Origin: Escherichia phage vB_Eco_mar003J3
Direction: 5' to 3' (one strand)
Sequence record: NC_048203.1
DNA: 64,000 nt
The position numbers were made by a program, and so were the translations under genes. Under the pieces are notes generated by a model. That model did no database searches. It saw only the letters and a list, made by a program, of their open reading frames with translations, and had not been told where the DNA came from. Of this stretch, positions 1-64,000 are shown in pieces. The stretch's first letter is position 1. Each line of letters begins with the position of its first letter.

Positions 1-191
1 ACCTGAGAAAATAGTATTGAGGGTTGATGTATCTGGTGTAGTAGAGCAGTGGGATGAAGAGGGATTTATCGCACTTTGCACTGAATCTCAGGATCCTATG
101 CTTAAAGCTATGCTAGCAGTGTATAACTTAGGTATTATTGCAGGTAGTAGATAATAATAAACCCCAGTGGATTATCCACTGGGGTTTTCTT

Positions 192-2417
192 TTACTTAGA
201 ACTTCTTAGTGCATTAAGTTCTCTCTGCATATATTCTAACTGTTCCTTATAGTCCACTATTTGTTTTTGTAGTTCCTGTACAACTGTGATAATATCAGCC
301 ATAACAGCCTTATCATTTACGTTTAGAATCTCAAATTCTTTTCCATTATCATCTACAGACTGACCCCCACTAAAAACATAAATAGGGTCAATAGCTTCCA
401 TCTGCTGTGCTAAATACCCACGCTGGGGAACTACATTTCCTTTATATGTGAATTCTACAATCCCTATTTGTTCAATTCGTTCCCACGCACCCGATTTCGG
501 CAATTTAAAATTGTCTTTGATACGAACATCAGAACCTTGAATAGCAACTTGCCCTAAAGGAGTATGCATTGTGCTGTCCGCTCGCATAGAATACCAGAGA
601 TTTATATTATCAGATCTTGTTAATTGCCATGTATATTGTGCGACTCCATCTACAGTATAAATGTAGTTGGCTACCGTACAGTCAGAGTTTTCAAGATGGG
701 ATAACTTGTTATGTCTAACACCGTCTAACGACTCTTGGCTTTTTAGCTTTACAATTGTAGCAGTGTATGCGTCAGAATTCCCAAAAAGTGCTCGAGCTAC
801 AAGGTTTGATTGTGTTTCTAATCCATTCTGTGGTAGTAAAGTCCCTGGTATATAAAGGTGTCCATTAGAATTAAAACGCATTACTGCTGTATTTGTTCCA
901 TGTGCTTCAACCCTTGCTTCGGTAATTCCATTTCCAATTGCTGCTTGTGCGTAGAAATCTGCACTAAAGTTATCGGTAGCTCCTACTTTATACTTTGAAC
1001 TAACTCTGCCACCACTTACTACAGTATTCACTGGGGGTAATACTGCATCGGCATTGTTAACACTCCAAGAAGTATTTGCCGCAACAAAACCACCAGATGC
1101 ACGAATAACCCAAACACCAACAAAACTACGTGGCAATATGTTGTTTTTTATTGAATATTTTCCATAGACTCCATCACTGGCCCCAGCGTTAATTGTTAAT
1201 ACTGCGTTGTTTCTTACTCTGCTAAAAGTACCATCATTAGGTAAAAATGTATCTTCAACTGCAGAATTATATCCGAAAGCTCCGCTTACAGCTTTAGGTG
1301 CTGGTTGCCAAACTTTTCCGCTTGTATCGTTTGCTGCCGTACCATAAATATTAGGTGCTGCCGCTTCATAGACACGCCCATCTTCGGAAGAATTACCACC
1401 ATCACCACGCCCAAAAAGACTTAACGTAGAATTTGGTTGCGCACCGTTCCGGTCAGGCACACGGAATGTAGTAGATCCGTTACCCGTTGAATACCTACCT
1501 CGTTTTTCTGGGTCAGCAAGCCATTCAGCATCGGAAATAGGCTATAACATTTGAGCGTATGCCCACAATTCAGGCCAGTCTGCGCGATTTAGCAATTGAC
1601 CATCTGATAAGACTTCATATGGTTGAATATACGCACGACTATCACGAAGATGGAAATCACCAACGCCATAGTTCATTACACCATTCATTGTCGGGCCGAC
1701 AGTGCCTGTATTTACAAGGTTTTGCACCCAACGTTTCGTCGCTGCATCATAATCGTTAACTGGATCACCAGACAGTGGGGTAGGACCTTGGGGCCTAACA
1801 ACAGACCATAAAGCTTCCCTATTGGTTACTCCTGTACCTCCCTGTTCAACAGATAATGATATCCACTTGTTTTCTACGTCACTATACGCACCCCAAGCAC
1901 CTGAATTCTGAATAGTTAACCTTGAGCTTTTATCTCCACTATACACTCGAGTTTCTGTTCCAAATTCCTGGCTAAATCTATCAAGTTCTAGTGCAGTTTT
2001 AGCCCCATCTACAGTAGAAGAACCAGTACCACCCTGAGCAATAGTAATAGCTTTGGTAAGTGAATTTAGTTCTGTAATATCGTTATTAGCACCCTTACCT
2101 GCTTTAGTATCTAGGCCAGTATTAATACTCTCAATGGATGTGTTAATACCACCCAAGGCAGAATTAATACCACCAATAGACTCGTTAATGCTACTAACAG
2201 ACTCATTAGTATTGTTAATAGAAGTATCAATTCCACTTAGACGAGTGTTTAATTCTTGCTGATCTATATTATACTTAGAGATTTGTAAGTATTTAGAAGT
2301 TAATACAACAGCACCAGCCTCTCCATCAACAGAGAAAACACCAGCAACAGCAGCATCTCTGTTAACTACAATATATGGCGCCATTGCGCCAGATTTAGGC
2401 ATTAAATTACGTGACAT
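192..2417 (-). CDS. L-shaped tail fibre protein, distal paralogue (LtfB-like); about 741 codons interrupted by one in-frame TAG at 1542..1544
   Basis: ORFs 1542..2417 and 192..1460 share a frame (1544-1460=84); the 27 codons between them are open; C-terminal chaperone-like segment AVMADIITVVQELQ; motif STGNGSTTFRVPD spans the stop and matches STGNGTTTFRLPD in 2816..5458. Confidence 0.7.
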
Positions 2418-2815
2418 AAGATTTCCTAATAAGATTAGAATTACTCCCTAATCTCTTGTAAACTTTTAGAGTAAAGTGCGAGTCCCTTCGCACAATAGGT
2501 TATTATGGAGTATTTTTTATTTTACTCACTTCTGTTTCAAGTGTGGACACACAGTTAACTAAAGCTAGAGCTTGATTTACTTCCGTAAGAAGTTTCTTAA
2601 GAGTAGTAATCCCTCCCTTTAAGCTATCAATTTCTTTTGCTTACTGGTCATTTTCATCCCTTAGCTGAAGAAGAGCTTCATGGTGTAGTACTCTGTCTTT
2701 TCATCGAACATGATGTTGTCCGCATATTGCCGAGTTTGATCGGACTGTATACTCACAACATCCGCGCGGATGTAAAAACCTGCAACAGCATGGTTTAGGA
2801 GGAATCCAAATGGTG

Positions 2816-5458
2816 TTACTTTTGTAACATCAGATTAACTAGTTCTTTAAGCTCTGCGACTTCTGACTTCAGCGTTTCGATTTCCGTATTCTTTCTCTGT
2901 AACTCCTGAACGACGGTTACTACATCCGCCATGACCGCGCGGTCATTTACGTTCATTATCTCAAATTCATTACCGTCATCACCAAGAGCGGTCCCCCCAA
3001 AGTAAGTATAGGTATCGTCGATATCAGCCATTTGCTGTGCAAGAAAACCGCGCTGACGGATTTTACTTCCGTTATAGTAAAATTCCATGACACCTATTTT
3101 AGCAATCCTTTCCGCTGCGCCATCCCTTGCAGGAGCAAAGCTATTCTTAATGCGGATATCAGATCCTTGGATGGCGACGCGCCCTTCAGGGGTGTACATC
3201 CCGTTATCTGCTCGGATCGAAAAATATTTAATATCAAGACCTGTTACGTCCATCCTTGTTACAAACTGTTGTTGTGAACCTCCTGGAGATACAAGATAGT
3301 GATATATTTTTGTTGTGTTATTTTCGACTTGGCTCAGATAGTTGACGTTATCCGCGTCCGTCGACGATCTATCCGCTTTTTTTATGACCGCCGGGCCGAA
3401 AGCGCCATCACGGCCCGAAAATACGCGCCCCCGGGCTTCACTCTCACATGACATATTGCCATCAGAGTCTATCGCCAAAATAGCCTGTTTAAGTACGCCA
3501 CCGATTCTGGATACTGCTGATATGCGAGTCACCACCACTGACGACCCTTTCGTCGCAGCCACGGACATCGACGCATCGGCGATATTAACGCCGTTTTCGG
3601 ATAGTCGGCTAGTCAGCCACCCGCCCGCCGTAGCCCCCGCAGGTAGAACAGTCTCCTTATGTACGACCTGCAACGTGTCCTGGATATTAGGGTTAGTCAC
3701 CTTTTCCAGAACCCAGCCACGCGTCGCGGCATCCATCTCGCTAACTGGATCTGCTGCTAATGGCGTGGCACCTACTGGGCGGACGTTAAGCCAAGCAGCG
3801 GCGCGGTCTGCGAGATCGCTCAAGTTATTTGCTTTCTTGAGTACATCTGAAGAAGCTGGAACTTCTAGGGCAGTTCTAGCCTCTTCTACTGTAGAAGCTC
3901 CGGTACCACCTTTATTTATCGGGATAATATCTTCTACAGAGGCTTCTCCAAGTCCTAAAGCTGATCTTGCAGTCTCAATAGTAGAAGCTCCGGTACCACC
4001 TTTATTTATTGGGATAATATCTTCTACAGAGGCTTCTCCAAGTCCTAAAGCTGATCTTGCAGTCTCAATAGTAGAAGCACCAGTACCTCCTTTAGCTACA
4101 GGTAAAATTCCCTCAAAACTATCTGTAGAAATGGCAATATTAACAGAACCATCTGCAGAAGGTCCAATCCCATTAACCATAGTAATATACGGAATTTGTT
4201 CCTTAATAGCACCAGCGTTTTCCTCGCCTTTTGCAGCAGCACGGAATGCTTGACCCTGCATCATATCAGGTAGACGGAAAGTAGTAGTACCATTACCAGT
4301 GGAGAAATAGAGAGTTGCACCAGCTTGCCATTGTTCCTCAGTAACCGAAGGGATTAAGCCAGCTTCAATAGCTTCCCAAGTATCTGGGTAGTCTACACGT
4401 AGAACCTCACGACCATCAGCAGGAAGAACACCAGGGTACCCAACGCCTGAATCCTTATCATAAGGGAACCAAGTAACTTCACCTAACCACAGAGAAGGAT
4501 TACCACCAGGAAGAGTAATCTGTATGTTACCTACATCATCTGCACGAACGTTATTAATAGAAACTATCTTTTGCTCTGCCTCTACTAACTCTAATTCTGG
4601 AGTCTCAGCAGTTCCAGCTACTTTGTACCACCCATATTTTGAGTCAGTTTGGTTCCATACTAGGATCTTTTCACCTAGTGCGCGACTACTAACGTCAGTA
4701 TCTGCTTCTTCTTTGGTCTTGTAGACTTTGATAAAGCCAGATATATCTTCTTTATCCAGTTTGCTATCTACAATCTGAGTAGCACGATCTGCCTCAGCTT
4801 TAGCACGATCTGCCTCAGTAGTAGCATCGATAGCTTTATCGCCAGCTTCAGTAGCAGAACCAGCAGCATTAGTTTCAGAAATCTTAGCGTTTAGTTCTGA
4901 TTGCTTAGCAGCAGCAGCATGCTCACCAGCAGTTGTTGCAGCAGCATCGGCTCCTTCTTTAGCAGTTTCTGCACCAGTTTGTGCAGTTTCAGCGGCTACT
5001 TGAGCTTGTTGAGCAGCAGTTTTAGCTTGTTCGGCTAGTTCTCTACTTCTTTCAGCATTTTGAGCAGCTAACTGAGCCGCATCTTTGTGTGTGCCGGCTT
5101 CTGTAGCAGATGCAGCGGATTCTTCAGCGCTAGCCTTAGATAATCCAGCTTGTCTCTCAGATTCCGTAGCAGAAGTAGCTGCTTGAGTAGCAGAAGCTTC
5201 AGAAGAATCAGCGTAAATAGCAGCTCTATTTTCTGAGTCTCTAGCGTTAGTTTCAGATAATTTTGCTGCAATTTCAGAATCTTTTGCAGCAGCAGCTGAA
5301 GCTGCGGATGATTCCACAGCCGCAGTCAGTTCACCCGCAGTAATAGAACTGATAGAGTTACCTAAAACTACTGTATATTTAGGATACTTACTAGCAGTAG
5401 TTGTAGTATCATCTATGTTCAGAATCTGCTGTACAATAATTTTAGTTTTAAGTGCCAT
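2816..5458 (-). CDS. L-shaped tail fibre protein, proximal paralogue (pb1/LtfA-like) with C-terminal intramolecular chaperone domain
   Basis: 880 aa; N-terminus [11 protein letters not shown]...SKYPKYTVVLGNSISSITA and Ala/Gln/Glu-rich coiled region; C-terminus AVMADVVTVVQELQ typical of autoproteolytic chaperone domain; directly downstream of p132-like gene. Confidence 0.75.
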   Translation of the reverse strand: MALKTKIIVQQILNIDDTTTTASKYPKYTVVLGNSISSITAGELTAAVESSAASAAAAKDSEIAAKLSETNARDSENRAAIYADSSEASATQAATSATESERQAGLSKASAEESAASATEAGTHKDAAQLAAQNAERSRELAEQAKTAAQQAQVAAETAQTGAETAKEGADAAATTAGEHAAAAKQSELNAKISETNAAGSATEAGDKAIDATTEADRAKAEADRATQIVDSKLDKEDISGFIKVYKTKEEADTDVSSRALGEKILVWNQTDSKYGWYKVAGTAETPELELVEAEQKIVSINNVRADDVGNIQITLPGGNPSLWLGEVTWFPYDKDSGVGYPGVLPADGREVLRVDYPDTWEAIEAGLIPSVTEEQWQAGATLYFSTGNGTTTFRLPDMMQGQAFRAAAKGEENAGAIKEQIPYITMVNGIGPSADGSVNIAISTDSFEGILPVAKGGTGASTIETARSALGLGEASVEDIIPINKGGTGASTIETARSALGLGEASVEDIIPINKGGTGASTVEEARTALEVPASSDVLKKANNLSDLADRAAAWLNVRPVGATPLAADPVSEMDAATRGWVLEKVTNPNIQDTLQVVHKETVLPAGATAGGWLTSRLSENGVNIADASMSVAATKGSSVVVTRISAVSRIGGVLKQAILAIDSDGNMSCESEARGRVFSGRDGAFGPAVIKKADRSSTDADNVNYLSQVENNTTKIYHYLVSPGGSQQQFVTRMDVTGLDIKYFSIRADNGMYTPEGRVAIQGSDIRIKNSFAPARDGAAERIAKIGVMEFYYNGSKIRQRGFLAQQMADIDDTYTYFGGTALGDDGNEFEIMNVNDRAVMADVVTVVQELQRKNTEIETLKSEVAELKELVNLMLQK
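3891..4070. repeat. tandem 90-bp repeat, 2 copies with 1 mismatch, inside tail fibre gene
   Basis: 3891..3980 and 3981..4070 identical except c/t at 3920 vs 4010; encodes repeated IETARSALGLGEASVEDIIPINKGGTGAST. Confidence 0.9.
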
Positions 5459-5880
5459 TATTGAGTTACTCCATCGCTGATGTATACTTTACCTTCCATA
5501 ATACGGAAAGAACTGACTTCAGAGCCAATTACATCACGAGTCATTAGGATATCATAATAACCAGCAAAACGTTGTCTTGGGTTATACTTATCACGTTCTT
5601 TAGATGCTTTTTCACCAATATTAGTAACGTCTGCAACGGAAAGACTAATTGCAGCAGCACCTTGAGCAGCATCAATAACACGAGTTTTAAAGTTAGCTAG
5701 AACCTCGGCGTTCTCATCTAAACTAGACTTAATAGTTCCTCGGAGTGAATATCCGGTTAAGTTAACAGGAACTTCTGTTGGTGGATATACACTGTCATCA
5801 ACATCCATAAACTGCATGATAAGACCATAAGGTACTTTCTCATCAACAACAATATCAATAACTCGGTTTTCTGTACTCAT
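5458..5880 (-). CDS. tail collar protein (T5 p132-like)
   Basis: 140 aa, same size as T5 p132, located between pb4-like and tail fibre genes. Confidence 0.6.
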
Positions 5881-5885
5881 TATAA

Positions 5886-7943
5886 TTACCTTATATGGAT
5901 ATACCCACTATTTAGGTCTATCTTCATCTTGTAGTATGCTTCAGGGTTCCCTGATAACGCAGCATTTCTATCGTAGATTATATTAACACCGATTTGTGAT
6001 AAGAAGGCATTTCCTGCCACAATCTTATCCGCAGTAACAGTTCCATTAACAATCATATTGCCATGAAGAACCATTGCAGGGTTAATCCATCCAGCTCCGT
6101 TCCACTGACGGGTAAATGCTGTTTGTGGAGCATTACTGTTAAATTGTGTTAGAACATCGTATTTAACCGGAGGTTTTCCAAAGTTATTTTGAAAGAATGC
6201 GTTAGCTTGTCCATCATCCCAACCGCCTAATCCAGGAATACCCATGGAGTACATCCCAGGACCACGCTGTCCATCATGTCCTATAGTACCTTCAGTACCA
6301 CTCCATTGAACTACATCAGACCAGCTAGTACCTTCAAGAAGTTTGTTAGTAACTGGATCAAGTGTACCTGTAGTCGCATAGATATTTTGTGTCATATCTG
6401 TACGGTTAGGTGGAGTTTTTGACCAACCAGGAGGTGGATAATCTTGTTCTAGCGGTTTGGCCGGTAAAGATGTTGCTAACTTATAAACAAATACTGTTTG
6501 CTTACCTTGTAAACCAGTTCCAATATCTACGTCACCATTTGGTGTTCCAATCACTACACCACTAGAAATACGCAGAGTAGTACCATCATAACGTATCCAT
6601 TGTGTAGCATTACCAATGTCTAACTTAGCTTTGGCAGAGGTATTATCCATACCCATCCAAATACCAGAGTTATTATCCCCCCAGGATTTACCTTGAGTGT
6701 AAATTGCTGGGTTATCTTTACCAGACAAGTTAGTCATGATAAAGTTCGCAGCATTAATATCTCTAGTAATTACTTTACCATCAACGTTAACAACACGGTT
6801 TATAGGGTCAAAAGAAATAGGTGCTTTACCTTCTTCATCTAGCAGACCAATGTTAATAGCACCAGTAGCTGCATCAATTAGGAATGTTTGTCTCCAGATT
6901 TCCCCATCTTTCATGCTGCCTTTAATAAAGGCATAGTTAACATCAATACCCGTCTCATTGACAAAACTATTATCTAGAGGAGTATCTTCATTCAGAATAA
7001 ACGTTACAGGAGCTGACTCTGTTATATCTTGTTTACTTGGTCCCCAGGCAATTGATGATACCTTAAAAGTATGTTCAACTTTCCATGGGAATGATATAAT
7101 TGTTGCAGCTCTGGCAGCACCCACGTTTATCTTTTGAGCTTTAGCCCATCCGGTTTTAGCATATTCCTCGGAGTTTATGTAAGTAACCAAGAATTCACGA
7201 ACGTTAGCACCAGCACCACGTTCCCAGTCCCACTCAATTCTAACATCATATCGTTCTTTACCATCAGCAATTCGTGCAGCTTTAAAAACAATATCGATAG
7301 GTGCAGTAGGAGGAACAAAATTATAAGCTACAGTTAGAATATTAGTGAACTCATAGTACCCAGAAGAATCAACTGTAACACCATCAGGCATAGTTACTTG
7401 ACCAGATATTCTGATCTTATAATCTCCGATAGGAACTCCACCAAATTTAATAGTAGAACCTAAAGCCCCAATATAATATTTAGTCCATGGACTGTCTTCA
7501 GTGGCTGTACTTTTTAACTCAATAGTACAGTAGCTTGCTTCACCAGTTGTTTCCACAACAACTATTGGTGCGCCCACCCCAACATCCACAGGTTCTGACT
7601 CAGATCTTGCTGCAACAATTATTGGCTTCTCTTTTGTTTTAAAGTTAGTTTCATTAGAGAGGTTAATACCAATTTTTGCATTTAAAAGTTCTGAGTCAAT
7701 AATTGAGTCATAAAAAGCTCCCTGAACCTGATAGGTAGTTGAGGGAGTTAAGTTATTGATCATAACAAAGAAAGTGTCGATTCCAGTGAAATCTCTTCTA
7801 TCCACTTCTTCGCCAAGTTTAAGCCAGAATGATCTACCGATAACATCGTAGTCGGTATAGATAGAATGCTGGATATACGCCATAGTATATCCAGTCATAA
7901 TACTATTTAAGACCATCTTGGCTGGTGCATTATTCGAAATCAT
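5886..7943 (-). CDS. baseplate / central fibre protein (T5 pb4-like)
   Basis: 685 aa (T5 pb4 about 688 aa), synteny after hub protein. Confidence 0.65.
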
Positions 7944-10793
7944 TTAAATAGATGCCCAATCCACAGATTGCTCGCCATTATCACCTTCTGCTCTTATACG
8001 GAAGCGTAACTTCCTATTAATACCTAGAGCATCCTCGTTATGAAGAGCATAGTCTGCCTTATTGTATATCAGTAGATAATCGTAGACATACTGATCTTCA
8101 ATTCGTACACTTCTTAATAAACGATCTAGGTTATCGTAGATTTCGAGAGTGTAGAAGATTCCATCAATGATATCTTCTTCTGGAATTCTATCCCAGGCCA
8201 ACTTAACGTCTGGTCCTACAAACTCCGATACATCTCCTGAAGCTGTATTAGTAACTCTGAAGTTACTAACGACGCTTAAGTTTTTAGCAGAGTTAAGTTC
8301 TACTGATAGTGTTACTGGAGAACTTCGTCTACCATTAATATCTACAGCTCTAATCTCAAATACTGCTAAACCAGCAGGTTCTCCAATAATTTCTTGGATC
8401 ATTCGTAGATTTGGATTAGTTTCTAATTGCTGTACGATATAAGGATCAGCATGTCCAGAGTGAACGATGGAGTAATAAACAACGTTATTAGTTAAGCTAG
8501 GAAGCCAAGATAGCTCACCATTCTTACCAATAGATCCTACTTGTCCACCCGGTGTTGGTGTATACATAAAGTCTCTAGGAGGCAGTACGTTATTACTAAC
8601 ATCAGGGATATCGTTACCACTATTATCAACCTGCTCGGAGTTAATGAATACATCCTCACCGTACTCTTGCAGTGTAATATTAATCTTACCTTCTCTAGAG
8701 TTTTCAACTTCATCAACTAGGAAGTATTTCTTGTCCCAACCATAACGACCGTATGTAAAAGCAATCGGATCGTTAGGCTCAATGCCTATGAAATGATATG
8801 GTAATGAGAATGTGAGAGTTCGTGAGTAACGAGACTTTTTCAGTTCTCTATCTGCAAAGCTACGCGCAGTATAGTAGTTAGTGATGTTTGCAAAAGAAAG
8901 CTGAAGTTTTTTATCTAACCCTTTATCTTGCTCCTTAAATATAGAGTTAAAGAATGTAATGGAGTTAGTTTTCCAGCTTAATGCGGGATCTAGTATAGAG
9001 GCTTGTACTGAGTTGAATTTATTTCTACCAGTAGTATCTGACAATTCCAGATCACCATAGGTATCTAAGAAGTCAATCTCCAGTGGAGTATTCGAGAACT
9101 TCTCAACAGTTATTCTATACTGACCAGATAAGTTGTTGATAGCACCTCCATAAGACTCTATTAATCCCTGCACGTTTTTAAATACTGACTCAGAGGTATC
9201 GAGAATAGTATTCATTTGAACTATTTGTCTATTCTCTCCTACAGCATCAGTCCATCCAACGTATCTCCAGTAGGGTTGCCAAGAAACCTGATAGGATTCA
9301 TCAATGATATCCAGGATAGCTGCTTCTTGAATAAGTTGCTGGAGAGGGAACTGATCAATAGTGATATTAGCACCGTAGCGGTCAGAGGTTAGGTAGTCCA
9401 GAGTTTGCCAGATACCGTTTAAGCTAGTCTTATCAGCAGTTACTCTACCATCTGAATGGTAGATTTTAGTCTTCTTACCTTGAACTTCAGCACTAACTTC
9501 TGGAATTTCTGTTCTGTTTTCGTTAATAGTAAAGCGAACAATAGCATAAGCAGTATCTAACAGTTTATAACGAGAGTCCCAGTATTCCGGTCCATTCTCA
9601 TTCATGTTCTGTAGATAGAAACCTTTCTCTTTTGCAATGTTAACTAGAACATCCGCAGCAGATTGGTCTGCTCTACCATGGTAAGTCCAGATACGGATAT
9701 CACCATTACCATCATTATACCTATATTCCTGTCCATGAACAGAAGGTTCAGAGCTTGATTGACCAGAAGCAATACGTTGCATGGTATCTCCAGCTACTTT
9801 CTTAGTACCAAAGCAAGTACGAGACTTACTATCATTAGGATCAATACAGATCATTGGTACATCACCAAAGTAGAAATCTAGAAATCCATCAATCTCACCC
9901 TCACAGAATGCATACACTATATATACGATATTAGGGTTATGCAGCTCAGTATCTGCGAATACGGGGATTCCAGGAATTTTCTGAGTTCCATACACTACCG
10001 GGAGGAACTTAGCCGCTAAGTTAAAATCGATATCAACTTCCTTAGTCACAGTCTCATAGTATTTCTTCATGCTATAGCTTCTAGAAAGACCAAATAACTT
10101 TTTCTTAGACTGTAACTTGTAGCGTTCTTCCTGAACCTGATACTTAGCTAGAATAGAGATACTCTTATTAGCGTGGAAGAATCCATAGTCCTCTTGATAT
10201 TCAGGTCGCTTAGCGCCGTTAGATGGAACTAATTGGCCAGCAACAATCTCAAGTCCCCTATGGGCAGCATCATCTGTGAAACGTCCGTTTACTCTATCAA
10301 AGTCATAGAATTGATTTGAACAGTTCCATGTGATAGTAGATGTGCTAATTCCAGAAGTACCAATGTTATCCTTAATACCTCCACCAGTAATTTTACCACG
10401 AAAGTAAAGTAAAGGACCATTAGTGTCTGAATCTACAGGAAGAATATTGCCTTCTTCATCAATAACCGCTTGATGGATTGAGATAGACCTATCTAGGAAG
10501 GATACACCATTTTGGACTAGTTTTAATACTTCATCCTCAGCAGTACCTGTGATAGTAAAAGAAAGACTACCAATGGAAAGATCTCTATTTTGTTTATGTG
10601 TTGTTATAGACTTAACCTTACCGGATGTATAAAGAATACCATTATATCTTACATCTCTAAAATAATCTGTAAGATATATGTACGCAGAACTTGATCCGGT
10701 AGAGCTTGGCAATTCAAGAGTAATAAGGCATGCAGTTTTTATTTTATTATTGGTTCTTAGATACTCTCTTGCACTGTCAAGAATTTTCTTCAT
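7944..10793 (-). CDS. baseplate hub protein (T5 pb3-like)
   Basis: 949 aa, same length as T5 pb3; follows Dit gene with 4-nt overlap. Confidence 0.7.
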   Translation of the reverse strand: MKKILDSAREYLRTNNKIKTACLITLELPSSTGSSSAYIYLTDYFRDVRYNGILYTSGKVKSITTHKQNRDLSIGSLSFTITGTAEDEVLKLVQNGVSFLDRSISIHQAVIDEEGNILPVDSDTNGPLLYFRGKITGGGIKDNIGTSGISTSTITWNCSNQFYDFDRVNGRFTDDAAHRGLEIVAGQLVPSNGAKRPEYQEDYGFFHANKSISILAKYQVQEERYKLQSKKKLFGLSRSYSMKKYYETVTKEVDIDFNLAAKFLPVVYGTQKIPGIPVFADTELHNPNIVYIVYAFCEGEIDGFLDFYFGDVPMICIDPNDSKSRTCFGTKKVAGDTMQRIASGQSSSEPSVHGQEYRYNDGNGDIRIWTYHGRADQSAADVLVNIAKEKGFYLQNMNENGPEYWDSRYKLLDTAYAIVRFTINENRTEIPEVSAEVQGKKTKIYHSDGRVTADKTSLNGIWQTLDYLTSDRYGANITIDQFPLQQLIQEAAILDIIDESYQVSWQPYWRYVGWTDAVGENRQIVQMNTILDTSESVFKNVQGLIESYGGAINNLSGQYRITVEKFSNTPLEIDFLDTYGDLELSDTTGRNKFNSVQASILDPALSWKTNSITFFNSIFKEQDKGLDKKLQLSFANITNYYTARSFADRELKKSRYSRTLTFSLPYHFIGIEPNDPIAFTYGRYGWDKKYFLVDEVENSREGKINITLQEYGEDVFINSEQVDNSGNDIPDVSNNVLPPRDFMYTPTPGGQVGSIGKNGELSWLPSLTNNVVYYSIVHSGHADPYIVQQLETNPNLRMIQEIIGEPAGLAVFEIRAVDINGRRSSPVTLSVELNSAKNLSVVSNFRVTNTASGDVSEFVGPDVKLAWDRIPEEDIIDGIFYTLEIYDNLDRLLRSVRIEDQYVYDYLLIYNKADYALHNEDALGINRKLRFRIRAEGDNGEQSVDWASI

Positions 10794-11404
10794 AGACTTT
10801 CCCTCAAGGAAAGTGAAATACCAGTATATGTACCATTACTATTTAACGTAGAGCCAAAACTGTCTCCGTTCATTAATTTAGTTCTAAACAGAATACCATT
10901 AAATACCGGTTTCTCACTACCCGTAGTAGTAATGAATAGATCAGGATAAACACTTATATTCCAAGTATTTCCTGCTGTGTTGATAGAAGTGATTTTGTAC
11001 ACTTTTGGATGGTTGGACAATTTAAATAAATCGCCTGGTTTAGGCAGTCCACGAAGTGTACCTTTAGTGTCCATAATAACTATTGAACCTTTTTGTCCGG
11101 CAGGAATATTTACAGCACTAGTATCACCACGAACTCGGAAAGCTTCATATTGTGGTAATAACACATCAATATAGCTACCTGTTCTTTTATAATCTAGAAT
11201 GAATGAGTCTAATTTAGCAAATTCATCTGGGAATAATTCTGGATAAGAGATATTAATACCCCAATATTGAGCAGACACCTTAACCTCCCTAACTTTACCA
11301 TTAGGTAATTCATCACGAATCATAGGGTCATTGTCTACTAAGTTAACGCTTTCAAAACCTAACCCTGATAGCTCTGGGTTCGTGTATGGGTCTGGTAGTC
11401 TCAT
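10790..11404 (-). CDS. distal tail protein Dit (T5 pb9-like)
   Basis: 204 aa, immediately downstream of tape measure gene. Confidence 0.65.
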   Translation of the reverse strand: MRLPDPYTNPELSGLGFESVNLVDNDPMIRDELPNGKVREVKVSAQYWGINISYPELFPDEFAKLDSFILDYKRTGSYIDVLLPQYEAFRVRGDTSAVNIPAGQKGSIVIMDTKGTLRGLPKPGDLFKLSNHPKVYKITSINTAGNTWNISVYPDLFITTTGSEKPVFNGILFRTKLMNGDSFGSTLNSNGTYTGISLSLRESL

Positions 11405-11512
11405 AGTTAATTTCTCCTCTTAATAACAATATTATAATAGGATTGGAAAATTTTATCAAGAAATTTTTATTTTTCCATAAAGAAAAGGAGGACATAAAGT
11501 CCTCCTCCAGTA

Positions 11513-14500
11513 TTAAGAATTACCAAGTGATTTCAGGGTGGTTCCATTCTCATTAAGAGCCTGTTCTACGGCATCCCTGAAAGCAGCACTGTTGCTCGAA
11601 GCAAAGTCTCGGAAGCTAGCCGCATCCATCGTACTGATGTTCAGCACAATAGGTCTACCCGATGTACCCTTTGAAGATCCTTTGAGTTCATCAGTAGGAG
11701 TAGCCTTCATCGGAACCATAGGAGTGATTACTTCGGTACCATGTTCACCCATCTGGTAACTAACTCCAGGATACATATTACCACCTTCTGCACGGGGTAC
11801 GAAAGAGTTAGCATTACCAATCCCTTGATCTCCTCGAATATAAGAAAGCTCACCTGCGTTAGCCGACATAGAAACGTCTACGTTCTTCTGGCGCTCTCCA
11901 AGAGTTAAGTAACCAGCTGTCTCAGCACCAGAGTCCCCAATAGAAGACATACCAGATGCAGAGGATGCTTGAGCAAGAGCCATAGCACCTGCTAAACCAG
12001 CCGCAACCATCAGAGGAATAGAGAATGGATACGGAACAGCTGTTGCTGCCTGCATCACCGCTACTGCCGTCTGGATAATGATTTGCTTCTTAGCCGCATC
12101 TTGCTGGATCTTGAGCTTTTCAGCCTCTAACTTCTTGATCTTAGCTTTAGATTGCTCAGATTTACCATCACGTTTCTGTTCTGCTGCAATAGCTGCATCA
12201 ATAGCACTTACCTGTTGACCAACACTATACTGAATCATTGAAGATACAGTTTGCATACCAGCCGCTACTAGAGAAGTGGTATCCAGAGATCCTTGTGAAA
12301 ACTGGATCATAGCATTAGTTAGGTTACCCATGCTTTGTGCTACAGCAGTTGCTTCGGAGTTCAGTTCAGACAGCTTAGAAATAGCCTGGTCATAGGATGC
12401 CATTCTATTCTGCATATCCATATTTGCTTTATCATCTCCTTCCAGTCCAGTTGTTGGAGTGTAAACACCACCAACAGAAGAAGTGACTTGCTGCTGCATC
12501 TGAGCATCACGTTGCATCTTAAGCTGTGCTAGAGCTGCCGAAGTTTCTTGGATTTTACGCTTATACTCTTCCTGAGCTTGTGCATTTCCTTTTGTAATTT
12601 CCAGTAAACTTTGGTACAGAGCTTGCTGTTCGGTTAGTCTCTGAGATTCCCCCGTAACGTTTCTGCTAGTCTGTGAAATATTAAGAGCTCTTTCACGTCC
12701 AGAAGCCATTTCCCTTTGCTGATCCTGACGGAATTTCCAGATTTCACGTTCAATTTGTGCCTGAGCTCGTCTTGATTGTTCAGCTTCCTTATGCTTATCA
12801 ACCTGTTTGGAGTACCATTCATACTTTTCTTTCTCGATAGTCAGTTCAAGGTTCAACTGAGCTAAACGATACTGAGTATCTGTCATAGTACGGTTATTCA
12901 GGAGAGCTATTTCACGATCAACACCAAGAATCTTATCAGTATAGTCCTTAACCTTCTTCTGAGCTTCCATACCCTGGTTAGTGATCTTGATACGTTCTAA
13001 CTGAATCTTAGCTATCTCACCTTCGATTGCTTTGTTACCCTTGTTAGTTTCTAGGACACGCTTAAGAGCTGCTTCCTGTTCTTCTAACTGTTGGATTTCC
13101 AGACGTCTACCAGCTTCCTGTGCTTTCTCTTTGTCCTTAGTCTGGTTGTATACTTCTGCAATTTTCTGCTGAACTTCTAACTGATTCTTAGTCTCATTAC
13201 CAGTTAATTTTACGTAACCAGCAAGAGCTTGTGAAGCAGTCTTCATCTCACTAAGAGTATTATACCCTAAGTTCAGGCTCTTAACATACTCATCAGCATT
13301 TTTACCAGTACCAGCAGATAAAGACTCAATAGTCTTAATCGTATCTGATAGGGATGCACTAGTTTTAGCCGCAGTGTTAGTGTTCTGAGCGATGTTCTGG
13401 ATATCGTTAGCTAAATCACTAGCAGTTTTCTTAGCCTGGTCATATGCTTTCTGCTGTTCTGTCAATCCTTTCAGAGTTGCAGAGTTAAAGTCATAAACCG
13501 CATCCGGGTCATTTGCATCTTTCTGTAGGTTAATTTGCTTCTGGAATTCTGTATTAGATTTGGCTGCTGCAGCACCAGCAGCTTGGTATGCCGATTTCCA
13601 TGCATTAAGATTGCCAGTTGAATCCTCTACTTCCTTATCAAGACGCTCTACCTGGAGAGCTAATGCAGCAGTATCTGCAATGAATTTCTGGTTTTCTTCA
13701 GAAGATCCTATGCGAACTCCTCCTACTTCAAAACCTCCTGCAGCTAATCCTACCGGTGCACCTTGAGCAACTAAACGAATAGCCCCTGCTGTAGATGCAT
13801 CTGCTTGCTGCATACGCTTATCTAGATCAGCTTTTAACTTATTACGCTTTTCTAGAGATTCTTTGTACATATCAAGAGCTTTATTATATCCTTCCTCAGA
13901 AGCGGAAAGACTTAAAGCTACAGCACCAACGTTAGTTGGGTCAATCTGACGGTTAGTTTCTTCCTGTGCTCTAGCAGCAGAGGCCGAGATAGATGCTTGA
14001 GAAGTATAGAACACTGCGTTGATAGAATCAATTACTGGCCCTAAATACTTAGCAGCAGCCTGTTGAACCTTTCTCAGGGCAGCATCAGCATTAGCAGCAA
14101 ACTGTTCCCAAGAGGTTGCACGAAGTACATCATCAAGATAGCCGAAACGTTTAGTAGATTCAGCGATTACTGCGTTAGCATATGCTTGTTGCTTCTGGAA
14201 AGTAGAGAGACTATTAACGTTATATGTAATACCTGTGTTAGCAGCATTTAACTGTTTAACGTAGTCAGCGTAAGCATCGTTAAGACGAATAGTAACACCA
14301 AGTTCGTCCAGAAGTTCGATTTCTTGTTTAGATACACCCTTGATTACACGGTTAAGTGCATCAGTCATATCAACACCAAGAACAGCAGCAGCACGACGAG
14401 CTACTAGACCAAATTTATTAAGTTGTTCAGCATCAAATCCATATGCAGAGGCAGAGGATGCCTGTCTCATTGCTTCTTCAAAGGAGATTGCATAACCAGC

Positions 14501-15220
14501 AGCCTCTTGTAGAGATCTAGCTAGAGTTTGTACAGGAGTACCTGTTTGAGTACCAACAATAGTACCAAACTTCTCAAGACGGTTTAACTGGTCACCCATC
14601 TTAAGTTGTTCGAATGCAGATTGTAGAACGAACACGTTAGACGCAATAGCAGCATACATAAGAGGTAGAGAACCACCAACTTTAGCCATTGCTGCGAAGT
14701 CACGAGTAGCACCTCGTGCAGAACCAGAGGTATTACCTAGAGCACGACTAGCACGACCTGCGGATGTGGTAGTATCATTGAAGCCTCTAGTAGTACCCGA
14801 CAAAGCACGGTTTGTATCGTATAATCTATCTTGAACTTTTTCAGTTGCAGCAGCTACATCGTTACCCATTGCCTTAACAGATTTACCAACATGTGTAAAT
14901 CCAGACTCTAGCTTATCAGATACCTCAATCATAGCAATAGCAAGGTCATCTAACTTAGCACCAATACTATCCATAGATTTGGTGATGCCCATCATACCTC
15001 TGCTAGCCTGCATTTTTGTTAGACTTTTGGCTGCCCTATCTGCTGCCCTCTCAATGGAATAAAGAGTTTTGGGCATTTTTCCTAGCTGCTCATTAGTCAG
15101 TTCGGAAGCAGCAGCAGCGTTTTCTAACGCATCAGATACGTTTTCAATAGACTTTGCAGTACGGGTTGCCCCTTTCTGCTTTACATCTATAAGTAATTCT
15201 CGTATTAGCTTATCAGTCAT
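11513..15220 (-). CDS. tail tape measure protein (T5 pb2-like)
   Basis: 1235 aa, long coiled-coil, Gly/Ala-rich membrane-like segment, C-terminal region; canonical position. Confidence 0.85.
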   Translation of the reverse strand: MTDKLIRELLIDVKQKGATRTAKSIENVSDALENAAAASELTNEQLGKMPKTLYSIERAADRAAKSLTKMQASRGMMGITKSMDSIGAKLDDLAIAMIEVSDKLESGFTHVGKSVKAMGNDVAAATEKVQDRLYDTNRALSGTTRGFNDTTTSAGRASRALGNTSGSARGATRDFAAMAKVGGSLPLMYAAIASNVFVLQSAFEQLKMGDQLNRLEKFGTIVGTQTGTPVQTLARSLQEAAGYAISFEEAMRQASSASAYGFDAEQLNKFGLVARRAAAVLGVDMTDALNRVIKGVSKQEIELLDELGVTIRLNDAYADYVKQLNAANTGITYNVNSLSTFQKQQAYANAVIAESTKRFGYLDDVLRATSWEQFAANADAALRKVQQAAAKYLGPVIDSINAVFYTSQASISASAARAQEETNRQIDPTNVGAVALSLSASEEGYNKALDMYKESLEKRNKLKADLDKRMQQADASTAGAIRLVAQGAPVGLAAGGFEVGGVRIGSSEENQKFIADTAALALQVERLDKEVEDSTGNLNAWKSAYQAAGAAAAKSNTEFQKQINLQKDANDPDAVYDFNSATLKGLTEQQKAYDQAKKTASDLANDIQNIAQNTNTAAKTSASLSDTIKTIESLSAGTGKNADEYVKSLNLGYNTLSEMKTASQALAGYVKLTGNETKNQLEVQQKIAEVYNQTKDKEKAQEAGRRLEIQQLEEQEAALKRVLETNKGNKAIEGEIAKIQLERIKITNQGMEAQKKVKDYTDKILGVDREIALLNNRTMTDTQYRLAQLNLELTIEKEKYEWYSKQVDKHKEAEQSRRAQAQIEREIWKFRQDQQREMASGRERALNISQTSRNVTGESQRLTEQQALYQSLLEITKGNAQAQEEYKRKIQETSAALAQLKMQRDAQMQQQVTSSVGGVYTPTTGLEGDDKANMDMQNRMASYDQAISKLSELNSEATAVAQSMGNLTNAMIQFSQGSLDTTSLVAAGMQTVSSMIQYSVGQQVSAIDAAIAAEQKRDGKSEQSKAKIKKLEAEKLKIQQDAAKKQIIIQTAVAVMQAATAVPYPFSIPLMVAAGLAGAMALAQASSASGMSSIGDSGAETAGYLTLGERQKNVDVSMSANAGELSYIRGDQGIGNANSFVPRAEGGNMYPGVSYQMGEHGTEVITPMVPMKATPTDELKGSSKGTSGRPIVLNISTMDAASFRDFASSNSAAFRDAVEQALNENGTTLKSLGNS

Positions 15221-15230
15221 TTATTTTTCC

Positions 15231-15265
15231 CAATAAAAAAGGCTCTGGGCAAATCACCCAGAGCC
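15231..15265 (-). terminator. rho-independent terminator (9-bp GC stem + U-tract) immediately upstream of tape measure start
   Basis: ggctctggg-caaatca-cccagagcc; rc of 15231..15240 gives TTTTTTATTG on the coding strand; shares a 25-bp element with 20238..20262. Confidence 0.6.
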
Positions 15266-15303
15266 AAGCCTCATCGTGGAACGCCCATTGGAGGAAACTT
15301 TTA

Positions 15304-15669
15304 CTAAGCTCGAGATCTAGCATGTGGTTTAATGTTCGGAGTACGACCATTAGGTTTACTATGCTTCTCGGCTCTCTTACGAGCTGCATCTACAGCTTTC
15401 GAATCAAATATATTGATAATGTGTAGAACAAACTCTTTCTCTATAGGATCAGTAATCCCATAGATATCAAATAAAACACCTAATGCACTTTTGTCTTTCC
15501 CTATAAATATAGGAAAGTCACCGGGTATGAAACAATCAATAAGACTATTATAAATATTCATACTAGTAGATACAATAGGTGGAAAATCTTCGAGCTCAAC
15601 AGGCATTGCCTTAGGATCAGGTTCAATACCTAGAGACTCACAAAGCATTAAATATTGTTGTTTTGTCAT
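15304..15669 (-). CDS. tail assembly chaperone, downstream frame (candidate frameshift extension)
   Basis: 121 aa; its frame is open upstream to 15756 and overlaps the 3' end of 15731..16135 in the -1 frame. Confidence 0.45.
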   Translation of the reverse strand: MTKQQYLMLCESLGIEPDPKAMPVELEDFPPIVSTSMNIYNSLIDCFIPGDFPIFIGKDKSALGVLFDIYGITDPIEKEFVLHIINIFDSKAVDAARKRAEKHSKPNGRTPNIKPHARSRA

Positions 15670-15730
15670 TTTAGATGCTGAGGATTTAATGCATTTATCT
15701 GCAAAATCGGCAACAGCATCTAGTAACTGC

Positions 15731-16135
15731 TTACGCTTTTGAGCTACGAAAAGTGTCTAAGTGGAACACTGTCTGGTTGATCCAAGAATCAAACGCAGCA
15801 GAGTTCTGCATAAGCATGATAGCATTATCGCGGCTAAATGGAACTTCAGTAGTAGGATCAGCTTCAGTTTCGATAAGCATCAGCTTCTCAACATCTCCAA
15901 TCGTCAAGCCAGTCCAGCCAGCAATTGCAGTATCAACGAAAGCTTCAATAAACTTATCATCGTCCTGAACCTGAATCATAGTACCGTTAACCCACTCGTC
16001 ACGCTTAGCGGAAGAGATAACACGTTTAGATGCAGCACGAGACATGTAGTTCAGTTGTAGCTTGAAGTTAGGCATACCTGGATAAGCCAGCTCAATAGTA
16101 CGAGTTTCAAGGGTAATATCTTTTAAATTGATCAT
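15731..16135 (-). CDS. tail assembly chaperone, upstream frame
   Basis: 134 aa directly upstream of tape measure gene; overlapping-frame arrangement typical of G/GT chaperones. Confidence 0.5.
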   Translation of the reverse strand: MINLKDITLETRTIELAYPGMPNFKLQLNYMSRAASKRVISSAKRDEWVNGTMIQVQDDDKFIEAFVDTAIAGWTGLTIGDVEKLMLIETEADPTTEVPFSRDNAIMLMQNSAAFDSWINQTVFHLDTFRSSKA

Positions 16136-17031
16136 TTCTTTATTTCTCCAAAGAAGTCGATTCTTACCGGATCAGAGTCTGCAGTAGGGATTACATCCCA
16201 TTCAACTCTATATATATCCGAGAATTGTAGGCGTTTTGTTATACGTGTTGAAGGAAAATCTATCGAAATATGTTCATTTCGGATGGTTAATGGTATGTCA
16301 GTTTCGGGTTCAATATTATAAAACATATCACCAGCAAATCGCTTGGTGTAGTAAAATGCAATTGTTGCCGAAGCATTCATTTCATTAACATAAGCTCTCT
16401 TATTATTATATATTTTGTTTATGTCAAATACGCTTTTATCTTCCCTCCAAGAACATTGTTGCTGGAATGACATAGAAGCGGATAAAAGAGCTGGTAAAAC
16501 GTTACTATTGGTAGATACTCTAGGAGGACTATATGATATGACTTCACCCTGAACAATAGAACCAGCAGGGGTAGAAGTGGATACCTCAGAGAACTTACCA
16601 GATTCAATTCCTACGTTTAGAATAGGAACGCTTTTATCTAGAGAAAAGTCTACAGTAGATACATAGCAATTCTCAAAGTACACACAGTTATTATCTTTAT
16701 TAACTATGTATATATTAAACATTGTTGGCTCAATATTTGTACTATAAAGTGGTAGTAAGAATGTGTTACCCTCTCGGTCAAAGCCCATCCATTCAAAGAA
16801 GTTAGCTTCAGTAAGGGTATTACTAAAATTTATAGCCAGCGATATTGAAGATGGAGTTTGTGCATTAATAATAGAGTCAGCATAGTTGGTTCTACGATGT
16901 ATAGTCCTACGAAGAGTTTTAAATTCCTCATAGGACGTATTGATATCGTAATTTGACAGGGCATCAAAATGATAAGCCCTGCCATCGTACTCAACTATAA
17001 CTTTTGACTCCCTCATTAGAGAGTAGTACAT
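16132..17031 (-). CDS. tail protein (T5 p140-like)
   Basis: 299 aa between tail tube and chaperone genes. Confidence 0.45.
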   Translation of the reverse strand: MYYSLMRESKVIVEYDGRAYHFDALSNYDINTSYEEFKTLRRTIHRRTNYADSIINAQTPSSISLAINFSNTLTEANFFEWMGFDREGNTFLLPLYSTNIEPTMFNIYIVNKDNNCVYFENCYVSTVDFSLDKSVPILNVGIESGKFSEVSTSTPAGSIVQGEVISYSPPRVSTNSNVLPALLSASMSFQQQCSWREDKSVFDINKIYNNKRAYVNEMNASATIAFYYTKRFAGDMFYNIEPETDIPLTIRNEHISIDFPSTRITKRLQFSDIYRVEWDVIPTADSDPVRIDFFGEIKK

Positions 17032-17035
17032 TTAA

Positions 17036-18445
17036 TTAGCCACCAGAAGCAGTAACTGTAATGCTCTTAGTACCTTCTACACCAGAACCATCTTTAGCTA
17101 CAGCTTTCACAGTAACTGCACCGGTCTTAGAAGCATCAGCGGTTAGTAACCCAGAAGTTGCATCAATAGTGGCAGCAGTACCAGAGGAAATAGACCAAGT
17201 TACTTCCTTATTAGTAGCTTCAGCAGGTAAAACATCTACAGTCATCTGAAGAGTTGCACTATTCTCGACGGAAGTTGCATCACCCGCAGATTTAACAGTA
17301 ATACCTGTTACTTTTACTGGAGCTGCTTTACCACCGTCACCAGTTGCAATCAGATTTGCAATAGTAGCTTTGGTGTACTTATTAGAGAAACCAAGATAAC
17401 CTTCATCACCAGTATCCAGATCAGTAGGAATTGCTTTGAACTCTACAGAAGTACCAAGTACATCGTCAGTCTCAATAGTTGGGATGTTTACGTGGGCTTG
17501 CTTAGCAACCAGAACAGCAGCAGGGCGCTCATCATCATATTCACCACCAAGTACTAGAGCGATTTCGAAACGGTTAACTACTTTCAGGGTCTTAATTAGA
17601 TCTTTGTACAGATCCATAGAACCTAGAGCTTTATCGTTAAGATAAGCAGTTAGAGAACCAGTTAGTTCGAATGCACCAGTAAATGAACCGATTGGGATGT
17701 TAACACGGGACATAACGTTCGGAGTCAGGTAGGTGATGTTGTTATTGATTGTAAAGCTACCACCAGTGATCGGAATGTCATATGCCTTACCAGTATCCAT
17801 ATCCTTAATTTTGAGGATAGTCAGTTTGTTCTTGGTATAAGAACCCTGGATAGTCATGTAAGTTTCATCATCAATACCTACAGTATCAGGATCAAATGGA
17901 GCAGCATCCAGAGGGATCAGCTGGTTACCATTACCTGACCAAGTTACACGACCGATATCTTCGATATCAACGTTTACTTCAGCCTGGTTGATCTGGCAGG
18001 AATCGATGTAGCTCCATGCTTTATCAGTAAGGATGTAAATATGTAGCATTGCCAGTTCGTGGTATGCGTTATCCTTAAAGTTAACCATGAAGTTAGTTTC
18101 GTTAGTGTGTGCACCTGTATCACCATCTAGGTTGATAGGCTTACCACTAGAAAGAGCATGCCACAGCATGTAGTCCGGAACGATCTGCTTACTCGTAGTC
18201 TTGTCTAAGTAAGGCAGGATGTAAGTAGAGAAACTCCACTCAGCTGCGTTCAGGGAGTCGTTGAAACGTTTTGAACCACGAGTTGGACGCGGACCAGCTT
18301 CGTTAACAGTAATATCGGTTGAGTTACTGTCCTGACCCCAAGAAATATCATCTTGAACTAGAATCTCTTGCGTGTTGGTCTTATCGTGACCAGTCTTAAC
18401 CGTAGACACGAAGATTCGAGTATTACGTAATAGTTGTAAAGACAT
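17036..18445 (-). CDS. major tail tube protein with C-terminal Ig-like domain (T5 pb6-like)
   Basis: 469 aa; C-terminal VKVTGITVKSAGD...VTVKAVAKDGSG resembles bacterial Ig-like (Big_2) fold; position before chaperones and tape measure. Confidence 0.75.
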   Translation of the reverse strand: MSLQLLRNTRIFVSTVKTGHDKTNTQEILVQDDISWGQDSNSTDITVNEAGPRPTRGSKRFNDSLNAAEWSFSTYILPYLDKTTSKQIVPDYMLWHALSSGKPINLDGDTGAHTNETNFMVNFKDNAYHELAMLHIYILTDKAWSYIDSCQINQAEVNVDIEDIGRVTWSGNGNQLIPLDAAPFDPDTVGIDDETYMTIQGSYTKNKLTILKIKDMDTGKAYDIPITGGSFTINNNITYLTPNVMSRVNIPIGSFTGAFELTGSLTAYLNDKALGSMDLYKDLIKTLKVVNRFEIALVLGGEYDDERPAAVLVAKQAHVNIPTIETDDVLGTSVEFKAIPTDLDTGDEGYLGFSNKYTKATIANLIATGDGGKAAPVKVTGITVKSAGDATSVENSATLQMTVDVLPAEATNKEVTWSISSGTAATIDATSGLLTADASKTGAVTVKAVAKDGSGVEGTKSITVTASGG

Positions 18446-18471
18446 TTATTTATATTCTCCTAATCTGTAAC

Positions 18472-18957
18472 TTATCTGCGAAGTGCCCTACGAGGTGGCT
18501 GATACCTCACTGTTACATTTATTTCCGCTAAACCATATGGGGCCAGTAGACCCTCATCTGTAGCTACTGAGGTAATGCTCATATCAGTTGCCTCACATGG
18601 GAAGGTCGATCCATTAGGTTTACTAACAGTATATTCTAAATTTCCACCTGTGTCAATGACGGTTTTTATGTCAGCTACGAGTTTTTCAAGTTGCTCTTGA
18701 ATATCTGTTTTCTCTTTGTCATACACGAGGATTGGAAGTTCTAAAAACATCCACTGTTGGCCTGAGGGAAGATACTGCCCAGTTTCAGTTCCGATATGGA
18801 CTGCCACATAAGGAAATTCTCGGATTTCCTCGAATTTATAAGTTTGACGAGAAACGTTTCCATAAAGGTTATTGAAATACTCGTCAGGTTGTGAACCATC
18901 CATTTGTGTGGCGATTCGGTCAACCACTGCTTGTGCAATACTTGTTCTGTGATCCAT
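18472..18957 (-). CDS. tail completion / terminator protein (putative)
   Basis: 161 aa directly upstream of tail tube gene. Confidence 0.4.
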   Translation of the reverse strand: MDHRTSIAQAVVDRIATQMDGSQPDEYFNNLYGNVSRQTYKFEEIREFPYVAVHIGTETGQYLPSGQQWMFLELPILVYDKEKTDIQEQLEKLVADIKTVIDTGGNLEYTVSKPNGSTFPCEATDMSITSVATDEGLLAPYGLAEINVTVRYQPPRRALRR

Positions 18958-18960
18958 TTA

Positions 18961-19728
18961 TTAGGTTCCTTGATTAACCTTGATTTTATATCTAGAGTGA
19001 ATCAGGTCTCTTGCAGCTTTTGCGATTGCTTCCCCAATAAGTTTTTGAGGGTTTCGAGCGCCAGGGTAAGGTCGTAGAGAAAGTCTTCGATATGTAGAAA
19101 CTGCGGGGTTGAACACAGAGTAAGGACGAACCATATAGTTATACGTCACATTCAGCTCTGGAGCACCTTTACTAGTTTCTGCATCACGTAACATAACATC
19201 TTTAATCTTTAAGGAGTTAGCAAAGCGACCAGTTCTGAACTTCAATGGTGCCCCTGCTTTTTTCATATCCTTGATTAAGTATTCCTTAGCTACTATCTCA
19301 AGAATAGCACGCATGTTACTATTTGATACGAAACGACCGGAAGCACCTGTTACTGCACCTGAATAGCCATCTTCAGTATCTCTAGGATCTCCAAAGTTTA
19401 CCTGAACTCTACCGGTAGAACGTTTTTTACCAACAGCAGAACGTTTACCTGCGGTTGCTTGAATTAAATTCTCTAGAGCGCCTAAATCACCAGAAAGATC
19501 TAAGTTAGAAGAAACAGCCTTCAGTATAGATGCTGTCCTAACATTTAATAAGTCTTGTGATACTGGTTTTGAGAATTTGAAAGATACCTGTGCAACTGTG
19601 CCATCTCTTGTAGGATCCTTCAAACCAGTCTCAACTGTATATACAACAGTATTCTTATTATTCTCAGATCGTCCTGCAGTATCTAGCTGCTCTTTAATAA
19701 TTTGTCTAGCTAGATCAGAAAGAGCCAT
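18961..19728 (-). CDS. head-tail joining protein (putative)
   Basis: 255 aa, between capsid and tail modules. Confidence 0.4.
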   Translation of the reverse strand: MALSDLARQIIKEQLDTAGRSENNKNTVVYTVETGLKDPTRDGTVAQVSFKFSKPVSQDLLNVRTASILKAVSSNLDLSGDLGALENLIQATAGKRSAVGKKRSTGRVQVNFGDPRDTEDGYSGAVTGASGRFVSNSNMRAILEIVAKEYLIKDMKKAGAPLKFRTGRFANSLKIKDVMLRDAETSKGAPELNVTYNYMVRPYSVFNPAVSTYRRLSLRPYPGARNPQKLIGEAIAKAARDLIHSRYKIKVNQGT

Positions 19729-20240
19729 TACACTCTCCTATAGACTTCGATGATTGTACGAATATGTTCTGGAATACCAGACTTAGTATTGTTAAACGTA
19801 ACTGTCTCACCACCAATAGTCTTGGCTTGACGATAATCTTGCTTATGCCAGTGATCTACTAACAGACATGCTGCCAGTTTAAGATCTTCAGGCATTGGAT
19901 TGAAACCACCTTGAGTATACTCTACATCCATATATCCTTCAGGAGGATTAAACTTAAGGAGGATAACACCATCAGGATACAGTTTAAACTGTTCCGTATC
20001 TATTTCATTCTCGTTAATAGTCATCTTTGTAATAGATGTGGCTGAAGGAGAACTCAGGAAATATTTCCTACGGCTAGGTTTTGTGGTGATTAATTGATCT
20101 ACCGCATCTGCATCATCCATACCTAGAAGGCTTGTAATCAGCGTATTGGCAGCTTTAATCATCATCTCAACCTGAGTTTCCATATCAGGACGTTTTAAAT
20201 TCCCATATAGTTTATAATCTTCAACAGTGATGATTTGCAT
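19728..20240 (-). CDS. head completion / adaptor protein (putative)
   Basis: 170 aa, first gene after major capsid terminator. Confidence 0.4.
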   Translation of the reverse strand: MQIITVEDYKLYGNLKRPDMETQVEMMIKAANTLITSLLGMDDADAVDQLITTKPSRRKYFLSSPSATSITKMTINENEIDTEQFKLYPDGVILLKFNPPEGYMDVEYTQGGFNPMPEDLKLAACLLVDHWHKQDYRQAKTIGGETVTFNNTKSGIPEHIRTIIEVYRRV

Positions 20241-20250
20241 TTATTTTTCC

Positions 20251-20278
20251 CAATAAAAAAGGAGAGCCGAAGCTCTCC
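20251..20278 (-). terminator. rho-independent terminator after major capsid gene
   Basis: ggagagc-cgaa-gctctcc followed on coding strand by TTTTTTATTG; same 25-bp flank as 15218..15242. Confidence 0.6.
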
Positions 20279-20299
20279 TTATCGGCTGAAAAGCCTGTA

Positions 20300-21676
20300 T
20301 TAAGATGCAGCGTAAGCACCAGATACAACGCCGTTTTCGAAGTAACGTTGCAGGTTAACACGCTGAGTAACGTAGTATGCGTCACGCTGTTTGCCAGCTT
20401 GGCGCTCACGTTCAACAGTAACAGCACGCTGACGCGGCATTACGAAGTTATCTTTATAAACAATAACTGCGAATTCTGCAGAAGCAGCTTTAGCTGGGAA
20501 GTACTCAGAAACTACAACCGGCAGACCGTAAATACGACCAACCTGACCCTGCAGTTTAACAGCATCGTTACCAACCTGGGCAACATCCTGCCATTCTTCA
20601 TCTTCCAGCAGATCGTAGTAAGCATCCATAGATACGATCAGTACCAGTTTGCTCAGTTTCAGACCATGACGGCCCAGTTTACGACGCAGCTTGGAGATAG
20701 TCTTAGCAGTTACCAGAACAGAACCGTCAGCTTTAGCTTCGGTAACAACCTTAGCACCATCATCAGCAGCCAGTTTCAGCAGACCCTTAGGCTGACCAGT
20801 ACCATTACCAGACATGAAAGCTTCTTCGATAGAAACAGCGTGTGCTTCGATCAGACGCTTACGCAGCAGAGGCAGCAGGGAGAAGATTGCATCTTCTTCA
20901 GTTTCATCAGTGATGAAGGACTTAGCAGCCAGCTTGTAAGTTTTGAAGCTGATTTCAGTCAGTTGACCTTTAACTTCGTCACCAACAGTTTCGTCAGTAC
21001 CGAATTTGGAAGCATCTACCCAAGTAGCACGACCAGCTTCTGGTTCAACGAGCATTGTAAGGATTTTGCTGGACATTGGCAGTTCATCGAACAGTGCACC
21101 AACTACCAGTTCCTTCTGCAGGTCACGGATAATACGGGTAGAGAAGATAGTTTCGTATGCTTCGCTAGACATGGAAACGGAAGAAGAACCGTTAACAGCT
21201 TTAACGTGAGCCTTACCATGTTCAGTTTCGAATACGTCTTTCTCCATCATATAAGACAGAAGAACCAGTTTCTCAACTTCATCTTCGAAAGCATCCTGAG
21301 TGCCATAAAGAGCTTTAGCTACGCTATCACCAACGAAGGAACGACCTTCACGAGCTGCCAACAGAGACTTGATTTCGTCCTGAAGACCAACGATGGTTTC
21401 CTGCTGCTTTTCTACAGTCTGTGCGAACAGTTCTGCGCTCTTCTTAGACTTCTCGTCCAGGTTCTTAACCAGATCCAGAGCTTCTTCCAGACGCTTACGG
21501 TCTTCACCAACAGCTTTAGATACTAGGTCATTCATACGAGACAGTTCTTTTTCTTCCTGCTCTTCACGCAGACGCTTAGCTTCCGCAGCTTTCTGAGCAG
21601 CAGTCAGACCTTCCAGAGATTTAGCCAGATCACCCAGACCAAGTTCTTCCTTCAGCTTATTAATATCAATAGTCAT
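20300..21676 (-). CDS. major capsid protein precursor with N-terminal scaffolding domain (T5 pb8-like)
   Basis: 458 aa, same as T5 pb8 precursor; N-terminal about 150 aa charged coiled-coil; follows prohead protease. Confidence 0.85.
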   Translation of the reverse strand: MTIDINKLKEELGLGDLAKSLEGLTAAQKAAEAKRLREEQEEKELSRMNDLVSKAVGEDRKRLEEALDLVKNLDEKSKKSAELFAQTVEKQQETIVGLQDEIKSLLAAREGRSFVGDSVAKALYGTQDAFEDEVEKLVLLSYMMEKDVFETEHGKAHVKAVNGSSSVSMSSEAYETIFSTRIIRDLQKELVVGALFDELPMSSKILTMLVEPEAGRATWVDASKFGTDETVGDEVKGQLTEISFKTYKLAAKSFITDETEEDAIFSLLPLLRKRLIEAHAVSIEEAFMSGNGTGQPKGLLKLAADDGAKVVTEAKADGSVLVTAKTISKLRRKLGRHGLKLSKLVLIVSMDAYYDLLEDEEWQDVAQVGNDAVKLQGQVGRIYGLPVVVSEYFPAKAASAEFAVIVYKDNFVMPRQRAVTVERERQAGKQRDAYYVTQRVNLQRYFENGVVSGAYAAS

Positions 21677-21693
21677 TTTTAAATAATTCTCCG

Positions 21694-22326
21694 TTATTCT
21701 TTAACGTAGCCTAAAGCTATCGCAAGTTTTTCTAGTTCAGAAAGATTACGTTCTTGAGCTGGGACAGCCTTAGAACTTGTTGCAGTAAAAGATTTGCGCC
21801 ATTCAGTGTAATCGTGACCATTCATACTCTTAGCGAGGTTGAACGTTGAGTCCTGATTACAAGGTACAGAGACTACCGAAACTTCGTATAGTTCTAAATC
21901 TTTAATAATAAATATGTCAGTAGCTTCATCCCATTCTGCGTCTAGGCAGCGGAATCCGATACTGAATGTTTTCAGTACACCGTTTTTAATTAGTGAGAAG
22001 ATAGCTGGATCAGAACTTTCATAAATCTCGCATTCAATTTCGAGACCCATTTCAGTAGGGTTAAGATCAATACACTTGCCGATTGGACGACGATGGTCGT
22101 GGCCGAAAAGAATAATCGGGTTTTTCATGTAGTTAACAAGTGCATTAGACGTTTTCCATGCCGAAGCAGGAATTACGTCACCAGCGCGATCTTTACTAAT
22201 TGTATTAGCGAATCCACGGATTTTTATAACACCCTCTTTGGATTCGCTATCAATAGACTTAATGTAAGCGTCTAAATGAACCGGTGCTGATTTTAACTTG
22301 TTATAGTCAATAGCAGCATTTGTCAT
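21694..22326 (-). CDS. prohead protease (T5 pb11-like)
   Basis: 210 aa, between decoration and capsid genes. Confidence 0.7.
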   Translation of the reverse strand: MTNAAIDYNKLKSAPVHLDAYIKSIDSESKEGVIKIRGFANTISKDRAGDVIPASAWKTSNALVNYMKNPIILFGHDHRRPIGKCIDLNPTEMGLEIECEIYESSDPAIFSLIKNGVLKTFSIGFRCLDAEWDEATDIFIIKDLELYEVSVVSVPCNQDSTFNLAKSMNGHDYTEWRKSFTATSSKAVPAQERNLSELEKLAIALGYVKE

Positions 22327-22329
22327 TTA

Positions 22330-22812
22330 TTAAGCCTCCGGCGCAGGGTTGATAGTTGTTACACACTCATTAGAAGTAATGGAAGTAGATTTACTATCCG
22401 TTACAACAACTTTGTAAGTACCAGCATCTTCTGCAGCAGCTGTAGCTTTGTTGAAATTAGGGCCAGTAACACCACTTAGTGGAGAACCGTCTTTAGTCCA
22501 AGCATAAGTATATGGTGCAGTACCACCAGTAACTGTTACACCCAGATTAATTGCTGCACCAGTATCAACAGCTAGAGTTTTAGCCAGATTCTTTGTGAAA
22601 GCTAGTGCCGGAACAACCGGAGCAGTAATTTCGTATGCTTCTTTGAACTTGTTCCAAACCTTGCGGTTGGTATGTGCAGTGGTCATTCCAAACTCTTTAC
22701 GTAGAGTAGCGTAGTTTGGAACGAACTTGTGTGCTGCAACCGTAGCAAAGAAGATATGAGATTCTGGCAGCTTTTCACCAAAAATGGCCTTTAGACCAGC
22801 ATAATCAATCAT
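22330..22812 (-). CDS. capsid decoration protein with Ig-like domain (T5 pb10-like)
   Basis: 160 aa; C-terminal TVTGGTAPYTYAWTKDGSPL...GTYKVVVTD Ig-like signature. Confidence 0.65.
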   Translation of the reverse strand: MIDYAGLKAIFGEKLPESHIFFATVAAHKFVPNYATLRKEFGMTTAHTNRKVWNKFKEAYEITAPVVPALAFTKNLAKTLAVDTGAAINLGVTVTGGTAPYTYAWTKDGSPLSGVTGPNFNKATAAAEDAGTYKVVVTDSKSTSITSNECVTTINPAPEA

Positions 22813-24026
22813 TCTTTATCCCCATCGGCAGTGCCTTGCGGTCTACCACCTTCTTGACCAGATACACCTGTTGCAGAACCAGCAATGTTAGCAGGAATAC
22901 GAATCTTATTCATCTGCTCATCATCTAAAGGTTCAAGGTTAAGCTCTTCACGAGCTTCGTTACCAGTCATGATACCGTTATTAACCAAAGAGGTTAAATG
23001 TTTAGCCTCAGCTTCTTTATCTGGCGTCAGTGCAGCCACTTCCTTAGTATTAGGAGTAACCTTGTAGCCAAAGAAGAAAGTAAGAGAACTAGTCAGCTTG
23101 TTCAGCATGGGAATGATAGTCATGTAATAGAACAATTCGATGTTTGGTCGAATGTTAGCATTATTACCACCATCAAGTAACACTTGCGGAACACCAAAGG
23201 CAAGACAGATGGATTTATTAAATCCTTCGATATCTTCCTTGAAGTCTAGATCTTTAAAAGAGGATATTTGGGAGTACGGTTTTGCTTTCATACCACCATC
23301 TAGAATCAGGACAGTAGACTGACCCGTACTAGGATTATAATCGAGTTGTAATTCTTCTTGTTTACGCTCACGCAATTTCTTGTTCAGGATTTCATCCGTC
23401 TCAAGAATAAGACCAATCACAGTGCCGTTATCGAGGAACTTCTCTTTAAAGTTAAGCATTTTAGAACGCTTCTCAAGAGAGTCAATAACTGTAGCAACAC
23501 GAGATTGTCCAGAAATTTGGGAGTTTGTGCCACACACGTAACTGTTATCCTTTATAAAGATAATCTCATCTACGCGATAGTCTATCTGGTTATTAAATAT
23601 GAATTTTTTGATAAACTTATTGGCATCTGCCTCTACTTGCATTAGTGCAGCAGGGACATGGTAAAGTGCTGTGCCATCCCAATAGATGTATGCACAACCC
23701 TCAAAAAGTAGATCAGTGACTACAAGTCTACGGAATGTGCTTATATCCATGAATGGATTAGGTCGTACATTTAAGAGAGTGTCTAGAGTCTTTGCCTTGA
23801 CGCCGTTAGCGTACGTGACAATATTATATTTATCTCCGACAGTATAAGAACACTCCGCCGCACTATCGATAACCATGTTAGCAGTTCGGTTGAGAATCTC
23901 AATCTTACTGTAGGCTTGTCCAGTGGTAAATGGCTTACGGTTAGTGCGATGACTAACTGGTTCCATGTCTCTTATAATACGTTGACCCGGATTTAGCTTT
24001 TCAGTAATCCAGCTTTTTAAACCCAT
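22809..24026 (-). CDS. portal protein (T5 pb7-like)
   Basis: 405 aa, upstream of protease, downstream of terminase. Confidence 0.75.
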   Translation of the reverse strand: MGLKSWITEKLNPGQRIIRDMEPVSHRTNRKPFTTGQAYSKIEILNRTANMVIDSAAECSYTVGDKYNIVTYANGVKAKTLDTLLNVRPNPFMDISTFRRLVVTDLLFEGCAYIYWDGTALYHVPAALMQVEADANKFIKKFIFNNQIDYRVDEIIFIKDNSYVCGTNSQISGQSRVATVIDSLEKRSKMLNFKEKFLDNGTVIGLILETDEILNKKLRERKQEELQLDYNPSTGQSTVLILDGGMKAKPYSQISSFKDLDFKEDIEGFNKSICLAFGVPQVLLDGGNNANIRPNIELFYYMTIIPMLNKLTSSLTFFFGYKVTPNTKEVAALTPDKEAEAKHLTSLVNNGIMTGNEAREELNLEPLDDEQMNKIRIPANIAGSATGVSGQEGGRPQGTADGDKE

Positions 24027-24550
24027 TATAAGAACCTTGCGAATCCTGATTTAGTTTCAGTCTTGACTTGTGTCTTTTCTTGAGGATTCTGTAGCTTTTC
24101 CTTTTGTTTAAGAACCCATACCTTCTGCTTATTAGCAGAGAAAAGGGGTGGTTCTTTAGTGTACACCTTATGTAATAGTTGGTGATGGTGGACACAAAGG
24201 GTAACAGTGTCATCTACTAGCTCATGCCTATATCTTTCATAGAATGCCGTCCTATTTGAGAGGACTATTTCTTCGTCAGTGAAATCCAATTGGAGTTCTT
24301 TAGCAAATTTTTTAACTAGTAGAGACACTGTATGGTAATGATGAAGTTCTAATTCTTCACCACAACCACAGATTTCGCAGCGATCGGCTTTTTTATATTG
24401 ACTTTTTATACCGTCTCGCATGAGTGATATAGCATCACGTTTATATTTTACATTTCCTGCCACAGTATTCTCCTCAACTGTATGAATATAGTATACATAA
24501 TCATGTCGAATTTGTAAAGGGGATTTTAAAATGCAGGAATGGGATACCAA
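24026..24550 (-). CDS. HNH endonuclease
   Basis: CEICGCGEELELHHYH ... CVHHHQLLH zinc-binding HNH motifs; between large terminase and portal. Confidence 0.7.
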   Translation of the reverse strand: MVSHSCILKSPLQIRHDYVYYIHTVEENTVAGNVKYKRDAISLMRDGIKSQYKKADRCEICGCGEELELHHYHTVSLLVKKFAKELQLDFTDEEIVLSNRTAFYERYRHELVDDTVTLCVHHHQLLHKVYTKEPPLFSANKQKVWVLKQKEKLQNPQEKTQVKTETKSGFARFL

Positions 24551-24577
24551 CTGAGTAGTATCCTATCCTATACTTAT

Positions 24578-25894
24578 TTATTTCCCACGGGAAATTGAGT
24601 AAATTCCATAACGCAGTGCGTCACAAAGGTGAGAGTTCGCATCATGACGTGGTTTTTCACGTGATAATTTCTCTTCACCTTCCTGGAAGTCCCACTTGTA
24701 GTTCGCTAAGGCGTGGATCAATGAGGTACATGAAGCATCTACGATGATCTTACCTTGCTGGAACAGTGCTTGCAGGCATGCCAAACCATCTAGGACGGAT
24801 TTCTTAGCAGGAGCAGAAGCGATTTCATGTTCATAAGCTAAGTCCTGACGGAACTGAGCAGCGGCGGAGTCTACAAATATACGATCAACATTATAACGAT
24901 CTATGCAGTGCTGGATATAAGCAGCGTGTTGGGCTGTAGTCTTTTCAGCCTGCTGATACTCTTCTAGTATGTAATAAACATCAGTATCATAGTGATACTT
25001 GATAGTAAGAACTGCTGTAGGGTCACGATAACCAACGTCGATACCAAGTAATGTTTCGAAAGCCTCATCATCTTTAAAGAAGTGACGCATACCTTTGAGG
25101 TCTTTAACGTGCTCGATAGCATTGAAGGTATCAAAGATCTGACCTTCGAATACGGAGAAGTCAGCCTCATATTCTTGACGGAAATAGTTTTTACTAACAG
25201 TACGACGCGCTTCTTCGATATCGTTCAGGTCAGCACGTGGGTTATCACGATATGTACCATGAATAGATACCCAATTAGGTAGCGTTTCGTTAAATCCTTT
25301 CTCATAGAACTCTTTGAACCAGTTACCCCCACGAGGAGTAGAGATAAATAGAGCTTTAGAGTTTGGCTTATCTAGGGTAGGACGTAACTGAATATCGAAA
25401 GCTGCACCACCAACGTCGGAAATCGCTGCTTCGTCAAAAATGATGAAGTCATATGAACGACCAACCGCGGAGTCAGCCTGCGCCGCGGAAGCCAGTTTAA
25501 AGAGTGAACCATTCGCTAATTCAATCTCTTTATCTTTGGCGTTCTCACGTTCAGTCTGTAATCCATACTTTTTAATAAGACCACGAATCTGTGACCAACC
25601 AATGTTAGCCAGTGAGTAGTTAGGTGCAACTACTAGCACCTTCACATTGGGTTCCAGAAGTTTTAAGAACCCAAGTGTATATGCGATGAACGACTTACCT
25701 ACACGACGTGATACACATGCAGTTACGAAACGGTGTCTAGGATCTTCCAGCGCGTTAATAATTGCAACCTGAGGGGCGTTAGGCGTAATCCCCTCTTGAG
25801 CTAGAATGCTAGAGACTGGCAGACGGAAAAATCGTTTGTCAATACCAAAGTCAATAACATCTGTGGTGTTAATATAATCTCTAGAGACCTTCAT
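24578..25894 (-). CDS. terminase large subunit
   Basis: 438 aa (T5 large terminase 438 aa); Walker A-like VSRRVGKS; C-terminal acidic nuclease-like segment. Confidence 0.8.
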   Translation of the reverse strand: MKVSRDYINTTDVIDFGIDKRFFRLPVSSILAQEGITPNAPQVAIINALEDPRHRFVTACVSRRVGKSFIAYTLGFLKLLEPNVKVLVVAPNYSLANIGWSQIRGLIKKYGLQTERENAKDKEIELANGSLFKLASAAQADSAVGRSYDFIIFDEAAISDVGGAAFDIQLRPTLDKPNSKALFISTPRGGNWFKEFYEKGFNETLPNWVSIHGTYRDNPRADLNDIEEARRTVSKNYFRQEYEADFSVFEGQIFDTFNAIEHVKDLKGMRHFFKDDEAFETLLGIDVGYRDPTAVLTIKYHYDTDVYYILEEYQQAEKTTAQHAAYIQHCIDRYNVDRIFVDSAAAQFRQDLAYEHEIASAPAKKSVLDGLACLQALFQQGKIIVDASCTSLIHALANYKWDFQEGEEKLSREKPRHDANSHLCDALRYGIYSISRGK

Positions 25895-26376
25895 TATCTC
25901 TTACCTCCTCCTGCTAGAGCGGTAATAAGATTCATATAGTTTTCGTCACCACTTCCAGCAATAATATTATTCTGAATGTTAGTCTGGTTAGCCGGAGTAC
26001 GGGCTGCTGCCTTCACTTTCTCCAGTTCTACCATCATTTTCATTTCTTCCATCTTCATCTTATGCGCCTTCCAGAGAATATCCATGATATCCTGGTCAGA
26101 ACCCATGCCAGTTTCTTCGAGTTCTTCCAACTTGCGCTTGATAACTTCATCAAGAACTCCGAATAAGCGGTCACGATTACGGAAGCCACTTTCCATAAAG
26201 ATATCGTTGAGATAGTTTTTAACTTCCCCACGATTCATTATATCACGGAATACAATCTCGGACATTCCAAGACTACGAGCGGCGGCAGGAACATCACTAC
26301 CGCACTGTAAATAGGCTTCAATAACATCCATGCCCTCAGGAGACATGAGATCGGGAACTAATACATCATTTGCCAT
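25894..26376 (-). CDS. putative terminase small subunit / DNA-binding protein
   Basis: 160 aa immediately upstream of large terminase, start overlapping. Confidence 0.4.
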
Positions 26377-26386
26377 ATATCCTCCT

Positions 26387-28168
26387 TTAGGTTAGGCGTT
26401 GAACTGTTACACGTAGTCTTGGCAAGAAAACAGCCGCCGCTTCCGCAGCGTGAATGATAACACCCAATTCAACGTTGCCATTACCAAGGTTTTTAATAGT
26501 ATAAATATATCCGTTCCTACGGAAAGCAAACTCATCAGGCCTACTAGCCCAAGTTTGTGTATAACTATAGGAAGTTGTACTGTGATAAGGTACTAGATAT
26601 CCAGGTGGCAGAGTAAGAATCTGGTGGAATACACCATCACCAGCAGTATAACTTTGTTGCCGTCTACCTTGTACCTGCCAAGCACTACCTCCGTAAGTAC
26701 GCACAGGCATTCCAGCAGTATTAAGATTACCCATAATAACTTCGGTAGTTAATATAACAGTAGAGTGAGCATTCGGTAATCCCAACCAAACTGTGGCCAA
26801 AGGTGTGTAGAAGTCACCAGCACCAGGGTAGGATGGAGTTATATCGTCCCCTACATAAGTACTTGCAACGTTGCCTGGGAATAACCTGAGTGGTACAGTA
26901 CTAGGACTCCACACAGGTCCATGTTCATTACCAATGGAGTTGGTATTAGTATCTACATACCATTGTTTACCTACACCAAATTTATATAAGCTAATTTGAG
27001 AAGCTGCACCCCCATAGTTAACTGGTGACCACAACCCACCATTACTAGAGCCGATAAATTCACATCGTGCAGTATTATCACCAAAAACTCCGGTATACGC
27101 AGCGTTATTACCAACATACTCCATATCAGGGCGATAGCCTAAGTTTCCGAAAGCATTCTGGTTAATAAATTTATAGCCTGTATTTGGTAGGCTAACACCT
27201 TTAATAGTAAAGTTAGATGGAGATATTAAGATATCTGAACTGGTAAATGGATTACCAGAAACTCCCATACTACCATTAGAATAGCGCAGATTTAGTACAT
27301 ACCAAATAACCTTAGTTGGCGTAACGTTGTACCAGTCCTGTACATATACCTTTCTAGTGGCTTGTGCAGCCATATTAGTTGTAGAACCCCTACAAACGTA
27401 TACTTTAGTAGGAAAGGAGGGGGATTGGTAGTTAATGTTTACGTTATCTGGTAGTACGCCTTTTTTACCTGCGAAGCCACGAATATTAGAACTACAAACA
27501 TAAAACCAATCATGGCCTCTACCAGCAGAACCAATAGGCGCCTGCCAGTTAGGATCCCAATAATCTGCGTTACCACCATCTAAAGGAACAGTAGAGACAC
27601 CAGTTGGAAAACCCATAAGACTCCAGGCTCTGGCAATGGCTTCACCAGCAGAAACACCACCAGGTCTAAAGATCTGGAAACCAGAGGACTGTAGTAAACT
27701 GCCTCCAGAACCTTGCCTAGCAATAGATTCCTCATGACCAAGACCACCATTATAGATATAAGTACCATGAGCTAAACTATCACCGATCGCAAAAGCAGAT
27801 GTTACAGATAATTCAGCACCAGCACGTGGTGGGTCTTCAAAGAATGATAAGAACTGGCCAACCTGAGATTGAGTACCATTCAGAAATCCACGATGAGTAC
27901 CGTTTATCTCAATAGCAGTTAATATAACTCTACCCGGATCATTGGATTTAATATTTATAATATCCCAAGGCATCTGAGTAACAAAGTATCCATTACCTGC
28001 ATTACCTAGGGCTGCTTCATAAGTCCCATCAACCAGGACGAAAGGCATATCTGAGTGGAAGATACTATTAGTATTTGGAGAATAGTGCTCACCAGTATCA
28101 CCACCATTAGCAGCGTTTAGAGATAATACAGTTTTACCATCACTAAATTTTCCTGCGAAAAAACTCAT
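26387..28168 (-). CDS. receptor-binding tail protein (T5 pb5-like)
   Basis: 593 aa starting MSFFAGK; adjacent divergent lipoprotein gene as in T5 oad/llp. Confidence 0.55.
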
Positions 28169-28251
28169 ACAATCTCCTTCTTTAAAAATGTATTTGCTTA
28201 GGTCCCTCTATTTTGCTATAATATATTTATAAATTAAACAGAGGAACGATT

Positions 28252-28518
28252 ATGAAAAAGTTACTAGCTATCGTAGTTGCAGCAGTAGTGTTGACTGGTT
28301 GTGTACCAGCTCCCGAGCCGTTCTGTAAGGCATACGTGAAGTCTTATGGTCATGTTGGTGAAGAACACTATGCTTTAGATATTCGAGAAGCACGTACTGT
28401 GGGCTACCGATTCCCTAAAACTCAGTTACGCACTAAGTTTGGGTGGTGGGATCTGTCACAGTTTGATCTCAAATATGGCGATTGCAAATTTAAACTAGAA
28501 CAATCTGGTCACTTGTAA
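28252..28518 (+). CDS. llp: lipoprotein, superinfection-exclusion Llp-like
   Basis: 88 aa with signal peptide and lipobox LTGC; divergent from receptor-binding protein gene. Confidence 0.55.
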   Translation: MKKLLAIVVAAVVLTGCVPAPEPFCKAYVKSYGHVGEEHYALDIREARTVGYRFPKTQLRTKFGWWDLSQFDLKYGDCKFKLEQSGHL

Positions 28519-29288
28519 TTAGTATAAAGTAAAAAGATCTCGAAGTAAACAAAAATTTTTATTTCTGGGATGAGGTACAGGTAGCAAACACAATGCAAGA
28601 TGAAGAAAAGCCCTTTCAGGAACCTGTTAACTTTGAAATAGATCCCAGGACTAAAGCAATACATGATGCGATTAACGAAATCATTCAAGACGTCATAGAA
28701 GATACAATATAAGACGTGATGGGAACATCCTTCTTACTAGAAGAATCCGGCTTCGACGAAGTAATGGATCTAATCGGGACAGTCGTAATGGTTCGTGCAA
28801 TTGCTAGGGTATTCCAAATACCAAGACTATAGGAGAAGCAAAGAGATGTCAGACGACAACAGAAGAAAGAACAGACGCGGGGAAGTGTACGAAAGTTGGA
28901 TAAATAGTTTCGGATTCGGAACTGTATTATTCTTTATCTTTGTACTCTTTTGGTTAGCGGCTATGGCGGGGTGGTTATAATGGAAGTAATAATTATTGCT
29001 TTACTAGTTGTGGTAATTATCGGGCAGTGCATTTTAGATAACCACTTAACTCGTATCGAACGTAAGCTGCGGGGAGACAAGTAATGTTTAGTTTTGTAGC
29101 TATCTTCATTATTGGGGTACTTGCGGGAATCTTCGGAACACTCGGGGCGATTAATAAGCATCGTGAATATATTGTGGGAGTATCGCGGGAGCTTTCGGAA
29201 AGGGAGCGGAGGTTTGCAGAAAAACGGGAGGAGTTCGAGCGAGAGTGGAGTGCTGGCTCAAGAAGCTCTCGTAGGAGATTTAAGATAG

Positions 29289-29786
29289 ATGACAAATCAT
29301 AAGCCCTTACTTCCCTTAGAGGAATACCAGAGTAAGTTCGATTATGATCCAGAAACAGGTATATTTACTTGGAACTCGGGGAGTCGTAGAGGTAAACCAG
29401 CTGGCGGCCGTAATGACTCGGGCATTTCCCTTTCTATGGGCAGCAAAGGCAAGTATAAGGCCCACCGAGTGGCGTGGTTATACATGACAGGGGAAGATCC
29501 AGGAGATCTTCTAATAGATCATAAAGATCAAGACCCCTGGAACAATAAATGGAACAACTTACGAAAAGCTACGAATAAAGAAAATAGTAATAACTCTTCC
29601 GGATGGGAAAATAAATCCACAGGTGTAAAAGGGATATATAAGAGGACAGAAGGGAAGTTCGAGGCGAGAATACGTGCTAACGGGGAAAGAATCAACGTAG
29701 GTACATTTGGTAGCCTCGAGGAAGCTGAAAGTGCGATAAGGGAAGCACGTGAGAAAGTATGTGGTGAGTTCACAAACCACGGTTAA
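29289..29786 (+). CDS. HNH homing endonuclease with AP2-like DNA-binding domain
   Basis: IDHKDQDPWNNKWNNLRKATNKEN HNH motif; GVKGIYKR...FEARIRANGERINVGTFGSLEEAE AP2-like; opposite strand to neighbours. Confidence 0.7.
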   Translation: MTNHKPLLPLEEYQSKFDYDPETGIFTWNSGSRRGKPAGGRNDSGISLSMGSKGKYKAHRVAWLYMTGEDPGDLLIDHKDQDPWNNKWNNLRKATNKENSNNSSGWENKSTGVKGIYKRTEGKFEARIRANGERINVGTFGSLEEAESAIREAREKVCGEFTNHG

Positions 29787-29959
29787 TAGCGCTAATTTGA
29801 AAATCTTGAAATTTCATAAGATTACACATGCGGATGTGCTCAGTGGGACTGGAGATAGTTAGTAGTCTAATAATCCCCCTGTGTTACTATTACCATGCTA
29901 ACTGTTTCATCCTGTAACCATTTTTTAATTACAGGATGAAACTATTTTATTTTTAATTG

Positions 29960-30694
29960 TTAGGCAACTTTTAATTTATCAATGAATTGTTGCGGAGCGG
30001 TACTATAGTCTCCCCTTTCTTCCTCAGTCATACCCTGCCAGCACATTTCTAAGCGCTGGCAAAGATATTGATAATCATTATCATCATCTAACGATTCATC
30101 AATAAAGGTTTCACCGATCAATGCTACGCCGATTGATAGGATATCGTTAACGGCTTGGGCGTCCAGTGTTTTGAATCCAGCACTTGCCGCCACCGATAAT
30201 ACGCCTTTATGATCATCAATCATCGTAAAATCAGCGTTTGGATATAGCTGTTTAAATAGTTCAAAGTAATAGCTTTTGTATACAGCGTCTTTGCTGTGGT
30301 ATATTTCGCTAACCTTATCCGCTTCAAAGTATTTGTGTAATGTATCGCGGGAGAATACGCGGATATTGCTATTTCCGCGCCCTCGCAAGCCTTGTTTACG
30401 CAAATAAAAGTAATCGCTTTTAGACATAAGGCGCGCGGTACAAATAACATTTAAAGTATTTGCATCATTCATACATTGGCGCATATATTCAACCAACGGC
30501 AATAAAGAATCCTGCATAATTAAATCATGTTTACAGGCTTCGCGGGAATACTTATTTAAATTTAAATTCCCGTTATCATCAAAGCAAGGCGCTACACGAT
30601 GGAAAGAATTAATGATTGTGCCGTCCAGATCCCAAATCATGACGCGGGAAATATGCGGGAAATTATGGGTAATATTCGTTTTAACTTGATTCAT
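29960..30694 (-). CDS. dmp: HAD-family 5'-deoxynucleotidase (T5 Dmp-like)
   Basis: 244 aa; HAD motif I WDLDGT near N-terminus. Confidence 0.55.
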   Translation of the reverse strand: MNQVKTNITHNFPHISRVMIWDLDGTIINSFHRVAPCFDDNGNLNLNKYSREACKHDLIMQDSLLPLVEYMRQCMNDANTLNVICTARLMSKSDYFYLRKQGLRGRGNSNIRVFSRDTLHKYFEADKVSEIYHSKDAVYKSYYFELFKQLYPNADFTMIDDHKGVLSVAASAGFKTLDAQAVNDILSIGVALIGETFIDESLDDDNDYQYLCQRLEMCWQGMTEEERGDYSTAPQQFIDKLKVA

Positions 30695-30774
30695 TTGTTA
30701 CATTCTCCATTTAAGGGATCTAGGTTAATTCAGCATTACCCGCTATTTATAAGCGGGTAATAATAAATTAACTA

Positions 30775-31167
30775 TTAAAGACCATACGCCAACGCATCAG
30801 CGATAAAACTAATATCCTCACCTGATACACTGGAACGAATCCCCGCGCAAGTGTAGACCTTTGCAGACATAAGAGCATTATCAAGGCAAGCGGGGCATGG
30901 CGCGACAACTGCAAACGCTAGACCTGATTTTACAGCGTCAATAATAACAGTTTGCTCTTTTACGGTATCAATATAAACGCCTTTTGCTTTTGTATGGCTT
31001 GACGCTTTACCGGTAATGTATGCAAATGTTGTTACCTGTAGCGCCTCGTTAAAGTCTAGCAGTTCATCAATAATATGACCCGATTCAACGTGATAACGCT
31101 CGCCATTAGAATAAACTAGAACGATGGAAGAAGTAGCGTGATCAAAAGGAATGTTTTGGTTTTTCAT
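30775..31167 (-). CDS. A2: pre-early protein (T5 A2-like)
   Basis: 130 aa, immediately downstream of A1-like gene. Confidence 0.4.
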   Translation of the reverse strand: MKNQNIPFDHATSSIVLVYSNGERYHVESGHIIDELLDFNEALQVTTFAYITGKASSHTKAKGVYIDTVKEQTVIIDAVKSGLAFAVVAPCPACLDNALMSAKVYTCAGIRSSVSGEDISFIADALAYGL

Positions 31168-31242
31168 GTTTAAAACTCCAGATTATTTAATTAACTTTTT
31201 CGGGAATATAAGCGGGGAATATTCCCCGCTGATTAAATTTAA

Positions 31243-32907
31243 TTAGGCAAAGAATTTGCCATTTTTGAAATCAATCAAGGTACGTTGACCGTTTGCATAT
31301 GTAATTAAATGCGTTTGCGTCCAGCTTGACGCGCCAACGTTGTAACCCATATCGAGACTACCAGCAACGCCAGCGGTATAAACGCCGCCGTATATACTAG
31401 CCGTGTGAGTGTGGCCCGTGTTGAGGCGTCCTAACTTTTTAAACTGTTTAGGATTGCCCCGACTGCCGTTAATGCCGTTGTGACCATGTACACCGCATTC
31501 AATTCCTGCAATCTTGAAAGATTGGTCAGTAGTCAGGAAAATAGCGTTAAATTCGCAACCTGCAACGTTTCTAAGCGCATAATCCAATACGTTAAAGGTA
31601 TCATCTTGTTTTGCAATAGCCGCATAAATCGCAGCGTTTAGGCTGTGATACAGTTCGGCGTTTGCGGGGTCGTCTTTAATGTTAGCGTTACGATCATCAA
31701 GCCAACGGGATAACGCCAAATCATGATTGGATTCCACGATGATTGTTTGAGAAAAATCGCGCTCCATTGACTCCAACACGCGACCGGTATCAATGAGATC
31801 GTCAATAACTTTATCACGTCCGGCGGCGTATTGTTTCGCAAGGAATACACCACTTGCGCGGTTGTGATGGTTACGCGATGTAAAATCATGCACATCATGA
31901 ATAAACTGATATTTCGGTTTAAGAATATCAAGCAAGCTATTTTCGCCCACCCATGATGCAACGGCGCATTCATCATCTAATTTTTCGGCGTGAATATCGC
32001 CATATTGCAAGCCTAGAACATGATCGGACGTTTCAAAACATCCGGTAGGCATAGCGCAAATATTCAAATCATAAAACATTCCGCTTTCATCCATTGTTTC
32101 AAGCTGGCGAACAAAAAATTCGCCGTCGTCGTCAAATTCTACCAACAAAGCGCCGTAATTATGCAGCGCCTCAGCTTTTTGACCTGCTTTCTGCTGAATA
32201 TAGTTTTTAAGTGTAGCCGTTCCGGTGGAGTACATACGGCGCACTACTTCACCTTTTAACGCTGGCACACTTTCAGCGGTAATTTTAGCGTGACCAATTG
32301 CCAGACCTTCAATATTTAAAGCCGTGGCGGTTTCTGCGAATCCTGAAAGCGGATAGTCTGCCGTTGGTAACACGTTAATTTCAGCCATGAAAGCAAAACG
32401 GCGATTATTTAAAAATACGTTTTTCTCGCAAATATATTTATTAAATGCGGGATCGTATTTAATGCCTTCGTTACCTTCTCCATTCTGGAAGCCGTTTTTA
32501 TTGTAAATGAATTTACTAACCAGCAATTCACCGCCGATATATTCAGCGAATTGCTCAAGCACTTTCAAAAAGTTTTTATGTGGGAAAGTATTATTTTGAA
32601 TCGACGTTAGAATAAAACGGCGACCGGATTTAACTTCCCACTGTTCCACGGTACTAGAAACAATCCCCGCCGCTTCTGGGCGATCATCATTTTTAATCGC
32701 CTTTTCAGCTTTTGCCGCTTTCGGTTTCGCTGGCTTATTTGCTTCCAGCCAGTCACAAATTGCGGTCGAATGTTTCGGCGTGTCATAAACAGCTTTTGAA
32801 ATATCGTCACAAACTTCCAATTTAGTAGCGCGTAAACGCTTGCCATAGAAATTAAAATCAGCGGCAAGTTTAGTGATCTGGGACTGTTTTTCTGCGGAAA
32901 TATTCAT
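31243..32907 (-). CDS. A1: pre-early metallophosphatase-fold protein (T5 A1-like)
   Basis: 554 aa (T5 A1 about 556 aa); calcineurin-like motifs GDIHAE, GHNG, GHTHTAS. Confidence 0.6.
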   Translation of the reverse strand: MNISAEKQSQITKLAADFNFYGKRLRATKLEVCDDISKAVYDTPKHSTAICDWLEANKPAKPKAAKAEKAIKNDDRPEAAGIVSSTVEQWEVKSGRRFILTSIQNNTFPHKNFLKVLEQFAEYIGGELLVSKFIYNKNGFQNGEGNEGIKYDPAFNKYICEKNVFLNNRRFAFMAEINVLPTADYPLSGFAETATALNIEGLAIGHAKITAESVPALKGEVVRRMYSTGTATLKNYIQQKAGQKAEALHNYGALLVEFDDDGEFFVRQLETMDESGMFYDLNICAMPTGCFETSDHVLGLQYGDIHAEKLDDECAVASWVGENSLLDILKPKYQFIHDVHDFTSRNHHNRASGVFLAKQYAAGRDKVIDDLIDTGRVLESMERDFSQTIIVESNHDLALSRWLDDRNANIKDDPANAELYHSLNAAIYAAIAKQDDTFNVLDYALRNVAGCEFNAIFLTTDQSFKIAGIECGVHGHNGINGSRGNPKQFKKLGRLNTGHTHTASIYGGVYTAGVAGSLDMGYNVGASSWTQTHLITYANGQRTLIDFKNGKFFA

Positions 32908-33005
32908 ATATTAATTAACTCCATTAAAGGGATTTAAAACATTTTAAAGCTGGCAATATTGCCAAATATAACGCCGTTTATTTACAGCGTTATAATTTGC
33001 AACAT

Positions 33006-33221
33006 TTAACTAATCGGCATTAGGCTAGAACTTACACCAAGAGCAACGGCGGCAATAAAACAAATAAGACCTAAACTCTTTGCGAATTTAGATTTATGCT
33101 TAAAATAATATGAATCTAAATCATTTTGAAAATAAGCGAATAATAATGAGGCCGCCATAATAAACAAGCCTAGAATGAGGGATTCACTAGGAAAGAAGAT
33201 CATTTTAATAACTCCGGTCAA
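33006..33221 (-). CDS. small membrane protein (2 TM)
   Basis: 71 aa, two hydrophobic helices. Confidence 0.45.
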   Translation of the reverse strand: MTGVIKMIFFPSESLILGLFIMAASLLFAYFQNDLDSYYFKHKSKFAKSLGLICFIAAVALGVSSSLMPIS

Positions 33222-33260
33222 AGGGAAATTATAGCGGGGAATATTCCCCGCTGATTAAAT

Positions 33261-33695
33261 TTATTCGCCTGCGGCCTGTTTTACTTCATCGACAACGCCT
33301 AACAATTGCGCCATGGCTTCCAGCGTTTCCAGTTTTGCACTTTCCAAACTTGCCAGATCGTCGGCGTCTTTGATAATGCCTGAATCAATGGCGTGTTTAG
33401 CGATAACGCGCACATAGTGAGCTTTACGGATTGAGCTACCGCCGCCAACTTTGCGCGGCTTGTCGCTTTTCTGGTAGGCTTTTGCACTGGTCAATTTAGA
33501 ACGTACAGAGACAGGGGAAGCCGCGCCAACGGCGGCGGCGATTTCTTTTAAGCCGTCACTGTTAGCAAATTCAACGCCATTTTTTTCGATCATTTCAGAA
33601 TACAAAGAGACAGCTTTCTGCGTGTTTTCTTCATTCCAAGAGAATTTTGCGGCTTTTTCGGTTTTAACGTTAGACATAGTAAATACTCCGTTCAA
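33261..33695 (-). CDS. pre-early hypothetical protein
   Basis: 144 aa ORF in A1 operon direction. Confidence 0.5.
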   Translation of the reverse strand: MNGVFTMSNVKTEKAAKFSWNEENTQKAVSLYSEMIEKNGVEFANSDGLKEIAAAVGAASPVSVRSKLTSAKAYQKSDKPRKVGGGSSIRKAHYVRVIAKHAIDSGIIKDADDLASLESAKLETLEAMAQLLGVVDEVKQAAGE

Positions 33696-33776
33696 TTATT
33701 AATTAAGGGATTATGATTAACTAATGTTAATCGTTATATTGCCCATATTTCAGGGCAATATAAAAGTAACACTAAT

Positions 33777-34028
33777 TTATGCTATGGCTTGCCATTTATC
33801 ATCTTTCTGAATGACCTTTACAACGTCGCCAGATTTAACACGGACGGTATAAATCGGCTTGCCGTGGTTACTGCGTTCCGTTTCCGCGTAGACCGCTTCA
33901 ATCTTATCAAAGGGATCAAGCGCCGCACCTTTAATACGTTCGGCTTTTCCGGTTAATTCATCCGTTTTAGTTACAAAAGGAATGAATACAGATTGACCTA
34001 CTTTCGGCGCGGTAATAACGTTTTGCAT
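33777..34028 (-). CDS. pre-early hypothetical protein
   Basis: 83 aa ORF. Confidence 0.45.
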   Translation of the reverse strand: MQNVITAPKVGQSVFIPFVTKTDELTGKAERIKGAALDPFDKIEAVYAETERSNHGKPIYTVRVKSGDVVKVIQKDDKWQAIA

Positions 34029-34192
34029 TTTTAATACTCCGGTTTATTGGGGATTATTCCACAATAGCGCCTCGATACTTTGAAACGCTATTAGATTATA
34101 ATCCGCTAGGAGTTAGCCTAAACATTACCGTTATCCAAATTGTTAAAGAGCAGTTACTACGGGGAACATCTTAAAACCTATCGGCTAGCGTG

Positions 34193-34402
34193 TCAAGCGT
34201 TTTTTAAACTTTTTTCGATTTGATGGGAGTTATATAAATCAATCATTATATTACGCCACACCATTTCCAGCCCTTGTTGCTTGCCTTTCTTGTATTGCTT
34301 GAATCTGTATTTTACAGATCGTTGCGCTACTGTCAACAAATTTTTTGTTCTGCTATCAAGCGACTTGATAGGCTTGCCAGTGATCAAAAGCGTTTGTTTC
34401 AT
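34193..34402 (-). CDS. pre-early small basic protein
   Basis: 69 aa, Lys/Arg-rich; first gene after the 1.1-kb regulatory region. Confidence 0.45.
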   Translation of the reverse strand: MKQTLLITGKPIKSLDSRTKNLLTVAQRSVKYRFKQYKKGKQQGLEMVWRNIMIDLYNSHQIEKSLKNA

Positions 34403-34808
34403 ATCGTCGATTCCTTATAATATCTAAGTTTACCGCCGATAGGCTTTAAGATGTTCCCTAATTTTTAAAGAGCATGGCAGGGTTTTGAAAGGTCAAACAG
34501 ACTGTCAATCGCTGTTATCCCCGCCGTGTAGTTCGTCATTGCCGCCCTACGTGATAAATAATAGGAGAATACCGAGAAGGGCGCAAGCGTATTTTTGTAA
34601 AGAAACGTAAAGAAAACCACTACTCGCAAACGTCCAGCGGCGCATTAAATTTAATGAAACGGGCGCGCGAATAACACCAAAACAACCATTTTAGCAAGTA
34701 ATTTTTTCATTTATATCTGCTCTAGGGTACTTGACAAAATCTAAAATCCTCGTGGTGAGGTTTTCTCGGTGTACCCCTTATGATTGCCTATCTTTTCCTT
34801 TGAGGCGC

Positions 34809-34835
34809 TTAGAATGCGTTACAGAGCGTTTTAGA
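34809..34835. repeat. 27-bp element TTAGAATGCGTTACAGAGCGTTTTAGA, copy 1
   Basis: identical to 38232..38258. Confidence 0.9.
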
Positions 34836-35165
34836 CCCTGTTAATAACTTATACAAAAAGCAAAAATGAAATTTAATGAGTTATCCACTTGATTTTTCAA
34901 AAAAGTATTTTCTGCTGTTATTTTTCATTGACAAATAAGTCTGGACGTGTATCAGATCGTTAGCAGACTAATAATCGCTAGGATGATAATCACGCTGGTG
35001 GATTGTAACGGCTGAAATCATTAGCAGACTATTAATCAAGGAAAATCCTATTAGCCAACTAACTATTTCATAATATATAATATACATATAAATTAATGAG
35101 AAATAATAAATATGAGAAACTATCGGGCTAAGTGAGAACCACTATCATTTAACTTATACCCAAAG

Positions 35166-35174
35166 TTATCCACA
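35166..35174 (+). promoter_or_regulatory. DnaA box TTATCCACA
   Basis: perfect 9-mer consensus. Confidence 0.6.
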
Positions 35175-35214
35175 GCACAAAATAACTTGACGCAATAGGC
35201 GACGTTTTGGCGAC

Positions 35215-35223
35215 TTATCCACA
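35215..35223 (+). promoter_or_regulatory. DnaA box TTATCCACA
   Basis: perfect 9-mer consensus, 49 bp from first box. Confidence 0.6.
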
Positions 35224-35243
35224 GACTTATATACAGGTTATCC

Positions 35244-35263
35244 TACTGTATAAATATACAGGG
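35244..35263. promoter_or_regulatory. LexA (SOS) box-like palindrome followed by TAGAAT -10-like hexamer
   Basis: TACTGTATAAATATACAGGG: CTGT-N8-ACAG core, 18/20 to TACTGTATATATATACAGTA. Confidence 0.5.
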
Positions 35264-35510
35264 TAGAATGGTAGCAGTAACAACCGCAATCAAATTTAAG
35301 CGGCCTAGAACGCGCTACACGGCGTTTTCTCACTGCTGCCCTTATTATAATAAAGCCTTGTGTACACTTACAGAGTGCTAGAAATAGAAAACGCGCGGAT
35401 ATCATAAAAACAGGCAGTAAGCAAGGAATAAAAAACCTTTTCTTTTTCCTTGCCCCTAGCGAACAAATATCTATATCATTCACTCACCGATTAACGAGGG
35501 AGACAAAGAA

Positions 35511-36536
35511 ATGTCTACTGTAAGAATTGCAGTACCAGCAAACGCCACTATTATTAAGGGTAGTTTGCGCAACCTGCTAGACGGATCAAGTCTAGCAAGC
35601 CTACAGCTAGACGGATCAAGTCTAGCAAGCCTACAACATACGGCGGCAATGGTTGAAAAGATTCACGATGAAATTTTAGATAATAATGATACTCATTATT
35701 GTTTAAGTGATTTCACACAATTACTAGACCCTACCCGCGTTCTAGTGCTTTACAACCGTGACTATCACATCATGCGAAATCAGCGGGGAAGAGATATTGA
35801 TTTTATCATTGTAGGTCACGACGAAAAAAGCTATATTGCCCGTGGTTACAATGTACAAGAAAAAGAAATGGTTTTCGCTACTCGCGTAAATGGTATTAAT
35901 TCCAGCGATGTAGAAGATTTACTATCTAGTATTTGTGGCGAATTGACAAGCGCCATTAAACGTGCTGATAGTTACGCAATCGAAACAACTGGCGTATTGT
36001 GTTTTGGACGCGCTAGAGGTAACATGTTGATCCCTAACGATTATTTAGAGTATGGGAATGAATCAAACGTTGCAAACGCTGGATTTACACTTTTACCGCT
36101 TGACAATGTAACAAAACAGGCTGTACAATCTCAAACTTCAAGCGCAAATGCGCAAACTACTGAAAATAAAGGAAATATTATGTCTAAAGTATCTTCTATC
36201 GTTGCTGCTAATAAATCCGCCGTTGTAAACGCTGCTAAACTGGAAGTGGGTAAAATTGCACTGACTCAAGTCACAAAAGTAGCGGCGAAAAAAGCACCGT
36301 TTATGATTAAAGGGTATATTGATACGCCGATTGGTCGTGTAGTGATCGCTAACCTGCTGAGTGTAGCGGTTGACCAGTACGCCCCGACTAATGCGAAAGC
36401 TAAAGCGGTAGCAGGCGCGGCAATGGAAGCGGCAATGTTGGAAATGGTACAAAGTTTCAATATTGCTGAAATGATCGATGAAATGGTAAAAGGTATTGAC
36501 ATTTCAACCTTTACCCAAAATGCTGAAAGCGAGTAA
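35511..36536 (+). CDS. hypothetical protein with internal tandem duplication and Ala/Val-rich C-terminal region
   Basis: 341 aa; RBS GAGGGAG; rho-independent terminator downstream. Confidence 0.6.
   Translation: MSTVRIAVPANATIIKGSLRNLLDGSSLASLQLDGSSLASLQHTAAMVEKIHDEILDNNDTHYCLSDFTQLLDPTRVLVLYNRDYHIMRNQRGRDIDFIIVGHDEKSYIARGYNVQEKEMVFATRVNGINSSDVEDLLSSICGELTSAIKRADSYAIETTGVLCFGRARGNMLIPNDYLEYGNESNVANAGFTLLPLDNVTKQAVQSQTSSANAQTTENKGNIMSKVSSIVAANKSAVVNAAKLEVGKIALTQVTKVAAKKAPFMIKGYIDTPIGRVVIANLLSVAVDQYAPTNAKAKAVAGAAMEAAMLEMVQSFNIAEMIDEMVKGIDISTFTQNAESE
35577..35636 (+). repeat. tandem 30-bp duplication (29/30 identical) inside CDS
   Basis: ctagacggatcaagtctagcaagcctaca[g/a] twice; encodes LDGSSLASLQ x2. 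Confidence 0.9.
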
Positions 36537-36564
36537 TAATTAGTCTAATGTAAAGTTTTGTAAA

Positions 36565-36590
36565 GGTCGCCCTAATCGGCGGCCTTTTTT
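36565..36590 (+). terminator. rho-independent terminator
   Basis: ggtcgcc-ctaatc-ggcggcc followed by TTTTTT. Confidence 0.65.
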
Positions 36591-36654
36591 GTTATAATGC
36601 CTTTACACCGAAACGGTGGATTGAAAATTTTCCCCGATTTCTAGGAGGCGTTAA

Positions 36655-36882
36655 ATGGTACATTCATCATCTTCTGCAATTTTTAATGGTATGGAATGGG
36701 TATCCGTTCCCACTATTGTAAGCGTTATGGTTTCGGAGTTTGGGATTGGTAAAACTTATGTTACCATTCAGGAGCTTTACGACAATGACAAGATTGATCA
36801 GCAAACAGCCGGATTTTTGCTGGATGAATTGAAAGCTAACCACTGCACCAAAAAGCAAGCGGCAAAAATTGTTTTAATGTAA
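36655..36882 (+). CDS. hypothetical small protein
   Basis: 75 aa; strong RBS CTAGGAGG 7 nt upstream. Confidence 0.55.
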   Translation: MVHSSSSAIFNGMEWVSVPTIVSVMVSEFGIGKTYVTIQELYDNDKIDQQTAGFLLDELKANHCTKKQAAKIVLM

Positions 36883-36930
36883 TTAATAACGGGGCGTTAC
36901 TTTCGCCCCTAATTTCTAGGAGCTAATAAA

Positions 36931-37080
36931 ATGGTTATTTTTCGATCAGTTCTAGCAGGTATCTTGGGCGCTATTTTATCGTTGTTTGCAATAGCTTTCG
37001 GTGTTCATGCCGTTATTATCGGCGCGGGTATCGCGGGGTTTTCTTACCTGTTAGGCTGTATGACTGGTAAAGGGGGATAA
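36931..37080 (+). CDS. 49-aa hydrophobic glycine-zipper membrane peptide (not in ORF track)
   Basis: ATG at 36931 preceded by TCTAGGAGC; MVIFRSVLAGILGAILSLFAIAFGVHAVIIGAGIAGFSYLLGCMTGKGG; stop 37078..37080. Confidence 0.5.
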   Translation: MVIFRSVLAGILGAILSLFAIAFGVHAVIIGAGIAGFSYLLGCMTGKGG

Positions 37081-37082
37081 AA

Positions 37083-37295
37083 ATGTTAAAAAATGTAAGC
37101 CTTGCCCGTTCTAAAGGTTTTAAGCTGGTGGATGTTAACACGTTCGAGCGTCCAGATTGTAAAATCGAATATGTAGCACGCAACAAAAACGCGTTTCGTG
37201 TTACAGAAAAGAAATTTGACAAGCGCGGCAATTTGGTAGCCGAAACGGTTAAACACTTTGCCACCTTTTACGCTGCGTTTCGGGGAGTGTTATAA
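37083..37295 (+). CDS. hypothetical small protein
   Basis: 70 aa, starts 2 nt after the membrane peptide stop. Confidence 0.5.
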   Translation: MLKNVSLARSKGFKLVDVNTFERPDCKIEYVARNKNAFRVTEKKFDKRGNLVAETVKHFATFYAAFRGVL

Positions 37296-37296
37296 A

Positions 37297-37641
37297 ATGG
37301 TAATTTACGAGGGCAACCGATTTGTAACTAATTGCCGTCCGGCATTATTAGCAAACTATTTAAATCAGCTTTCACCAGTTTATAAAGGCGTGGTTAATAT
37401 CTATGAGGGCAAAGCACATTATAAAATTTCTGCCGTTGTCGCCCGTGAACTAGCGTTTCAATTTTTAACTTTTGGGTCTTGTGACGTTCAGGTTATGGGG
37501 GAAGCGTTAATAGCGGAAAATGAAAATGAATTTATTGACATTTTCCGCAAAGTATGTACAGAGCGCCTGATTATGAAAGGCGCGTATATTCAATCAACCG
37601 CTGAAAGTATCGAAACAGCGTTTCGAAAGGTGGCGCAATGA
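37297..37641 (+). CDS. hypothetical protein (likely start at internal ATG 37297 rather than 37258)
   Basis: RBS GGGGAG upstream of 37297; stop of upstream gene at 37293..37295. Confidence 0.5.
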   Translation: MVIYEGNRFVTNCRPALLANYLNQLSPVYKGVVNIYEGKAHYKISAVVARELAFQFLTFGSCDVQVMGEALIAENENEFIDIFRKVCTERLIMKGAYIQSTAESIETAFRKVAQ

Positions 37642-37823
37642 CTAGAAATGAAGCTGTTAAAGCTATGTTAGAAGGTAAAAAAGTAACTCATCGTTATTTT
37701 TCCATGCATGAATATTTATTCATGAAATATGAAGTGATCACCACGGAGGATGGTTATAAATTTAATCATGAATTTTATAGCCGTGAAATGTTTAATGATG
37801 GCTGGCAGCTTTATTATGAATAG
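37638..37823 (+). CDS. hypothetical small protein
   Basis: 61 aa; ATGA start/stop overlap with upstream gene. Confidence 0.5.
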   Translation: MTRNEAVKAMLEGKKVTHRYFSMHEYLFMKYEVITTEDGYKFNHEFYSREMFNDGWQLYYE

Positions 37824-37949
37824 CTGGTGGCGAAAAACACAAAGCCATAAATCTAATAATACCGCTGGGAAACATTCCCAGCGTTTACGATTTGGTAATG
37901 GCTTCACAATGATATTGATAATCATTCTCATTCTAGGAGCAATGGCGTT

Positions 37950-38144
37950 ATGAGTGATAAAATTGTTGTAACTAAAACTACTGTTACCGTTGATACTTTC
38001 TTTGTGCCTGATACGCTGGAAAATCGGCAAGCGGTGGAGCGTGGCGATTATGATAAAGTGATTTATGATAACGATGGTTACTATCAACATTTGGTAGACT
38101 CCTACGGCGAAAGCGAAAAGATCACACATCGACTACCAGACTAA
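37950..38144 (+). CDS. hypothetical small protein
   Basis: 64 aa; RBS TAGGAGC upstream; terminator downstream. Confidence 0.5.
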   Translation: MSDKIVVTKTTVTVDTFFVPDTLENRQAVERGDYDKVIYDNDGYYQHLVDSYGESEKITHRLPD

Positions 38145-38150
38145 TAATAA

Positions 38151-38180
38151 CGGGGCGCAACTATCGGCCCCGTCTTTTCT
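38151..38180 (+). terminator. rho-independent terminator ending the plus-strand cassette
   Basis: cggggc-gcaactatcg-gccccg then TCTTTTCT. Confidence 0.65.
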
Positions 38181-38231
38181 GGCCTTCCTCAAATTTCCCC
38201 TTATTAAAATACCTCCGCCAAAAATAAACGC

Positions 38232-38258
38232 GTTAGAATGCGTTACAGAGCGTTTTAG
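38232..38258. repeat. 27-bp element TTAGAATGCGTTACAGAGCGTTTTAGA, copy 2
   Basis: identical to 34809..34835. Confidence 0.9.
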
Positions 38259-38289
38259 AGCTATATTAGAGTTATTCACTACGCAGGAA

Positions 38290-38309
38290 TACTGTATAAA
38301 TATACAGTA
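38290..38309. promoter_or_regulatory. LexA (SOS) box-like palindrome followed by TAGAAT
   Basis: TACTGTATAAATATACAGTA: 19/20 to E. coli LexA consensus. Confidence 0.5.
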
Positions 38310-38390
38310 GAATAACCTGTTGATAAGTCTGTTGATAACGCCCCAAAATCGCTAGGATTTTGTCAAGTCAAATCGTGCTGTTAATAAACC

Positions 38391-38399
38391 TGTGGATAA
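38391..38399 (-). promoter_or_regulatory. DnaA box TTATCCACA (reverse orientation)
   Basis: plus strand tgtggataa. Confidence 0.55.
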
Positions 38400-38430
38400 C
38401 TTAAATAACAGTGTTTCTCACTTCGCTTTG

Positions 38431-38575
38431 TAAATGCGAGTCATTCTCATTATCATTAGCGTTTCCCTTCCTAAATGCAAATCATTCTCATTCGTATTCC
38501 GGTAGTCAAATGATAACTGTTCTCATTCGCATTCAACTTCTCAAATGCGAATCATTCTCATTATCATTCGCATTT
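38431..38575. repeat. three copies of AAATGC(G/A)A(G/A)TCATTCTCATT motif; third copy is a hairpin AAATGCGAAT...ATTCGCATTT
   Basis: copies at 38431..38459, 38471..38498, 38541..38575. Confidence 0.8.
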
Positions 38576-38606
38576 CGGCAGGCAGGGCAATTTGCCCTGC
38601 GCTTTT

Positions 38607-39207
38607 GTGCAAATCCGACATTTGCCCCCACGGATTACGTGCCAGTGTGCATGTGCGAATCCGACAATTTTTGGTAGTGTGCAAATCCGATGGGAAATAT
38701 TTTTTATATGTGCGAATCCGACAATGAATTTTCCTAAAAACTCCAGCAATCCGCAACTGCGATGCAATCCAGCTGGATTTACTAGAATATGTGCAAAACC
38801 GACAAGTGTTAAGGTGTGCGAATCCGACAAGATTTTTGTGACTTCGATTGGAGGGTGTGTGATTGTGTGGGTTTGGGGAGAAGTGCGAATCCGATGAGAT
38901 TTTGGGAGGAACTACGGAAGGAGCAGCGGTGATGGTGCTTTAGCACCGATTTGCTGCATTTTTGGGGATAATGCGGGATGTTTTGGCTAGAATTGAGATT
39001 AGTGGAGATAAAGCGAAATTTTATTAGCAAAATGGGGCAAAATCGCTTGACAAGTGAAAATTCCTGTGGCTCTAAAAACTCAGGCAATCATGGGCCTTCG
39101 GCCCGAAATAATGCTGCTATTTTCAGTGTTCCTAAAAACTTTGGAGACTCCTATCAATGTGCAAATCCGACCATAAATTTCTAGAAACATAATGTGCAAA
39201 TCCGATA
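38607..39207. repeat. array of 9 direct copies of 14-bp motif GTGCRAATCCGAYN with irregular spacing (injection-stop-like region)
   Basis: copies at 38607, 38653, 38679, 38710, 38791 (variant), 38816, 38883, 39159, 39194; no ORF with RBS; also CCTAAAAACT x3 and AACCGCCCT x3 nearby (39071..39300). Confidence 0.8.
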
Positions 39208-39739
39208 GCAATTTCCAGAAATGTGTTTTGGAAAAATGTCTCCTAGAAATAACCGCCCTCCCTATAACCGCCCTGTATAGGAAACCGCCCTAGGATATGT
39301 AACGTTGGAGAGAAACTGCCCTAGAATGCGTGAGAAACAGATTTAAAGTTTAGTGTAAACTCTAGAGTTAATGCTCAACTATTCCTAGAAACTTAGGAGT
39401 CTACTAGAAAGTGTTGTGCCATCCTAGCAGATGAGCGGCAACCGGTGTATCATCTTGAACACAAATATTGCCTTTAAATATTATAAGGTAAATAAAAGTT
39501 AATATACCCCCATTTCATGAGAGTTAGCCCCTCTAGGCGCGTGCGATTTGATACATCCTCCTGAGTCTCGGGGAGGAAGAACAATTGACGAGAACCTGCA
39601 AGCAGAACCGTCATCAAGTATTTTCCTACGAGGAATGATGTAAATCTACGGCCTAGAGGTAAAAACAAGTTGATGTTTTTAATCTATGAGATTATTATAA
39701 CATGCAGCTCAAATAATGTCAAGAAGATTTTGCTAACGT

Positions 39740-40465
39740 TTATAGATCGTGATTGACTTTGAGTATGACTCCCTTCGATGCCATGAAAAGGAATGTTGCT
39801 AGGTAAGATGACTCGGAATTTAGCGCAGAATAATCTACACTTCCTCTAGGTCTAGTTTCTTGTTTAGTGTCAAGAATTGTTTCGATATCAAACTTAACAG
39901 ATCTTGCAACTTTTCTAGCTTGTTCAGGATCACGTAAGATTTCAAAGTGAGCAGCATCTAGAATATGGTTAGATGATGTTGATTCGTCAACTATACTTAG
40001 ATGAACCTGCGCAAGTGTAGATACGATTCCTAGCTTTAATTCAGATAGAGAAGAATATGGTGGTTCTACTTTCTTTGTAAGTCTAGGGAGATGATCGTAT
40101 TTACATTGCTTTTGAGGAATCATCAGAATATTAGGATAACATTCTAAACATGACTTTGCATTTCCTTCTTTAAAATGCGGGAGTTCTTTATCTGCAAAGA
40201 CGTGGAATGAATCTGCTGAAAATCCTTTAATAGTAGGATCAACAGTTTGAATCAGACGACGTAAACTAATATATGAAGGAGCTAATGTGACTTCTTCTGC
40301 ATCTTTATTATATTTAGGTTGCCCACTAGCATTAATATATGCTGGATAAAACTCTGCACAAAATGCTACTGCATGAGCTTCTAACTCATTAAGTTCGGAA
40401 ACATTCTTTCCATTACAAGCTCTAGCTAACTTAATAATCTCTGCTAAATTCTTTTTTATACTCAT
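39740..40465 (-). CDS. early hypothetical protein
   Basis: 241 aa; first minus-strand gene after repeat array. Confidence 0.5.
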   Translation of the reverse strand: MSIKKNLAEIIKLARACNGKNVSELNELEAHAVAFCAEFYPAYINASGQPKYNKDAEEVTLAPSYISLRRLIQTVDPTIKGFSADSFHVFADKELPHFKEGNAKSCLECYPNILMIPQKQCKYDHLPRLTKKVEPPYSSLSELKLGIVSTLAQVHLSIVDESTSSNHILDAAHFEILRDPEQARKVARSVKFDIETILDTKQETRPRGSVDYSALNSESSYLATFLFMASKGVILKVNHDL

Positions 40466-40770
40466 ATATAATCATCCGGTTTTGTTTTAGTTTTTGTTAC
40501 TGATTTCACTGAAGGATCTAACTTAATCCACGTAAACCCTAGCTGCTCAGATAAGTGAGATATATTTCTAGGTGTTATTTTTATATTTGGAGGTAACTTA
40601 AATACTAGGTCTTTAAGTAACTTCATATCATCTGAACCAATGAAGAGAATATACTGCATATCTTCTTTTTGTTCATATTCGTTTTCAGATAATGTACTAA
40701 CTCCGACTGTATGTTTATTGAGTGTGGCCACCTTACAGCGGCCTACAGTAAACTGAGTAATTATATCCAT
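40462..40770 (-). CDS. early hypothetical protein
   Basis: 102 aa, 4-nt overlap with neighbour. Confidence 0.5.
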   Translation of the reverse strand: MDIITQFTVGRCKVATLNKHTVGVSTLSENEYEQKEDMQYILFIGSDDMKLLKDLVFKLPPNIKITPRNISHLSEQLGFTWIKLDPSVKSVTKTKTKPDDYI

Positions 40771-41381
40771 TAACGACCTCTAGCCTTATCTGCATCAATA
40801 GCTTCGAATACTTTCGTTAACATTTCTTCAAGCTCACCTTCTTTGCTAGGATTGCTCAAACGAATAGTATATGAGTTCCTAGAAACTCCTGAGTCTTCTT
40901 GTGCTCCGCGATCTTTTGCAAAGCCCATCATTGCAACGCCAGCTTTATTCCACTCGTCTACGCTAGATGCTTCCCCAAATTTATATGATTGCGTATTGCT
41001 TACCACGCCACCACAAGGAACATTGTGCATATCCGACATTAATCTTTTATCAGAATTATTCAGCATTGCGATTGGCCCTGACTGCCACGGATCCCGAATA
41101 GTCACTGGAGTACTAGGGCGATTCACCTCAGTCTTCACGAGTTTGTATCCAGCATCGATTAGTGCATTAATCAGATTATCAGCCGGGATACGAGCCGTGC
41201 CAAAGATAGCACGAGCATTCATAAGCTTAGCCTGAAATTCCTTGCAACCTTGAAGATCAGTGTGCAAAAACGACAGTTGCATAGATTTAAACTGTACTGT
41301 AGCAGTCAGATCTTTAAAGCTGTAATCCCATGTGTCGAGTTCATGATCTGCAACTACTTTAATGGTTTGTTGTGTAAACAT
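40770..41381 (-). CDS. early hypothetical protein
   Basis: 203 aa. Confidence 0.5.
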   Translation of the reverse strand: MFTQQTIKVVADHELDTWDYSFKDLTATVQFKSMQLSFLHTDLQGCKEFQAKLMNARAIFGTARIPADNLINALIDAGYKLVKTEVNRPSTPVTIRDPWQSGPIAMLNNSDKRLMSDMHNVPCGGVVSNTQSYKFGEASSVDEWNKAGVAMMGFAKDRGAQEDSGVSRNSYTIRLSNPSKEGELEEMLTKVFEAIDADKARGR

Positions 41382-41566
41382 TATCTATTCTCCAGTTTAT
41401 CTAACAGCTTACGAGCTGCGATATTATGTTGTTTAATTTCTCGGTTAAGAATTTCATTTTCACTATTTAATTCTAGATTCTTGGTATTAAGACTACTACA
41501 GCAAACCACTAACCCTAGAACTGCCACTAGAGACGCTACTAATATAACGAGAAATAATATTTCCAT
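41381..41566 (-). CDS. small membrane protein
   Basis: 61 aa, N-terminal TM helix. Confidence 0.4.
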   Translation of the reverse strand: MEILFLVILVASLVAVLGLVVCCSSLNTKNLELNSENEILNREIKQHNIAARKLLDKLENR

Positions 41567-41799
41567 TATTTAATTCCCATGTATCTTTTTAGGTATTCGA
41601 TGAAGTCTTCAGCTTTATGCTCTTGACTGCCCTGAGCCACGAATAACTTTAGAACCTCACGCTGTTGTTTAAGAACAGAGACTTCTCTCCGCAATTTCAC
41701 AGTATCGTCAATGATCTGGTTAGCATAACGAGTCTTGCGCACAGCGGTATTGATAGCGAAGACTAGTGCGATTAGTAAAATAATTAATACATATTCCAT
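41566..41799 (-). CDS. small membrane protein
   Basis: 77 aa, N-terminal TM helix. Confidence 0.4.
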   Translation of the reverse strand: MEYVLIILLIALVFAINTAVRKTRYANQIIDDTVKLRREVSVLKQQREVLKLFVAQGSQEHKAEDFIEYLKRYMGIK

Positions 41800-42086
41800 C
41801 AGTTACTCCAGATTAGCATCCAGCTCTTGTCGAACGTGGCTGCTCTGTTAATTAATTCGCCCATAGAAACGTTATTGTTGTCTATGGCTTCTTGTACAAA
41901 CTCTTTACCGAAATCATCTACTAGGTATTCTGTACCATTTATAATAATCTTGTAGAGAGTTGGGACTAAAGGATGTTGATGATTAAGAGGACTCTCGTTA
42001 ACAATTATCTCATTCCTTCCCCACGTCGTTTTGAACATTTTATGGGATAGTAGAGCTAATGGATTTGACCAGACTACGTACTCCAT
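41799..42086 (-). CDS. hypothetical protein
   Basis: 95 aa. Confidence 0.4.
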   Translation of the reverse strand: MEYVVWSNPLALLSHKMFKTTWGRNEIIVNESPLNHQHPLVPTLYKIIINGTEYLVDDFGKEFVQEAIDNNNVSMGELINRAATFDKSWMLIWSN

Positions 42087-42552
42087 CTTTCTTTAACTCC
42101 TGTTTTAACTTTTGATCTTTATTATACCAAATTATGTGCTCACCGTCAACTACAAATTTGTGGAAAGGTGCTGGTACGGTATACACTCCATATTCTGTTA
42201 AGCGTGTTACAACTTTATGAGCACATAATCGGCAACCATGTCCTTCTAAGTGAGACCGTGCAGTTTGTAAGAAGTAACCATCGTGATCTGGGCAATAGAT
42301 CTCAACCTGCTGTTGCATAGTTCTATACTTAACTCTTTCATATCCAAAGAACTTACCATGTGCTTCTACAGCTCTCCTGATAAAGATTAGATTAAGTGCA
42401 TCTTGCTGGAAGTCTATATGAAGTTGTTTGAGTTTAATTCTATTAATAGATCCATCTGATTTAGTGAATCTATTTATGGGAAACTGTAATGCTTCCTCAT
42501 AAAGTAATTCGTTTATTTTATCTCTCATAGTATACACGAAAGGCCAGAACAA
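42040..42552 (-). CDS. hypothetical protein with Cys/His cluster
   Basis: 170 aa; CPDHDG...HLEGHGCRLCAH. Confidence 0.45.
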   Translation of the reverse strand: MFWPFVYTMRDKINELLYEEALQFPINRFTKSDGSINRIKLKQLHIDFQQDALNLIFIRRAVEAHGKFFGYERVKYRTMQQQVEIYCPDHDGYFLQTARSHLEGHGCRLCAHKVVTRLTEYGVYTVPAPFHKFVVDGEHIIWYNKDQKLKQELKKDGVRSLVKSISSTIP

Positions 42553-42572
42553 TTAAGTCCTGGCCTCTAGGA

Positions 42573-43022
42573 TTAGTGAAGTTGCTTGCCGTTTAAGGCC
42601 ATATCAGCAGTTTCCAGAAGAGATTCAGTAATCTCACGAGAAACTAGATATTCATCAATTGAGTGGCGGCGTTTATAAGCGTAAGCATTAACAATCAGAT
42701 CTAGAGCACCGAGAACATCATGAACAGTTACTTCTTCATTATTGTCTAGCTCTTCTTGGGTAATCTCAATTAACTGGCCAACTGCCATTAAAAGCCCAAG
42801 AATATCTGCTGTTTCACCTGCCACCAGCGGATTAGCACATCCTACTGTAAGATCGAAAGCATGATTGACAATTGACTGTCCATCAACGCTTCCTTCCTCA
42901 ATCTGCTTCTCCAACTGCTTCATCTGCTCTAGCACTGGATTTTTCTTTTGTGTCATGGTAAAGATTTCCTGTATCAGTTGGAAGGAATGCCGATTGTGCC
43001 TTCGGCGGATGTTGTTTAGCAA
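42573..43022 (-). CDS. hypothetical acidic protein (true start probably at internal Met near 42956)
   Basis: 149 aa in track; overlaps next ORF in another frame. Confidence 0.4.
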   Translation of the reverse strand: MLNNIRRRHNRHSFQLIQEIFTMTQKKNPVLEQMKQLEKQIEEGSVDGQSIVNHAFDLTVGCANPLVAGETADILGLLMAVGQLIEITQEELDNNEEVTVHDVLGALDLIVNAYAYKRRHSIDEYLVSREITESLLETADMALNGKQLH

Positions 43023-43365
43023 TCCAGTTGAGGATCAGTACACGGCTAGGAACGATATCGGTATTATACCAGAAGTCATGAACCCAATGTCGTGCATCTT
43101 CGAACTTACCGAACTTATATGCTTTCTTGAACAGTTCAAAACCAAAGCAGTCAGGTGCAAAATCTACGTCACGATAAAGAATTACCTTAGAACCGGTGAG
43201 ATCTTGAATCGCTGCGTTAATCTCTGTATGTGAGAACTTCGTCTCATGGAAAGTATTAAAGAAGCGGTAATTAAAACGTCCGTTCGTTTCGACAAACAAC
43301 TGGATGAATAAATCATTAAATTGGCCATCAAACCAGTAATTCTGTAATCTTTGCAGTGCTGTCAT
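42898..43365 (-). CDS. hypothetical protein
   Basis: 155 aa. Confidence 0.45.
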   Translation of the reverse strand: MTALQRLQNYWFDGQFNDLFIQLFVETNGRFNYRFFNTFHETKFSHTEINAAIQDLTGSKVILYRDVDFAPDCFGFELFKKAYKFGKFEDARHWVHDFWYNTDIVPSRVLILNWIAKQHPPKAQSAFLPTDTGNLYHDTKEKSSARADEAVGEAD

Positions 43366-43562
43366 TTACGAACTCCATTTATTGCTGCTATAACGCCTTC
43401 ATACATGAAAGGAAGAACTTGTGAAATGTGGAAATCTTGAACTGTCCAACCAGCCTCTTGATACATAATGTTAATGATTGCACAACTTAACATAAAAGCT
43501 GGTAGAATTATAAAGTAATCCCACGTTGCTTTCTGCAAGTTAGGGTTATAAAAATTAATCAT
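43362..43562 (-). CDS. small membrane protein
   Basis: 66 aa hydrophobic. Confidence 0.4.
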   Translation of the reverse strand: MINFYNPNLQKATWDYFIILPAFMLSCAIINIMYQEAGWTVQDFHISQVLPFMYEGVIAAINGVRK

Positions 43563-43662
43563 CTATTTTTAAGTCTCCGTATTACTTTGGCCTGCTCAAC
43601 GATTATGAAAACGGCAACCACTAAACCGAAGATTAGGATTGCCGTAACAGTTGTTAAATCAA

Positions 43663-43995
43663 TCAAGGCAGACGCCAAACGTAATGGGCTGTCCAAAGTG
43701 TTTCTGGTTCATCGTCATTATGCATCACTAGGGACTCTGGAGAATAACTATTAGCTAGTTCTTTACGAACCATTTCACGTTCTTCACCAGTTTCAATATT
43801 TTTAACAATCACTTTCATATTAAGAGGAGTTAGCTCAGAAAGCGGTCGCCATAAGTCTTCCAGATCTGTTTTAGTTTTATTCTGGATGGATTGCAAGACT
43901 TCTAGTGTCTGAGGATTTACATTAATAAACCCACGTTCAGTAACAAAACCTAGAAACTCGTCCAGCAGGATTAATTCACTAAAATTAAGCTTCAT
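43663..43995 (-). CDS. hypothetical protein
   Basis: 110 aa. Confidence 0.45.
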   Translation of the reverse strand: MKLNFSELILLDEFLGFVTERGFINVNPQTLEVLQSIQNKTKTDLEDLWRPLSELTPLNMKVIVKNIETGEEREMVRKELANSYSPESLVMHNDDEPETLWTAHYVWRLP

Positions 43996-44230
43996 CTTTC
44001 AGAATATCCTCGATCATGTCAGAAGATTGCTGTAGTTCGTCTACAATGCGTTTAACGTCAGTTTTTGTCACTTTACCTGCCAACATCGTGAACAACATAG
44101 CAACAATGATGATAGGGACTGGCAGAACAAACAGTGCTACTTTACCAACGTTCTTTGGAGTCCAGGTGTGATACTTAGTAACCAGAATACCAACAATAAC
44201 CAGATAAAAAGCTAAGATAATTAACATCAT
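43985..44230 (-). CDS. small membrane protein (2 TM)
   Basis: 81 aa. Confidence 0.45.
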   Translation of the reverse strand: MMLIILAFYLVIVGILVTKYHTWTPKNVGKVALFVLPVPIIIVAMLFTMLAGKVTKTDVKRIVDELQQSSDMIEDILKDEA

Positions 44231-44508
44231 TTCTTAATCTCCGTGATTACCTGAGCGCGCAGGACTTTAATAGGAAGTTTAGTGTTACCAACAAGAGCTT
44301 CAATATTCTTTAGCTTTTCTTTGAGAAGATCTGAACGTCTTTGTGTGTCCTCGATATCTTTTTCAGCAGCTATATATTTTTCCCAGAGCGCATTATTGGT
44401 GGCCTTCATTGCTTCCATATTTTTATTAGCATTAAGAATGCCAATGATTCCACCAATTGCTGCTAAAGTAGTGAGAACCAGCAATCCAATTAAAATTTCT
44501 GTAATCAT
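44227..44508 (-). CDS. membrane-anchored coiled-coil protein
   Basis: 93 aa, N-terminal TM. Confidence 0.45.
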   Translation of the reverse strand: MITEILIGLLVLTTLAAIGGIIGILNANKNMEAMKATNNALWEKYIAAEKDIEDTQRRSDLLKEKLKNIEALVGNTKLPIKVLRAQVITEIKK

Positions 44509-44912
44509 TTAAATACTCCATTAGCACACCACATCGAGGGTGGTACTTCTTCTACATTTCCATAAAATTTGATCTTAAATAAGACACTACCACTATTTTG
44601 GCAGAAAATCTTTCCTTCCTCTACCATAATTTTTGCTTGATTTGTGTCTCCAGATCTTAAAACATCTATTACTGTAACCCCTGTAAATCTGGAGAATTGC
44701 TCATCAGCATATTCACCTTGTTGACGGTGTCTCTGCTCCATTTCCATGGCTGCTTTCTTTGCCTCTTCCCATTTATCCTTATGTTGGGTTGGGGTTTCCT
44801 GAATTTCTACTTTATCACGCTGGTTAAGCATGAAGTCGCTAACACCGAGGGTGATAGCTAAGGAAACTAGGGCATTTAGCCCTAGTACAAGTAAGAATTT
44901 TCCGTTAGTCAT
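44505..44912 (-). CDS. secreted / membrane-anchored protein
   Basis: 135 aa with N-terminal signal-like helix. Confidence 0.45.
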   Translation of the reverse strand: MTNGKFLLVLGLNALVSLAITLGVSDFMLNQRDKVEIQETPTQHKDKWEEAKKAAMEMEQRHRQQGEYADEQFSRFTGVTVIDVLRSGDTNQAKIMVEEGKIFCQNSGSVLFKIKFYGNVEEVPPSMWCANGVFK

Positions 44913-45181
44913 TATTTCTTACCTTTCAGTTGCTTAACTTCACGCTCAAAAGATGCTGCACGACGTTCGGCAGTTGCCTGATGCTCTTTCGCAAAACGTG
45001 CTTCTTGTTTCGCAAGGTTGAATGCCATAGCATTCTTGTTCAGAGAATCATACATCTTTTTCATTGCCGGAATAGACATCTTCATGAGCTGACCTTCAAA
45101 ACCCTGCATATCGAGGAGAATTGCCAGAACGTTAGCCATTTCAGTTTTAGTCATGTTTTCCATTAGAATTTCCTCTCTCAT
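44912..45181 (-). CDS. hypothetical protein
   Basis: 89 aa. Confidence 0.4.
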   Translation of the reverse strand: MREEILMENMTKTEMANVLAILLDMQGFEGQLMKMSIPAMKKMYDSLNKNAMAFNLAKQEARFAKEHQATAERRAASFEREVKQLKGKK

Positions 45182-45241
45182 TAATTTATGAACTTATTAT
45201 ACAGAATTTTAAAGCTAGAAGCAACTGAATTTTTTATTTAC

Positions 45242-45673
45242 TTACCAATCGTTAACGAAACCTGAGAATTCAGAAGCAAATACTAGCTCAAATTTCTCAG
45301 CAATTTCAGTGTGATCCTTACAGATCAGTTCTATGCACTTCTCAGGTTCCATACCATCTTCTTCAGGATCACCGTAATACTTGTCCCAAAGATCATCAGG
45401 AATAACTTGCTCAGCTAGATCTTGGAAGTTCACTAACTGATAGCGTGGAGTATCCTCATTAATAAAGATCTCATGCAATTCCTCAGATACTTCTCCCTTA
45501 TAATCGGAAATTAGCAGAGCATTGCAAGCAAAACATTCCCACATCATCAAACGCTCAGAAATAGGGTTAGATTTGTCTCGAACATAGGACTGAAAGACTG
45601 CCTTAAAAGTAGCCTTAACTTGCTCAAACTTATCTGCTGTTGCGATTAAAAGTGCTTTATCAATCTTTTGCAT
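45242..45673 (-). CDS. hypothetical protein
   Basis: 143 aa. Confidence 0.45.
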   Translation of the reverse strand: MQKIDKALLIATADKFEQVKATFKAVFQSYVRDKSNPISERLMMWECFACNALLISDYKGEVSEELHEIFINEDTPRYQLVNFQDLAEQVIPDDLWDKYYGDPEEDGMEPEKCIELICKDHTEIAEKFELVFASEFSGFVNDW

Positions 45674-45834
45674 TTTGATTCCTTCTCATCAATTTATAAA
45701 GTAATTATACAGAAAACTAAGCATTTTAGCAAATGAAGTTTTAAAATAAAAGGCCTAAGCCTAGGCCCGTAAAGAAAGAGATAAGAACTACTATACCTAT
45801 TGCTATAAATATCTCACGAGCCATGCCATCAAAA

Positions 45835-46425
45835 TCAAACATTGATATCTCCTCTCAATACCGCCGCCACATCTTCATCGATTTGGAGTATTTCACCAGT
45901 AGTGCAGTTAACCACTTTATCATAGCTTGTGAACTTGCCAGACACAATATCCTCTAGAGGAATAGGAGTCTTGCTCATCTCAAAAGAGACGTTGATATAA
46001 CGTGGATCACGCACAGAATTGGTGTGCACATGTCCGTGAATGTTTAGCTTACCACGAAGTTCTGCTTCGTGCAATGGACAGTGTGACAGCCAAAACTTCT
46101 TGCCACCACCTGTTTGCTTACCTAGAGCCTGAATATCATCATAAACGTCTACAAGATCTTTAATACGCAGACCCTGACGTTCAGCATCGTGGTTGCCCAT
46201 GATTAACTGGTTAGGCACATTGTGGATAACCGACTTTAATTTAGCCAACCCTTCACGCCCCACGGCAATATCCCCTAGCAAGACGAGCTTAGTACGCTTG
46301 CCAATGTGCTTGGACAAAGTATCTAGGATATATTCATCATGTTCTTTCATATTCTTAAACCACGGACGGAAGCGAAGAGTTCCAGGGTGGTCTAAGTGCA
46401 AATCCGACCAGAATTTAACTTTCAT
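45835..46425 (-). CDS. calcineurin-like metallophosphoesterase
   Basis: DLHLDHP ... GDIAVG ... GNHD ... HGHVH motifs. Confidence 0.65.
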   Translation of the reverse strand: MKVKFWSDLHLDHPGTLRFRPWFKNMKEHDEYILDTLSKHIGKRTKLVLLGDIAVGREGLAKLKSVIHNVPNQLIMGNHDAERQGLRIKDLVDVYDDIQALGKQTGGGKKFWLSHCPLHEAELRGKLNIHGHVHTNSVRDPRYINVSFEMSKTPIPLEDIVSGKFTSYDKVVNCTTGEILQIDEDVAAVLRGDINV

Positions 46426-46631
46426 TATTTATCCCTTACACATGTGGATGTAATAGTATAACTATCGTAGAATATACCTTTTGTGAGTCCAATTTGAATA
46501 CTGGAATAATCTAGCTCACCTCCAGCTACATCACATAAGTGTTTTGTATCTTCTGCAGTAAATCTCATATTATCATCGTAGGAATCACATCCAGCTAGTA
46601 TTAGTACTGATAATAGTAGTAATCTCTTCAT
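46425..46631 (-). CDS. small lipoprotein
   Basis: 68 aa, lipobox LAGC. Confidence 0.5.
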   Translation of the reverse strand: MKRLLLLSVLILAGCDSYDDNMRFTAEDTKHLCDVAGGELDYSSIQIGLTKGIFYDSYTITSTCVRDK

Positions 46632-46999
46632 TACAGAACTTCCTCCGCATATTTATTCCAACCCTGACAATAACTACTAATACCACGAAGTTTGAATATT
46701 TCATCATGAATCTCATTATGTTCTTTTGCTTCTTGATATCCTTTGTCAAGTTCTTCTTGTCGTGCTTGCTCAAAATCAACACGATTCTCTAGCATTTTCC
46801 AGACTTCTTCATACTCTGGCCAGTCATGCTCTACCACAACGGTTTTGAGATCCTCTTTTCCACGTTGTGCTCGACTATACCACAGTTTGGATAAGATATG
46901 TTCCAAAGTGGTAAAGTTGCTTTGAGTGATATGCCCTAATTCTAGGGCTTTCTCAATATCAGACAACTTTATAACTACATAACGTTCTTCACGTTCCAT
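46631..46999 (-). CDS. hypothetical protein
   Basis: 122 aa. Confidence 0.45.
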   Translation of the reverse strand: MEREERYVVIKLSDIEKALELGHITQSNFTTLEHILSKLWYSRAQRGKEDLKTVVVEHDWPEYEEVWKMLENRVDFEQARQEELDKGYQEAKEHNEIHDEIFKLRGISSYCQGWNKYAEEVL

Positions 47000-47862
47000 T
47001 ATAGAATCCTCTGTACACCACAGCTATCATTTTTATCTGTGGTAAATGTCAAGATCTTACCAGCTTCATCATTAACTTGCGCAACCGTCAACTGCCCGTT
47101 GAAAACACCGCCAGTATCGAGATAAACACGGTTCTTGTACAGAATTGGGTAAGGAACACCAGTGTGGCCATGGAATACGAAATCTACACTTTCAACTTCT
47201 GGCACTTCCACAGTCAGTTCATCTTTAAATCCTGCATAACGCTGGAAATAGGGGTGCTCTGCACCTTGCTTAGACAGATGAAAACCAATTTCCTGAATTA
47301 CATCACGATCCCATAGATATGGCTCAATGTAATAACTAGGATGATCATTAGGATCATTTTCACTTGCAGCGATATGATCAATAATATCATCCCAATTAGG
47401 TGTATGTACATCGAATCCCGCATCTTTATATTGGAATGGTATTCCACCATGAACAACACCATATTTCTTGCCACGATGGAGTACAGTCATGAATACTGGC
47501 ATTTTAACTGCCATATCTTCTGCGATACCTTTAATTGTATCGGTATCTAGATCATTCATTGCCCACATTCCACCATTATACATCCAGTTGGCGTAGTCAC
47601 CAGCAATCATAAACTGATCATGGTTGCCACGAACGCTGCGGAAGCGTGGGTTATATAAGAATTTGGCTAGAACCTGTAAGTTCTGCGGGCCACGGTCAAT
47701 TAAGTCGCCAACACAGACAACATAGTCACGCTTCTCTTTATATCCTGCTAGTTTAAGAGCATCTTCCAGCATATCATTACAGCCGTGAATATCTCCTACG
47801 AAGAACAGGTTAACATCGTCTGGTACTACTAACATTTCATGCAGGTTAAATTCTTTTTTCAT
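46999..47862 (-). CDS. Ser/Thr protein phosphatase (PPP family)
   Basis: GDIHGC, GDLIDRGP, GNHD motifs. Confidence 0.75.
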   Translation of the reverse strand: MKKEFNLHEMLVVPDDVNLFFVGDIHGCNDMLEDALKLAGYKEKRDYVVCVGDLIDRGPQNLQVLAKFLYNPRFRSVRGNHDQFMIAGDYANWMYNGGMWAMNDLDTDTIKGIAEDMAVKMPVFMTVLHRGKKYGVVHGGIPFQYKDAGFDVHTPNWDDIIDHIAASENDPNDHPSYYIEPYLWDRDVIQEIGFHLSKQGAEHPYFQRYAGFKDELTVEVPEVESVDFVFHGHTGVPYPILYKNRVYLDTGGVFNGQLTVAQVNDEAGKILTFTTDKNDSCGVQRIL

Positions 47863-47964
47863 TATCTGGTTCCTTTCTCAAGTTTATAGGTATATTATAT
47901 CAAAATTTTAAGCGTTTAGCAAATAAAGAAAAACCCAGATCAGCTAAGATCTGGGTTAGATTTA

Positions 47965-48255
47965 TTAATCTTCTGGATTATCTTCCAGGAAGTTTTTGAT
48001 TGCGTCATGCATAGTTTCTTTACGAAGTTGACGACCAATCAGAATGTGGTTGGCTTCCACACGACCATTAGGGAGACGATCTGCTAGAACTACTACAGGA
48101 ACCTGACGAACGCCAAATTTCTGCATAAGTTCTGTGTTATCAGTCTCTTTATGAACTTCTAGACTGTAGTCCTGTACTACTTTATCGAATACAGGCTCGA
48201 ACATTTTGCACGGATTGCAGGTAGATCCCTTTAATAGGTATACTAATTTACTCAT
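47965..48255 (-). CDS. glutaredoxin/thioredoxin-like protein
   Basis: 96 aa with CNPC active-site-like motif near N-terminus. Confidence 0.5.
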   Translation of the reverse strand: MSKLVYLLKGSTCNPCKMFEPVFDKVVQDYSLEVHKETDNTELMQKFGVRQVPVVVLADRLPNGRVEANHILIGRQLRKETMHDAIKNFLEDNPED

Positions 48256-48658
48256 GTTTATTAATGGCCTCCAAAAATGCCTTCATCACTTTAACAGTTG
48301 CAGTGCTAAGATCTAAGGTAGCACCTAAGCACTCAGATACAGCAGCCTGATAAGGGGCTTTTAGCCTGCCTTCCGGTACTTGTACTTTCTTATAGGTTTT
48401 CTTTTTGACTTTATCCAGCATCGTTTCAAGAACATTGAGAGGCAACTTCTGACCTTCAATATTCACGCCAAGCTCTTCCATTAGCATGGTATTTAAGTCA
48501 ATACGAGTAAGTTTCTTGCCTTTGCTAGACATACGAATTCCCGCCTTTTTCTCAAGTTTTGCACGCTCTGGTGAATCGAGGTCACGTAATGCGATGTTCA
48601 ATTCATACGGAGCCATATTGTAATGGTTAGCCATCTGAGTATAGTAACGATCTGACAT
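48248..48658 (-). CDS. hypothetical protein
   Basis: 136 aa. Confidence 0.45.
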   Translation of the reverse strand: MSDRYYTQMANHYNMAPYELNIALRDLDSPERAKLEKKAGIRMSSKGKKLTRIDLNTMLMEELGVNIEGQKLPLNVLETMLDKVKKKTYKKVQVPEGRLKAPYQAAVSECLGATLDLSTATVKVMKAFLEAINKHE

Positions 48659-48733
48659 TTGTGAAACTCCTCTGATTCAATTTATATAAATATTATATAA
48701 AAATTTCAGCGGAAAGTCAACTACTTTTTTATA

Positions 48734-49150
48734 TTAGTGTGCTTGATGTGGGAATCTCTTCCTAACTAAGTACATAGTTATTGGATATATTGAATACATA
48801 AGTATAGGGGAGAAAAGGGTGAAATAAGCCGTGACTCCCCCAGCTAACATTAGTGGTATCAATGCTAGAGTAAGGGCCATAAGAATCATACCGAATGAGA
48901 CAGCCAGGGCTACTGTGATGCAGTTCTCTAACTCCATCCAAAGCCAACAATATTTCGTATTCCTCTGGCAGTTGCATTTGCAAACGCCGAATGTGCCCAT
49001 AATTATATACTCTAGCCCATGAACGACTTTCTTTAATGTATCATTTTGGGTAACTAGTGCGACAACAGTGAGAATTATCATTAAGATGAAAATTACTAGG
49101 CTTATTTTCCATATTCCTAGTAATATCATGGTGAATAGTTCTGCAAACAT
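48734..49150 (-). CDS. multi-pass membrane protein
   Basis: 138 aa, at least 4 hydrophobic helices. Confidence 0.5.
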   Translation of the reverse strand: MFAELFTMILLGIWKISLVIFILMIILTVVALVTQNDTLKKVVHGLEYIIMGTFGVCKCNCQRNTKYCWLWMELENCITVALAVSFGMILMALTLALIPLMLAGGVTAYFTLFSPILMYSIYPITMYLVRKRFPHQAH

Positions 49151-49225
49151 GGCTTTCTCCTATCATTAAGTTTTTAAAGCCCCCTTTGCTTTAAAAGGCG
49201 GGAATTACCCCGCCTTGATTTATTA

Positions 49226-49639
49226 TCAGACTAATTCTACGTGACCACCGTCGTAAGTACCACGATCGATCTCATCATGATAATCACCAGAACTATTCCA
49301 GTCGGCACCAAAACGAAGTTTGACACCAAGTTCCTTACCGGCTTGTTCAAAAGCCTTCTTAACAGCCCAAAATGCTTCCAGATCTTTCCAATCAATCTTT
49401 CCATTAATATATGGTGCAAAATCGATAGCGTCTCCAGTTACATGCTTACTCTTGCTAGGGTCTTTCAAAAATGAAGTACCATTAGCAATGTTTTGGGCAC
49501 TTTGTGCTACTGTACGAATACCCTGTACGATTGTGAAATCATATGGAGATAATTCTAAAGCCCTACGAGCTACCTTTTGTAGCTCGGGCTTAACAGTTGC
49601 TAATTGTTTTTCGCTATTTTTACCAAATTTAAAACTCAT
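49226..49639 (-). CDS. endolysin, L-alanyl-D-glutamate peptidase (T5 EndoT5-like)
   Basis: 137 aa (T5 endolysin 137 aa); HVTGDAIDFAPY and WNSSGDYHDEID metallopeptidase-like motifs; directly downstream of holin. Confidence 0.7.
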   Translation of the reverse strand: MSFKFGKNSEKQLATVKPELQKVARRALELSPYDFTIVQGIRTVAQSAQNIANGTSFLKDPSKSKHVTGDAIDFAPYINGKIDWKDLEAFWAVKKAFEQAGKELGVKLRFGADWNSSGDYHDEIDRGTYDGGHVELV

Positions 49640-50292
49640 ATAGATCTACCTAATGATCTCCGTTGTGGGGAACAGAGCTTTGCTAAGTACTCATTAAATT
49701 GTTCCGAATCAGCTGTATCTACGGGTTTATCCTTCCATGCAATACCTATGTATCCAGCATAGATATTATTTAGGTTGAAATATGGACAAGTGTAGACGTA
49801 ATTAAAAGTAATGTTCTTAAATGCTGGTATATTTGACCCAGTATATTTATTTACTTTTACACTTAAATCCGCAGCGTAGTTAAAGCCTTCCAGGTGACGT
49901 CTATAAAGTTCAGACGTCTTATTTACTGCTTTATCGGCCAAGTCAGCCCTATCCAATTGCGCATTGCTTTCCCATGCAATAATGTTTGAATAATCATTTA
50001 TAGCATCTGGTTTATACTTTACTACAAAAACGGCATCCGCACCAGTCTGGGAGAAAAGAACCATACTCTTTTCTCGTGCTACATTAGGAAAGTTATCTAT
50101 CCTTTGGGTTTGAACATCCTGTAAAACCGAAGACGTGGAGAAAGTCTTTAAAAATGACATCACCTCGCTAGTGTTACTTACAAACAAGAAAATAATGACA
50201 GCAACTAAGATAGTTAGCAGACGTTTTAGTAGCGAAGCTGGATCTTTCGCTTCTTGTAGCAGTATCGTTAATAGTTGTATAAACTTTTCCAC
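49636..50292 (-). CDS. holin (T5-type, single N-terminal TM)
   Basis: 218 aa; TM LLTILVAVIIFLFV; overlaps endolysin start. Confidence 0.55.
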   Translation of the reverse strand: MEKFIQLLTILLQEAKDPASLLKRLLTILVAVIIFLFVSNTSEVMSFLKTFSTSSVLQDVQTQRIDNFPNVAREKSMVLFSQTGADAVFVVKYKPDAINDYSNIIAWESNAQLDRADLADKAVNKTSELYRRHLEGFNYAADLSVKVNKYTGSNIPAFKNITFNYVYTCPYFNLNNIYAGYIGIAWKDKPVDTADSEQFNEYLAKLCSPQRRSLGRSI

Positions 50293-50448
50293 TTGTAACC
50301 TCCTCTAACCACTACCATTATACTAATTCTAGAGTAAAATTACAATGTGTTTTTTAAGATCACTTCTGGAGCACAATTTTTTGTCGTTGTCAAGAAGAAT
50401 TTTAGGCAAAAGAAAAGCCAGAGTCGTTAAACTCTGGCTTAAAACTAC

Positions 50449-51048
50449 TTACACTTCTCCATGTTCTTCTGGATGCGGGGCTTGAGCTTTACTACACTGC
50501 TCTTTACGATAATTCGCCAAAATTTCAATACGCTTATTGATTTCTTTGCTGTTGAGATAGATATTCTTATTCTCTTTTACCATGTCCTCGATTTCGTCGA
50601 CAGAGAAGAACGGAAAGTAAATATCTAGCATCATATCTTCTACAAACTGGTTGTAGGATTCATATGCTTTCTTGATTTCTTGACCTTTCTCGCAGAATCC
50701 GCCAGAGAACGTATGTCCCATAAGCGTAGCATGTGGATGTACAACCCAACCGTGGCAAGATAGGAAGATTGTGCAGTAAGCAGAAGCACTAGGACCGAGT
50801 AGGTGTCCAATAACAGTTCCACGACAGTTAGCGATTAGGTTAGATAGTTGTGCAGCAGTATCAACGTAACCACCCGGCCCATTAATCATCAGATTAATTT
50901 CATCATCTTCACCAGCCTGCATCAGTATCATGGATAGGTCACGATACTCCTCCGGTGAGCCTAATTCTTCATCAAAGAAAAAGGTATATTCGTTAGATTG
51001 GCGAACAGTGTGAAACAGGTTAGTCTTTTCTTCTTTCTTATTAGTCAT
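50449..51048 (-). CDS. ClpP-like serine protease (putative)
   Basis: 199 aa; NGPGGYV...GHLLGPSASAYCTIF resembles ClpP/S14 core. Confidence 0.45.
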   Translation of the reverse strand: MTNKKEEKTNLFHTVRQSNEYTFFFDEELGSPEEYRDLSMILMQAGEDDEINLMINGPGGYVDTAAQLSNLIANCRGTVIGHLLGPSASAYCTIFLSCHGWVVHPHATLMGHTFSGGFCEKGQEIKKAYESYNQFVEDMMLDIYFPFFSVDEIEDMVKENKNIYLNSKEINKRIEILANYRKEQCSKAQAPHPEEHGEV

Positions 51049-51060
51049 AGTGATCCTTAA

Positions 51061-51813
51061 TTATCCAACTAGTGGTTCTAGCTCTAAGTCACAGAAGTGG
51101 TATACATCAGTACGAAGTGCATCAAGTCCGTTGAAGGTATTCTCAAATTTATGAGAAATGTATTTTTCAGGAATACCGCTTTCAGACGGATGATCTGTCT
51201 CGATGCGATACTTATTAGTAATACCAGATTCAACCTTAATAAGTATGGAATCCATATCTAGAGTATTGGATTCCATGATTAGCTCTCCCTCATTTGGAAA
51301 ACGCACATCGGTAACGATTGCGACGTCTGGGTCGTCTTTATCGATGGATTGCTCCAGAATTATGAGCCAAATGCGTTCATGCACCAGCTGCCTTCCTAAC
51401 TCAGTACCTACAAGCTGTAGCATTTTTCTTGGGGAGATAAATACGCTATACAGCGCATCATCAGCTTGCCCAATTAACTGCTGAGGATCAAGGTATTTTC
51501 CTTCAAAAATAGGCCAAACGTACGAGAAGTCCTCAAACTTATCGATACCATACTTAAACCATACGTCTCTAGCTCGCTCCAGCTGAGATTGTGTGACCGT
51601 AAACCATTGGTCAATCTCCTTTCCCCTGCGCTCTCCCAGAAACTCTGGAGTTACCCCGAGGATTACGGATGCAAGTTCGTAAACGGGTTTAGCAAAACTG
51701 TAACGACGGGATAAACACGTTGGGAACGTGTCATTACACCAGTCAATCATTAATTCTGCAACGGTATCTTTTCCCGCACCAGCCTCACCATGTAAACCGA
51801 CTAATACTGACAT
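51061..51813 (-). CDS. deoxynucleoside monophosphate kinase (P-loop)
   Basis: 250 aa; Walker A GLHGEAGAGKDT. Confidence 0.6.
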   Translation of the reverse strand: MSVLVGLHGEAGAGKDTVAELMIDWCNDTFPTCLSRRYSFAKPVYELASVILGVTPEFLGERRGKEIDQWFTVTQSQLERARDVWFKYGIDKFEDFSYVWPIFEGKYLDPQQLIGQADDALYSVFISPRKMLQLVGTELGRQLVHERIWLIILEQSIDKDDPDVAIVTDVRFPNEGELIMESNTLDMDSILIKVESGITNKYRIETDHPSESGIPEKYISHKFENTFNGLDALRTDVYHFCDLELEPLVG

Positions 51814-52166
51814 TAATCTTTCCTATTTGTAATGGGTGGATAGTAAACTAAGCAACGTTTTTCTTGTAAATCTTGACGATAGAAGCAAACCATACCAGTC
51901 AGTCGTGAAATGTAAGAGTAAACTGCTTCCTCACATTTTGCTTTTGCATTCCAATCTTTGTAAGGTACAACAACTACTACGCCATCTTCACCATTTGTAG
52001 CTAATTTCTTTTCGAATTTGAAATCAAAACTACACGGCTGAAGTCCTTTAGGCCAATCTACATGAGCTTGCTTTAACTCATGGGATGGCTCCGGTTTTAT
52101 TTCTTCTGCACAGCCTGTGATTGTGATTGCGGCTGCAAGCAGTACTCCAAGTTTCCAGTTAAACAC
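51813..52166 (-). CDS. outer-membrane spanin (lipoprotein) candidate
   Basis: 117 aa; lipobox ITGC; overlaps 3' end of preceding coiled-coil gene. Confidence 0.45.
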   Translation of the reverse strand: MFNWKLGVLLAAAITITGCAEEIKPEPSHELKQAHVDWPKGLQPCSFDFKFEKKLATNGEDGVVVVVPYKDWNAKAKCEEAVYSYISRLTGMVCFYRQDLQEKRCLVYYPPITNRKD

Positions 52167-52540
52167 GCTAATCTTTCCTCGAACTCTTTATTCTGCTTTT
52201 TAGCAATTAATGTTACCAATCCAGGCTTTGCAGCGATAATATCTTGACGACTAAGAGCTTTATCTAACTGCTTAATCTTTTTGTCTAGATCTGCTTGCGA
52301 AATATTATTCATTGTGAAATACTGATTCATTCGAGTCTCACGAAGTTCACTCTCAGCTTTCACCTTATTAAGGGAGGTTTCTAGAGAAGAGATTTTTTTA
52401 GTAGCTACCGCAAGATCTCCCGCTAAAGTCTCCACTTTATCTACTAAGTGATAAGCACCGAATCCGATACCTATCGCAAGACCAGCTCCCAGGATATACC
52501 ACTTACCTTGCCATAGAGAACTAATAAAGTTTTTTATCAT
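52097..52540 (-). CDS. inner-membrane spanin candidate
   Basis: 147 aa; N-terminal TM then coiled coil. Confidence 0.45.
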   Translation of the reverse strand: MIKNFISSLWQGKWYILGAGLAIGIGFGAYHLVDKVETLAGDLAVATKKISSLETSLNKVKAESELRETRMNQYFTMNNISQADLDKKIKQLDKALSRQDIIAAKPGLVTLIAKKQNKEFEERLACLTGNLEYCLQPQSQSQAVQKK

Positions 52541-53217
52541 CTTTTCATATTCCTGAATGACGTAACCGTATCAAATCCATGTGCTGCTAGGCGGTCTTTA
52601 TCAGAAATGGTAATAATATCTGGTTCTCCTGTTCCAAGCACGCCCCAGATATATTGTTCAATTCTCTGGTGTAATCGATATAGGTTGCTTTCAATTTCCT
52701 GCCACGGAATACCTGATAGGTGTAGACGCGGATTAGTTATAACCTTGAAGTATTTATTGTTATCTTTATCATTTGGAACTAATGAATCTAGAACTGCTAA
52801 CGGTACTCTTAGCTCAGATAAGGCTTCTTTAGCTTTCGGGGTAACTTCATCTTGCCATGATAAGATAGACTCTTTTGGCTTCCCTCTATTTATATCTAGT
52901 AGAGAAAATCCCGTTGACCATCCATTCTCTTTCAAAACTTCTAATGCTTTGTCTAGGTTGAAAGTTTTTACTTGAGTATCCAATACATCAATATGGTACA
53001 TCCAGTAAATCTCTCCTGCTAGGAAAAACGGTAGAATTTTAAAGTAGCCTTTCTTTTCACCAACACGAGCAATCATACGTTCTTGCATAATCATGTAGTT
53101 GCCATCATCTGGAGCCTTTATTATTAGCTCTTCAGTTTTACGCTCCCAAGCACGATCGGGGTCAAACAAGCTGTTCTGCAAATCATATACATCTGCCCAT
53201 TTACTAATAATTCTCAT
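52537..53217 (-). CDS. hypothetical protein
   Basis: 226 aa. Confidence 0.5.
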   Translation of the reverse strand: MRIISKWADVYDLQNSLFDPDRAWERKTEELIIKAPDDGNYMIMQERMIARVGEKKGYFKILPFFLAGEIYWMYHIDVLDTQVKTFNLDKALEVLKENGWSTGFSLLDINRGKPKESILSWQDEVTPKAKEALSELRVPLAVLDSLVPNDKDNNKYFKVITNPRLHLSGIPWQEIESNLYRLHQRIEQYIWGVLGTGEPDIITISDKDRLAAHGFDTVTSFRNMKR

Positions 53218-53362
53218 ATTTAATCCTCTTGCCTCAATCTATAAACATATTATACAATACTTGTGGCATCTGAGCAACTGAAATTTTATTACAAAAATAG
53301 CCCAGTCGCAAAATTGCAGGCTGGGCTTTGTCATTATTATTCTTGCTAGGAGGTGATTATCA

Positions 53363-53710
53363 TCACTCTTGTTTACTTAATTCTCTAGCACGACGTAGCG
53401 ATCCCGCGGTTCTCCATAGTTTAATGTCGTCAACAACTTCTTTGTAGGGAGCAATAGTAAGACCTAGCGCCCCCGCTACCAACAGTCCAAAGAAACCAAT
53501 TACACGCATGTAAAGCAAGCATTCTTTGGGAGTCATTGACTGGACAGCCTGTCTTTCCTCAGCACTGTCGAACTCGTGTTCTTGATCGTCTAAACGTAGG
53601 TACTTAATAAACCATTCAGCAGAATATTCATCCAGATGACGAATAACTGCAATAGCATAGCCTAAACCAATAATAAACCATGCTGCTACAATGAATAAAA
53701 TAAAGCTCAT
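53363..53710 (-). CDS. membrane protein (2 TM)
   Basis: 115 aa. Confidence 0.45.
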   Translation of the reverse strand: MSFILFIVAAWFIIGLGYAIAVIRHLDEYSAEWFIKYLRLDDQEHEFDSAEERQAVQSMTPKECLLYMRVIGFFGLLVAGALGLTIAPYKEVVDDIKLWRTAGSLRRARELSKQE

Positions 53711-53826
53711 GATATCTCCAGTTAAAGTTGAGGTCAGCTACCAACTCACCACTTACCGCACTAAGGGGCACGACTCCCTTATCCGTAACAGTTGCAGGTG
53801 ACGCAACTCGGTCCTACGCGAGTTCT

Positions 53827-54111
53827 TTACTTGCTCTGCATTTCAGCGCGAAACTTTTTCATCTTACGAGTTTTACGGAAGAAGAAGTAAGTAGCTACTG
53901 GCCCGAACAAGGTGTCCATGATAAGCATACCTGACATAATGAATTTGAACATCTTTTCATCGTCAAATTCTGCTAATTCTGGTGTACGATATTTGTTTAT
54001 AACATAAAGAATAACATCTTTATTTTTAGAGATATACAGATCATCAATCAGGCTGTAAATCGCGACAACTGCACCAATAACAAACCACAAAGCAAATGGA
54101 GAGATAATCAT
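53827..54111 (-). CDS. membrane protein (2 TM)
   Basis: 94 aa. Confidence 0.45.
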   Translation of the reverse strand: MIISPFALWFVIGAVVAIYSLIDDLYISKNKDVILYVINKYRTPELAEFDDEKMFKFIMSGMLIMDTLFGPVATYFFFRKTRKMKKFRAEMQSK

Positions 54112-54401
54112 TTAAGATCCTTTTCATCAATTAGAATAGTAACAAACAATGGTACACAACCTGGGCACAAATCTTTACCAAACTTTTCCATCACATCCCA
54201 AAGTGGTAAAGTAATCACACCATTCTTAACTCTAGGATCTGTATACTCAGCTATTCGTTTATTTGCAAAATCAGTAGCTAAATCTGAGTTATGCTCGTAG
54301 CTATAATCAGTCCAGAATTTAACATGATCCTTTATAAGATATTCTAGTACAGCATCAGTTGCTGGAATCTGTACTAGACTGTTGAGATTTAGCTCTTTCA
54401 C
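54108..54401 (-). CDS. hypothetical protein
   Basis: 97 aa. Confidence 0.45.
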   Translation of the reverse strand: MKELNLNSLVQIPATDAVLEYLIKDHVKFWTDYSYEHNSDLATDFANKRIAEYTDPRVKNGVITLPLWDVMEKFGKDLCPGCVPLFVTILIDEKDLK

Positions 54402-54852
54402 GTTCTGCTCTCCGACGTTTGCGTTCTTTCATCATGTAAGCTGCTACAACTTCATGGTAGTAGTCGTTAATGTTACCTTCAGGCAAGAAATGCTTAATCG
54501 TTTCTAGCTGGCAGACAACACGGTAAAGATGTTTATTTGGTAAACATAATTTCATGCCCATAACAAATCCAGAGAAGCCTGGAACACTGAACATGGGTTG
54601 GGCTTCTACGTTGCCCTCTGGATTGATACTAAGTTCAATCGAGATGCCCATTTTCATGCTATAAAGCTGACAGCCTTCACCATTGCCAAATCTTGACCAA
54701 ACAGTGAAGTCCTCATCTATCTGATCTTGGATTTCTTCGACTGCATGTTTAATTCTAGGGTCTAAATTACTCATCTTCACCTTCAAAGCCGCAGTCATAA
54801 CGGCAAGTAAAAGAATCAGAACTATTAGTACGTTGAGTAGTGATTTCACCAC
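54355..54852 (-). CDS. hypothetical protein with N-terminal TM
   Basis: 165 aa. Confidence 0.45.
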   Translation of the reverse strand: MVKSLLNVLIVLILLLAVMTAALKVKMSNLDPRIKHAVEEIQDQIDEDFTVWSRFGNGEGCQLYSMKMGISIELSINPEGNVEAQPMFSVPGFSGFVMGMKLCLPNKHLYRVVCQLETIKHFLPEGNINDYYHEVVAAYMMKERKRRRAERERAKSQQSSTDSSN

Positions 54853-55132
54853 GTTTACTAACAGTAATAGCCGGAGTAGAGAAGTTTTTATTAGTATAGA
54901 TTTCTACTTTGCCATTACGTTCTTTAACATCACGTACTTTACCATATTCGGTGGTAATGCCGTTCTGCTGAACTTTAACATTACCATTTTTCATAGAAAC
55001 TTTGGTAGATGCCAGAGAACCGAAACTAACTGCTGAGATTACTAGAGCAATAATAAACTTATTCATCTTCATCGTCCTCTTTACAGTCACGGCATACATC
55101 ATAATCATTGAAAGAATGTTCGTGAGCTTCAC
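54767..55132 (-). CDS. secreted small protein
   Basis: 121 aa with signal peptide. Confidence 0.4.
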   Translation of the reverse strand: MKLTNILSMIMMYAVTVKRTMKMNKFIIALVISAVSFGSLASTKVSMKNGNVKVQQNGITTEYGKVRDVKERNGKVEIYTNKNFSTPAITVSKRGEITTQRTNSSDSFTCRYDCGFEGEDE

Positions 55133-55340
55133 ACCACCAAGAACAAGAATCGCACAAGAAAATTTCTGTTTTCTCTATTGCCTGTCCAAGCAGTTCGTCT
55201 GCTTCATCTTCTGTAATTTTCAAACTACAAACATCAGCAACACGTTTAACAATCATTTTACCTGCTTCATGATAAGACATACAAGTCCCAACAACATCAT
55301 GCTCAAGTACGTGAACAGCACAGTCTAGTCGAGTTTTCAT
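55059..55340 (-). CDS. Cys-rich acidic protein
   Basis: 93 aa; CDSCSWWCEAHEH...CRDC. Confidence 0.4.
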   Translation of the reverse strand: MKTRLDCAVHVLEHDVVGTCMSYHEAGKMIVKRVADVCSLKITEDEADELLGQAIEKTEIFLCDSCSWWCEAHEHSFNDYDVCRDCKEDDEDE

Positions 55341-55416
55341 TTCAAAGCCCTCTCATCAATTTATATAAATATTATATCAAAAGGAGAGGGTTTTAGCAAA
55401 TGAATTATTTACGAAA

Positions 55417-55812
55417 TTAGTCGTAGCACCACCATAACCCACGCTTACGCAGATCATGATCGCGATTATAGTCGTAATTTTCTGGATCTTTCATCACACG
55501 ATGAAGTTCGCGACGGTTTCCCTGACGAACCATTTTGTTAGAATGCCACTTAACATTCCTACTAACAGAATCCCACCAGTGCCCATCTTTCTTCTCGTTA
55601 CGGATGATATTTTCCTGAATCTCCTTCTCAATTTCATCCCAAGTTTTAGCCCATGCTTCATTGGATCGAACTTGATAATACTTCCACTGCTTACCATCCC
55701 TATCCGTGTAGGTATACGGAATACGGATATTAGTGCTATGAAAATTATAAGTAGAACGATGTGCATCACGCCAGTGACGATCACCAGATTGTTTACGATA
55801 TGTACGGCTCAT
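55417..55812 (-). CDS. basic Trp-rich protein
   Basis: 131 aa. Confidence 0.45.
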   Translation of the reverse strand: MSRTYRKQSGDRHWRDAHRSTYNFHSTNIRIPYTYTDRDGKQWKYYQVRSNEAWAKTWDEIEKEIQENIIRNEKKDGHWWDSVSRNVKWHSNKMVRQGNRRELHRVMKDPENYDYNRDHDLRKRGLWWCYD

Positions 55813-55870
55813 ATTACCTCCATTAAGTCTTTTAAATTAACTTAATGTGGGCGAACTTCAAAATATAACA

Positions 55871-56056
55871 TCAGTAATCTCCGTTGTTGTTGTATACTAC
55901 CCCACTGCTCGGGAGTTCTTCTACTGTCACATCCTCGAATTCTATAGAACTTCTATGGTTTCTAGTCAGTTCGATTGCTTCTTCTGCAGTTTCTGCAACG
56001 ACAATAGCTGTACCACCTAACCACAGGCCGCTATAGTTCACTTTAAAAATTTTCAT
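55871..56056 (-). CDS. hypothetical small protein
   Basis: 61 aa. Confidence 0.35.
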   Translation of the reverse strand: MKIFKVNYSGLWLGGTAIVVAETAEEAIELTRNHRSSIEFEDVTVEELPSSGVVYNNNGDY

Positions 56057-56120
56057 TTCGAAAATCCTACATACAAGAAAACCCCAGACTACTTATTCAA
56101 TAGCTGGGGTTTATTATTAA

Positions 56121-56420
56121 TTAGATAATTTCGACAATATCCTGAGTTACAAAACCGTCGAATTCATCAGAGATACCACCTGTAAAGGTGATGCCCATAA
56201 TCATTGCATCCATCTTTTTAATCTCCGAGATTTTAATACCTGCTTTACTATTCTTATAGTATTTGCGAGGATTCCCACACATCCAACAAGAACAGATGCA
56301 AGGAGTGGTAGTGATAATGCCTAGCCGCTTAGGACTTTCTTCGTGTGGGAAGACTGTCCAATACTTTTTGCGATTGTTTTTCACACGTTGCCGGTGATGG
56401 CGTCTTAATGCTCGATCCAC
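56121..56420 (-). CDS. zinc-finger-like small protein
   Basis: 99 aa; CICSCWMCGNPRKY. Confidence 0.4.
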   Translation of the reverse strand: MDRALRRHHRQRVKNNRKKYWTVFPHEESPKRLGIITTTPCICSCWMCGNPRKYYKNSKAGIKISEIKKMDAMIMGITFTGGISDEFDGFVTQDIVEII

Positions 56421-56501
56421 ACATTTCTCCTAAAACTTGGGAGATAAATGGAGTTTGCTCGACTACCTTGCGTAGCTGGGAGAAATCGTATCCAAACCCC
56501 A

Positions 56502-56870
56502 TTATATCGCCTGAGTAAATGTACGACTAATAACGTCGTTCTGTTGTTCACGCGTCAATGCGTTAAATCGAACAGCATAGCCAGAGACACGGATGGTCAA
56601 CTGAGGATATTTTTCAGGATGTTTCTGCGCATCCAAAAGCTGATCACGGCTTAACACATTGACATTTAGGTGCTGACCACCCTCGACTTGAGGAACCACT
56701 TCCACATCTACAATGCGAAAGGCCTCAGGGTCAAAGTGAGGTGTGATACCTTCTAGATCTTCGACTAGAACTTTCTGTTTAAGTTCACCATCTTTAGAAT
56801 ATAGTTGAATGATCTGATTGTTATGAACAATGTTAATTACGCCAGACTTAAGACTTTGATATGCTTTCAT
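56502..56870 (-). CDS. autonomous glycyl-radical cofactor (GrcA/YfiD-like)
   Basis: C-terminal [12 protein letters not shown]...[23 protein letters not shown] matches the pyruvate formate-lyase glycyl-radical motif RVSGY. Confidence 0.7.
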
Positions 56871-57242
56871 TAGATCTCCCTGATGTTAGAATTTGGCTCA
56901 GCTTTTTGTTAACCCAGAAGCAAGATAAAAACTGGAAGGCAGGCTTGCTTATTATCTAATCACTAGCTACGGTTGGGGTGCTAGCATTCCGGTGAGATTG
57001 ATGGTCTCGATTAGATAAATAAGCACTGGAACTTTGATTTTAACGTTGCGATCTTCCAGGTCTGTTGCAACTACGTGATTGCTCACGCTAAGACAATGGC
57101 TATCTAAAGTCCTAGCTTCTACATTTATACTCCTGGATAGCATGGAGTTACAGTCTACTTCCTGCTGTCACGCCCGGCCATTTATAGAATGTGGACTCTC
57201 TTCTCAGAAGGATCTGGTACAATGACCTGATCCTCTGTTTAG

Positions 57243-57315
57243 TAGTTAGTAGTGGATTTGAACCACTGTAGTCGCTCCGTATGAAGGAGGTGCATAACCG
57301 CTCTGCCAACTAACT
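57243..57315 (-). tRNA. tRNA, anticodon CAU (Met or Ile-lysidine)
   Basis: hand-folded cloverleaf; T-arm AGTGG-TTCAAAT-CCACT; acceptor AGTTAGT/ACTAACT. Confidence 0.6.
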
Positions 57316-57321
57316 ATAATT

Positions 57322-57397
57322 TGGTACTCCGACTTGGGATCGAACCAAGATTTGACGATTATCGGTCGCCTGTTCTAACCTGTTGAACTATCAGAGC
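57322..57397 (-). tRNA. tRNA-Ile, anticodon GAU (CCA encoded)
   Basis: acceptor GCTCTGA/TCGGAGT; anticodon loop CCGATAA; T-loop TTCGATC. Confidence 0.55.
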
Positions 57398-57398
57398 A

Positions 57399-57692
57399 TT
57401 ACATCATTTCATCTAAGTAAGAAGTATACTGGTATTTAGCTTCACCAGTCTTATCTACTTCTACCTCAGTTCGTGGTACTTTACGAACTAGACCATGAAT
57501 CATCTTGTACTGAATAGACTTAGATGGTTCGTGATCTTTTGGAAATACTTGTTTAACCGTTACTACTTTGAAGCCTTCACGAGGTGTTAATACAACAACT
57601 TGATCACCTTCTTTAATTTTCCAGGACTCAGGAAATTCATAAGTGTAGCGTTGACCACCAGTTTGGAACACGACAGAAAGATAACGTTTCAT
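57399..57692 (-). CDS. hypothetical protein
   Basis: 97 aa between tRNA genes. Confidence 0.45.
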   Translation of the reverse strand: MKRYLSVVFQTGGQRYTYEFPESWKIKEGDQVVVLTPREGFKVVTVKQVFPKDHEPSKSIQYKMIHGLVRKVPRTEVEVDKTGEAKYQYTSYLDEMM

Positions 57693-57767
57693 TTGGTTTC
57701 CCTCTCATTAATTTATATAAATATTATAACAAGAAATAAGAGAGAAGGCAAATGAATTTTTTAAATT

Positions 57768-57842
57768 TGGTGCTCCTACCAGGAATCGAACCCGGTTCAG
57801 ATGCTTACAAGGCAACTGCATCGCCAGCAATGCTTTAGGAGC
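57768..57842 (-). tRNA. tRNA-Thr, anticodon UGU (CCA encoded)
   Basis: acceptor GCTCCTA/TAGGAGC; loop CTTGTAA. Confidence 0.6.
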
Positions 57843-58009
57843 AATAAACCCATTATTTCAACGGGATTTCTTTTTCAAATATAGGGGACTTATCAGACAT
57901 TACTGTCATAGCCAACTGCTGTAGAAATTCGAATGAGAGTTTTAAACGTTCTTCTCCTAACTCAACCTCAACTCACTTCATTCGTTTATCTACTTTTAGC
58001 TTTAGATTA

Positions 58010-58231
58010 TCAGACATCTTCGGATTCTCGTTGCTCGGCTACTGCTAGCCAGTCTGGTAAAAGAAACTTAGTACGAAACTCTTCATAAGGTTCTTCTGGA
58101 TAAAAGCTAAAATTTGCTTTCTCATCATTCAAGATAACAGAGCCGTCAGTTTGTTCGTATGCTAGGTATGTTTCTCCAATAACAATAACTCGTTTATTGT
58201 TACTTTTATCACGAAACTCAAAAACGTGCAT
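58010..58231 (-). CDS. hypothetical protein
   Basis: 73 aa. Confidence 0.4.
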   Translation of the reverse strand: MHVFEFRDKSNNKRVIVIGETYLAYEQTDGSVILNDEKANFSFYPEEPYEEFRTKFLLPDWLAVAEQRESEDV

Positions 58232-58248
58232 AAATGTTTCCTTAAAGT

Positions 58249-58324
58249 TGGAGCGGCTAGAGGGAATCGAACCCTACTCAGCGGGGCTTGGAAGGCCTGC
58301 GGCACAACCCGTGTGCTTAACCGC
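58249..58324 (-). tRNA. tRNA, anticodon unresolved (possibly UCC or CCA); weak anticodon stem
   Basis: good acceptor and T-arm (TTCGATT), CCA encoded; anticodon arm has mismatches. Confidence 0.45.
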
Positions 58325-58332
58325 TTATTGGC

Positions 58333-58410
58333 TGGCAGGGGATATTGGATTTGAACCAATGATCTCGACTTCAAAGGCCGAAGCTTTAGACCAAGCTAAG
58401 CTAATCCCCA
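58333..58410 (-). tRNA. tRNA-Gln, anticodon UUG
   Basis: anticodon arm TCGGC-CTTTGAA-GTCGA; T-arm ATTGG-TTCAAAT-CCAAT. Confidence 0.55.
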
Positions 58411-58416
58411 ATTGTT

Positions 58417-58492
58417 TGGCTGGGATGCCACGGATCGAACGTAGAACCTTCGGAGTCAGAGGCCGACGATCTACCAATTGATCTACATCCCA
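58417..58492 (-). tRNA. tRNA-Gln, anticodon CUG
   Basis: standard numbering fits; D-stem GATC/GATC, G18G19, loop CTCTGAC, T-loop TTCGATC. Confidence 0.6.
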
Positions 58493-58499
58493 ATAATTT

Positions 58500-58700
58500 T
58501 TATTCTACAGGAACCGTGGCAATTGGATCTGGTTCTTCTAGACGTTTACCATTATGATCAACACGAATAATACCACAACCTTCACAGATTACAACAGCAC
58601 CATAGCCTTCTTTAACTTCGGCTTCTATAATCAGACCAGAAAGATCACCAGTATCTTTGCCCCACATATCGATAGAGCATTCTTTGCAGAAATCAGCCAT
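58500..58700 (-). CDS. small Cys-cluster protein
   Basis: 66 aa; FCKEC...CEGCG. Confidence 0.4.
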   Translation of the reverse strand: MADFCKECSIDMWGKDTGDLSGLIIEAEVKEGYGAVVICEGCGIIRVDHNGKRLEEPDPIATVPVE

Positions 58701-58724
58701 ATTTTAGTTCCTATATAAGTTAAT

Positions 58725-58799
58725 TGGTGCATCCTCAGGGAATCGAACCCCGATCGTAAAGTTCGTAGCTTTACATTCTTTCCATTGAAATAAGGACGC
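58725..58799 (-). tRNA. tRNA-Arg, anticodon ACG
   Basis: anticodon arm GTAAAG-CTACGAA-CTTTAC; acceptor GCGTCCT/AGGATGC; CCA encoded. Confidence 0.7.
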
Positions 58800-58805
58800 A
58801 ATATT

Positions 58806-58882
58806 TGGGGTGGCTAGTGGAATTCGAATCCACATAGGCCTGATTCACAATCAGGATCATTAACCAATTATGATATAGCCAC
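58806..58882 (-). tRNA. tRNA-His, anticodon GUG
   Basis: acceptor GTGGCTA/TAGCCAC; anticodon arm CCTGA-TTGTGAA-TCAGG; T-arm GTGGA-TTCGAAT-TCCAC. Confidence 0.7.
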
Positions 58883-59216
58883 AATTGAAAACTCGCAGGG
58901 TTAGCGAAACCATCCTCAAATAGCATTTTCTAGAATACTAATCAAGTTATCCCCTATTGCACGAAGCTCAAGACGAGTACGAATTTTCAATTGTGGCGGC
59001 TCTCCGAAACTCTTCCCACTTACAACTAGTTGATTACTCCTAGATTGTCGCCCAGGAAATTCTCTAGAAAGGAGCACCGTTACTCTTTGAGCCATTGAGG
59101 TGGGATAGTCTCTTATCTCTACTAACTACTTGATCCTTACAATCAGTCGGTTAGCACGAGCAGCGACTCTTCATATATAATTTATAGTGCTCAGAAGGTC
59201 ATTAGAAGCACTTATC

Positions 59217-59300
59217 AAGAAGCAGAAGGACTCGAACCTTCACGAGATAGACCATTTATCTCAGCCTCGTTTTCGGGTATCTTATGAGGAGTGGATGTTC
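59217..59300 (-). ncRNA. tRNA-like element (T-arm GAAGG-TTCGAGT-CCTTC plus 6-bp hairpin), cloverleaf not resolved
   Basis: no complementary 5' acceptor strand found by eye. Confidence 0.3.
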
Positions 59301-59379
59301 CCCTTACGCCCTTTAGGAAGCCCCGTCTACCGATTCCGGCATACTTCAAGATTCTGCTAGTCCGAGTCATGCTATAGCA

Positions 59380-59721
59380 TCAAATGCTCGGTGTTAGTGG
59401 TTTCCAAAGTTTAGCAAACTTTAAAACATTTGGTATATCGTTAGAACTTACTGGCATAACTACTAAACAGCTGGGTTCTGCGTTACAAATAGTACGCTCA
59501 AATCCTTTACTACACTCTAGCGTAGACAGAATCTTCTTAAATTCTTTCTTGTTAACCTTAATAACTACCTTAAAGAAGCAGTTGTCAAACCAATCCTTAT
59601 ATCTAGGATCATCCTGAAATTTAACATGAGCATTTAAAACAGAGTGTGCCACTAGAGTCGGCACCATATAATCAGGGGCTTCATCTAATACTGCAATATA
59701 CATCTTACTATAAGTACTCAT
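59380..59721 (-). CDS. hypothetical protein
   Basis: 113 aa. Confidence 0.45.
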   Translation of the reverse strand: MSTYSKMYIAVLDEAPDYMVPTLVAHSVLNAHVKFQDDPRYKDWFDNCFFKVVIKVNKKEFKKILSTLECSKGFERTICNAEPSCLVVMPVSSNDIPNVLKFAKLWKPLTPSI

Positions 59722-59737
59722 ACTGTTCCTTATAATT

Positions 59738-59827
59738 TGGAGGAAGGTAATGGAGTCGAACCATCACCATATCGCTACAGCGGGCAGGTTTTCAAGACCT
59801 GTTACATACCACTATGTCCTACCTTCC
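59738..59827 (-). tRNA. tRNA-Ser, anticodon UGA (type II, long variable arm)
   Basis: acceptor GGAAGGT/ACCTTCC; anticodon arm CAGGT-CTTGAAA-ACCTG; 90 nt. Confidence 0.7.
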
Positions 59828-59834
59828 AGTTGTT

Positions 59835-59924
59835 TGGCGGAAGAAGAGAGATTCGAACTCTCAAGCCGTTTTACCAGTCAGCCACTTTCCAAGCGGTTTT
59901 CGTCACCTATCGATTTGCTCTTCC
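59835..59924 (-). tRNA. tRNA-Ser, anticodon GGA (type II)
   Basis: acceptor GGAAGAG/TTCTTCC; loop TTGGAAA; T-arm GAGAG-TTCGAAT-CTCTC; 90 nt. Confidence 0.65.
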
Positions 59925-60098
59925 GTAGATCTCAGGATTAAATCATAAACTTCATTAGCGGATACTGGAAGTATGAGATTATACATCTTTTGGTCATACC
60001 TCTGACCATACTCTATAAACACATACTCTTTAGTTAATGTATTAACAGCTAACCAGATATCAGTTATAGGAGTTTTCATCATGAGTTAATCCAATGTT

Positions 60099-60179
60099 TG
60101 GTAGGGATGGAGGGACTCGAACCCACACCCGAAGACTAGAACCTAAATCTAGCGCGTCTGCCAATTTCGCCACATCCCC
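60099..60179 (-). tRNA. tRNA-Leu-like, anticodon UAG, 9-nt variable region
   Basis: anticodon arm CTAGA-TTTAGGT-TCTAG; acceptor GGGGATG/CATCCCT. Confidence 0.55.
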
Positions 60180-60186
60180 ATTTTAT

Positions 60187-60405
60187 TTAGTTAGAAATAA
60201 ATAGTAACCCTGCAACAATGGAACCTATGCCACTGAATACCATTATCAGCATAGCTTCTAAGCTGATAAAGCGGACGTTATATGGAGCGCCCCAAGAATA
60301 ATCAGTAAAGAAAGTTTTCTTTTCTTTAGCTAAATCTTTAATAGTTCTAAAATAGATAGCTAGTGCTAAAGCTGCAAGAACTACAGAGGCTGCTAAGAAT
60401 ATCAT
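60187..60405 (-). CDS. small membrane protein (2 TM)
   Basis: 72 aa. Confidence 0.45.
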   Translation of the reverse strand: MIFLAASVVLAALALAIYFRTIKDLAKEKKTFFTDYSWGAPYNVRFISLEAMLIMVFSGIGSIVAGLLFISN

Positions 60406-60424
60406 ATTATTTCCTTAATTTGTT

Positions 60425-60500
60425 TGGTGGAGTCACTCAGAATTGAACTGAGTTCCACTGCTTGCAAGGCAGTAAGTTTAACCAAATAACCTATGACCCC
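60425..60500 (-). tRNA. tRNA-Ala, anticodon UGC (G3-U70 present)
   Basis: acceptor GGGGTCA/TGACTCC; anticodon arm ACTGC-CTTGCAA-GCAGT. Confidence 0.7.
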
Positions 60501-60505
60501 GAATT

Positions 60506-60584
60506 TGGTGGAGAATAAGAGATTCGAACTCTTCTGATATCCTCGGTGCAAGCGAGGTGTCCACTCCAAGCAGACCCATTCCCC
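60506..60584 (-). tRNA. tRNA with anticodon UGC and G3-U70 (second Ala-like tRNA)
   Basis: acceptor GGGGAAT/ATTCTCC; anticodon arm CCTCG-CTTGCAC-CGAGG. Confidence 0.55.
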
Positions 60585-60867
60585 AAAATCTTTAAGTTTA
60601 CTAAGGCTATTAGCTCGGTGTGCGTATTACCCTCAGACATTAGCCAGTAGAGGATAACCGCTCTTCACAAACCCGATACACTATTCAGTTGCCGCTGAAT
60701 CTAGTGGACTAATCTAGAACTTATTGCAAAGTATCCCCCGCCATTAAGGGTCTAATTGCAATTGTGCTTTTTGGCAGCCAGTCCTAGGTCGAGCTAATAC
60801 CTTAGTGAACTTTGATGAGGATTTCTCCTCATCAATTTATATAAATATTATAACAAGAAATTAAGCA

Positions 60868-61227
60868 TCAAGCAAGTACATTTTTAGCGATTTCTTGTAT
60901 TTCCTTAACGTCACTAACGAAAAGGTAATCAGAGCTTCCAGAGTGCATACTCTGCATAACCACACCATCCTCTGGTGCATCTTCTTTCAGTGTGATACCT
61001 AACCAGAACTCGGCAAAACTAGGTGTTACCTCACCTTGACTTGCCTTGAATACATCGGCTTCTGTAATCTCTTGACCAGTGGAGAGTCCCATGTATGGTA
61101 CGTTCAGATCAATATCTTTGTAGAATTCAGCTAGATCTTGTTCGAAGTCCCAACCTTTAGAGATAGCGAACTCACTTGTTACATGACCGAAATAGCCTTG
61201 AACCTTGCTTGATAATTGCATTTGCAA
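60868..61227 (-). CDS. hypothetical acidic protein
   Basis: 119 aa. Confidence 0.45.
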   Translation of the reverse strand: MQMQLSSKVQGYFGHVTSEFAISKGWDFEQDLAEFYKDIDLNVPYMGLSTGQEITEADVFKASQGEVTPSFAEFWLGITLKEDAPEDGVVMQSMHSGSSDYLFVSDVKEIQEIAKNVLA

Positions 61228-61246
61228 TTCCTTATTTTGAGTTAAT

Positions 61247-61320
61247 TGGTACTCGGTGATAGAATCGAACTATCGCAACCGCCGTGTAAAGACGGGGTTC
61301 TCCCATTAAACTAACCGAGC
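61247..61320 (-). tRNA. tRNA-Val, anticodon UAC
   Basis: acceptor GCTCGGT/ACCGAGT; loop TTTACAC; T-arm GATAG-TTCGATT-CTATC. Confidence 0.65.
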
Positions 61321-61329
61321 AAAGTAATT

Positions 61330-61407
61330 TGGTGGGTCGTGAAGGACTCGAACCTTCAACCTATTGCTTAAAAGGCAAGTGCTACTAACCAATTGAGCTA
61401 ACGACCC
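61330..61407 (-). tRNA. tRNA-Lys, anticodon UUU
   Basis: acceptor GGGTCGT/ACGACCC; loop CTTTTAA; T-arm GAAGG-TTCGAGT-CCTTC. Confidence 0.6.
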
Positions 61408-61591
61408 TTAATACGGATAAACTTCCTTAATAGAGTAAGCTTCTAAGTAGCGATGATTAATACCAAATTCAGCCATTACTTCATTTTCATCTTTACCATA
61501 GTGGGCTAAGGTATACTTCGAACGATCTTTGCTAGAACGTCGATCACTTACTACTAATCGAAATAATTTCATTTCGTATCCTCTACTAAAT

Positions 61592-61669
61592 TGGAAGCGG
61601 GTGTAGGAATCGAACCTACCTCTTACTAGCTTATGAGACTAGTGATCTCTACCAGAGATCTAACCCGCA
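61592..61669 (-). tRNA. tRNA, anticodon CAU (Met or Ile-lysidine), second copy
   Basis: anticodon arm CTAGT-CTCATAA-GCTAG; D-stem GATC/GATC. Confidence 0.55.
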
Positions 61670-61675
61670 ATTGTT

Positions 61676-61752
61676 TGGTCTCCAATGAAGGACTCGAACC
61701 TTCAACCCCACCGCCCCAAACGGTGTACTCTAGCCAATTGAGCTAATCGGAG
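61676..61752 (-). tRNA. tRNA-Pro, anticodon UGG
   Basis: acceptor CTCCGAT/ATTGGAG; anticodon arm CACCG-TTTGGGG-CGGTG. Confidence 0.65.
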
Positions 61753-62139
61753 AATATTATTTCTTTAGCCACAACATACTTAATCCTAGCATTGTGAAGC
61801 CTGTACTTAGTCCTACTACTTTCCACATCGTAGAAAGTACATCTATATTAAAGCCAACAATTATTACTGGAATTACCCAAGTACACATAAATACGGATGC
61901 AATTTTTACCTTCATTTCGCTTTCCTTTCATCACTTTATAAAATATATTATACAGAGAATTAAGCAGAATAGCAAATGAATTTTTAATAAATTTACTTAT
62001 TGTGTAGGCCACCTGGAGGCTATGAACCCCACGGCTGACAAAGAAGTTTGCGAGACCTCTCTTAAATGCCAGAATAGACCCGCCGATCTATCGGAACCTA
62101 CATAATAAGTAAACTTTCGCTTACTTATAAGTCAATCTA

Positions 62140-62260
62140 GGCAGGACTTGAACCTGCTATCACTTGTGCGGATTTACGAGAACCATTCTTTCACTCGAAT
62201 CGAACGAGCTTCTACCCTCGGCAAGCTGGTGACCCCTCTCCACCACGCTAGAATGTTTAA
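62140..62260 (-). ncRNA. two tRNA-like T-arm motifs without resolvable cloverleaves (possible degenerate tRNAs)
   Basis: GCAGG-TTCAAGT-CCTGC and GCTCG-TTCGATT-CGAGT present; acceptor pairing not found. Confidence 0.25.
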
Positions 62261-62261
62261 T

Positions 62262-62339
62262 TGGTACACCTGCTGAGATTCAAACTCAGTATCTTCCGAT
62301 TAAGAGTCGGTTGCTTTAAGTCAACTAAGCTACAGATGC
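62262..62339 (-). tRNA. tRNA, anticodon CUU (Lys-like)
   Basis: acceptor GCATCTG/CAGGTGT; loop CTCTTAA; T-arm CTGAG-TTTGAAT-CTCAG. Confidence 0.5.
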
Positions 62340-62345
62340 ATTGTT

Positions 62346-62420
62346 TGGCGGTACTAAGGGTAATCGAAACCCTACCTCTCCCGTGACAGGGGAGTATCCT
62401 AACCATTAGACTATAGTACC
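62346..62420 (-). tRNA. tRNA-Asp, anticodon GUC
   Basis: acceptor GGTACTA/TAGTACC; anticodon arm CTCCC-CTGTCAC-GGGAG. Confidence 0.7.
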
Positions 62421-62992
62421 TTTAACTTTTTAAGTTCTTTAGGATTGCCTCCTAAAGAAGTGTATCTTTTACGCAACCCATTGTCTGAATAACTTAACTT
62501 TCTCCCTGCACCTGACCAGCCTAGCTCTCTTACTGTAACCTCGATTATTTCTTTAGTTATAGAGATATCTTTTGGTTTATGTGAAGAGCACTCCTGACAT
62601 TTTTCAGCTTTTAAAGAAATAGCTTTACCACAATCCTTACAATAATTATCATGGTTTAGTTTACTAAATCCTTTGTCTTTTAAAGTCTTTTCTAGATGCT
62701 GCTCTTTTGTGAGCACTTGTAAGTTATTAAGACCCCAATAAGTAATGTCTGTGTTAATATGGTCAACTTCTAGTTCAGAGTCTAGACTTGGTAATTTCTT
62801 AAATGCACATGCTAAAATCCTATGTACACCGGTATTTCTCGGTTGACCATTTTTATGGAGACGTATAGATAAGTATCCGTAATTACTGGTTATTGGGGTT
62901 AGTATTTTGTTTGATTTGATACTAAATACTAACCCATCCAAACTTACTAAGTACTCCTCAAACCCTGGAATGGGTAAGGATATTCCGTGCAT
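62411..62992 (-). CDS. HNH homing endonuclease
   Basis: EVDHINTDITYWGLNNLQVLTKEQH HNH motif; embedded in tRNA array. Confidence 0.65.
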   Translation of the reverse strand: MHGISLPIPGFEEYLVSLDGLVFSIKSNKILTPITSNYGYLSIRLHKNGQPRNTGVHRILACAFKKLPSLDSELEVDHINTDITYWGLNNLQVLTKEQHLEKTLKDKGFSKLNHDNYCKDCGKAISLKAEKCQECSSHKPKDISITKEIIEVTVRELGWSGAGRKLSYSDNGLRKRYTSLGGNPKELKKLKVL

Positions 62993-62995
62993 AAT

Positions 62996-63181
62996 TTATT
63001 CAGCCCGAAGTTTTTCGATAGCTTCCTCAACCTCTTTTAGAGCTTCACGACGTGCATTCTGTTGCTGCATATCTTGAATTAATGTCAGTTTTTGGTTTTC
63101 AATTTCTTGATCACGAACCTTAATATTATTAATCAGATTATCACGATCAGCTTCTAGTCGAGCAATTGCACGAGTTGTCAT
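62996..63181 (-). CDS. small coiled-coil protein
   Basis: 61 aa. Confidence 0.4.
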   Translation of the reverse strand: MTTRAIARLEADRDNLINNIKVRDQEIENQKLTLIQDMQQQNARREALKEVEEAIEKLRAE

Positions 63182-63208
63182 ATCTATTTCCTCAGTTGTT
63201 AATGAAAT

Positions 63209-63291
63209 TGGCGGGCCGTGTAGGATTCGAACCTACGTTGTCTTTCGACATGGATTAACAGTCCACCGCCAAACCGCTTGGCTAACGACCC
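63209..63291 (-). tRNA. tRNA, anticodon GUU (Asn-like) with unusually long 13-nt variable region
   Basis: acceptor GGGTCGT/ACGGCCC; anticodon arm GTGGA-CTGTTAA-TCCAT. Confidence 0.5.
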
Positions 63292-63298
63292 TAAAATT

Positions 63299-63374
63299 TG
63301 GACGACCGCATGAGATTCGAACTCACATAAGGAGGTTTTGCAGGCCTCCGCCTAAGCCATTCAGCCAACGGTCG
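63299..63374 (-). tRNA. tRNA-Cys, anticodon GCA
   Basis: acceptor CGACCGT/GCGGTCG; loop CTGCAAA; T-arm GTGAG-TTCGAAT-CTCAT. Confidence 0.6.
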
Positions 63375-63552
63375 ATTTATCTTGCTTTTCGAGATTAGTA
63401 AACTCTAGATCTATAGAATGTCCTATAGATCTAGCATAATAGCCATCTCCAGCATCATAGCCTGACTTACCACACTCACACATCTTAAACTCTCTATAAC
63501 GAGTGAAAATATGTTCAGAACCACAACACTTAAATTTAACTAACATTTTCAT
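63361..63552 (-). CDS. small Cys-rich protein
   Basis: 63 aa; CCGSEH...CECGKSG. Confidence 0.4.
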   Translation of the reverse strand: MKMLVKFKCCGSEHIFTRYREFKMCECGKSGYDAGDGYYARSIGHSIDLEFTNLEKQDKSTVG

Positions 63553-63791
63553 TTAACACGCTCCGGTAAATCTTCGAGTTTATATTGAGTAGCCACATTA
63601 GCAGCATCTAGTAACAAACCCATATGTTTAAGAATCCTAGTGATAGCCTCGCCTTCTGCTTCTTCTACAAAAGTGCGTAGTTGAATGAAGTCAATACCAC
63701 CATCCATACCAGAGAAAATGTTAAGTAAGCGAAGCATTACCAGCTTACGTTCTTTCAGTTCTTGTTCTATCATGTTGCTTCTCCAGTTCAA
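63549..63791 (-). CDS. hypothetical protein
   Basis: 80 aa. Confidence 0.4.
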   Translation of the reverse strand: MNWRSNMIEQELKERKLVMLRLLNIFSGMDGGIDFIQLRTFVEEAEGEAITRILKHMGLLLDAANVATQYKLEDLPERVK

Positions 63792-64000
63792 TTTATGTAA
63801 TAATTATACAGAACTTTAAGGATTTAAGCAACTACATTTTTCAGAAATTTGATGCCTTTCTTACGCTTCTTATACCACCACGTCTTAGAGTTTTGTCGAT
63901 TATGAACGCTTGAGATCTTCGCCTCATTAAAGTGCTTCAAAAGCATATAATCAGCCCCTAATTGCTCAAGTGGAATGTGATCTCCACTAGAATCATAAAC

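What the first reader, a model, noticed from the sequence alone, without database searches (positions are those of the whole stretch)
192..2417. Single in-frame amber (TAG) codon inside an otherwise intact distal tail fibre gene
The two track ORFs 1542..2417 (291 aa) and 192..1460 (422 aa) are in the same frame. I translated the 27 codons between them by hand and they are open (PISDAEWLADPEKRGRYSTGNGSTTFRV), so the only interruption is TAG at 1542..1544. Similarity to the paralogous fibre 2816..5458 runs straight across the stop (DWPELWAYAQML*PISDAEW...STGNGSTTFRVPD versus DYPDTWEAIEAGLIPSVTEEQW...STGNGTTTFRLPD). This is therefore a nonsense codon in a conserved domain, not a gene boundary. 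It could be a laboratory amber mutant grown on a suppressor host, a recent inactivation of the distal fibre, stop-codon readthrough, or a sequencing error. I looked for a CUA-anticodon tRNA in the array and found none among the tRNAs I could fold.
Basis: seen in the sequence. Interest (0 to 1): 0.75.

Follow-up and report, generated by a model that had tools for sequence, protein, structure and literature searches.

The report
Nonsense mutation in phage side-fibre gene
A T5-like coliphage carries one real premature stop codon in the gene for the second branch of its side tail fibres, an ordinary knockout of an accessory gene that the phage does not need on the O-antigen-less lab strain it was isolated on.

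Summary
Window 192..2417 (- strand) is one 741-codon reading frame, broken only by TAG at 1542..1544 (codon 292).

The window is Escherichia phage vB_Eco_mar003J3 (Epseptimavirus). It was isolated and grown on E. coli MG1655.

The gene is the orthologue of ltfB, the branch protein of the two-protein lateral tail fibre of phages DT57C and DT571/2.

- **Relatives are intact.** The closest relatives have an uninterrupted 741-aa gene with Ser (TCG or TCA) at this codon, so the lesion is a single C>A change.
- **The site is conserved.** The stop lies in the most conserved block of the family. In 16 public viral contigs the codon is always Ser or Thr.
- **The change looks recent.** Of 16 differences from the closest relative, 14 are synonymous, and nothing downstream has decayed.
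- **It is not a read error.** Assemblies of two further sequencing runs carry the identical TAG allele.
- **No suppression or recoding.** No CUA-anticodon tRNA exists in the window or in a relative's complete array, and no other gene has an in-frame TAG.

Published engineered ltfB nonsense mutants grow normally on rough lab strains and lose only one O-antigen host.

Verdict: a genuine, recent, probably neutral loss-of-function mutation. It is ordinary, but it corrects the published statement that this phage uses both fibre proteins.

The parts
192..2417 (-). ltfB orthologue, the second (branch) lateral tail fibre protein. It has 741 sense-codon positions plus a TAA stop and is interrupted at codon 292.
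   Evidence: The translation has one internal stop. It is 50% identical over 99% of its length to DT571/2 LtfB, P0016. Synteny is the same: ltfC-ltfA-ltfB next to a convergent dut gene.
1542..1544 (-). In-frame amber codon TAG, codon 292. The mutated base is window 1543: C>A on the coding strand, G>T on the + strand.
   Evidence: The relatives have TCG (26175II) and TCA (YZU-L1), both Ser. In 16 IMG/VR occurrences of the same block the codon is Ser 14 times and Thr twice, never a stop.
1542..2417 (-). The part that can still be translated: a 291-aa N-terminal fragment (GenBank VCU43802.1). It carries the LtfA-docking N-terminus and the shaft repeats.
   Evidence: ORF. An AGGA Shine-Dalgarno-like motif lies at 2424..2427, 6 nt before the ATG. 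The N-terminal 45 aa are 43/45 identical to DT571/2 LtfB. The exact protein is listed under the name of vB_Eco_mar003J3.
192..1541 (-). 449 codons downstream of the stop, no longer translated as part of LtfB. They hold the rest of the conserved block, the variable receptor-binding region and the C-terminal chaperone domain. GenBank annotates 192..1460 as a separate 422-aa CDS from a GTG.
   Evidence: There is no Shine-Dalgarno-like sequence before the GTG at 1460, and no other start codon in the first 100 codons after the TAG. The frame is still open and 9 of its 10 differences from 26175II are synonymous.
1395..1766 (-). Most conserved block of the family (residues about 218-341), with a weak tail-collar-like signature. 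The stop lies in the middle of it.
   Evidence: Invariant columns flank codon 292 in 16 sequences. The block is nearly identical in DT57C LtfA, 8hqz_d. Pfam Collar PF07484 matches only weakly, E=0.039, below its cut-off.
384..533 (-). Peptidase_S74 (intramolecular chaperone of endosialidase) domain, residues 629-678 of the conceptual product. It lies downstream of the stop and is therefore lost.
   Evidence: Pfam PF13884, E=2.8e-7, 31.2 bits against a cut-off of 22.
159..187 (.). Bidirectional intrinsic-terminator-like hairpin, 4 nt after the end of the full 741-codon frame.
   Evidence: Stem of 13 pairs followed by T-rich tails on both strands.
2816..5458 (-). ltfA orthologue, the proximal lateral tail fibre protein. 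It is 880 aa and intact.
   Evidence: 72% identical to DT571/2 LtfA over residues 1-600, which includes the proposed LtfB-docking region 223-471. It was detected in virions by mass spectrometry as MAR003J3_00081.
5458..5880 (-). ltfC / p132 collar protein that anchors LtfA to the tail (140 aa).
   Evidence: ORF. Relatives annotate the syntenic 140-aa gene as 'L-shaped tail fiber protein p132' or ltfC.

Best explanation
This is a genuine, recent, spontaneous nonsense mutation in ltfB of phage vB_Eco_mar003J3: TCG (Ser292) to TAG, one C>A transversion. Translation stops after 291 residues. The receptor-binding part and the C-terminal S74 chaperone domain, which such fibres need in order to trimerise, are not made. 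Virions therefore should carry LtfA-only, unbranched lateral fibres.

The loss is tolerated because the phage was isolated and propagated on E. coli K-12 MG1655. That strain makes no O-antigen and has no amber suppressor (rfb-50, sup0; from my own knowledge of the strain). LtfB-type fibres are needed only to get through particular O-antigens.

Shown here: the stop, its ancestral state, its reproducibility, the absence of any suppressor, and orthology to LtfB. Inferred: absence of full-length protein, neutrality on the rough host, and whether the mutation arose before or after isolation.
For: - **Single-base lesion.** It sits in a gene that is otherwise 99.3% identical to an intact 741-aa gene.
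- **Recent event.** Of 16 nucleotide differences from 26175II, 14 are synonymous, and there is no second stop or frameshift in the 449 downstream codons. The gene was under purifying selection until very recently.
- **Wild-type allele exists.** A protein identical to the window's product except for Ser at 292 is found on a 113-kb contig (P0008).
- **Conserved site.** The codon is Ser or Thr in all 16 IMG/VR occurrences and Ser, Gly or Thr in 15 aligned homologues. None of them ends there.
- **Reproducible.** The same 2226-nt allele with TAG occurs in the Logan assemblies of runs ERR10359908 and ERR10359658. A later mock-virome study re-propagated this phage.
- **Host.** MG1655 was used for isolation and for all characterisation.
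- **Published precedent.** An engineered ltfB Q45-opal mutant of DT571/2 grows normally on laboratory and rough strains and loses only the O81 host HS3-104 (PMC4728585). The lateral fibres are not needed on rough hosts (PMC10713586).
- **Virion proteomics.** LtfA was detected but neither LtfB fragment was.
Against: - No read pile-ups could be inspected. The two extra runs probably come from the same laboratory stock, so they rule out a base-calling or assembly error but not a mutation fixed in the stock.
- The link between the ERR runs and the mock-virome study is inferred from the phage list and the accession range, not shown.
- The virion proteome was shallow (7 proteins), so not detecting LtfB is weak evidence.
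- A cluster member, P0005, has Gln at 292. If it is a real CAG allele, a full-length variant exists somewhere.
- Neutrality on K-12 is argued by analogy with DT571/2, not measured for this phage.
Confidence: 0.85

Rival explanations
1. Sequencing or assembly error: the real phage has a sense codon (TCG) and the TAG is an artefact of the deposited genome.
For: A single-base difference from the closest relative is the kind of change an error could produce. I could not inspect reads.
Against: The identical 2226-nt allele was assembled independently by Logan from two other runs, ERR10359908 and ERR10359658. The original genome was assembled from Illumina reads with SPAdes --careful at up to 100x coverage. 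The change is a substitution, not a homopolymer indel.
Confidence: 0.03
2. Deliberate laboratory amber mutant, or a phage maintained on an amber-suppressor host (supE/supF), so that full-length LtfB is made in practice.
For: TAG is the classical conditional-mutant codon. Engineered amber and opal ltf mutants exist for DT57C and DT571/2.
Against: The phage is an environmental seawater isolate. It was isolated and characterised on MG1655, with no mutagenesis described. MG1655 carries no amber suppressor (my own knowledge of the strain). No other gene in the window has an in-frame TAG.
Confidence: 0.02
3. Programmed readthrough or suppression: the TAG is decoded at useful frequency by a phage tRNA or by sequence context, giving a short and a long product by design.
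For: The phage encodes many tRNAs, including tRNA-Gln(CUG), which is near-cognate for UAG. The base after the stop is C, which may be a weaker termination context (from memory, not tested).
Against: There is no CUA anticodon among the 20 tRNAs in the window. An extra tRNA-like element at 58252..58325 has a TCC anticodon loop. None of the 29 tRNAs of relative 26175II, which include the part of the array beyond the window, has CUA. The stop is not conserved, because all relatives have Ser or Thr. It lies inside a folded conserved block, not at a domain junction. A trimeric fibre would need three readthrough chains.
Confidence: 0.02
4. Natural two-gene arrangement: the 291-aa and 422-aa ORFs, as annotated in GenBank, are separate functional genes.
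For: GenBank and RefSeq annotate two 'tail fiber protein' CDSs, VCU43802.1 and VCU43801.1.
Against: The split falls inside a block that is nearly identical in most of the aligned homologues. No homologue ends or starts there. The downstream GTG has no ribosome-binding site. The closest relatives have one CDS.
Confidence: 0.01
5. Adaptive rather than neutral loss: removing LtfB improves fitness on rough K-12 and was selected during isolation or propagation. This is a sub-case of the best explanation.
For: The nearest relatives, the vB_EcoS-26175 phages, carry a different lesion in the partner gene ltfA: an A7>A8 frameshift in at least 26175II. This hints at repeated loss of lateral-fibre genes. 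DT57C LtfB may fold back onto the tail tip (PMC10713586).
Against: The engineered DT571/2 ltfB knockout showed no change in growth on laboratory strains. The 26175 frameshift is in a homopolymer and could be a sequencing error. Two lesions are too few to show selection.
Confidence: 0.12

Closest known systems
LtfB of the branched lateral tail fibres of T5-like phages DT57C and DT571/2 (Golomidova et al. 2016, PMC4728585; Ayala et al. 2023, PMC10713586)
   Same: Same locus order, ltfC-ltfA-ltfB next to a convergent dut gene. It is 50% identical over its full length to DT571/2 LtfB, and the N-terminal 45 aa are 43/45 identical. It has a C-terminal S74 chaperone domain. The partner LtfA is 72% identical across the proposed docking region.
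   Different: The window copy is interrupted at codon 292. Its distal receptor-binding region (about residues 360-620) is divergent, so its O-antigen specificity is unknown. The host phage is an Epseptimavirus, not a Tequintavirus.
Engineered ltfB Q45-opal and ltfA amber mutants of DT571/2 and DT57C (PMC4728585)
   Same: A nonsense codon in a lateral-fibre gene. The published phenotype is unchanged growth on laboratory and rough strains, with loss of one O-antigen-protected host.
   Different: Those mutants were made deliberately by recombination with mutagenic primers. The window allele is spontaneous, lies at codon 292, and leaves a 291-aa N-terminal fragment that keeps the docking motif.
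Fibre-less T5 variants (dispensability of the L-shaped tail fibres, Saigo 1978; Heller and Braun; recalled from memory, not checked here)
   Same: Loss of lateral fibres is tolerated on K-12, where they only speed up adsorption through O-antigen.
   Different: T5 has a single Ltf (pb1) protein. Here only the second branch is lost and LtfA remains intact and in the virion.
Intact orthologues in vB_EcoS-26175I-V, Citrobacter phage YZU-L1 and unnamed contigs (P0004, P0003, P0007, P0008)
   Same: 98-100% protein identity, the same length of 741 aa, and the same flanking genes.
   Different: They have Ser at codon 292. 26175II instead has a frameshift in ltfA.

Membership tests
LtfB (branch protein of DT57C-type lateral tail fibres) | Gene immediately downstream of ltfC (p132) and ltfA, at the end of the tail module and facing the dut/flap-endonuclease genes | tested here: met
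   The window order is 5458..5880 (p132), 2816..5458 (ltfA), 192..2417 (ltfB). DT571/2 and the close relatives have the same order.
LtfB (branch protein of DT57C-type lateral tail fibres) | Full-length sequence homology to DT57C or DT571/2 LtfB | tested here: met
   P0016 (DT571/2, 767 aa, coordinates of ltfB): E=3.8e-203, 50% identity, 99% coverage.
LtfB (branch protein of DT57C-type lateral tail fibres) | Conserved N-terminal ~45 aa (phiEco32 gp15-like), proposed to dock on LtfA | tested here: met
   43 of 45 residues are identical to DT571/2 LtfB. The feature is defined in PMC4728585.
LtfB (branch protein of DT57C-type lateral tail fibres) | Partner LtfA with a T5-Ltf-like N-terminus and the conserved region 223-471 | tested here: met
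   Window LtfA is 72% identical to DT571/2 LtfA over residues 1-600.
LtfB (branch protein of DT57C-type lateral tail fibres) | C-terminal intramolecular chaperone (Peptidase_S74) domain | tested here: met
   PF13884 at residues 629-678 of the conceptual product. It lies downstream of the stop, so it is encoded but not expressed.
LtfB (branch protein of DT57C-type lateral tail fibres) | Uninterrupted reading frame giving a full-length protein | tested here: not met
   TAG at codon 292. The gene is therefore an inactivated (pseudogenised) member.
LtfB (branch protein of DT57C-type lateral tail fibres) | Binds a specific O-antigen and extends host range | not testable with these tools
   This needs adsorption and plating on O-antigen-bearing strains with a repaired allele. 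The published host range is K-12 derivatives plus a few Klebsiella isolates.
Suppressor-dependent (laboratory amber) mutant | Propagation on an amber-suppressor host | tested here: not met
   The isolation and propagation host is MG1655. That MG1655 is sup0 rests on my own knowledge of the strain.
Suppressor-dependent (laboratory amber) mutant | Suppressor tRNA (CUA anticodon) available from the phage | tested here: not met
   None found by ARAGORN or Rfam in the window. None among the 29 tRNAs of relative 26175II. The part of mar003J3's own array beyond position 64000 could not be read.
Programmed stop-codon readthrough or TAG reassignment | The stop codon is conserved at the site in relatives | tested here: not met
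   Relatives have Ser or Thr, or Ser, Gly or Thr.
Programmed stop-codon readthrough or TAG reassignment | In-frame TAGs in many genes, or avoidance of TAG as a terminator | tested here: not met
   Only one interrupted frame in 64 kb. Three other ORFs of at least 100 aa end in TAG.

The most novel reading that the evidence does not exclude
The amber allele is not a dead end but a selected or conditionally expressed state. Either loss of the LtfB branch is advantageous on O-antigen-less hosts and recurs in this phage group, as the ltfA frameshift in the 26175 phages might suggest. Or rare readthrough or reversion (a possible Gln292 allele, P0005) yields a minority of branched virions, giving a host-range bet-hedging population.
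Probability: 0.05. Interest if true: 0.4.

Novelty: already known. Interest (0 to 1): 0.12.

Why it matters
- **Annotation and interpretation.** The public record lists two 'tail fiber protein' genes where there is one broken gene. The describing paper inferred that this phage uses both LtfA and LtfB and attributed host-range differences to this locus. With ltfB knocked out, the narrow host range of the stock may understate what the wild-type phage can infect.
- **Practical use.** Repairing one base (TAG>TCG) should restore a second receptor-binding branch. This is relevant if the phage is used as a mock-community standard or for host-range work.
- **General caution.** Phages isolated on rough K-12 can carry silent lesions in O-antigen-binding fibres.
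- **No new biology.** The finding does not reveal any new mechanism.

Tried and rejected
- **Suppressor tRNA.** I searched with ARAGORN and with Rfam at a permissive E-value. The one extra tRNA-like element, 58252..58325, has a TCC anticodon loop, not CUA. The full 29-tRNA array of relative 26175II also has none.
- **TAG recoding.** Rejected because only one frame in the window is interrupted and other ORFs end in TAG.
- **Independent expression of the 422-aa ORF.** There is no Shine-Dalgarno-like sequence before the GTG at 1460 and no other start nearby.
- **Tracing the Gln292 protein P0005 and the Ser292 protein P0008 to their contigs.** Looking up LtfA to find neighbouring variants found no record, probably because Logan contigs break inside ltfA, perhaps at its 90-bp tandem repeat. 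P0005 therefore stays ambiguous. It may be a real CAG allele, one step from TAG but two from TCG. Or it may be the same TAG translated by a gene caller using a TAG=Gln code on a short contig. I do not count it as evidence either way.
- **Exact-flank DNA search in IMG/VR.** It found nothing. A degenerate pattern for the conserved peptide found 16 sites.
- **Pfam Collar domain.** The match across the stop is only sub-threshold, E=0.039, so I call the block 'tail-collar-like' and no more.
- **First look-ups that failed.** A look-up of the 291-aa fragment by a DNA reference that included the stop codon failed. Using the protein id worked.

Full report
**What is in the sequence**

On the - strand, window 192..2417 is a single frame of 741 sense-codon positions ending in TAA. 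It has one internal stop, TAG at 1542..1544, which is codon 292.
- The upstream 291-aa ORF starts at an ATG preceded by AGGA.
- The downstream 422-aa ORF, as listed mechanically and as annotated in GenBank, starts at a GTG (1460) with no ribosome-binding site.
- A strong bidirectional terminator-like hairpin (159..187) follows the end of the whole frame.
- A scan of all six frames found only three places in 64 kb where one stop separates two long open stretches. The other two look like normal boundaries between different genes.

**Identity of the window**

The exact 291-aa and 422-aa products are VCU43802.1 and VCU43801.1 of Escherichia phage vB_Eco_mar003J3. This is an Epseptimavirus (T5-like) isolated from seawater, accession LR027389. 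It was isolated and characterised on E. coli MG1655 (PMC6563131). The record itself is not in the phage collection searched. The best hits for this gene are vB_EcoS-26175I-V (99.3%) and Citrobacter phage YZU-L1 (96.8%).

**What the gene is**

The locus order is p132/ltfC (5458..5880), an 880-aa ltfA (2816..5458), this gene, and then a convergent dut/flap-endonuclease block. DT571/2 has the same order, and there the third gene is ltfB.
- The conceptual product is 50% identical over 99% of its length to DT571/2 LtfB.
- It shares 43 of the 45 N-terminal residues that Golomidova et al. proposed as the LtfA-docking element.
- It ends in a Peptidase_S74 intramolecular-chaperone domain, residues 629-678.
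- The partner LtfA is 72% identical to DT571/2 LtfA through residue 600.

So this phage has the DT57C-type two-protein, branched lateral fibre system, and the interrupted gene is the LtfB branch.

**The stop is a mutation, not a boundary**

Both close relatives annotate one 741-aa CDS. Codon 292 is TCG in 26175II and TCA in YZU-L1, so the lesion is one C>A change at window 1543.

The site lies in the most conserved block of the family.
- Invariant residues flank it in a 16-sequence alignment. Position 292 is Ser in most sequences, Gly in three and Thr in one, and no homologue ends there.
- The same block occurs almost unchanged in DT57C LtfA, PDB 8hqz chain d.
- A degenerate DNA pattern for WAYAQML-x-PI found 16 occurrences in IMG/VR contigs. 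The codon was Ser in 14 and Thr in 2, and never a stop.

**How recent it is**

Against 26175II the gene has 16 substitutions, of which 14 are synonymous. The other two are the nonsense change and V480A. The 449 codons after the stop contain no further stop or frameshift. A protein identical to the window's product but with Ser292 exists on a 113-kb contig (P0008). The gene was therefore under purifying selection until very shortly before this genome was sampled.

**Is it an error?**

Logan assemblies of two other runs, ERR10359908 and ERR10359658, contain the complete 2226-nt gene with TAG, identical base for base. The phage was re-propagated and re-sequenced as part of a mock virome (PMC10926689, study PRJEB56639). 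That these runs belong to that study is my inference.

This makes a base-calling or assembly artefact very unlikely. It does not tell whether the mutation arose in nature or in the laboratory stock.

**Is the stop decoded?**

- ARAGORN finds 20 tRNAs in the window and none has a CUA anticodon.
- A permissive Rfam scan adds one aberrant tRNA-like element (58252..58325) whose anticodon loop reads TCC.
- The tRNA array runs past the window end. In relative 26175II the full array has 29 tRNAs and none is a suppressor.
- TAG ends three other ORFs of at least 100 aa, and no other frame is interrupted. The phage uses the standard code.
- MG1655 has no amber suppressor (my own knowledge of the strain).

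Only background readthrough is expected, and a trimeric fibre would need three full-length chains.

**Consequence and why it is tolerated**

The truncated product keeps the docking N-terminus and the shaft repeats. It lacks the rest of the conserved block, the variable receptor-binding region and the S74 chaperone. By analogy with other fibres that carry this domain, no functional LtfB trimer should form; this is an inference.

Two published results fit this.
- An engineered ltfB Q45-opal mutant of DT571/2 grows normally on laboratory strains and rough mutants, and loses only the O81 host HS3-104 (PMC4728585).
- The lateral fibres are described as non-essential on rough hosts (PMC10713586).

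MG1655 lacks O-antigen (rfb-50, from my own knowledge), so nothing selects for LtfB during isolation or propagation.

The published virion proteome of this phage detected LtfA (MAR003J3_00081) but neither LtfB fragment. Only seven proteins were detected overall, so this is weak support. [quoted passage not shown] That inference needs correcting.

**An ambiguous item**

The 90% cluster also holds P0005. This is a 741-aa protein from Logan contigs of at most 3.8 kb, identical to the window product but with Gln at 292.
- CAG is one step from TAG and two steps from TCG, and Gln is never seen at this site in relatives. A real CAG allele would most simply be a pseudo-revertant.
- Equally, a gene caller using a code in which TAG means Gln would produce exactly this protein from the same DNA.

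I could not retrieve the contigs, so I draw no conclusion from it.

**Verdict**

This is a real, recent, single-base nonsense mutation that knocks out the accessory LtfB branch of the lateral tail fibre in a phage kept on a rough K-12 host. The kind of event, and the phenotype of ltfB nonsense mutants, are already known. Its value is as an annotation and interpretation correction for this particular, publicly used phage.

Noticed in passing
L001 (MK907268.1 vB_EcoS-26175II) about 3216, within 1141..3784: In the closest relative the partner gene ltfA is split into 696-aa and 145-aa CDSs by a single A insertion in a homopolymer (A7>A8). The window and YZU-L1 have the intact 880-aa gene. It may be a real second case of lateral-fibre gene loss in this phage group, or a homopolymer sequencing error.
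   Followed up: partly
window 2418..2815 (- strand): The 398-nt gap between ltfA and ltfB contains a stop-riddled remnant. One frame reads ...AKEIDSLKGGITTLKKLLTEVNQALALVNCVSTLETEVSKIKNTP*. It resembles the coiled-coil C-terminal tail of longer LtfA proteins such as that of phage TrudiGerster (P0022). This suggests that the distal part of ltfA was replaced by recombination, leaving the old 3' end behind.
   Followed up: partly
window 3891..4094: There is a 90-bp tandem repeat inside ltfA: 2.3 copies, 96% matches, encoding repeated ...EDIIPINKGGTGASTIETARSALGLGEASV... units. Both Logan contigs end inside ltfA, with only its last 377 codons present, and the full-length LtfA is not on record there. 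The repeat is a likely cause of the break, but I did not map the break point.
   Followed up: partly
window 58252..58325 (- strand): A divergent tRNA-like element was missed by ARAGORN and found only as a weak Rfam match (28.5 bits, to the tRNA-Sec model). It sits where relative 26175II has tRNA-Gly(UCC). Its anticodon loop reads CTTCCAA (TCC), but the rest is only loosely similar to the relative's tRNA. It may be a decayed or unusual tRNA.
   Followed up: partly
window 100..2600 compared with 2400..6000 and 20000..40000: The ltfB segment is 99.3% identical to the vB_EcoS-26175 phages, while the adjacent ltfA/p132 segment is only 95% identical to them. In the structural-gene segment the listed matches are to other phages at about 92-96%, and no match reaches 99%. 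The fibre module looks recently exchanged between otherwise more distant Epseptimaviruses.
   Followed up: partly
window 1395..1766 (- strand); PDB 8hqz chain d residues about 546-690: The ~125-aa block that contains the stop is nearly identical between this LtfB and the LtfA proteins of DT57C and DT571/2. A weaker copy lies in the window's own LtfA (residues 342-398). It looks like a shared cassette junction at which distal receptor-binding parts are swapped among fibre genes.
   Followed up: partly
protein P0005 (Logan; contigs of at most 3777 nt): A 741-aa protein identical to the window's conceptual LtfB but with Gln at codon 292. It is either a CAG pseudo-revertant of the amber allele or the same TAG translated under a TAG=Gln code by a gene caller. 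The source sample could not be looked up.
   Followed up: partly
window 57242..64000: The tRNA array is cut by the window end. There are 20 tRNAs here against 29 in relative 26175II, whose additional Phe, Trp, Glu, Tyr, Leu(UAA), Met and Ser(GCU) genes lie beyond the Cys/Asn pair that is last in the window. No tRNA-Gly(GCC) was called in the window.
   Followed up: no
window 192..1460 (- strand): GenBank and RefSeq annotate the post-stop part as an independent 422-aa 'tail fiber protein' starting at a GTG with no Shine-Dalgarno sequence. This is most likely an automatic-annotation artefact. It should instead be one pseudogene feature spanning 192..2417.
   Followed up: yes

What the first reader, a model, noticed from the sequence alone, without database searches (positions are those of the whole stretch)
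15304..16135. Overlapping-frame chaperone pair upstream of the tape measure gene, a candidate -1 programmed frameshift
ORF 15731..16135 ends with ...AGC TCA AAA GCG TAA. The frame of ORF 15304..15669 is open from 15756, that is it overlaps the last eight codons of the upstream ORF in the -1 frame. Slippage around CUUUUC or UCAAAAG would fuse the two into a roughly 280-aa product, the usual G/GT arrangement. The heptamer is not a textbook XXXYYYZ site, so this is tentative.
Basis: partly seen in the sequence, partly recalled or inferred. Interest (0 to 1): 0.45.

Follow-up and report, generated by a model that had tools for sequence, protein, structure and literature searches.

The report
T5-like tail chaperone +1 frameshift
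This is the usual pair of tail-assembly chaperone genes of a T5-like phage.

Summary
The window is a T5-like phage (Epseptimavirus, about 98.5% identical to Salmonella phages ende and Sw2). On the minus strand the gene order is tail tube, p140-like baseplate tube, G (15731-16135), T (15304-15669), then tape measure.

The ORFs and the overlap are real. The T frame, however, is +1 relative to G, and the -1 frame is closed.

- **Conservation.** All 87 relatives in which both parts were found keep T out of frame. Every T5-like lineage has T in the +1 frame, with an invariant in-frame NNN_UUU_CGN inside the overlap. In two lineages the overlap shrinks to a few codons around that motif. Distant uncultured relatives are -1 instead and carry canonical heptamers at the homologous spot.
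- **No independent start.** The T ATG has no Shine-Dalgarno and is not conserved. The 26 codons upstream of it have no start codon, yet they evolve as coding sequence.
- **Best explanation.** A low-level +1 slip of tRNA-Phe from UUU to UUC (15751-15748) produces a 276-aa GT fusion. This is the same cassette as influenza PA-X.
- **Prior knowledge.** GenBank already holds exactly this fusion (...DTF|VAQ...) for phage Sw2. The T5 RefSeq record does not annotate it.

Nothing is experimentally verified. The case is ordinary in kind and slightly unusual in direction.

The parts
15731..16135 (-). G: short tail assembly chaperone, 134 aa, made by normal decoding. Stop TAA at 15731-15733.
   Evidence: ORF list. 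PHROG 313 'Tail assembly chaperone', E=4e-35, profile positions 12-141 of 258. SD-like GGAG upstream, anti-SD dG -6.4. The exact protein sits in a public cluster named tail assembly / tape measure chaperone.
15746..15754 (-). Proposed +1 shift cassette ACU_UUU_CGU in the G frame. E site is ACU 15754-15752, P site is UUU 15751-15749, A site is CGU 15748-15746. tRNA-Phe re-pairs to UUC at 15750-15748, and the next codon read is GUA at 15747-15745.
   Evidence: Read directly from the sequence. In-frame NNN_UUU_CGN is invariant in every +1 lineage. It is the only motif inside the minimal overlaps of Vibrio phage D350 and Pectobacterium phage My1. Literature on UUU_Y and UUU_CGN +1 shifting.
15757..15759 (-). 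TAG that closes the T frame upstream. It is the 5' limit of the window in which the shift must occur; the G stop at 15731-15733 is the 3' limit.
   Evidence: Three-frame translation and frame analysis.
15670..15747 (-). Linker of 26 codons (VAQKRKQLLDAVADFADKCIKSSASK) in the T frame, upstream of the first ATG. It can be reached only by ribosomes arriving from G.
   Evidence: There is no ATG, GTG or TTG in this frame between 15756 and 15669. Among 18 distinct Markadamsvirinae sequences, variable nucleotide columns fall 5/1/16 on T-frame codon positions 1/2/3 over the 28 codons from UUC to the ATG. This includes Ser TCC<->AGC switches. pN/pS is 0.23, and the other two frames contain stops.
15304..15669 (-). 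T domain as usually annotated (121 aa from the ATG at 15669; stop TAG at 15304-15306). Proposed to be expressed only as the C-terminal part of GT.
   Evidence: PHROG 3914 'tail assembly chaperone', E=4e-57, and PHROG 313 positions 170-255. Anti-SD dG is +1.2 kcal/mol, against -4.2 to -9.5 for nine neighbouring genes. The ATG is replaced by Ile, Val or Leu codons in other lineages.
11513..15220 (-). Tape measure protein (pb2-like, 1235 aa), the presumed client of G and GT.
   Evidence: PHROG 3779, E=0. Annotation of relatives.
16132..17031 (-). Baseplate tube protein (T5 p140-like, 299 aa), directly upstream of G; its stop overlaps the G start.
   Evidence: Pfam PF23779 Baseplate_Tube_p140, E=3e-141. 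PHROG 3889.
17036..18445 (-). Tail tube protein (pb6-like, 469 aa, C-terminal Big_2 domain), the presumed partner of the T domain.
   Evidence: PHROG 3575, E=1e-263, and Pfam Big_2.
15241..15265 (-). Intrinsic terminator-like hairpin plus T-run between T and the tape measure gene.
   Evidence: Terminator scan: 11-bp stem with 7 GC pairs. A terminator is annotated at the same place in T5, Spivey and PR1.

Best explanation
G (15731-16135) and T (15304-15756 frame) are the tail assembly chaperone pair of a T5-like siphophage.

Most ribosomes translate G and stop at the TAA at 15731-15733, giving the 134-aa G protein. A small fraction shift at ACU_UUU_CGU. With peptidyl-tRNA-Phe (anticodon GAA) on UUU (15751-15749) in the P site and CGU in the A site, the tRNA re-pairs one base forward on UUC (15750-15748). 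Decoding then continues with GUA in the +1 frame, through a 26-codon linker and the T domain. The result is a 276-aa GT fusion with junction ...HLDTF|VAQKRK....

By analogy with lambda gpG/gpGT, G and the G part of GT would coat the tape measure protein, and the T part would recruit the tail tube protein. Neither would end up in the virion.

Shown here: the frame geometry, the conserved motif, the absence of an independent start, and coding constraint on the linker. Inferred: the slip itself, its efficiency (probably a few percent or less, as at other such sites), and the chaperone roles.
For: 1. Frame: T is +1 of G and the -1 frame is closed.

2. Family-wide conservation. In 78 fetched loci plus 8 more isolates and the window itself, T is never in frame with G.
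- All T5-like lineages are +1 and carry in-frame NNN_UUU_CGN in the overlap. They are Tequintavirus including T5, Epseptimavirus, Sugarlandvirus, Serratia phage Kamaji, Novosibvirus, Priunavirus, Enterobacter phage KKP_3711, Pantoea phage AAS21, Hongcheonvirus, Myunavirus, Pogseptimavirus, Thalassavirus, Vibrio phage D350 and the environmental locus L060.
- At 60% G identity there are 7 +1 clusters, all with UUU_CGN. None has a heptamer that leads into an open -1 frame; one in-phase C_CCA_AAA occurs in some Tequintavirus variants, where the -1 frame is closed.
- There are 4 -1 clusters, all with in-phase G_GGA_AAC, A_AAU_UUU/C or A_AAA_AAC and none with UUU_CGN.

3. Site pinned. In D350 and My1 the permitted window is only AAC AAC UUU CGU / GAC UCC UUU CGU before the stop. 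Only UUU->UUC allows re-pairing there.

4. Codon choice.
- In this window's genes, Phe before CGN is TTC 18 times and TTT 5 times. TTT_C and TTT_T are depleted (29 observed against 54 expected; 32 against 55). Yet every +1 lineage uses UUU at this site.
- Arg after Phe is specific to the +1 lineages; the -1 lineages have Ser, Gln or Thr there.

5. No independent start. There is no SD at ATG 15669 (dG +1.2, against -4.2 to -9.5 for neighbours) and no start codon upstream in the frame. The ATG is not conserved.

6. The linker is under protein-coding constraint in the T frame: variable columns 5/1/16, pN/pS 0.23. In the overlap, GCU<->GCC is silent in T but changes Ser to Pro in G.

7. Literature.
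- Influenza PA-X shifts +1 at UCC_UUU_CGU at about 1%. Other predicted PA-X-like viral sites also prefer CGN in the A site (PMC3498833).
- TTT-CGC has been proposed for the +1 tail-chaperone shift of HF1 haloviruses (PMC7230728).

8. The exact fusion with junction F|V is GenBank AXY85088.1 / YP_009812293.1 of phage Sw2. Eight alternative junctions I tried are absent from the collection. Sw2 and Shivani annotate joined CDSs.
Against: - There is no experimental evidence here or in the literature I could reach: no junction peptide, no reporter assay.
- CGU is a common, well-decoded codon in enterobacteria, and the phage itself encodes tRNA-Arg(ACG). A 'hungry A-site codon' is therefore not obvious.
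- No conserved stimulator was found. Downstream folding z-scores range from +0.9 to -3.5 across 11 lineages. I saw no SD-like sequence upstream by eye.
- The E-site codon varies (ACU, UCA, UCU, UCC, ACG, ACC, AAC).
- A genome announcement states that, 'similar to T5', Sugarland's chaperone has no predicted frameshift signal, citing Zivanovic 2014, which I could not read.
- The lineages share ancestry, so the conservation statistics are not fully independent.
Confidence: 0.75

Rival explanations
1. Two independent proteins. T is initiated on its own at ATG 15669 (or reinitiated after G terminates), and no fusion is made. The upstream open frame would be incidental.
For: Most public records, including T5 RefSeq (T5.143/T5.142), annotate two separate CDSs. 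Automated gene callers start T at this ATG in many cluster members. A genome announcement says no frameshift signal is predicted in T5 or Sugarland.
Against: - ATG 15669 has no SD (dG +1.2, against -4.2 to -9.5 for neighbours).
- The Met is replaced by Ile, Val or Leu in other lineages. There the next Met would remove the conserved TKEQYL motif.
- The 26 codons upstream have no start codon yet show a 5/1/16 codon-position pattern and stay open in every lineage.
- Frame direction and motif type co-vary perfectly across 11 clusters. Independent initiation would not require this.
Confidence: 0.12
2. A +1 shift elsewhere in the overlap. One candidate is tRNA-Lys slipping AAA->AAG at UCA_AAA_G (15742-15736), which is the reader's UCAAAAG. 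Another is a slip at the last sense codon before the stop, GCG_UAA.
For: AAA_G allows re-pairing of tRNA-Lys in this phage and lies inside the permitted window. A slow stop codon in the A site is the classic +1 stimulator, as in prfB.
Against: AAA_G is absent from the overlap in Kamaji (AUC AAG UCG), Novosibvirus, Pogseptimavirus, Thalassavirus, D350 and My1. GCG->CGU cannot re-pair. The fusions ...RSSK|RKQ... and ...SSKA|KQ... are not in the public collection, whereas ...DTF|VAQ... is.
Confidence: 0.05
3. The same fusion is reached by a -2 ribosomal shift (as in phage Mu) or by RNA polymerase slippage that drops one U in the T-run.
For: +1 and -2 lead to the same frame. Mu gpGT is reported to use -2 at about 2.2% (PMC3498833). 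Deleting one U from CUUUUC gives the same ...TF|VAQ... protein.
Against: A -2 shift would re-pair tRNA-Phe on CUU here, and on ACU in the many AAC_UUU lineages, with one or two mismatches. It would also give ...TFFVAQ..., which is not in the collection. The T-run is only 4 nt here and 3 nt in most lineages. By general knowledge of transcriptional slippage (my own, not tested here), that is too short.
Confidence: 0.04
4. One reading: lambda-like -1 tandem slippage into the downstream ORF.
For: This is the commonest arrangement for G/GT pairs (PMC5009743). Distant uncultured relatives of this same family do use -1 with canonical heptamers.
Against: The downstream ORF is not in the -1 frame. The -1 frame is open for only 7 codons around the G stop. 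There is no in-phase X_XXY_YYZ in the window's overlap.
Confidence: 0.01

Closest known systems
Phage lambda gpG/gpGT and the conserved tail-chaperone frameshift of long-tailed phages (Levin 1993; Xu, Hendrix & Duda 2004, as summarised in PMC5009743)
   Same: [quoted passage not shown] The second has no start of its own and overlaps the 3' end of the first. The shift site is a few codons before the G stop. A long GT fusion is expected at low level.
   Different: Lambda shifts -1 by tandem slippage on G_GGA_AAG. Here the shift must be +1, at a single UUU_C site, with no heptamer. There is no detectable sequence similarity to Pfam tail-chaperone families.
Annotated 'Tape Measure Chaperone Frameshift Product' of Salmonella phage Sw2 (AXY85088.1 / YP_009812293.1) and the joined CDS of phage Shivani (YP_009194776.1)
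   Same: This is the same locus in phages about 98% (Sw2) and about 90% (Shivani) identical. The Sw2 protein equals my predicted fusion with junction ...HLDTF|VAQKRK....
   Different: These are annotations only; I found no experiment or published rationale. Most other records, including T5 RefSeq, annotate two separate genes.
Influenza A virus PA-X +1 frameshift cassette UCC_UUU_CGU (Firth et al. 2012, PMC3498833)
   Same: UUU in the P site slips to UUC and CGU is in the A site. No RNA structure is required and efficiency is low (about 1%). Pectobacterium phages My1 and DU_PP_V have the identical 9-mer.
   Different: The ribosome and host are eukaryotic, where CGU is rare; in enterobacteria CGU is common. 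The E-site codon here is ACU and is not conserved across the phage family.
Archaeal tailed viruses: HSTV-2 ('very likely +1', PMC5009743) and HF1-group haloviruses (TTT-CGC proposed, PMC7230728)
   Same: A tail-chaperone pair upstream of the tape measure gene requires a +1 shift. [quoted passage not shown]
   Different: The hosts are archaea, the viruses are myoviruses, and the protein sequences are unrelated. These cases are also only predicted.
Bacterial UUU_Y +1 shifting: E. coli argI error site and Yersinia YopN-TyeA fusion (PMC5009743)
   Same: The same tetranucleotide logic operates in enterobacterial ribosomes, without a stop codon in the A site, and it fuses two adjacent ORFs.
   Different: These are cellular genes. 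argI shifting is regarded as an error rather than a programmed event.
Phage Mu gpGT (-2 frameshift, about 2.2%; cited in PMC3498833)
   Same: A non-canonical route into the same relative frame (+1 is equivalent to -2) for a GT fusion.
   Different: Re-pairing after a -2 shift is poor at the T5-like site, and the product would carry an extra residue.

Membership tests
G/GT tail assembly chaperone pair with programmed frameshift (Xu, Hendrix & Duda 2004 type) | Two small ORFs located between the major tail / tail tube gene and the tape measure gene | tested here: met
   The minus-strand order is TTP 17036-18445, p140-like 16132-17031, G 15731-16135, T 15304-15669, TMP 11513-15220. One extra gene, p140, sits between the tube gene and G, as in T5.
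G/GT tail assembly chaperone pair with programmed frameshift (Xu, Hendrix & Duda 2004 type) | The second ORF is open across the 3' end of the first in another frame and lacks its own start signal | tested here: met
   The T frame is open from 15756 and overlaps G by 23 nt. ATG 15669 has no SD, and there is no start codon upstream of it in the frame.
G/GT tail assembly chaperone pair with programmed frameshift (Xu, Hendrix & Duda 2004 type) | Canonical -1 slippery heptamer X_XXY_YYZ in the overlap, leading into the -1 frame | tested here: not met
   T is in the +1 frame, the -1 frame is closed, and there is no in-phase heptamer in the window. Distant uncultured relatives of the same protein family do meet this feature.
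G/GT tail assembly chaperone pair with programmed frameshift (Xu, Hendrix & Duda 2004 type) | The arrangement and shift site are conserved among relatives despite sequence divergence | tested here: met
   All 87 relatives in which both parts were found keep T out of frame. There are 11 clusters at 60% identity plus 5 further genera. No natural in-frame G-T fusion appears among the 150 best of 165 T-domain clusters.
G/GT tail assembly chaperone pair with programmed frameshift (Xu, Hendrix & Duda 2004 type) | Sequence or structure homology to known tail assembly chaperones | tested here: inconclusive
   PHROG 313 and 3914, both named 'tail assembly chaperone', match strongly. There is no Pfam, NCBIfam or PDB sequence match. 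The single-sequence AlphaFold model of G is unusable, with pLDDT 34.
G/GT tail assembly chaperone pair with programmed frameshift (Xu, Hendrix & Duda 2004 type) | G and GT proteins are both made at a fixed ratio, both are required for tail assembly, and both are absent from virions | not testable with these tools
   This needs proteomics and genetics.
PA-X-like +1 frameshift cassette (NNN_UUU_CGN) | In-frame UUU followed by C, so that tRNA-Phe can re-pair on UUC in the +1 frame | tested here: met
   UUU is at 15751-15749 and C at 15748. This is invariant in all +1 lineages.
PA-X-like +1 frameshift cassette (NNN_UUU_CGN) | CGN arginine codon in the A site | tested here: met
   The codon is CGU here, and CGU or CGA in every +1 lineage. 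The homologous residue in -1 lineages is Ser, Gln or Thr.
PA-X-like +1 frameshift cassette (NNN_UUU_CGN) | UCC in the E site | tested here: not met
   The codon is ACU here. Across lineages it is ACU, UCA, UCU, ACG, ACC or AAC. UCC occurs only in Pectobacterium phages My1 and DU_PP_V.
PA-X-like +1 frameshift cassette (NNN_UUU_CGN) | Demonstrated +1 junction peptide and low efficiency without a 3' RNA structure | not testable with these tools
   Only the absence of a conserved 3' structure could be checked: z-scores from +0.9 to -3.5 in 11 lineages.
prfB-type +1 frameshift | Stop codon in the A site at the shift codon, plus an upstream Shine-Dalgarno-like stimulator | tested here: not met
   The A site holds CGU and the stop lies five codons downstream. 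There is no GGAGG-like element in the 20 nt upstream (GUGUUCCACUUAGACACU), read.

The most novel reading that the evidence does not exclude
All cultured T5-like phages (Demerecviridae) make their GT tail chaperone by a structure-independent +1 ribosomal frameshift on NNN_UUU_CGN, the same minimal cassette as influenza A PA-X. Within one homologous protein family the recoding direction has flipped between canonical -1 heptamers (G_GGA_AAC, A_AAU_UUU, A_AAA_AAC) and this +1 site, at the same Asn/Thr-Phe position. This would explain why T5 has been described as lacking a frameshift signal. It would also add a large, experimentally tractable set of programmed +1 sites read by enterobacterial and Vibrio ribosomes.
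Probability: 0.7. Interest if true: 0.5.

Novelty: already known. Interest (0 to 1): 0.33.

Why it matters
**Annotation.** Most T5-like genomes, including the T5 reference record, list two separate 'chaperone' genes. The second is given a start codon that is probably never used. The correct product is a +1 joined CDS of about 276 aa.

**Recoding biology.** Programmed +1 sites used by bacteria are few. A UUU_CGN site conserved across at least a dozen phage genera would be a clean system for asking what makes UUU_C CGN shifty when CGU is not a rare codon. The system is especially useful because sister lineages use classical -1 heptamers at the same codon. It is also easy to test in T5 or E. coli.

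**T5 tail assembly.** It predicts a GT protein of about 31 kDa that should bind both pb2 and pb6.

The kind of feature is textbook, and the fusion is already in GenBank for a near-identical phage. The finding is therefore a correction and consolidation rather than a discovery.

Tried and rejected
- **-1 frameshift.** Rejected on frame arithmetic: the -1 frame is open for only 7 codons.
- **Slip at UCA_AAA_G or at the stop codon.** Not conserved, and those fusion sequences are absent from the public collection.
- **-2 shift or transcriptional slippage.** Re-pairing is poor and the T-run is only 3-4 nt.
- **Downstream stimulatory RNA structure.** The window's 109 nt after the site fold with z = -2.6. 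However, 69-nt windows in 11 lineages give z from +0.9 to -3.5 with no common helix. Folding across the site gives z = -0.1.
- **The search for homologous proteins with the fused query.** It returned no hit at all. This is unexplained, because exact cluster members do exist.
- **Pfam, NCBIfam and PDB sequence searches for G and T.** Nothing was found.
- **AlphaFold of G alone.** pLDDT was 34, so I did not run a fold search.
- **Alignment A1 as a locus-search query.** It was too divergent, so I split it into A2 and A3.
- **Zivanovic et al. 2014 (PMC3911642).** This is the T5 morphogenesis paper cited for 'no predicted frameshift signal'. It is not held in the library, so I could not check what it actually says.
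- **Literature searches for a published T5 +1 chaperone frameshift.** Nothing was found.
- **P0036.** This 1455-aa repeat protein matches a T segment eight times. It looks like a tandem-repeat artefact and I did not pursue it.
Full report
**What the region is.**
- A 2-kb query around the finding matches 445 phage records. The best, at 98-98.6% identity, are Epseptimavirus members of the Demerecviridae, the T5-like phages (Salmonella phages ende, Sw2 and others).
- All genes here are on the minus strand. The order is a pb6-like tail tube protein (17036-18445, PHROG 3575, Big_2 domain), a p140-like baseplate tube protein (16132-17031, Pfam PF23779, E=3e-141), ORF 15731-16135 (134 aa, called G below), ORF 15304-15669 (121 aa, called T below), an intrinsic terminator (15241-15265), and a pb2-like tape measure protein (11513-15220).
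- G matches PHROG 313 'Tail assembly chaperone' over profile positions 12-141 of 258. T matches PHROG 3914 'tail assembly chaperone' and also positions 170-255 of the same PHROG 313. That family profile therefore spans both parts.
- There is no Pfam, NCBIfam or PDB sequence match for either part.

**Checking the observation.**
- G ends ...ACU UUU CGU AGC UCA AAA GCG UAA.
- The T frame is closed by a TAG at 15757-15759 and is open from 15756.
- The frame relation, however, is wrong. G codons begin at coordinates congruent to 1 mod 3 and T codons at 0 mod 3. On the minus strand that places T one base 3' of G, which is the +1 (or -2) frame.
- The real -1 frame is open for only seven codons around the G stop.
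- A fusion would be 276 aa.

**Comparative evidence that a frameshift is used.** I fetched the homologous locus from 9 further isolates (the Sw2 and ende loci were already in hand), 69 IMG/VR contigs, the T5 reference and 8 more isolates.
- In every locus where both parts are found, T is out of frame with G: 78 loci plus the window, and 8 more. None has a natural in-frame fusion.
- An exhaustive HMMER search with the T frame found 165 clusters. The 150 best are all short stand-alone ORFs, apart from one repeat artefact.
- All T5-like lineages are +1, and all carry an in-frame NNN_UUU_CGN inside the overlap. These lineages are Tequintavirus including T5 itself, Epseptimavirus, Sugarlandvirus, Serratia phage Kamaji, Novosibvirus, Priunavirus, Enterobacter phage KKP_3711, Pantoea phage AAS21, Hongcheonvirus, Myunavirus, Pogseptimavirus, Thalassavirus, Vibrio phage D350 and one environmental contig.
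- The Phe is the one invariant residue near the junction; 15 other columns of the eight-lineage alignment are also invariant.
- In Vibrio phage D350 and Pectobacterium phage My1, the window between the T-frame stop and the G stop shrinks to four codons: AAC AAC UUU CGU and GAC UCC UUU CGU. The only codon there that can re-pair one base forward is UUU->UUC.
- More distant uncultured relatives (30-40% identity) instead have T in the -1 frame. At the homologous place they carry textbook in-phase heptamers: G_GGA_AAC (immediately before the same UUU), A_AAU_UUU, A_AAU_UUC or A_AAA_AAC.
- Clustering G at 60% identity gives 7 +1 clusters, all with UUU_CGN. None has a heptamer that leads into an open -1 frame; one in-phase C_CCA_AAA occurs in some Tequintavirus variants, where the -1 frame is closed. 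It also gives 4 -1 clusters, all with a heptamer and none with UUU_CGN. Motif type and frame direction co-vary without exception.

**Evidence against an independent start for T.**
- The 22 nt before ATG 15669 pair with the anti-Shine-Dalgarno sequence at +1.2 kcal/mol. The nine neighbouring gene starts give -4.2 to -9.5.
- There is no ATG, GTG or TTG in the T frame between 15756 and 15669.
- The Met is Ile in Sugarlandvirus, Val in Kamaji and Leu in Pogseptimavirus. In those phages the annotated starts fall at different, later positions and would delete the conserved TKEQYL motif.
- Even so, the stretch upstream of the ATG is clearly protein-coding in the T frame. Among 18 distinct Markadamsvirinae sequences, over the 28 codons from UUC to the ATG, variable nucleotide columns fall 5/1/16 on codon positions 1/2/3. 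There are repeated synonymous changes, including Ser TCC<->AGC. pN/pS is 0.23, and the other two frames contain stops.
- Inside the overlap, the GCU/GCC polymorphism is silent in T but changes Ser to Pro in G.

**Mechanism.** The proposed event is as follows. Peptidyl-tRNA-Phe sits on UUU (15751-15749) with CGU in the A site. It re-pairs on UUC (15750-15748), and decoding continues with GUA, giving ...HLDTF|VAQKRK....

This fits established knowledge.
[quoted passage not shown] It appears to be the site of the Yersinia YopN-TyeA fusion (PMC5009743).
- The influenza A PA-X site is UCC_UUU_CGU, shifts +1 at about 1%, and other predicted PA-X-like viral sites also prefer CGN in the A site (PMC3498833).
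- A TTT-CGC motif has been proposed for the +1 tail-chaperone shift of HF1 haloviruses (PMC7230728).

The phage's own codon usage agrees that UUU_Y is something to avoid.
- In 59 crude genes of the window, TTT_C and TTT_T are roughly half as frequent as expected.
- Phe before CGN is TTC 18 times against TTT 5 times.
- Yet every +1 lineage keeps UUU here.

I found no conserved stimulator. There is no common downstream structure, no upstream SD-like element, and the E-site codon varies. This is compatible with the low efficiency that a G:GT ratio like lambda's 30:1 needs, but it leaves the role of CGN unexplained. CGU is common in enterobacteria, and the phage even encodes tRNA-Arg(ACG).

**Alternatives.**
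- A -2 shift or loss of one U by RNA polymerase would reach the same frame. But -2 re-pairing is poor, especially in the AAC_UUU lineages, and the T-run is only 3-4 nt.

**What is already known.**
- Sw2 and Shivani carry joined CDSs for a 'frameshift product'.
- By exact look-up, the fusion with junction ...DTF|VAQ... is GenBank AXY85088.1 / YP_009812293.1. Eight other junctions I tried are absent. The +1 join at this codon has therefore already been annotated for a phage about 98% identical to the window.
- On the other hand, the T5 RefSeq record and most other records list two separate genes.
- The Sugarland genome paper states that, 'similar to T5', the chaperone has no predicted frameshift signal, citing Zivanovic 2014. 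I could not read that paper.
- I found no paper describing the +1 site in T5-like phages and no experimental test.

**Verdict.** The feature is real and ordinary in kind: a G/GT tail chaperone pair. The best-supported mechanism is a PA-X-like +1 shift at ACU_UUU_CGU, which I give a confidence of about 0.75.

It is already annotated in close relatives, so I rate it 'already known'. A modest residue of interest remains: the family-wide conservation of UUU_CGN, the switch between -1 and +1 at one homologous codon, and the inconsistency of public annotation.

**Limits.**
- Everything here is comparative.
- The lineages are not statistically independent.
- Efficiency and function are inferred from lambda.
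- The structural check of G failed, with pLDDT 34.

Noticed in passing
window 15218-15240 and 20238-20260 (minus strand); terminator hairpin 15241-15265: The 23-nt string TTTTTTATTGGGAAAAATAAATG is repeated exactly in front of the tape measure gene and in front of the ORF that follows the major capsid gene. It comprises a terminator T-tail, a short spacer and a start codon. None is expected by chance. Both copies follow a GC-rich hairpin, so two late genes share an identical terminator-plus-start module.
   Followed up: partly
window 57242-63374 (minus strand): A cluster of 20 tRNA genes, typical of T5-like phages. It includes tRNA-Arg(ACG) at 58725-58799, which reads the CGU A-site codon of the proposed shift site. 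No tRNA-Phe lies in the window.
   Followed up: no
whole window (59 crude ORFs of at least 100 aa): There is a strong codon-context bias. UUU followed by a pyrimidine is about half as frequent as expected (TTT_C 29 against 54; TTT_T 32 against 55), while UUC_Y is enriched. This is consistent with avoidance of +1-prone UUU_Y sites in ordinary genes.
   Followed up: partly
L086 and L087 (Pectobacterium phages DU_PP_V and My1), G 3' ends: These two phages carry exactly UCC_UUU_CGU, the 9-mer of the influenza A PA-X frameshift site. In My1 the whole G/T overlap is just GAC UCC UUU CGU UAA.
   Followed up: yes
L038-L056 and L062-L079 (IMG/VR environmental contigs): Uncultured relatives (30-40% identity) of the same chaperone family use the -1 frame, with canonical heptamers at the homologous codon. 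No cultured phage in the collection is closer than about 37% to the one of these clades that I searched with.
   Followed up: partly
L080 (phage T5, NC_005859 95777-96529): In T5 an endonuclease gene (T5.141) is inserted between the T ORF / terminator and the tape measure gene. It is absent at that place in the window.
   Followed up: no
window 15670-15720 (minus strand): In Markadamsvirinae a perfect 9-bp inverted repeat, UAGAUGCUG...CAGCAUCUA, ends 4 nt before ATG 15669. It would occlude the place where an SD would sit. It is not conserved in other genera.
   Followed up: partly
protein P0036: This 1455-aa protein is made of tandem repeats that match T residues 89-130 eight times (E=3e-17). 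It looks like a repeat or assembly artefact rather than a relative.
   Followed up: no

What the first reader, a model, noticed from the sequence alone, without database searches (positions are those of the whole stretch)
24026..24550. HNH endonuclease between portal and large terminase
This is the position where HNH proteins act as terminase cofactors in many cos-type and other siphophages, though it may simply be a homing endonuclease insertion. Two further HNH genes occur in this window: 29289..29786 on the opposite strand with an AP2-like domain, and 62411..62992 inside the tRNA array. That is a high load of free-standing endonucleases.
Basis: partly seen in the sequence, partly recalled or inferred. 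Interest (0 to 1): 0.4.

Follow-up and report, generated by a model that had tools for sequence, protein, structure and literature searches.

The report
T5 SciA genome-nicking endonuclease ortholog
The small nuclease gene between the large terminase and portal genes of this T5-like phage is the ortholog of T5 SciA, a known enzyme that cuts one DNA strand at specific sites, so the finding is real but ordinary.

Summary
The window comes from a T5-like phage (Demerecviridae, Epseptimavirus; 98-99% nucleotide identity to phages YZU-L1, Stitch and Seabear). The flagged ORF is a real gene. Its true start is the GTG at 24463, which gives 145 aa, not the TTG at 24550.

The protein is 81% identical to T5.153. 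T5.153 is the SciA endonuclease, crystallised with GCGC DNA (PDB 9QGV and 9QGX), and the founder of Pfam PF26848 'Phage_T5_Nicking_endo'. It is a divergent zinc-binding HNH-type nuclease that standard Pfam HNH models miss.

It is a core gene: 898 phage records carry it, against 906 that carry the T5-type large terminase. It always lies directly upstream of the portal gene. That rules out a sporadic homing-endonuclease insertion.

Two of T5's mapped major nick sites (minus strand A^GCGCAGGG) are conserved in the window, at 38595-38602 and 51624-51631.

A role as a terminase cofactor is not shown, and T5 mutants that lack nicks are viable.

The two other HNH genes are typical mobile homing endonucleases. 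Each is a clean insertion and each is present in only a minority of close relatives.

Verdict: already known, low interest.

The parts
24026..24463 (-). sciA ortholog: 145-aa site-specific nicking endonuclease (Pfam PF26848 Phage_T5_Nicking_endo), a divergent zinc-binding HNH-type nuclease
   Evidence: It is 81% identical to T5.153. The PDB entries 9QGV and 9QGX match at E 4.9e-77. The AlphaFold model has pLDDT 86.8 and matches those structures at TM 0.97-0.98. T5.153 equals the PDB SciA sequence apart from H42Q. PF26848 is assigned to all 93 homolog clusters.
24470..24475 (-). Shine-Dalgarno sequence GAGGAG, 6 nt upstream of the GTG start codon (24463-24461)
   Evidence: Read directly from the sequence. 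Seabear annotates a ribosome-binding site at the equivalent place.
24490..24518 (-). Promoter-like element TTTACA-17 nt-TATACT in the 114-bp gap between terL and sciA. This is a consensus match only.
   Evidence: It matches 10 of 12 consensus positions. The count of such sites in the region is no higher than in shuffled sequence, so this is weak evidence.
22809..24026 (-). Portal gene. Its ATG overlaps the sciA TAA stop by 1 nt (TAATG), which suggests translational coupling.
   Evidence: PF04860, E 2e-51. The overlap is read from the sequence. T5 has the same 1-nt overlap. The two genes are adjacent or overlapping in Thalassa and in the metagenomic relatives, and 155 bp apart in PM135.
24578..25894 (-). 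Large terminase subunit gene
   Evidence: Terminase_6N, E 1.2e-14, and Terminase_6C, E 2.5e-12.
25894..26376 (-). Small terminase subunit gene. Its T5 ortholog is labelled 'SciB protein' in AY587007 and in phage Spc35.
   Evidence: phrog_3802, E 7.4e-90.
38595..38602 (-). Predicted SciA nick site 1: CCCTGCGC on the plus strand, which is A^GCGCAGGG on the minus strand, with the nick predicted between 38603 and 38602. It is homologous to T5 major nick 1 (7.9%).
   Evidence: The T5 feature is at AY587007 9661-9668. The core is identical and the flanks are homologous. The exact nick position comes from the AY734508 feature.
51624..51631 (-). Predicted SciA nick site 2: A^GCGCAGGG on the minus strand, with the nick predicted between 51632 and 51631. 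It is homologous to T5 major nick 2 (18.3%) and lies inside the dNMP kinase gene.
   Evidence: The T5 feature is at AY587007 22250-22257, inside dnk. The core is identical and the flanks are homologous.
29289..29786 (+). Free-standing HNH_3 + AP2-like homing endonuclease. It is a sporadic insertion in the variable llp-dmp region and is not part of the SciA system.
   Evidence: HNH_3, E 2.6e-14; phrog_99, E 4e-56; PADLOC homing-endonuclease model. Only 6 full-length DNA matches exist, against 516 records that match the flanks. In phage oselot 72 bp occupy the place of this 527 bp.
62411..62992 (-). Free-standing NUMOD4 + HNH_3 homing endonuclease in the tRNA array. It is a sporadic insertion and is not part of the SciA system.
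   Evidence: NUMOD4 and HNH_3; PADLOC homing-endonuclease model PDLC03672, E 2.4e-41. It is found in 54 records, all at 95% identity or more, against 461 records that match the surrounding region. Relative to phage Sepoy, about 583 bp here take the place of about 14 bp.

Best explanation
The gene at 24026-24463 (minus strand) is the ortholog of bacteriophage T5 sciA (T5.153). SciA is a small late-expressed nuclease with a zinc-stabilised HNH-type (beta-beta-alpha-metal) active site, interrupted by a helical insert of about 43 residues.

By homology with T5, it recognises GCGC-containing asymmetric sites (5'-R^GCGCRGG-3') and cuts only one strand. That produces the fixed single-chain interruptions typical of virion DNA in T5-like phages. 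After injection the nicks are presumably sealed by the phage ligase, and they reappear late in infection.

Shown here: orthology, agreement of the predicted fold with the crystal structure, conservation of the catalytic histidine and the zinc ligands, conserved gene position, and conservation of two cognate nick sites.

Inferred: that this phage's DNA is actually nicked at 38602/38603 and 51631/51632 on the minus strand; that the gene is expressed with the portal gene through the TAATG overlap; and when nicking occurs. The biological purpose of the nicks remains unknown.

The two other HNH genes are unrelated, mobile homing-type endonucleases.
For: Orthology and structure:
- phmmer against the PDB matches 9QGV and 9QGX ('Nicking endonuclease') at E 4.9e-77 over all 145 residues.
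- Foldseek describes these entries as 'SciA(H42Q/H42A) endonuclease from Escherichia phage T5 in complex with 10 bp DNA (GCGC sequence)'. The model matches them at TM 0.97-0.98 and rmsd 0.7-0.9 A.
- T5.153 is identical to the PDB chain except for H42Q.
- Pfam PF26848 'Phage_T5_Nicking_endo' is assigned to all 93 homolog clusters, and UniRef names the closest cluster 'Nicking endonuclease'.
- The residues C29, C32, E39, H41, H42, C90, H93, H94 and H98 are invariant.

Distribution and position:
- 898 phage records carry it, against 906 with the T5-type TerL, and the breakdown by host genus is nearly identical.
- It lies directly upstream of the portal gene in T5, Seabear, Vibrio phage Thalassa, Proteus phage PM135 and metagenomic relatives at about 45% identity.

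Substrate sites:
- T5 nick sites 1 and 2 are conserved in the window with homologous flanks.
- The nick is mapped in T5 to the minus strand at A^GCGCAGGG.
- The published consensus is R/GCGCRGG, and sciA and sciB map to the late region (PMC3517423).
Against: - No experiment on this phage exists. Nicking of its DNA is inferred by homology.
- I could not find or read the primary papers on SciA biochemistry or on the structure. The assignment of T5.153 as SciA rests on PDB entry titles, the Pfam and UniProt names, and GenBank annotations.
- The 7-8-mer alone does not define a site. GCGCRGG occurs 5 times on the minus strand and 3 times on the plus strand of the window, including one plus-strand GCGCAGGG at 22341.
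- Pfam HNH models do not recognise the protein, and the canonical Asn position is variable.
Confidence: 0.9

Rival explanations
1. The gene encodes a terminase cofactor of the HK97 gp74 type. On this reading the HNH protein binds or stimulates the terminase and is needed to cut concatemers at the genome ends, and the internal nicks are a by-product.
For: - The gene sits inside the packaging and head module (TerS-TerL-SciA-portal-protease-MCP) next to an HK97-family portal gene.
- It has the same single zinc-site pattern, CxxC...CxxH, with a long insert between the two halves, as reported for gp74.
- Several terminase-adjacent phage HNH enzymes are themselves site-specific nickases (PMC3592412).
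- The T5 TerS ortholog carries the label 'SciB' in two GenBank records, which hints at a genetic link between terminase and nick frequency.
Against: - The literature reports viable T5 mutants that lack nicks.
- The gp74-type gene order is HNH-TerS-TerL-portal next to cos, not TerL-HNH-portal.
- T5-like genomes have long direct terminal repeats (about 10 kb), not cos ends.
- hhalign of the SciA profile against gp74 is not significant (probability 1.5%).
- TerL adjacency is not conserved: a receptor-binding protein gene, or a mobile nuclease gene, intervenes in PM135, T5 and locus L018.
Confidence: 0.07
2. The gene is a free-standing homing endonuclease that happened to insert between terL and the portal gene.
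For: It is a small HNH-type nuclease. The neighbouring terL-sciA gap really is a hot spot for mobile nucleases: T5.154 in T5, a 'putative homing endonuclease' in TrudiRoth, and a DUF723/T5orf172 protein in L018.
Against: - It is present in about 99% of records that have a T5-type TerL (898 of 906).
- Its position upstream of the portal gene is fixed.
- Its divergence tracks phage phylogeny: 98% identity in Epseptimavirus, 81% in T5, 69% in Klebsiella phages and 46-49% in Vibrio phages.
- It has no PADLOC homing-endonuclease match, unlike the other two genes.
- It overlaps the portal start codon.
Confidence: 0.02

Closest known systems
Bacteriophage T5 SciA (T5.153; PDB 9QGV and 9QGX; Pfam PF26848 Phage_T5_Nicking_endo)
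   Same: It is a full-length ortholog: 81% identity and the same 145-aa length. The catalytic H42 and the Cys/His zinc ligands are the same, as is the position directly upstream of the portal gene with a 1-nt overlap. The cognate nick-site sequences lie at homologous genome positions.
   Different: About 19% of residues differ. T5 carries an extra 277-aa endonuclease gene (T5.154) between terL and sciA, where this window has only a 114-bp spacer. No functional difference is indicated.
HK97 gp74 and the other terminase-adjacent phage HNH nicking endonucleases (for example N.phiGamma)
   Same: These are small phage HNH-type enzymes encoded in the packaging module of phages with HK97-type portal genes. 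They share a CxxC...CxxH zinc site, and many are sequence-specific nickases.
   Different: Their gene order is HNH-TerS-TerL-portal next to cos. They are recognised by the Pfam HNH models, whereas SciA is not. No significant sequence relationship was found. gp74 is reported to act on terminase cos cleavage (from my own knowledge: Kala et al. 2014, not read here), whereas SciA makes internal strand-specific nicks that are dispensable in the laboratory.
Free-standing HNH homing endonucleases of T5-like phages (T5 'heg' genes, including T5p073 in the tRNA region)
   Same: The two other genes in the window, 29289-29786 and 62411-62992, belong here. They have HNH_3 with AP2 or NUMOD4 modules, match PADLOC homing-endonuclease models, have a sporadic distribution and are clean insertions. 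The C-terminal half of the tRNA-array gene is 33% identical to T5p073.
   Different: SciA shares none of these properties, and its sequence is unrelated to either gene.

Membership tests
T5 SciA / Pfam PF26848 Phage_T5_Nicking_endo | Full-length sequence similarity to T5 SciA (T5.153) | tested here: met
   It is 81% identical over 145 of 145 residues. phmmer against 9QGV gives E 4.9e-77. T5.153 equals the PDB chain except for H42Q. PF26848 is assigned to the closest clusters. The local Pfam copy lacks this model, so I could not score it directly.
T5 SciA / Pfam PF26848 Phage_T5_Nicking_endo | Same fold as the SciA crystal structure | tested here: met
   The AlphaFold model (pLDDT 86.8) matches 9qgv_A and 9qgx_A at TMt 0.98 and 0.97, rmsd 0.7 and 0.9 A. 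This compares a prediction with a solved structure.
T5 SciA / Pfam PF26848 Phage_T5_Nicking_endo | Catalytic His42 and the zinc ligands are conserved | tested here: met
   C29, C32, H41, H42, C90, H93, H94 and H98 are invariant in 40 diverse homologs and present in the window protein. H42 is the residue mutated in both PDB entries.
T5 SciA / Pfam PF26848 Phage_T5_Nicking_endo | Position in the late packaging and head module, directly upstream of the portal gene | tested here: met
   This holds in the window, Seabear, T5, Thalassa, PM135 and metagenomic relatives.
T5 SciA / Pfam PF26848 Phage_T5_Nicking_endo | Cognate nick sites (R^GCGCRGG on one strand) are present in the genome | tested here: met
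   The window sites 38595-38602 and 51624-51631 are identical to T5 major nick sites 1 and 2 and have homologous flanks.
T5 SciA / Pfam PF26848 Phage_T5_Nicking_endo | Strand-specific nicking activity, with nicks present in virion DNA | not testable with these tools
   This needs biochemistry or strand-resolved sequencing of virion DNA.
Canonical HNH / His-Me finger nucleases | Match to a curated HNH sequence model | tested here: not met
   No Pfam HNH family reaches significance for the window protein. Among 40 homologs the best HNH-family E-values are 0.0099 to 0.31. The only weak positive is PHROG 8048 'HNH endonuclease' at E 2e-5.
Canonical HNH / His-Me finger nucleases | Beta-beta-alpha-metal core with a catalytic His on the first strand and a Cys/His zinc site | tested here: met
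   The model has strand 38-42 (carrying H41 and H42), strand 86-90 and helix 91-101 (carrying H93, H94 and H98), plus CxxC and CxxH. The weak structural neighbours are mostly HNH proteins: Cap5 in the PDB at E 0.8, and BFVD HNH endonucleases at E 0.012-0.3. The core is interrupted by a helical insert of about 43 residues.
Canonical HNH / His-Me finger nucleases | Conserved Asn (the 'N' of H-N-H) five residues before the second Cys pair | tested here: not met
   The equivalent position (residue 85) varies among D, E, H, Q, A and Y across homologs. T86 is nearly invariant instead.
HK97 gp74-type terminase-cofactor HNH | Gene immediately upstream of terS and next to cos (order HNH-TerS-TerL-portal) | tested here: not met
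   Here the order is TerS-TerL-SciA-portal. In HK97 the HNH gene is the last gene of the linear genome. Table 2 of PMC3592412 gives the usual order. T5-like phages have long terminal repeats.
HK97 gp74-type terminase-cofactor HNH | Detectable homology to gp74 | tested here: inconclusive
   hhalign gives probability 1.5% and E 0.034. However, the alignment superposes the CxxC, the catalytic His and the C-x2-H-H motifs.
HK97 gp74-type terminase-cofactor HNH | Required for, or stimulates, terminase cleavage and packaging | not testable with these tools
   The literature reports viable nick-less T5 mutants, which argues against an essential role.
Free-standing homing endonuclease | Sporadic presence or absence among close relatives, as a clean insertion | tested here: not met
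   This verdict is for the gene in the finding (sciA): 898 of 906 T5-type genomes carry it at a fixed position.

The two other genes do meet the criterion. The gene at 29289-29786 has 6 full-length DNA matches against 516 records matching its flanks. The gene at 62411-62992 is in 54 records against 461. Both are clean insertions relative to oselot and Sepoy.

The most novel reading that the evidence does not exclude
SciA may be physically tethered to the packaging machinery (portal or terminase) by its C-terminal tail, so that nicking happens while DNA is threaded into the capsid.

The tail ends in a short hydrophobic motif (GFxRFL, LxxFKV or WxSLI) in 81 of 93 homolog clusters. The motif follows a variable linker, and the tail is missing from the crystal models.

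This reading would explain three things. Only sites in one orientation are cut, although the 7-mer occurs on both strands. The gene is locked to the portal gene across the whole family. A terminase small-subunit allele ('sciB') is reported to change nick frequency. On this view SciA would be a packaging-coupled relative of the gp74-type HNH proteins rather than a free nickase.
Probability: 0.2. Interest if true: 0.5.

Novelty: already known. Interest (0 to 1): 0.15.

Why it matters
The finding re-identifies a known, named enzyme: T5 SciA, which has its own Pfam family, PDB structures from 2026, and a 'nicking endonuclease' label in many GenBank records. It adds nothing new for the field.

It has some practical value:
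- It corrects the start codon.
- It separates one core nuclease from two mobile ones.
- It predicts two exact nick positions in this genome. These matter for nanopore sequencing and assembly artefacts, and for anyone engineering this phage.

The purpose of the nicks in T5-like phages has been an open question since the 1960s. This window offers no special handle on it beyond the family-wide linkage of sciA to the portal gene and the conserved C-terminal tail.

Tried and rejected
- Pfam (at E up to 10), NCBIfam and PADLOC scans of the protein gave nothing useful. The local Pfam copy lacks PF26848.
- A profile search of the PDB found only the two SciA entries and no other HNH structure.
- hhalign against HK97 gp74 was not significant.
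- Pairwise comparison of the three window nucleases showed no relationship, so they are not paralogs.
- Nine literature searches found no paper describing the SciA structure or biochemistry. Zivanovic et al. 2014 and Rhoades 1984 are not held in the library. The Davison preprint on two-step injection does not discuss nicks.
- Counting the short motif GCGCRGG showed no strand exclusivity: 5 on the minus strand and 3 on the plus strand. I therefore relied on homology to the mapped T5 sites rather than on motif statistics.
- The promoter-like hexamers upstream of sciA are no more frequent than in shuffled sequence, so I make no promoter claim.
Full report
**Context.** The window is from a T5-like siphophage. 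A 4-kb stretch around the finding is 98-99% identical to Citrobacter phage YZU-L1 and to Salmonella phages Stitch and Seabear (Demerecviridae, Markadamsvirinae, Epseptimavirus). The gene order on the minus strand is small terminase (25894-26376; phrog_3802, E 7e-90), large terminase (24578-25894), the flagged ORF, and portal (22809-24026; PF04860). Decoration protein, prohead protease and major capsid protein follow. Twenty tRNA genes lie at 57.2-63.4 kb.

**The observation.** The ORF exists, but its 5' end is over-called. The longest ORF starts at a TTG at 24550. The start used in curated relatives and in T5 is the GTG at 24463, giving 145 aa. A GAGGAG Shine-Dalgarno sequence precedes it, and residues 1-9 of that reading are nearly invariant across the family. 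The stop codon overlaps the portal ATG (TAATG), as in T5.

Standard HNH models do not see this protein. There was no Pfam hit even at E 10, and nothing in NCBIfam. That motif is genuine. C29, C32, E39, H41, H42, C90, H93, H94 and H98 are invariant in 40 homologs that go down to 44% identity. The AlphaFold model (pLDDT 86.8) places H41 and H42 on a strand at 38-42, followed by a helical insert of about 43 residues, a second strand at 86-90 and a helix at 91-101. That is a beta-beta-alpha-metal core with an insertion. The canonical Asn position is not conserved.

**Identity.** A sequence search of the PDB returns two entries called 'Nicking endonuclease', at E 4.9e-77 over the full length. Foldseek gives their titles as 'SciA(H42Q)' and 'SciA(H42A) endonuclease from Escherichia phage T5 in complex with 10 bp DNA (GCGC sequence)', released 2026-03-25. 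The model superposes on them at TM 0.97-0.98 and rmsd 0.7-0.9 A. The T5 gene T5.153 occupies the same position and translates to the PDB sequence apart from the engineered H42Q.

All 93 homolog clusters found in the large protein database carry Pfam PF26848, named 'Phage_T5_Nicking_endo'. UniRef calls the closest cluster 'Nicking endonuclease'. Several GenBank records already annotate the ortholog as a nicking endonuclease: Seabear, the BASEL phages, and ende, bastian and atrejo. The next-best structural neighbours are weak but are mostly HNH nucleases. They include Cap5 in the PDB and several viral HNH endonucleases in BFVD.

**Core gene or insertion.** tblastn finds the protein in 898 phage records, 896 of them at 80% coverage or more. 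The T5-type large terminase is found in 906, and the breakdown by genus is almost the same: Vibrio 356 and 356, Escherichia 128 and 128, Klebsiella 81 and 81, Proteus 10 and 10, Aeromonas 7 and 7.

Identity falls with phylogenetic distance: about 98% within Epseptimavirus, 81% in T5, 69% in Klebsiella phages, 63% in Proteus phages and 46-49% in Vibrio phages. The gene lies directly upstream of the portal gene in every case examined. These include Vibrio phage Thalassa, Proteus phage PM135 and two metagenomic relatives at about 45% identity. Adjacency to TerL is less strict. PM135 has the receptor-binding protein gene in between. T5 has the 277-aa endonuclease T5.154. One metagenomic relative has a DUF723/T5orf172 protein. 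The terL-sciA gap is therefore a landing site for genuinely mobile nucleases, but sciA itself is fixed.

**The substrate is also in the window.** GenBank record AY587007 annotates the major T5 nicks at CCCTGCGC (plus strand) at 7.9%, 18.3% and 32.6% of the genome, and at CCCGCGC at 64.7%. AY734508 places the third interruption on the minus strand between the A and the G of A^GCGCAGGG. This agrees with the published consensus R/GCGCRGG (PMC3517423).

The window carries CCCTGCGC exactly twice on the plus strand, at 38595-38602 and 51624-51631. Both copies sit in flanks homologous to T5 nick sites 1 and 2. The first lies in the non-coding region near the inner end of the terminal repeat. The second lies inside the dNMP kinase gene, as in T5. 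The short motif alone is not sufficient to define a site. GCGCRGG occurs five times on the minus strand and three times on the plus strand, including one plus-strand GCGCAGGG at 22341. The same is reported for T5.

**Mechanism and its limits.** The best-supported reading is that this is a functional SciA: a late-expressed, site- and strand-specific nickase that creates the single-chain interruptions of T5-like virion DNA. Orthology, fold, catalytic residues, synteny and cognate sites are shown here. Nicking in this phage, co-translation with the portal protein and the timing of nicking are inferred.

The terminase-cofactor idea is not supported. Nick-less T5 mutants are viable. The terminase-associated HNH enzymes have the order HNH-TerS-TerL-portal next to cos. 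A profile comparison with HK97 gp74 is not significant, although it does superpose the CxxC, His and CxxHH motifs, and gp74 has the same CxxC/CxxH zinc site. A looser link to packaging cannot be excluded. The gene is locked to the portal gene, and two GenBank records label the TerS ortholog 'SciB'. sciA and sciB are the two late-region loci that affect nicking.

**The two other HNH genes.** The gene at 29289-29786 (+) has HNH_3 (E 2.6e-14) and a sub-threshold AP2 match, and matches phrog_99 and a PADLOC homing-endonuclease model. Only 26 phage records match it at the DNA level, 6 of them over at least 80% of its length, while 516 records match the flanks. In phage oselot 72 bp occupy the place of this 527-bp stretch.

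The gene at 62411-62992 (-) has NUMOD4 plus HNH_3 and matches PADLOC homing-endonuclease model PDLC03672 at E 2e-41. It occurs in 54 records, always at 95% nucleotide identity or more, against 461 records that match its surroundings. Relative to phage Sepoy, about 583 bp here replace about 14 bp between tRNA-Asp and the next ORF. Phage TrudiRoth carries it at 99.1% nucleotide identity although its SciA is only 82.8% identical at the protein level. That fits horizontal mobility.

The three nucleases are unrelated to each other in sequence. Among 58 further ORFs of 90 aa or more, no additional HNH_3 hit appeared, and no other homing-endonuclease family was among the 25 families listed (26 matched in all). 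T5 is reported to have nine HNH endonucleases. The load here is therefore not unusual for the group.

**Verdict.** The gene is an already characterised and named enzyme, and the other two genes are ordinary homing endonucleases. Novelty: already known. Interest: low.

Noticed in passing
window 24026-24110 (C-terminal ~28 residues of SciA); homolog clusters P0001-P0093: After a variable, Lys-rich linker of 20-60 residues, 81 of 93 homolog clusters end in a short hydrophobic motif (GFxRFL, LxxFKV, WxSLI or RFSRFKC), sometimes duplicated. The tail has pLDDT below 50 in the model, and the crystal models hold only 119-121 of 148 residues. It looks like a docking peptide for an unknown partner.
   Followed up: partly
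window 24464-24577; L002 3178-4011 (T5.154); L018 3442-4428: The gap between terL and sciA is only 114 bp here. In T5 it holds a 277-aa endonuclease gene (T5.154), in TrudiRoth a 'putative homing endonuclease', and in a metagenomic relative a DUF723/T5orf172 protein. It is a recurrent landing site for mobile nucleases next to the fixed sciA gene.
   Followed up: partly
window 25894-26376: The ortholog of this small terminase subunit gene is labelled 'SciB protein' in T5 record AY587007 and 'putative SciB protein' in phage Spc35. If sciB really lies in terS, terminase would modulate nick frequency. I could not check the basis of the label.
   Followed up: no
window ~28500-29960: The window runs from the late region (pb5, llp) straight into dmp and the pre-early genes. 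It therefore spans a collapsed terminal-repeat junction, meaning a circularly permuted or repeat-collapsed assembly. The deposited left ends of several relatives map to about 29710-29950.
   Followed up: partly
window 29712-29786: The last 69-75 nt of the HNH_3/AP2 gene occur at 93-100% identity in relatives that lack the rest of the gene. In some they are annotated as part of other HNH genes (IrmaTschudi, atrejo, 1-23), and in smaug they carry no annotation. This suggests turnover of different endonuclease alleles at one site.
   Followed up: no
window 62411-62420 and tRNA-Asp 62346-62420: The 3' end of the tRNA-array homing endonuclease ORF overlaps the 5' end of tRNA-Asp by 10 nt. The C-terminal half of the protein (a CxxC...CxxC region plus a helix-turn-helix-like tail) is 33% identical to T5p073, an HNH endonuclease in the T5 tRNA region.
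   Followed up: partly
window 22341-22348 (+), 25477-25484 (-), 40006-40012 (-), 30842-30848 (-): There are further GCGCRGG matches outside the two sites homologous to T5 nicks. They include a plus-strand GCGCAGGG at 22341 and a minus-strand G^GCGCAGGC inside terL. They could be minor nick sites or uncut decoys. Which of these they are would show what determines site and strand choice.
   Followed up: no
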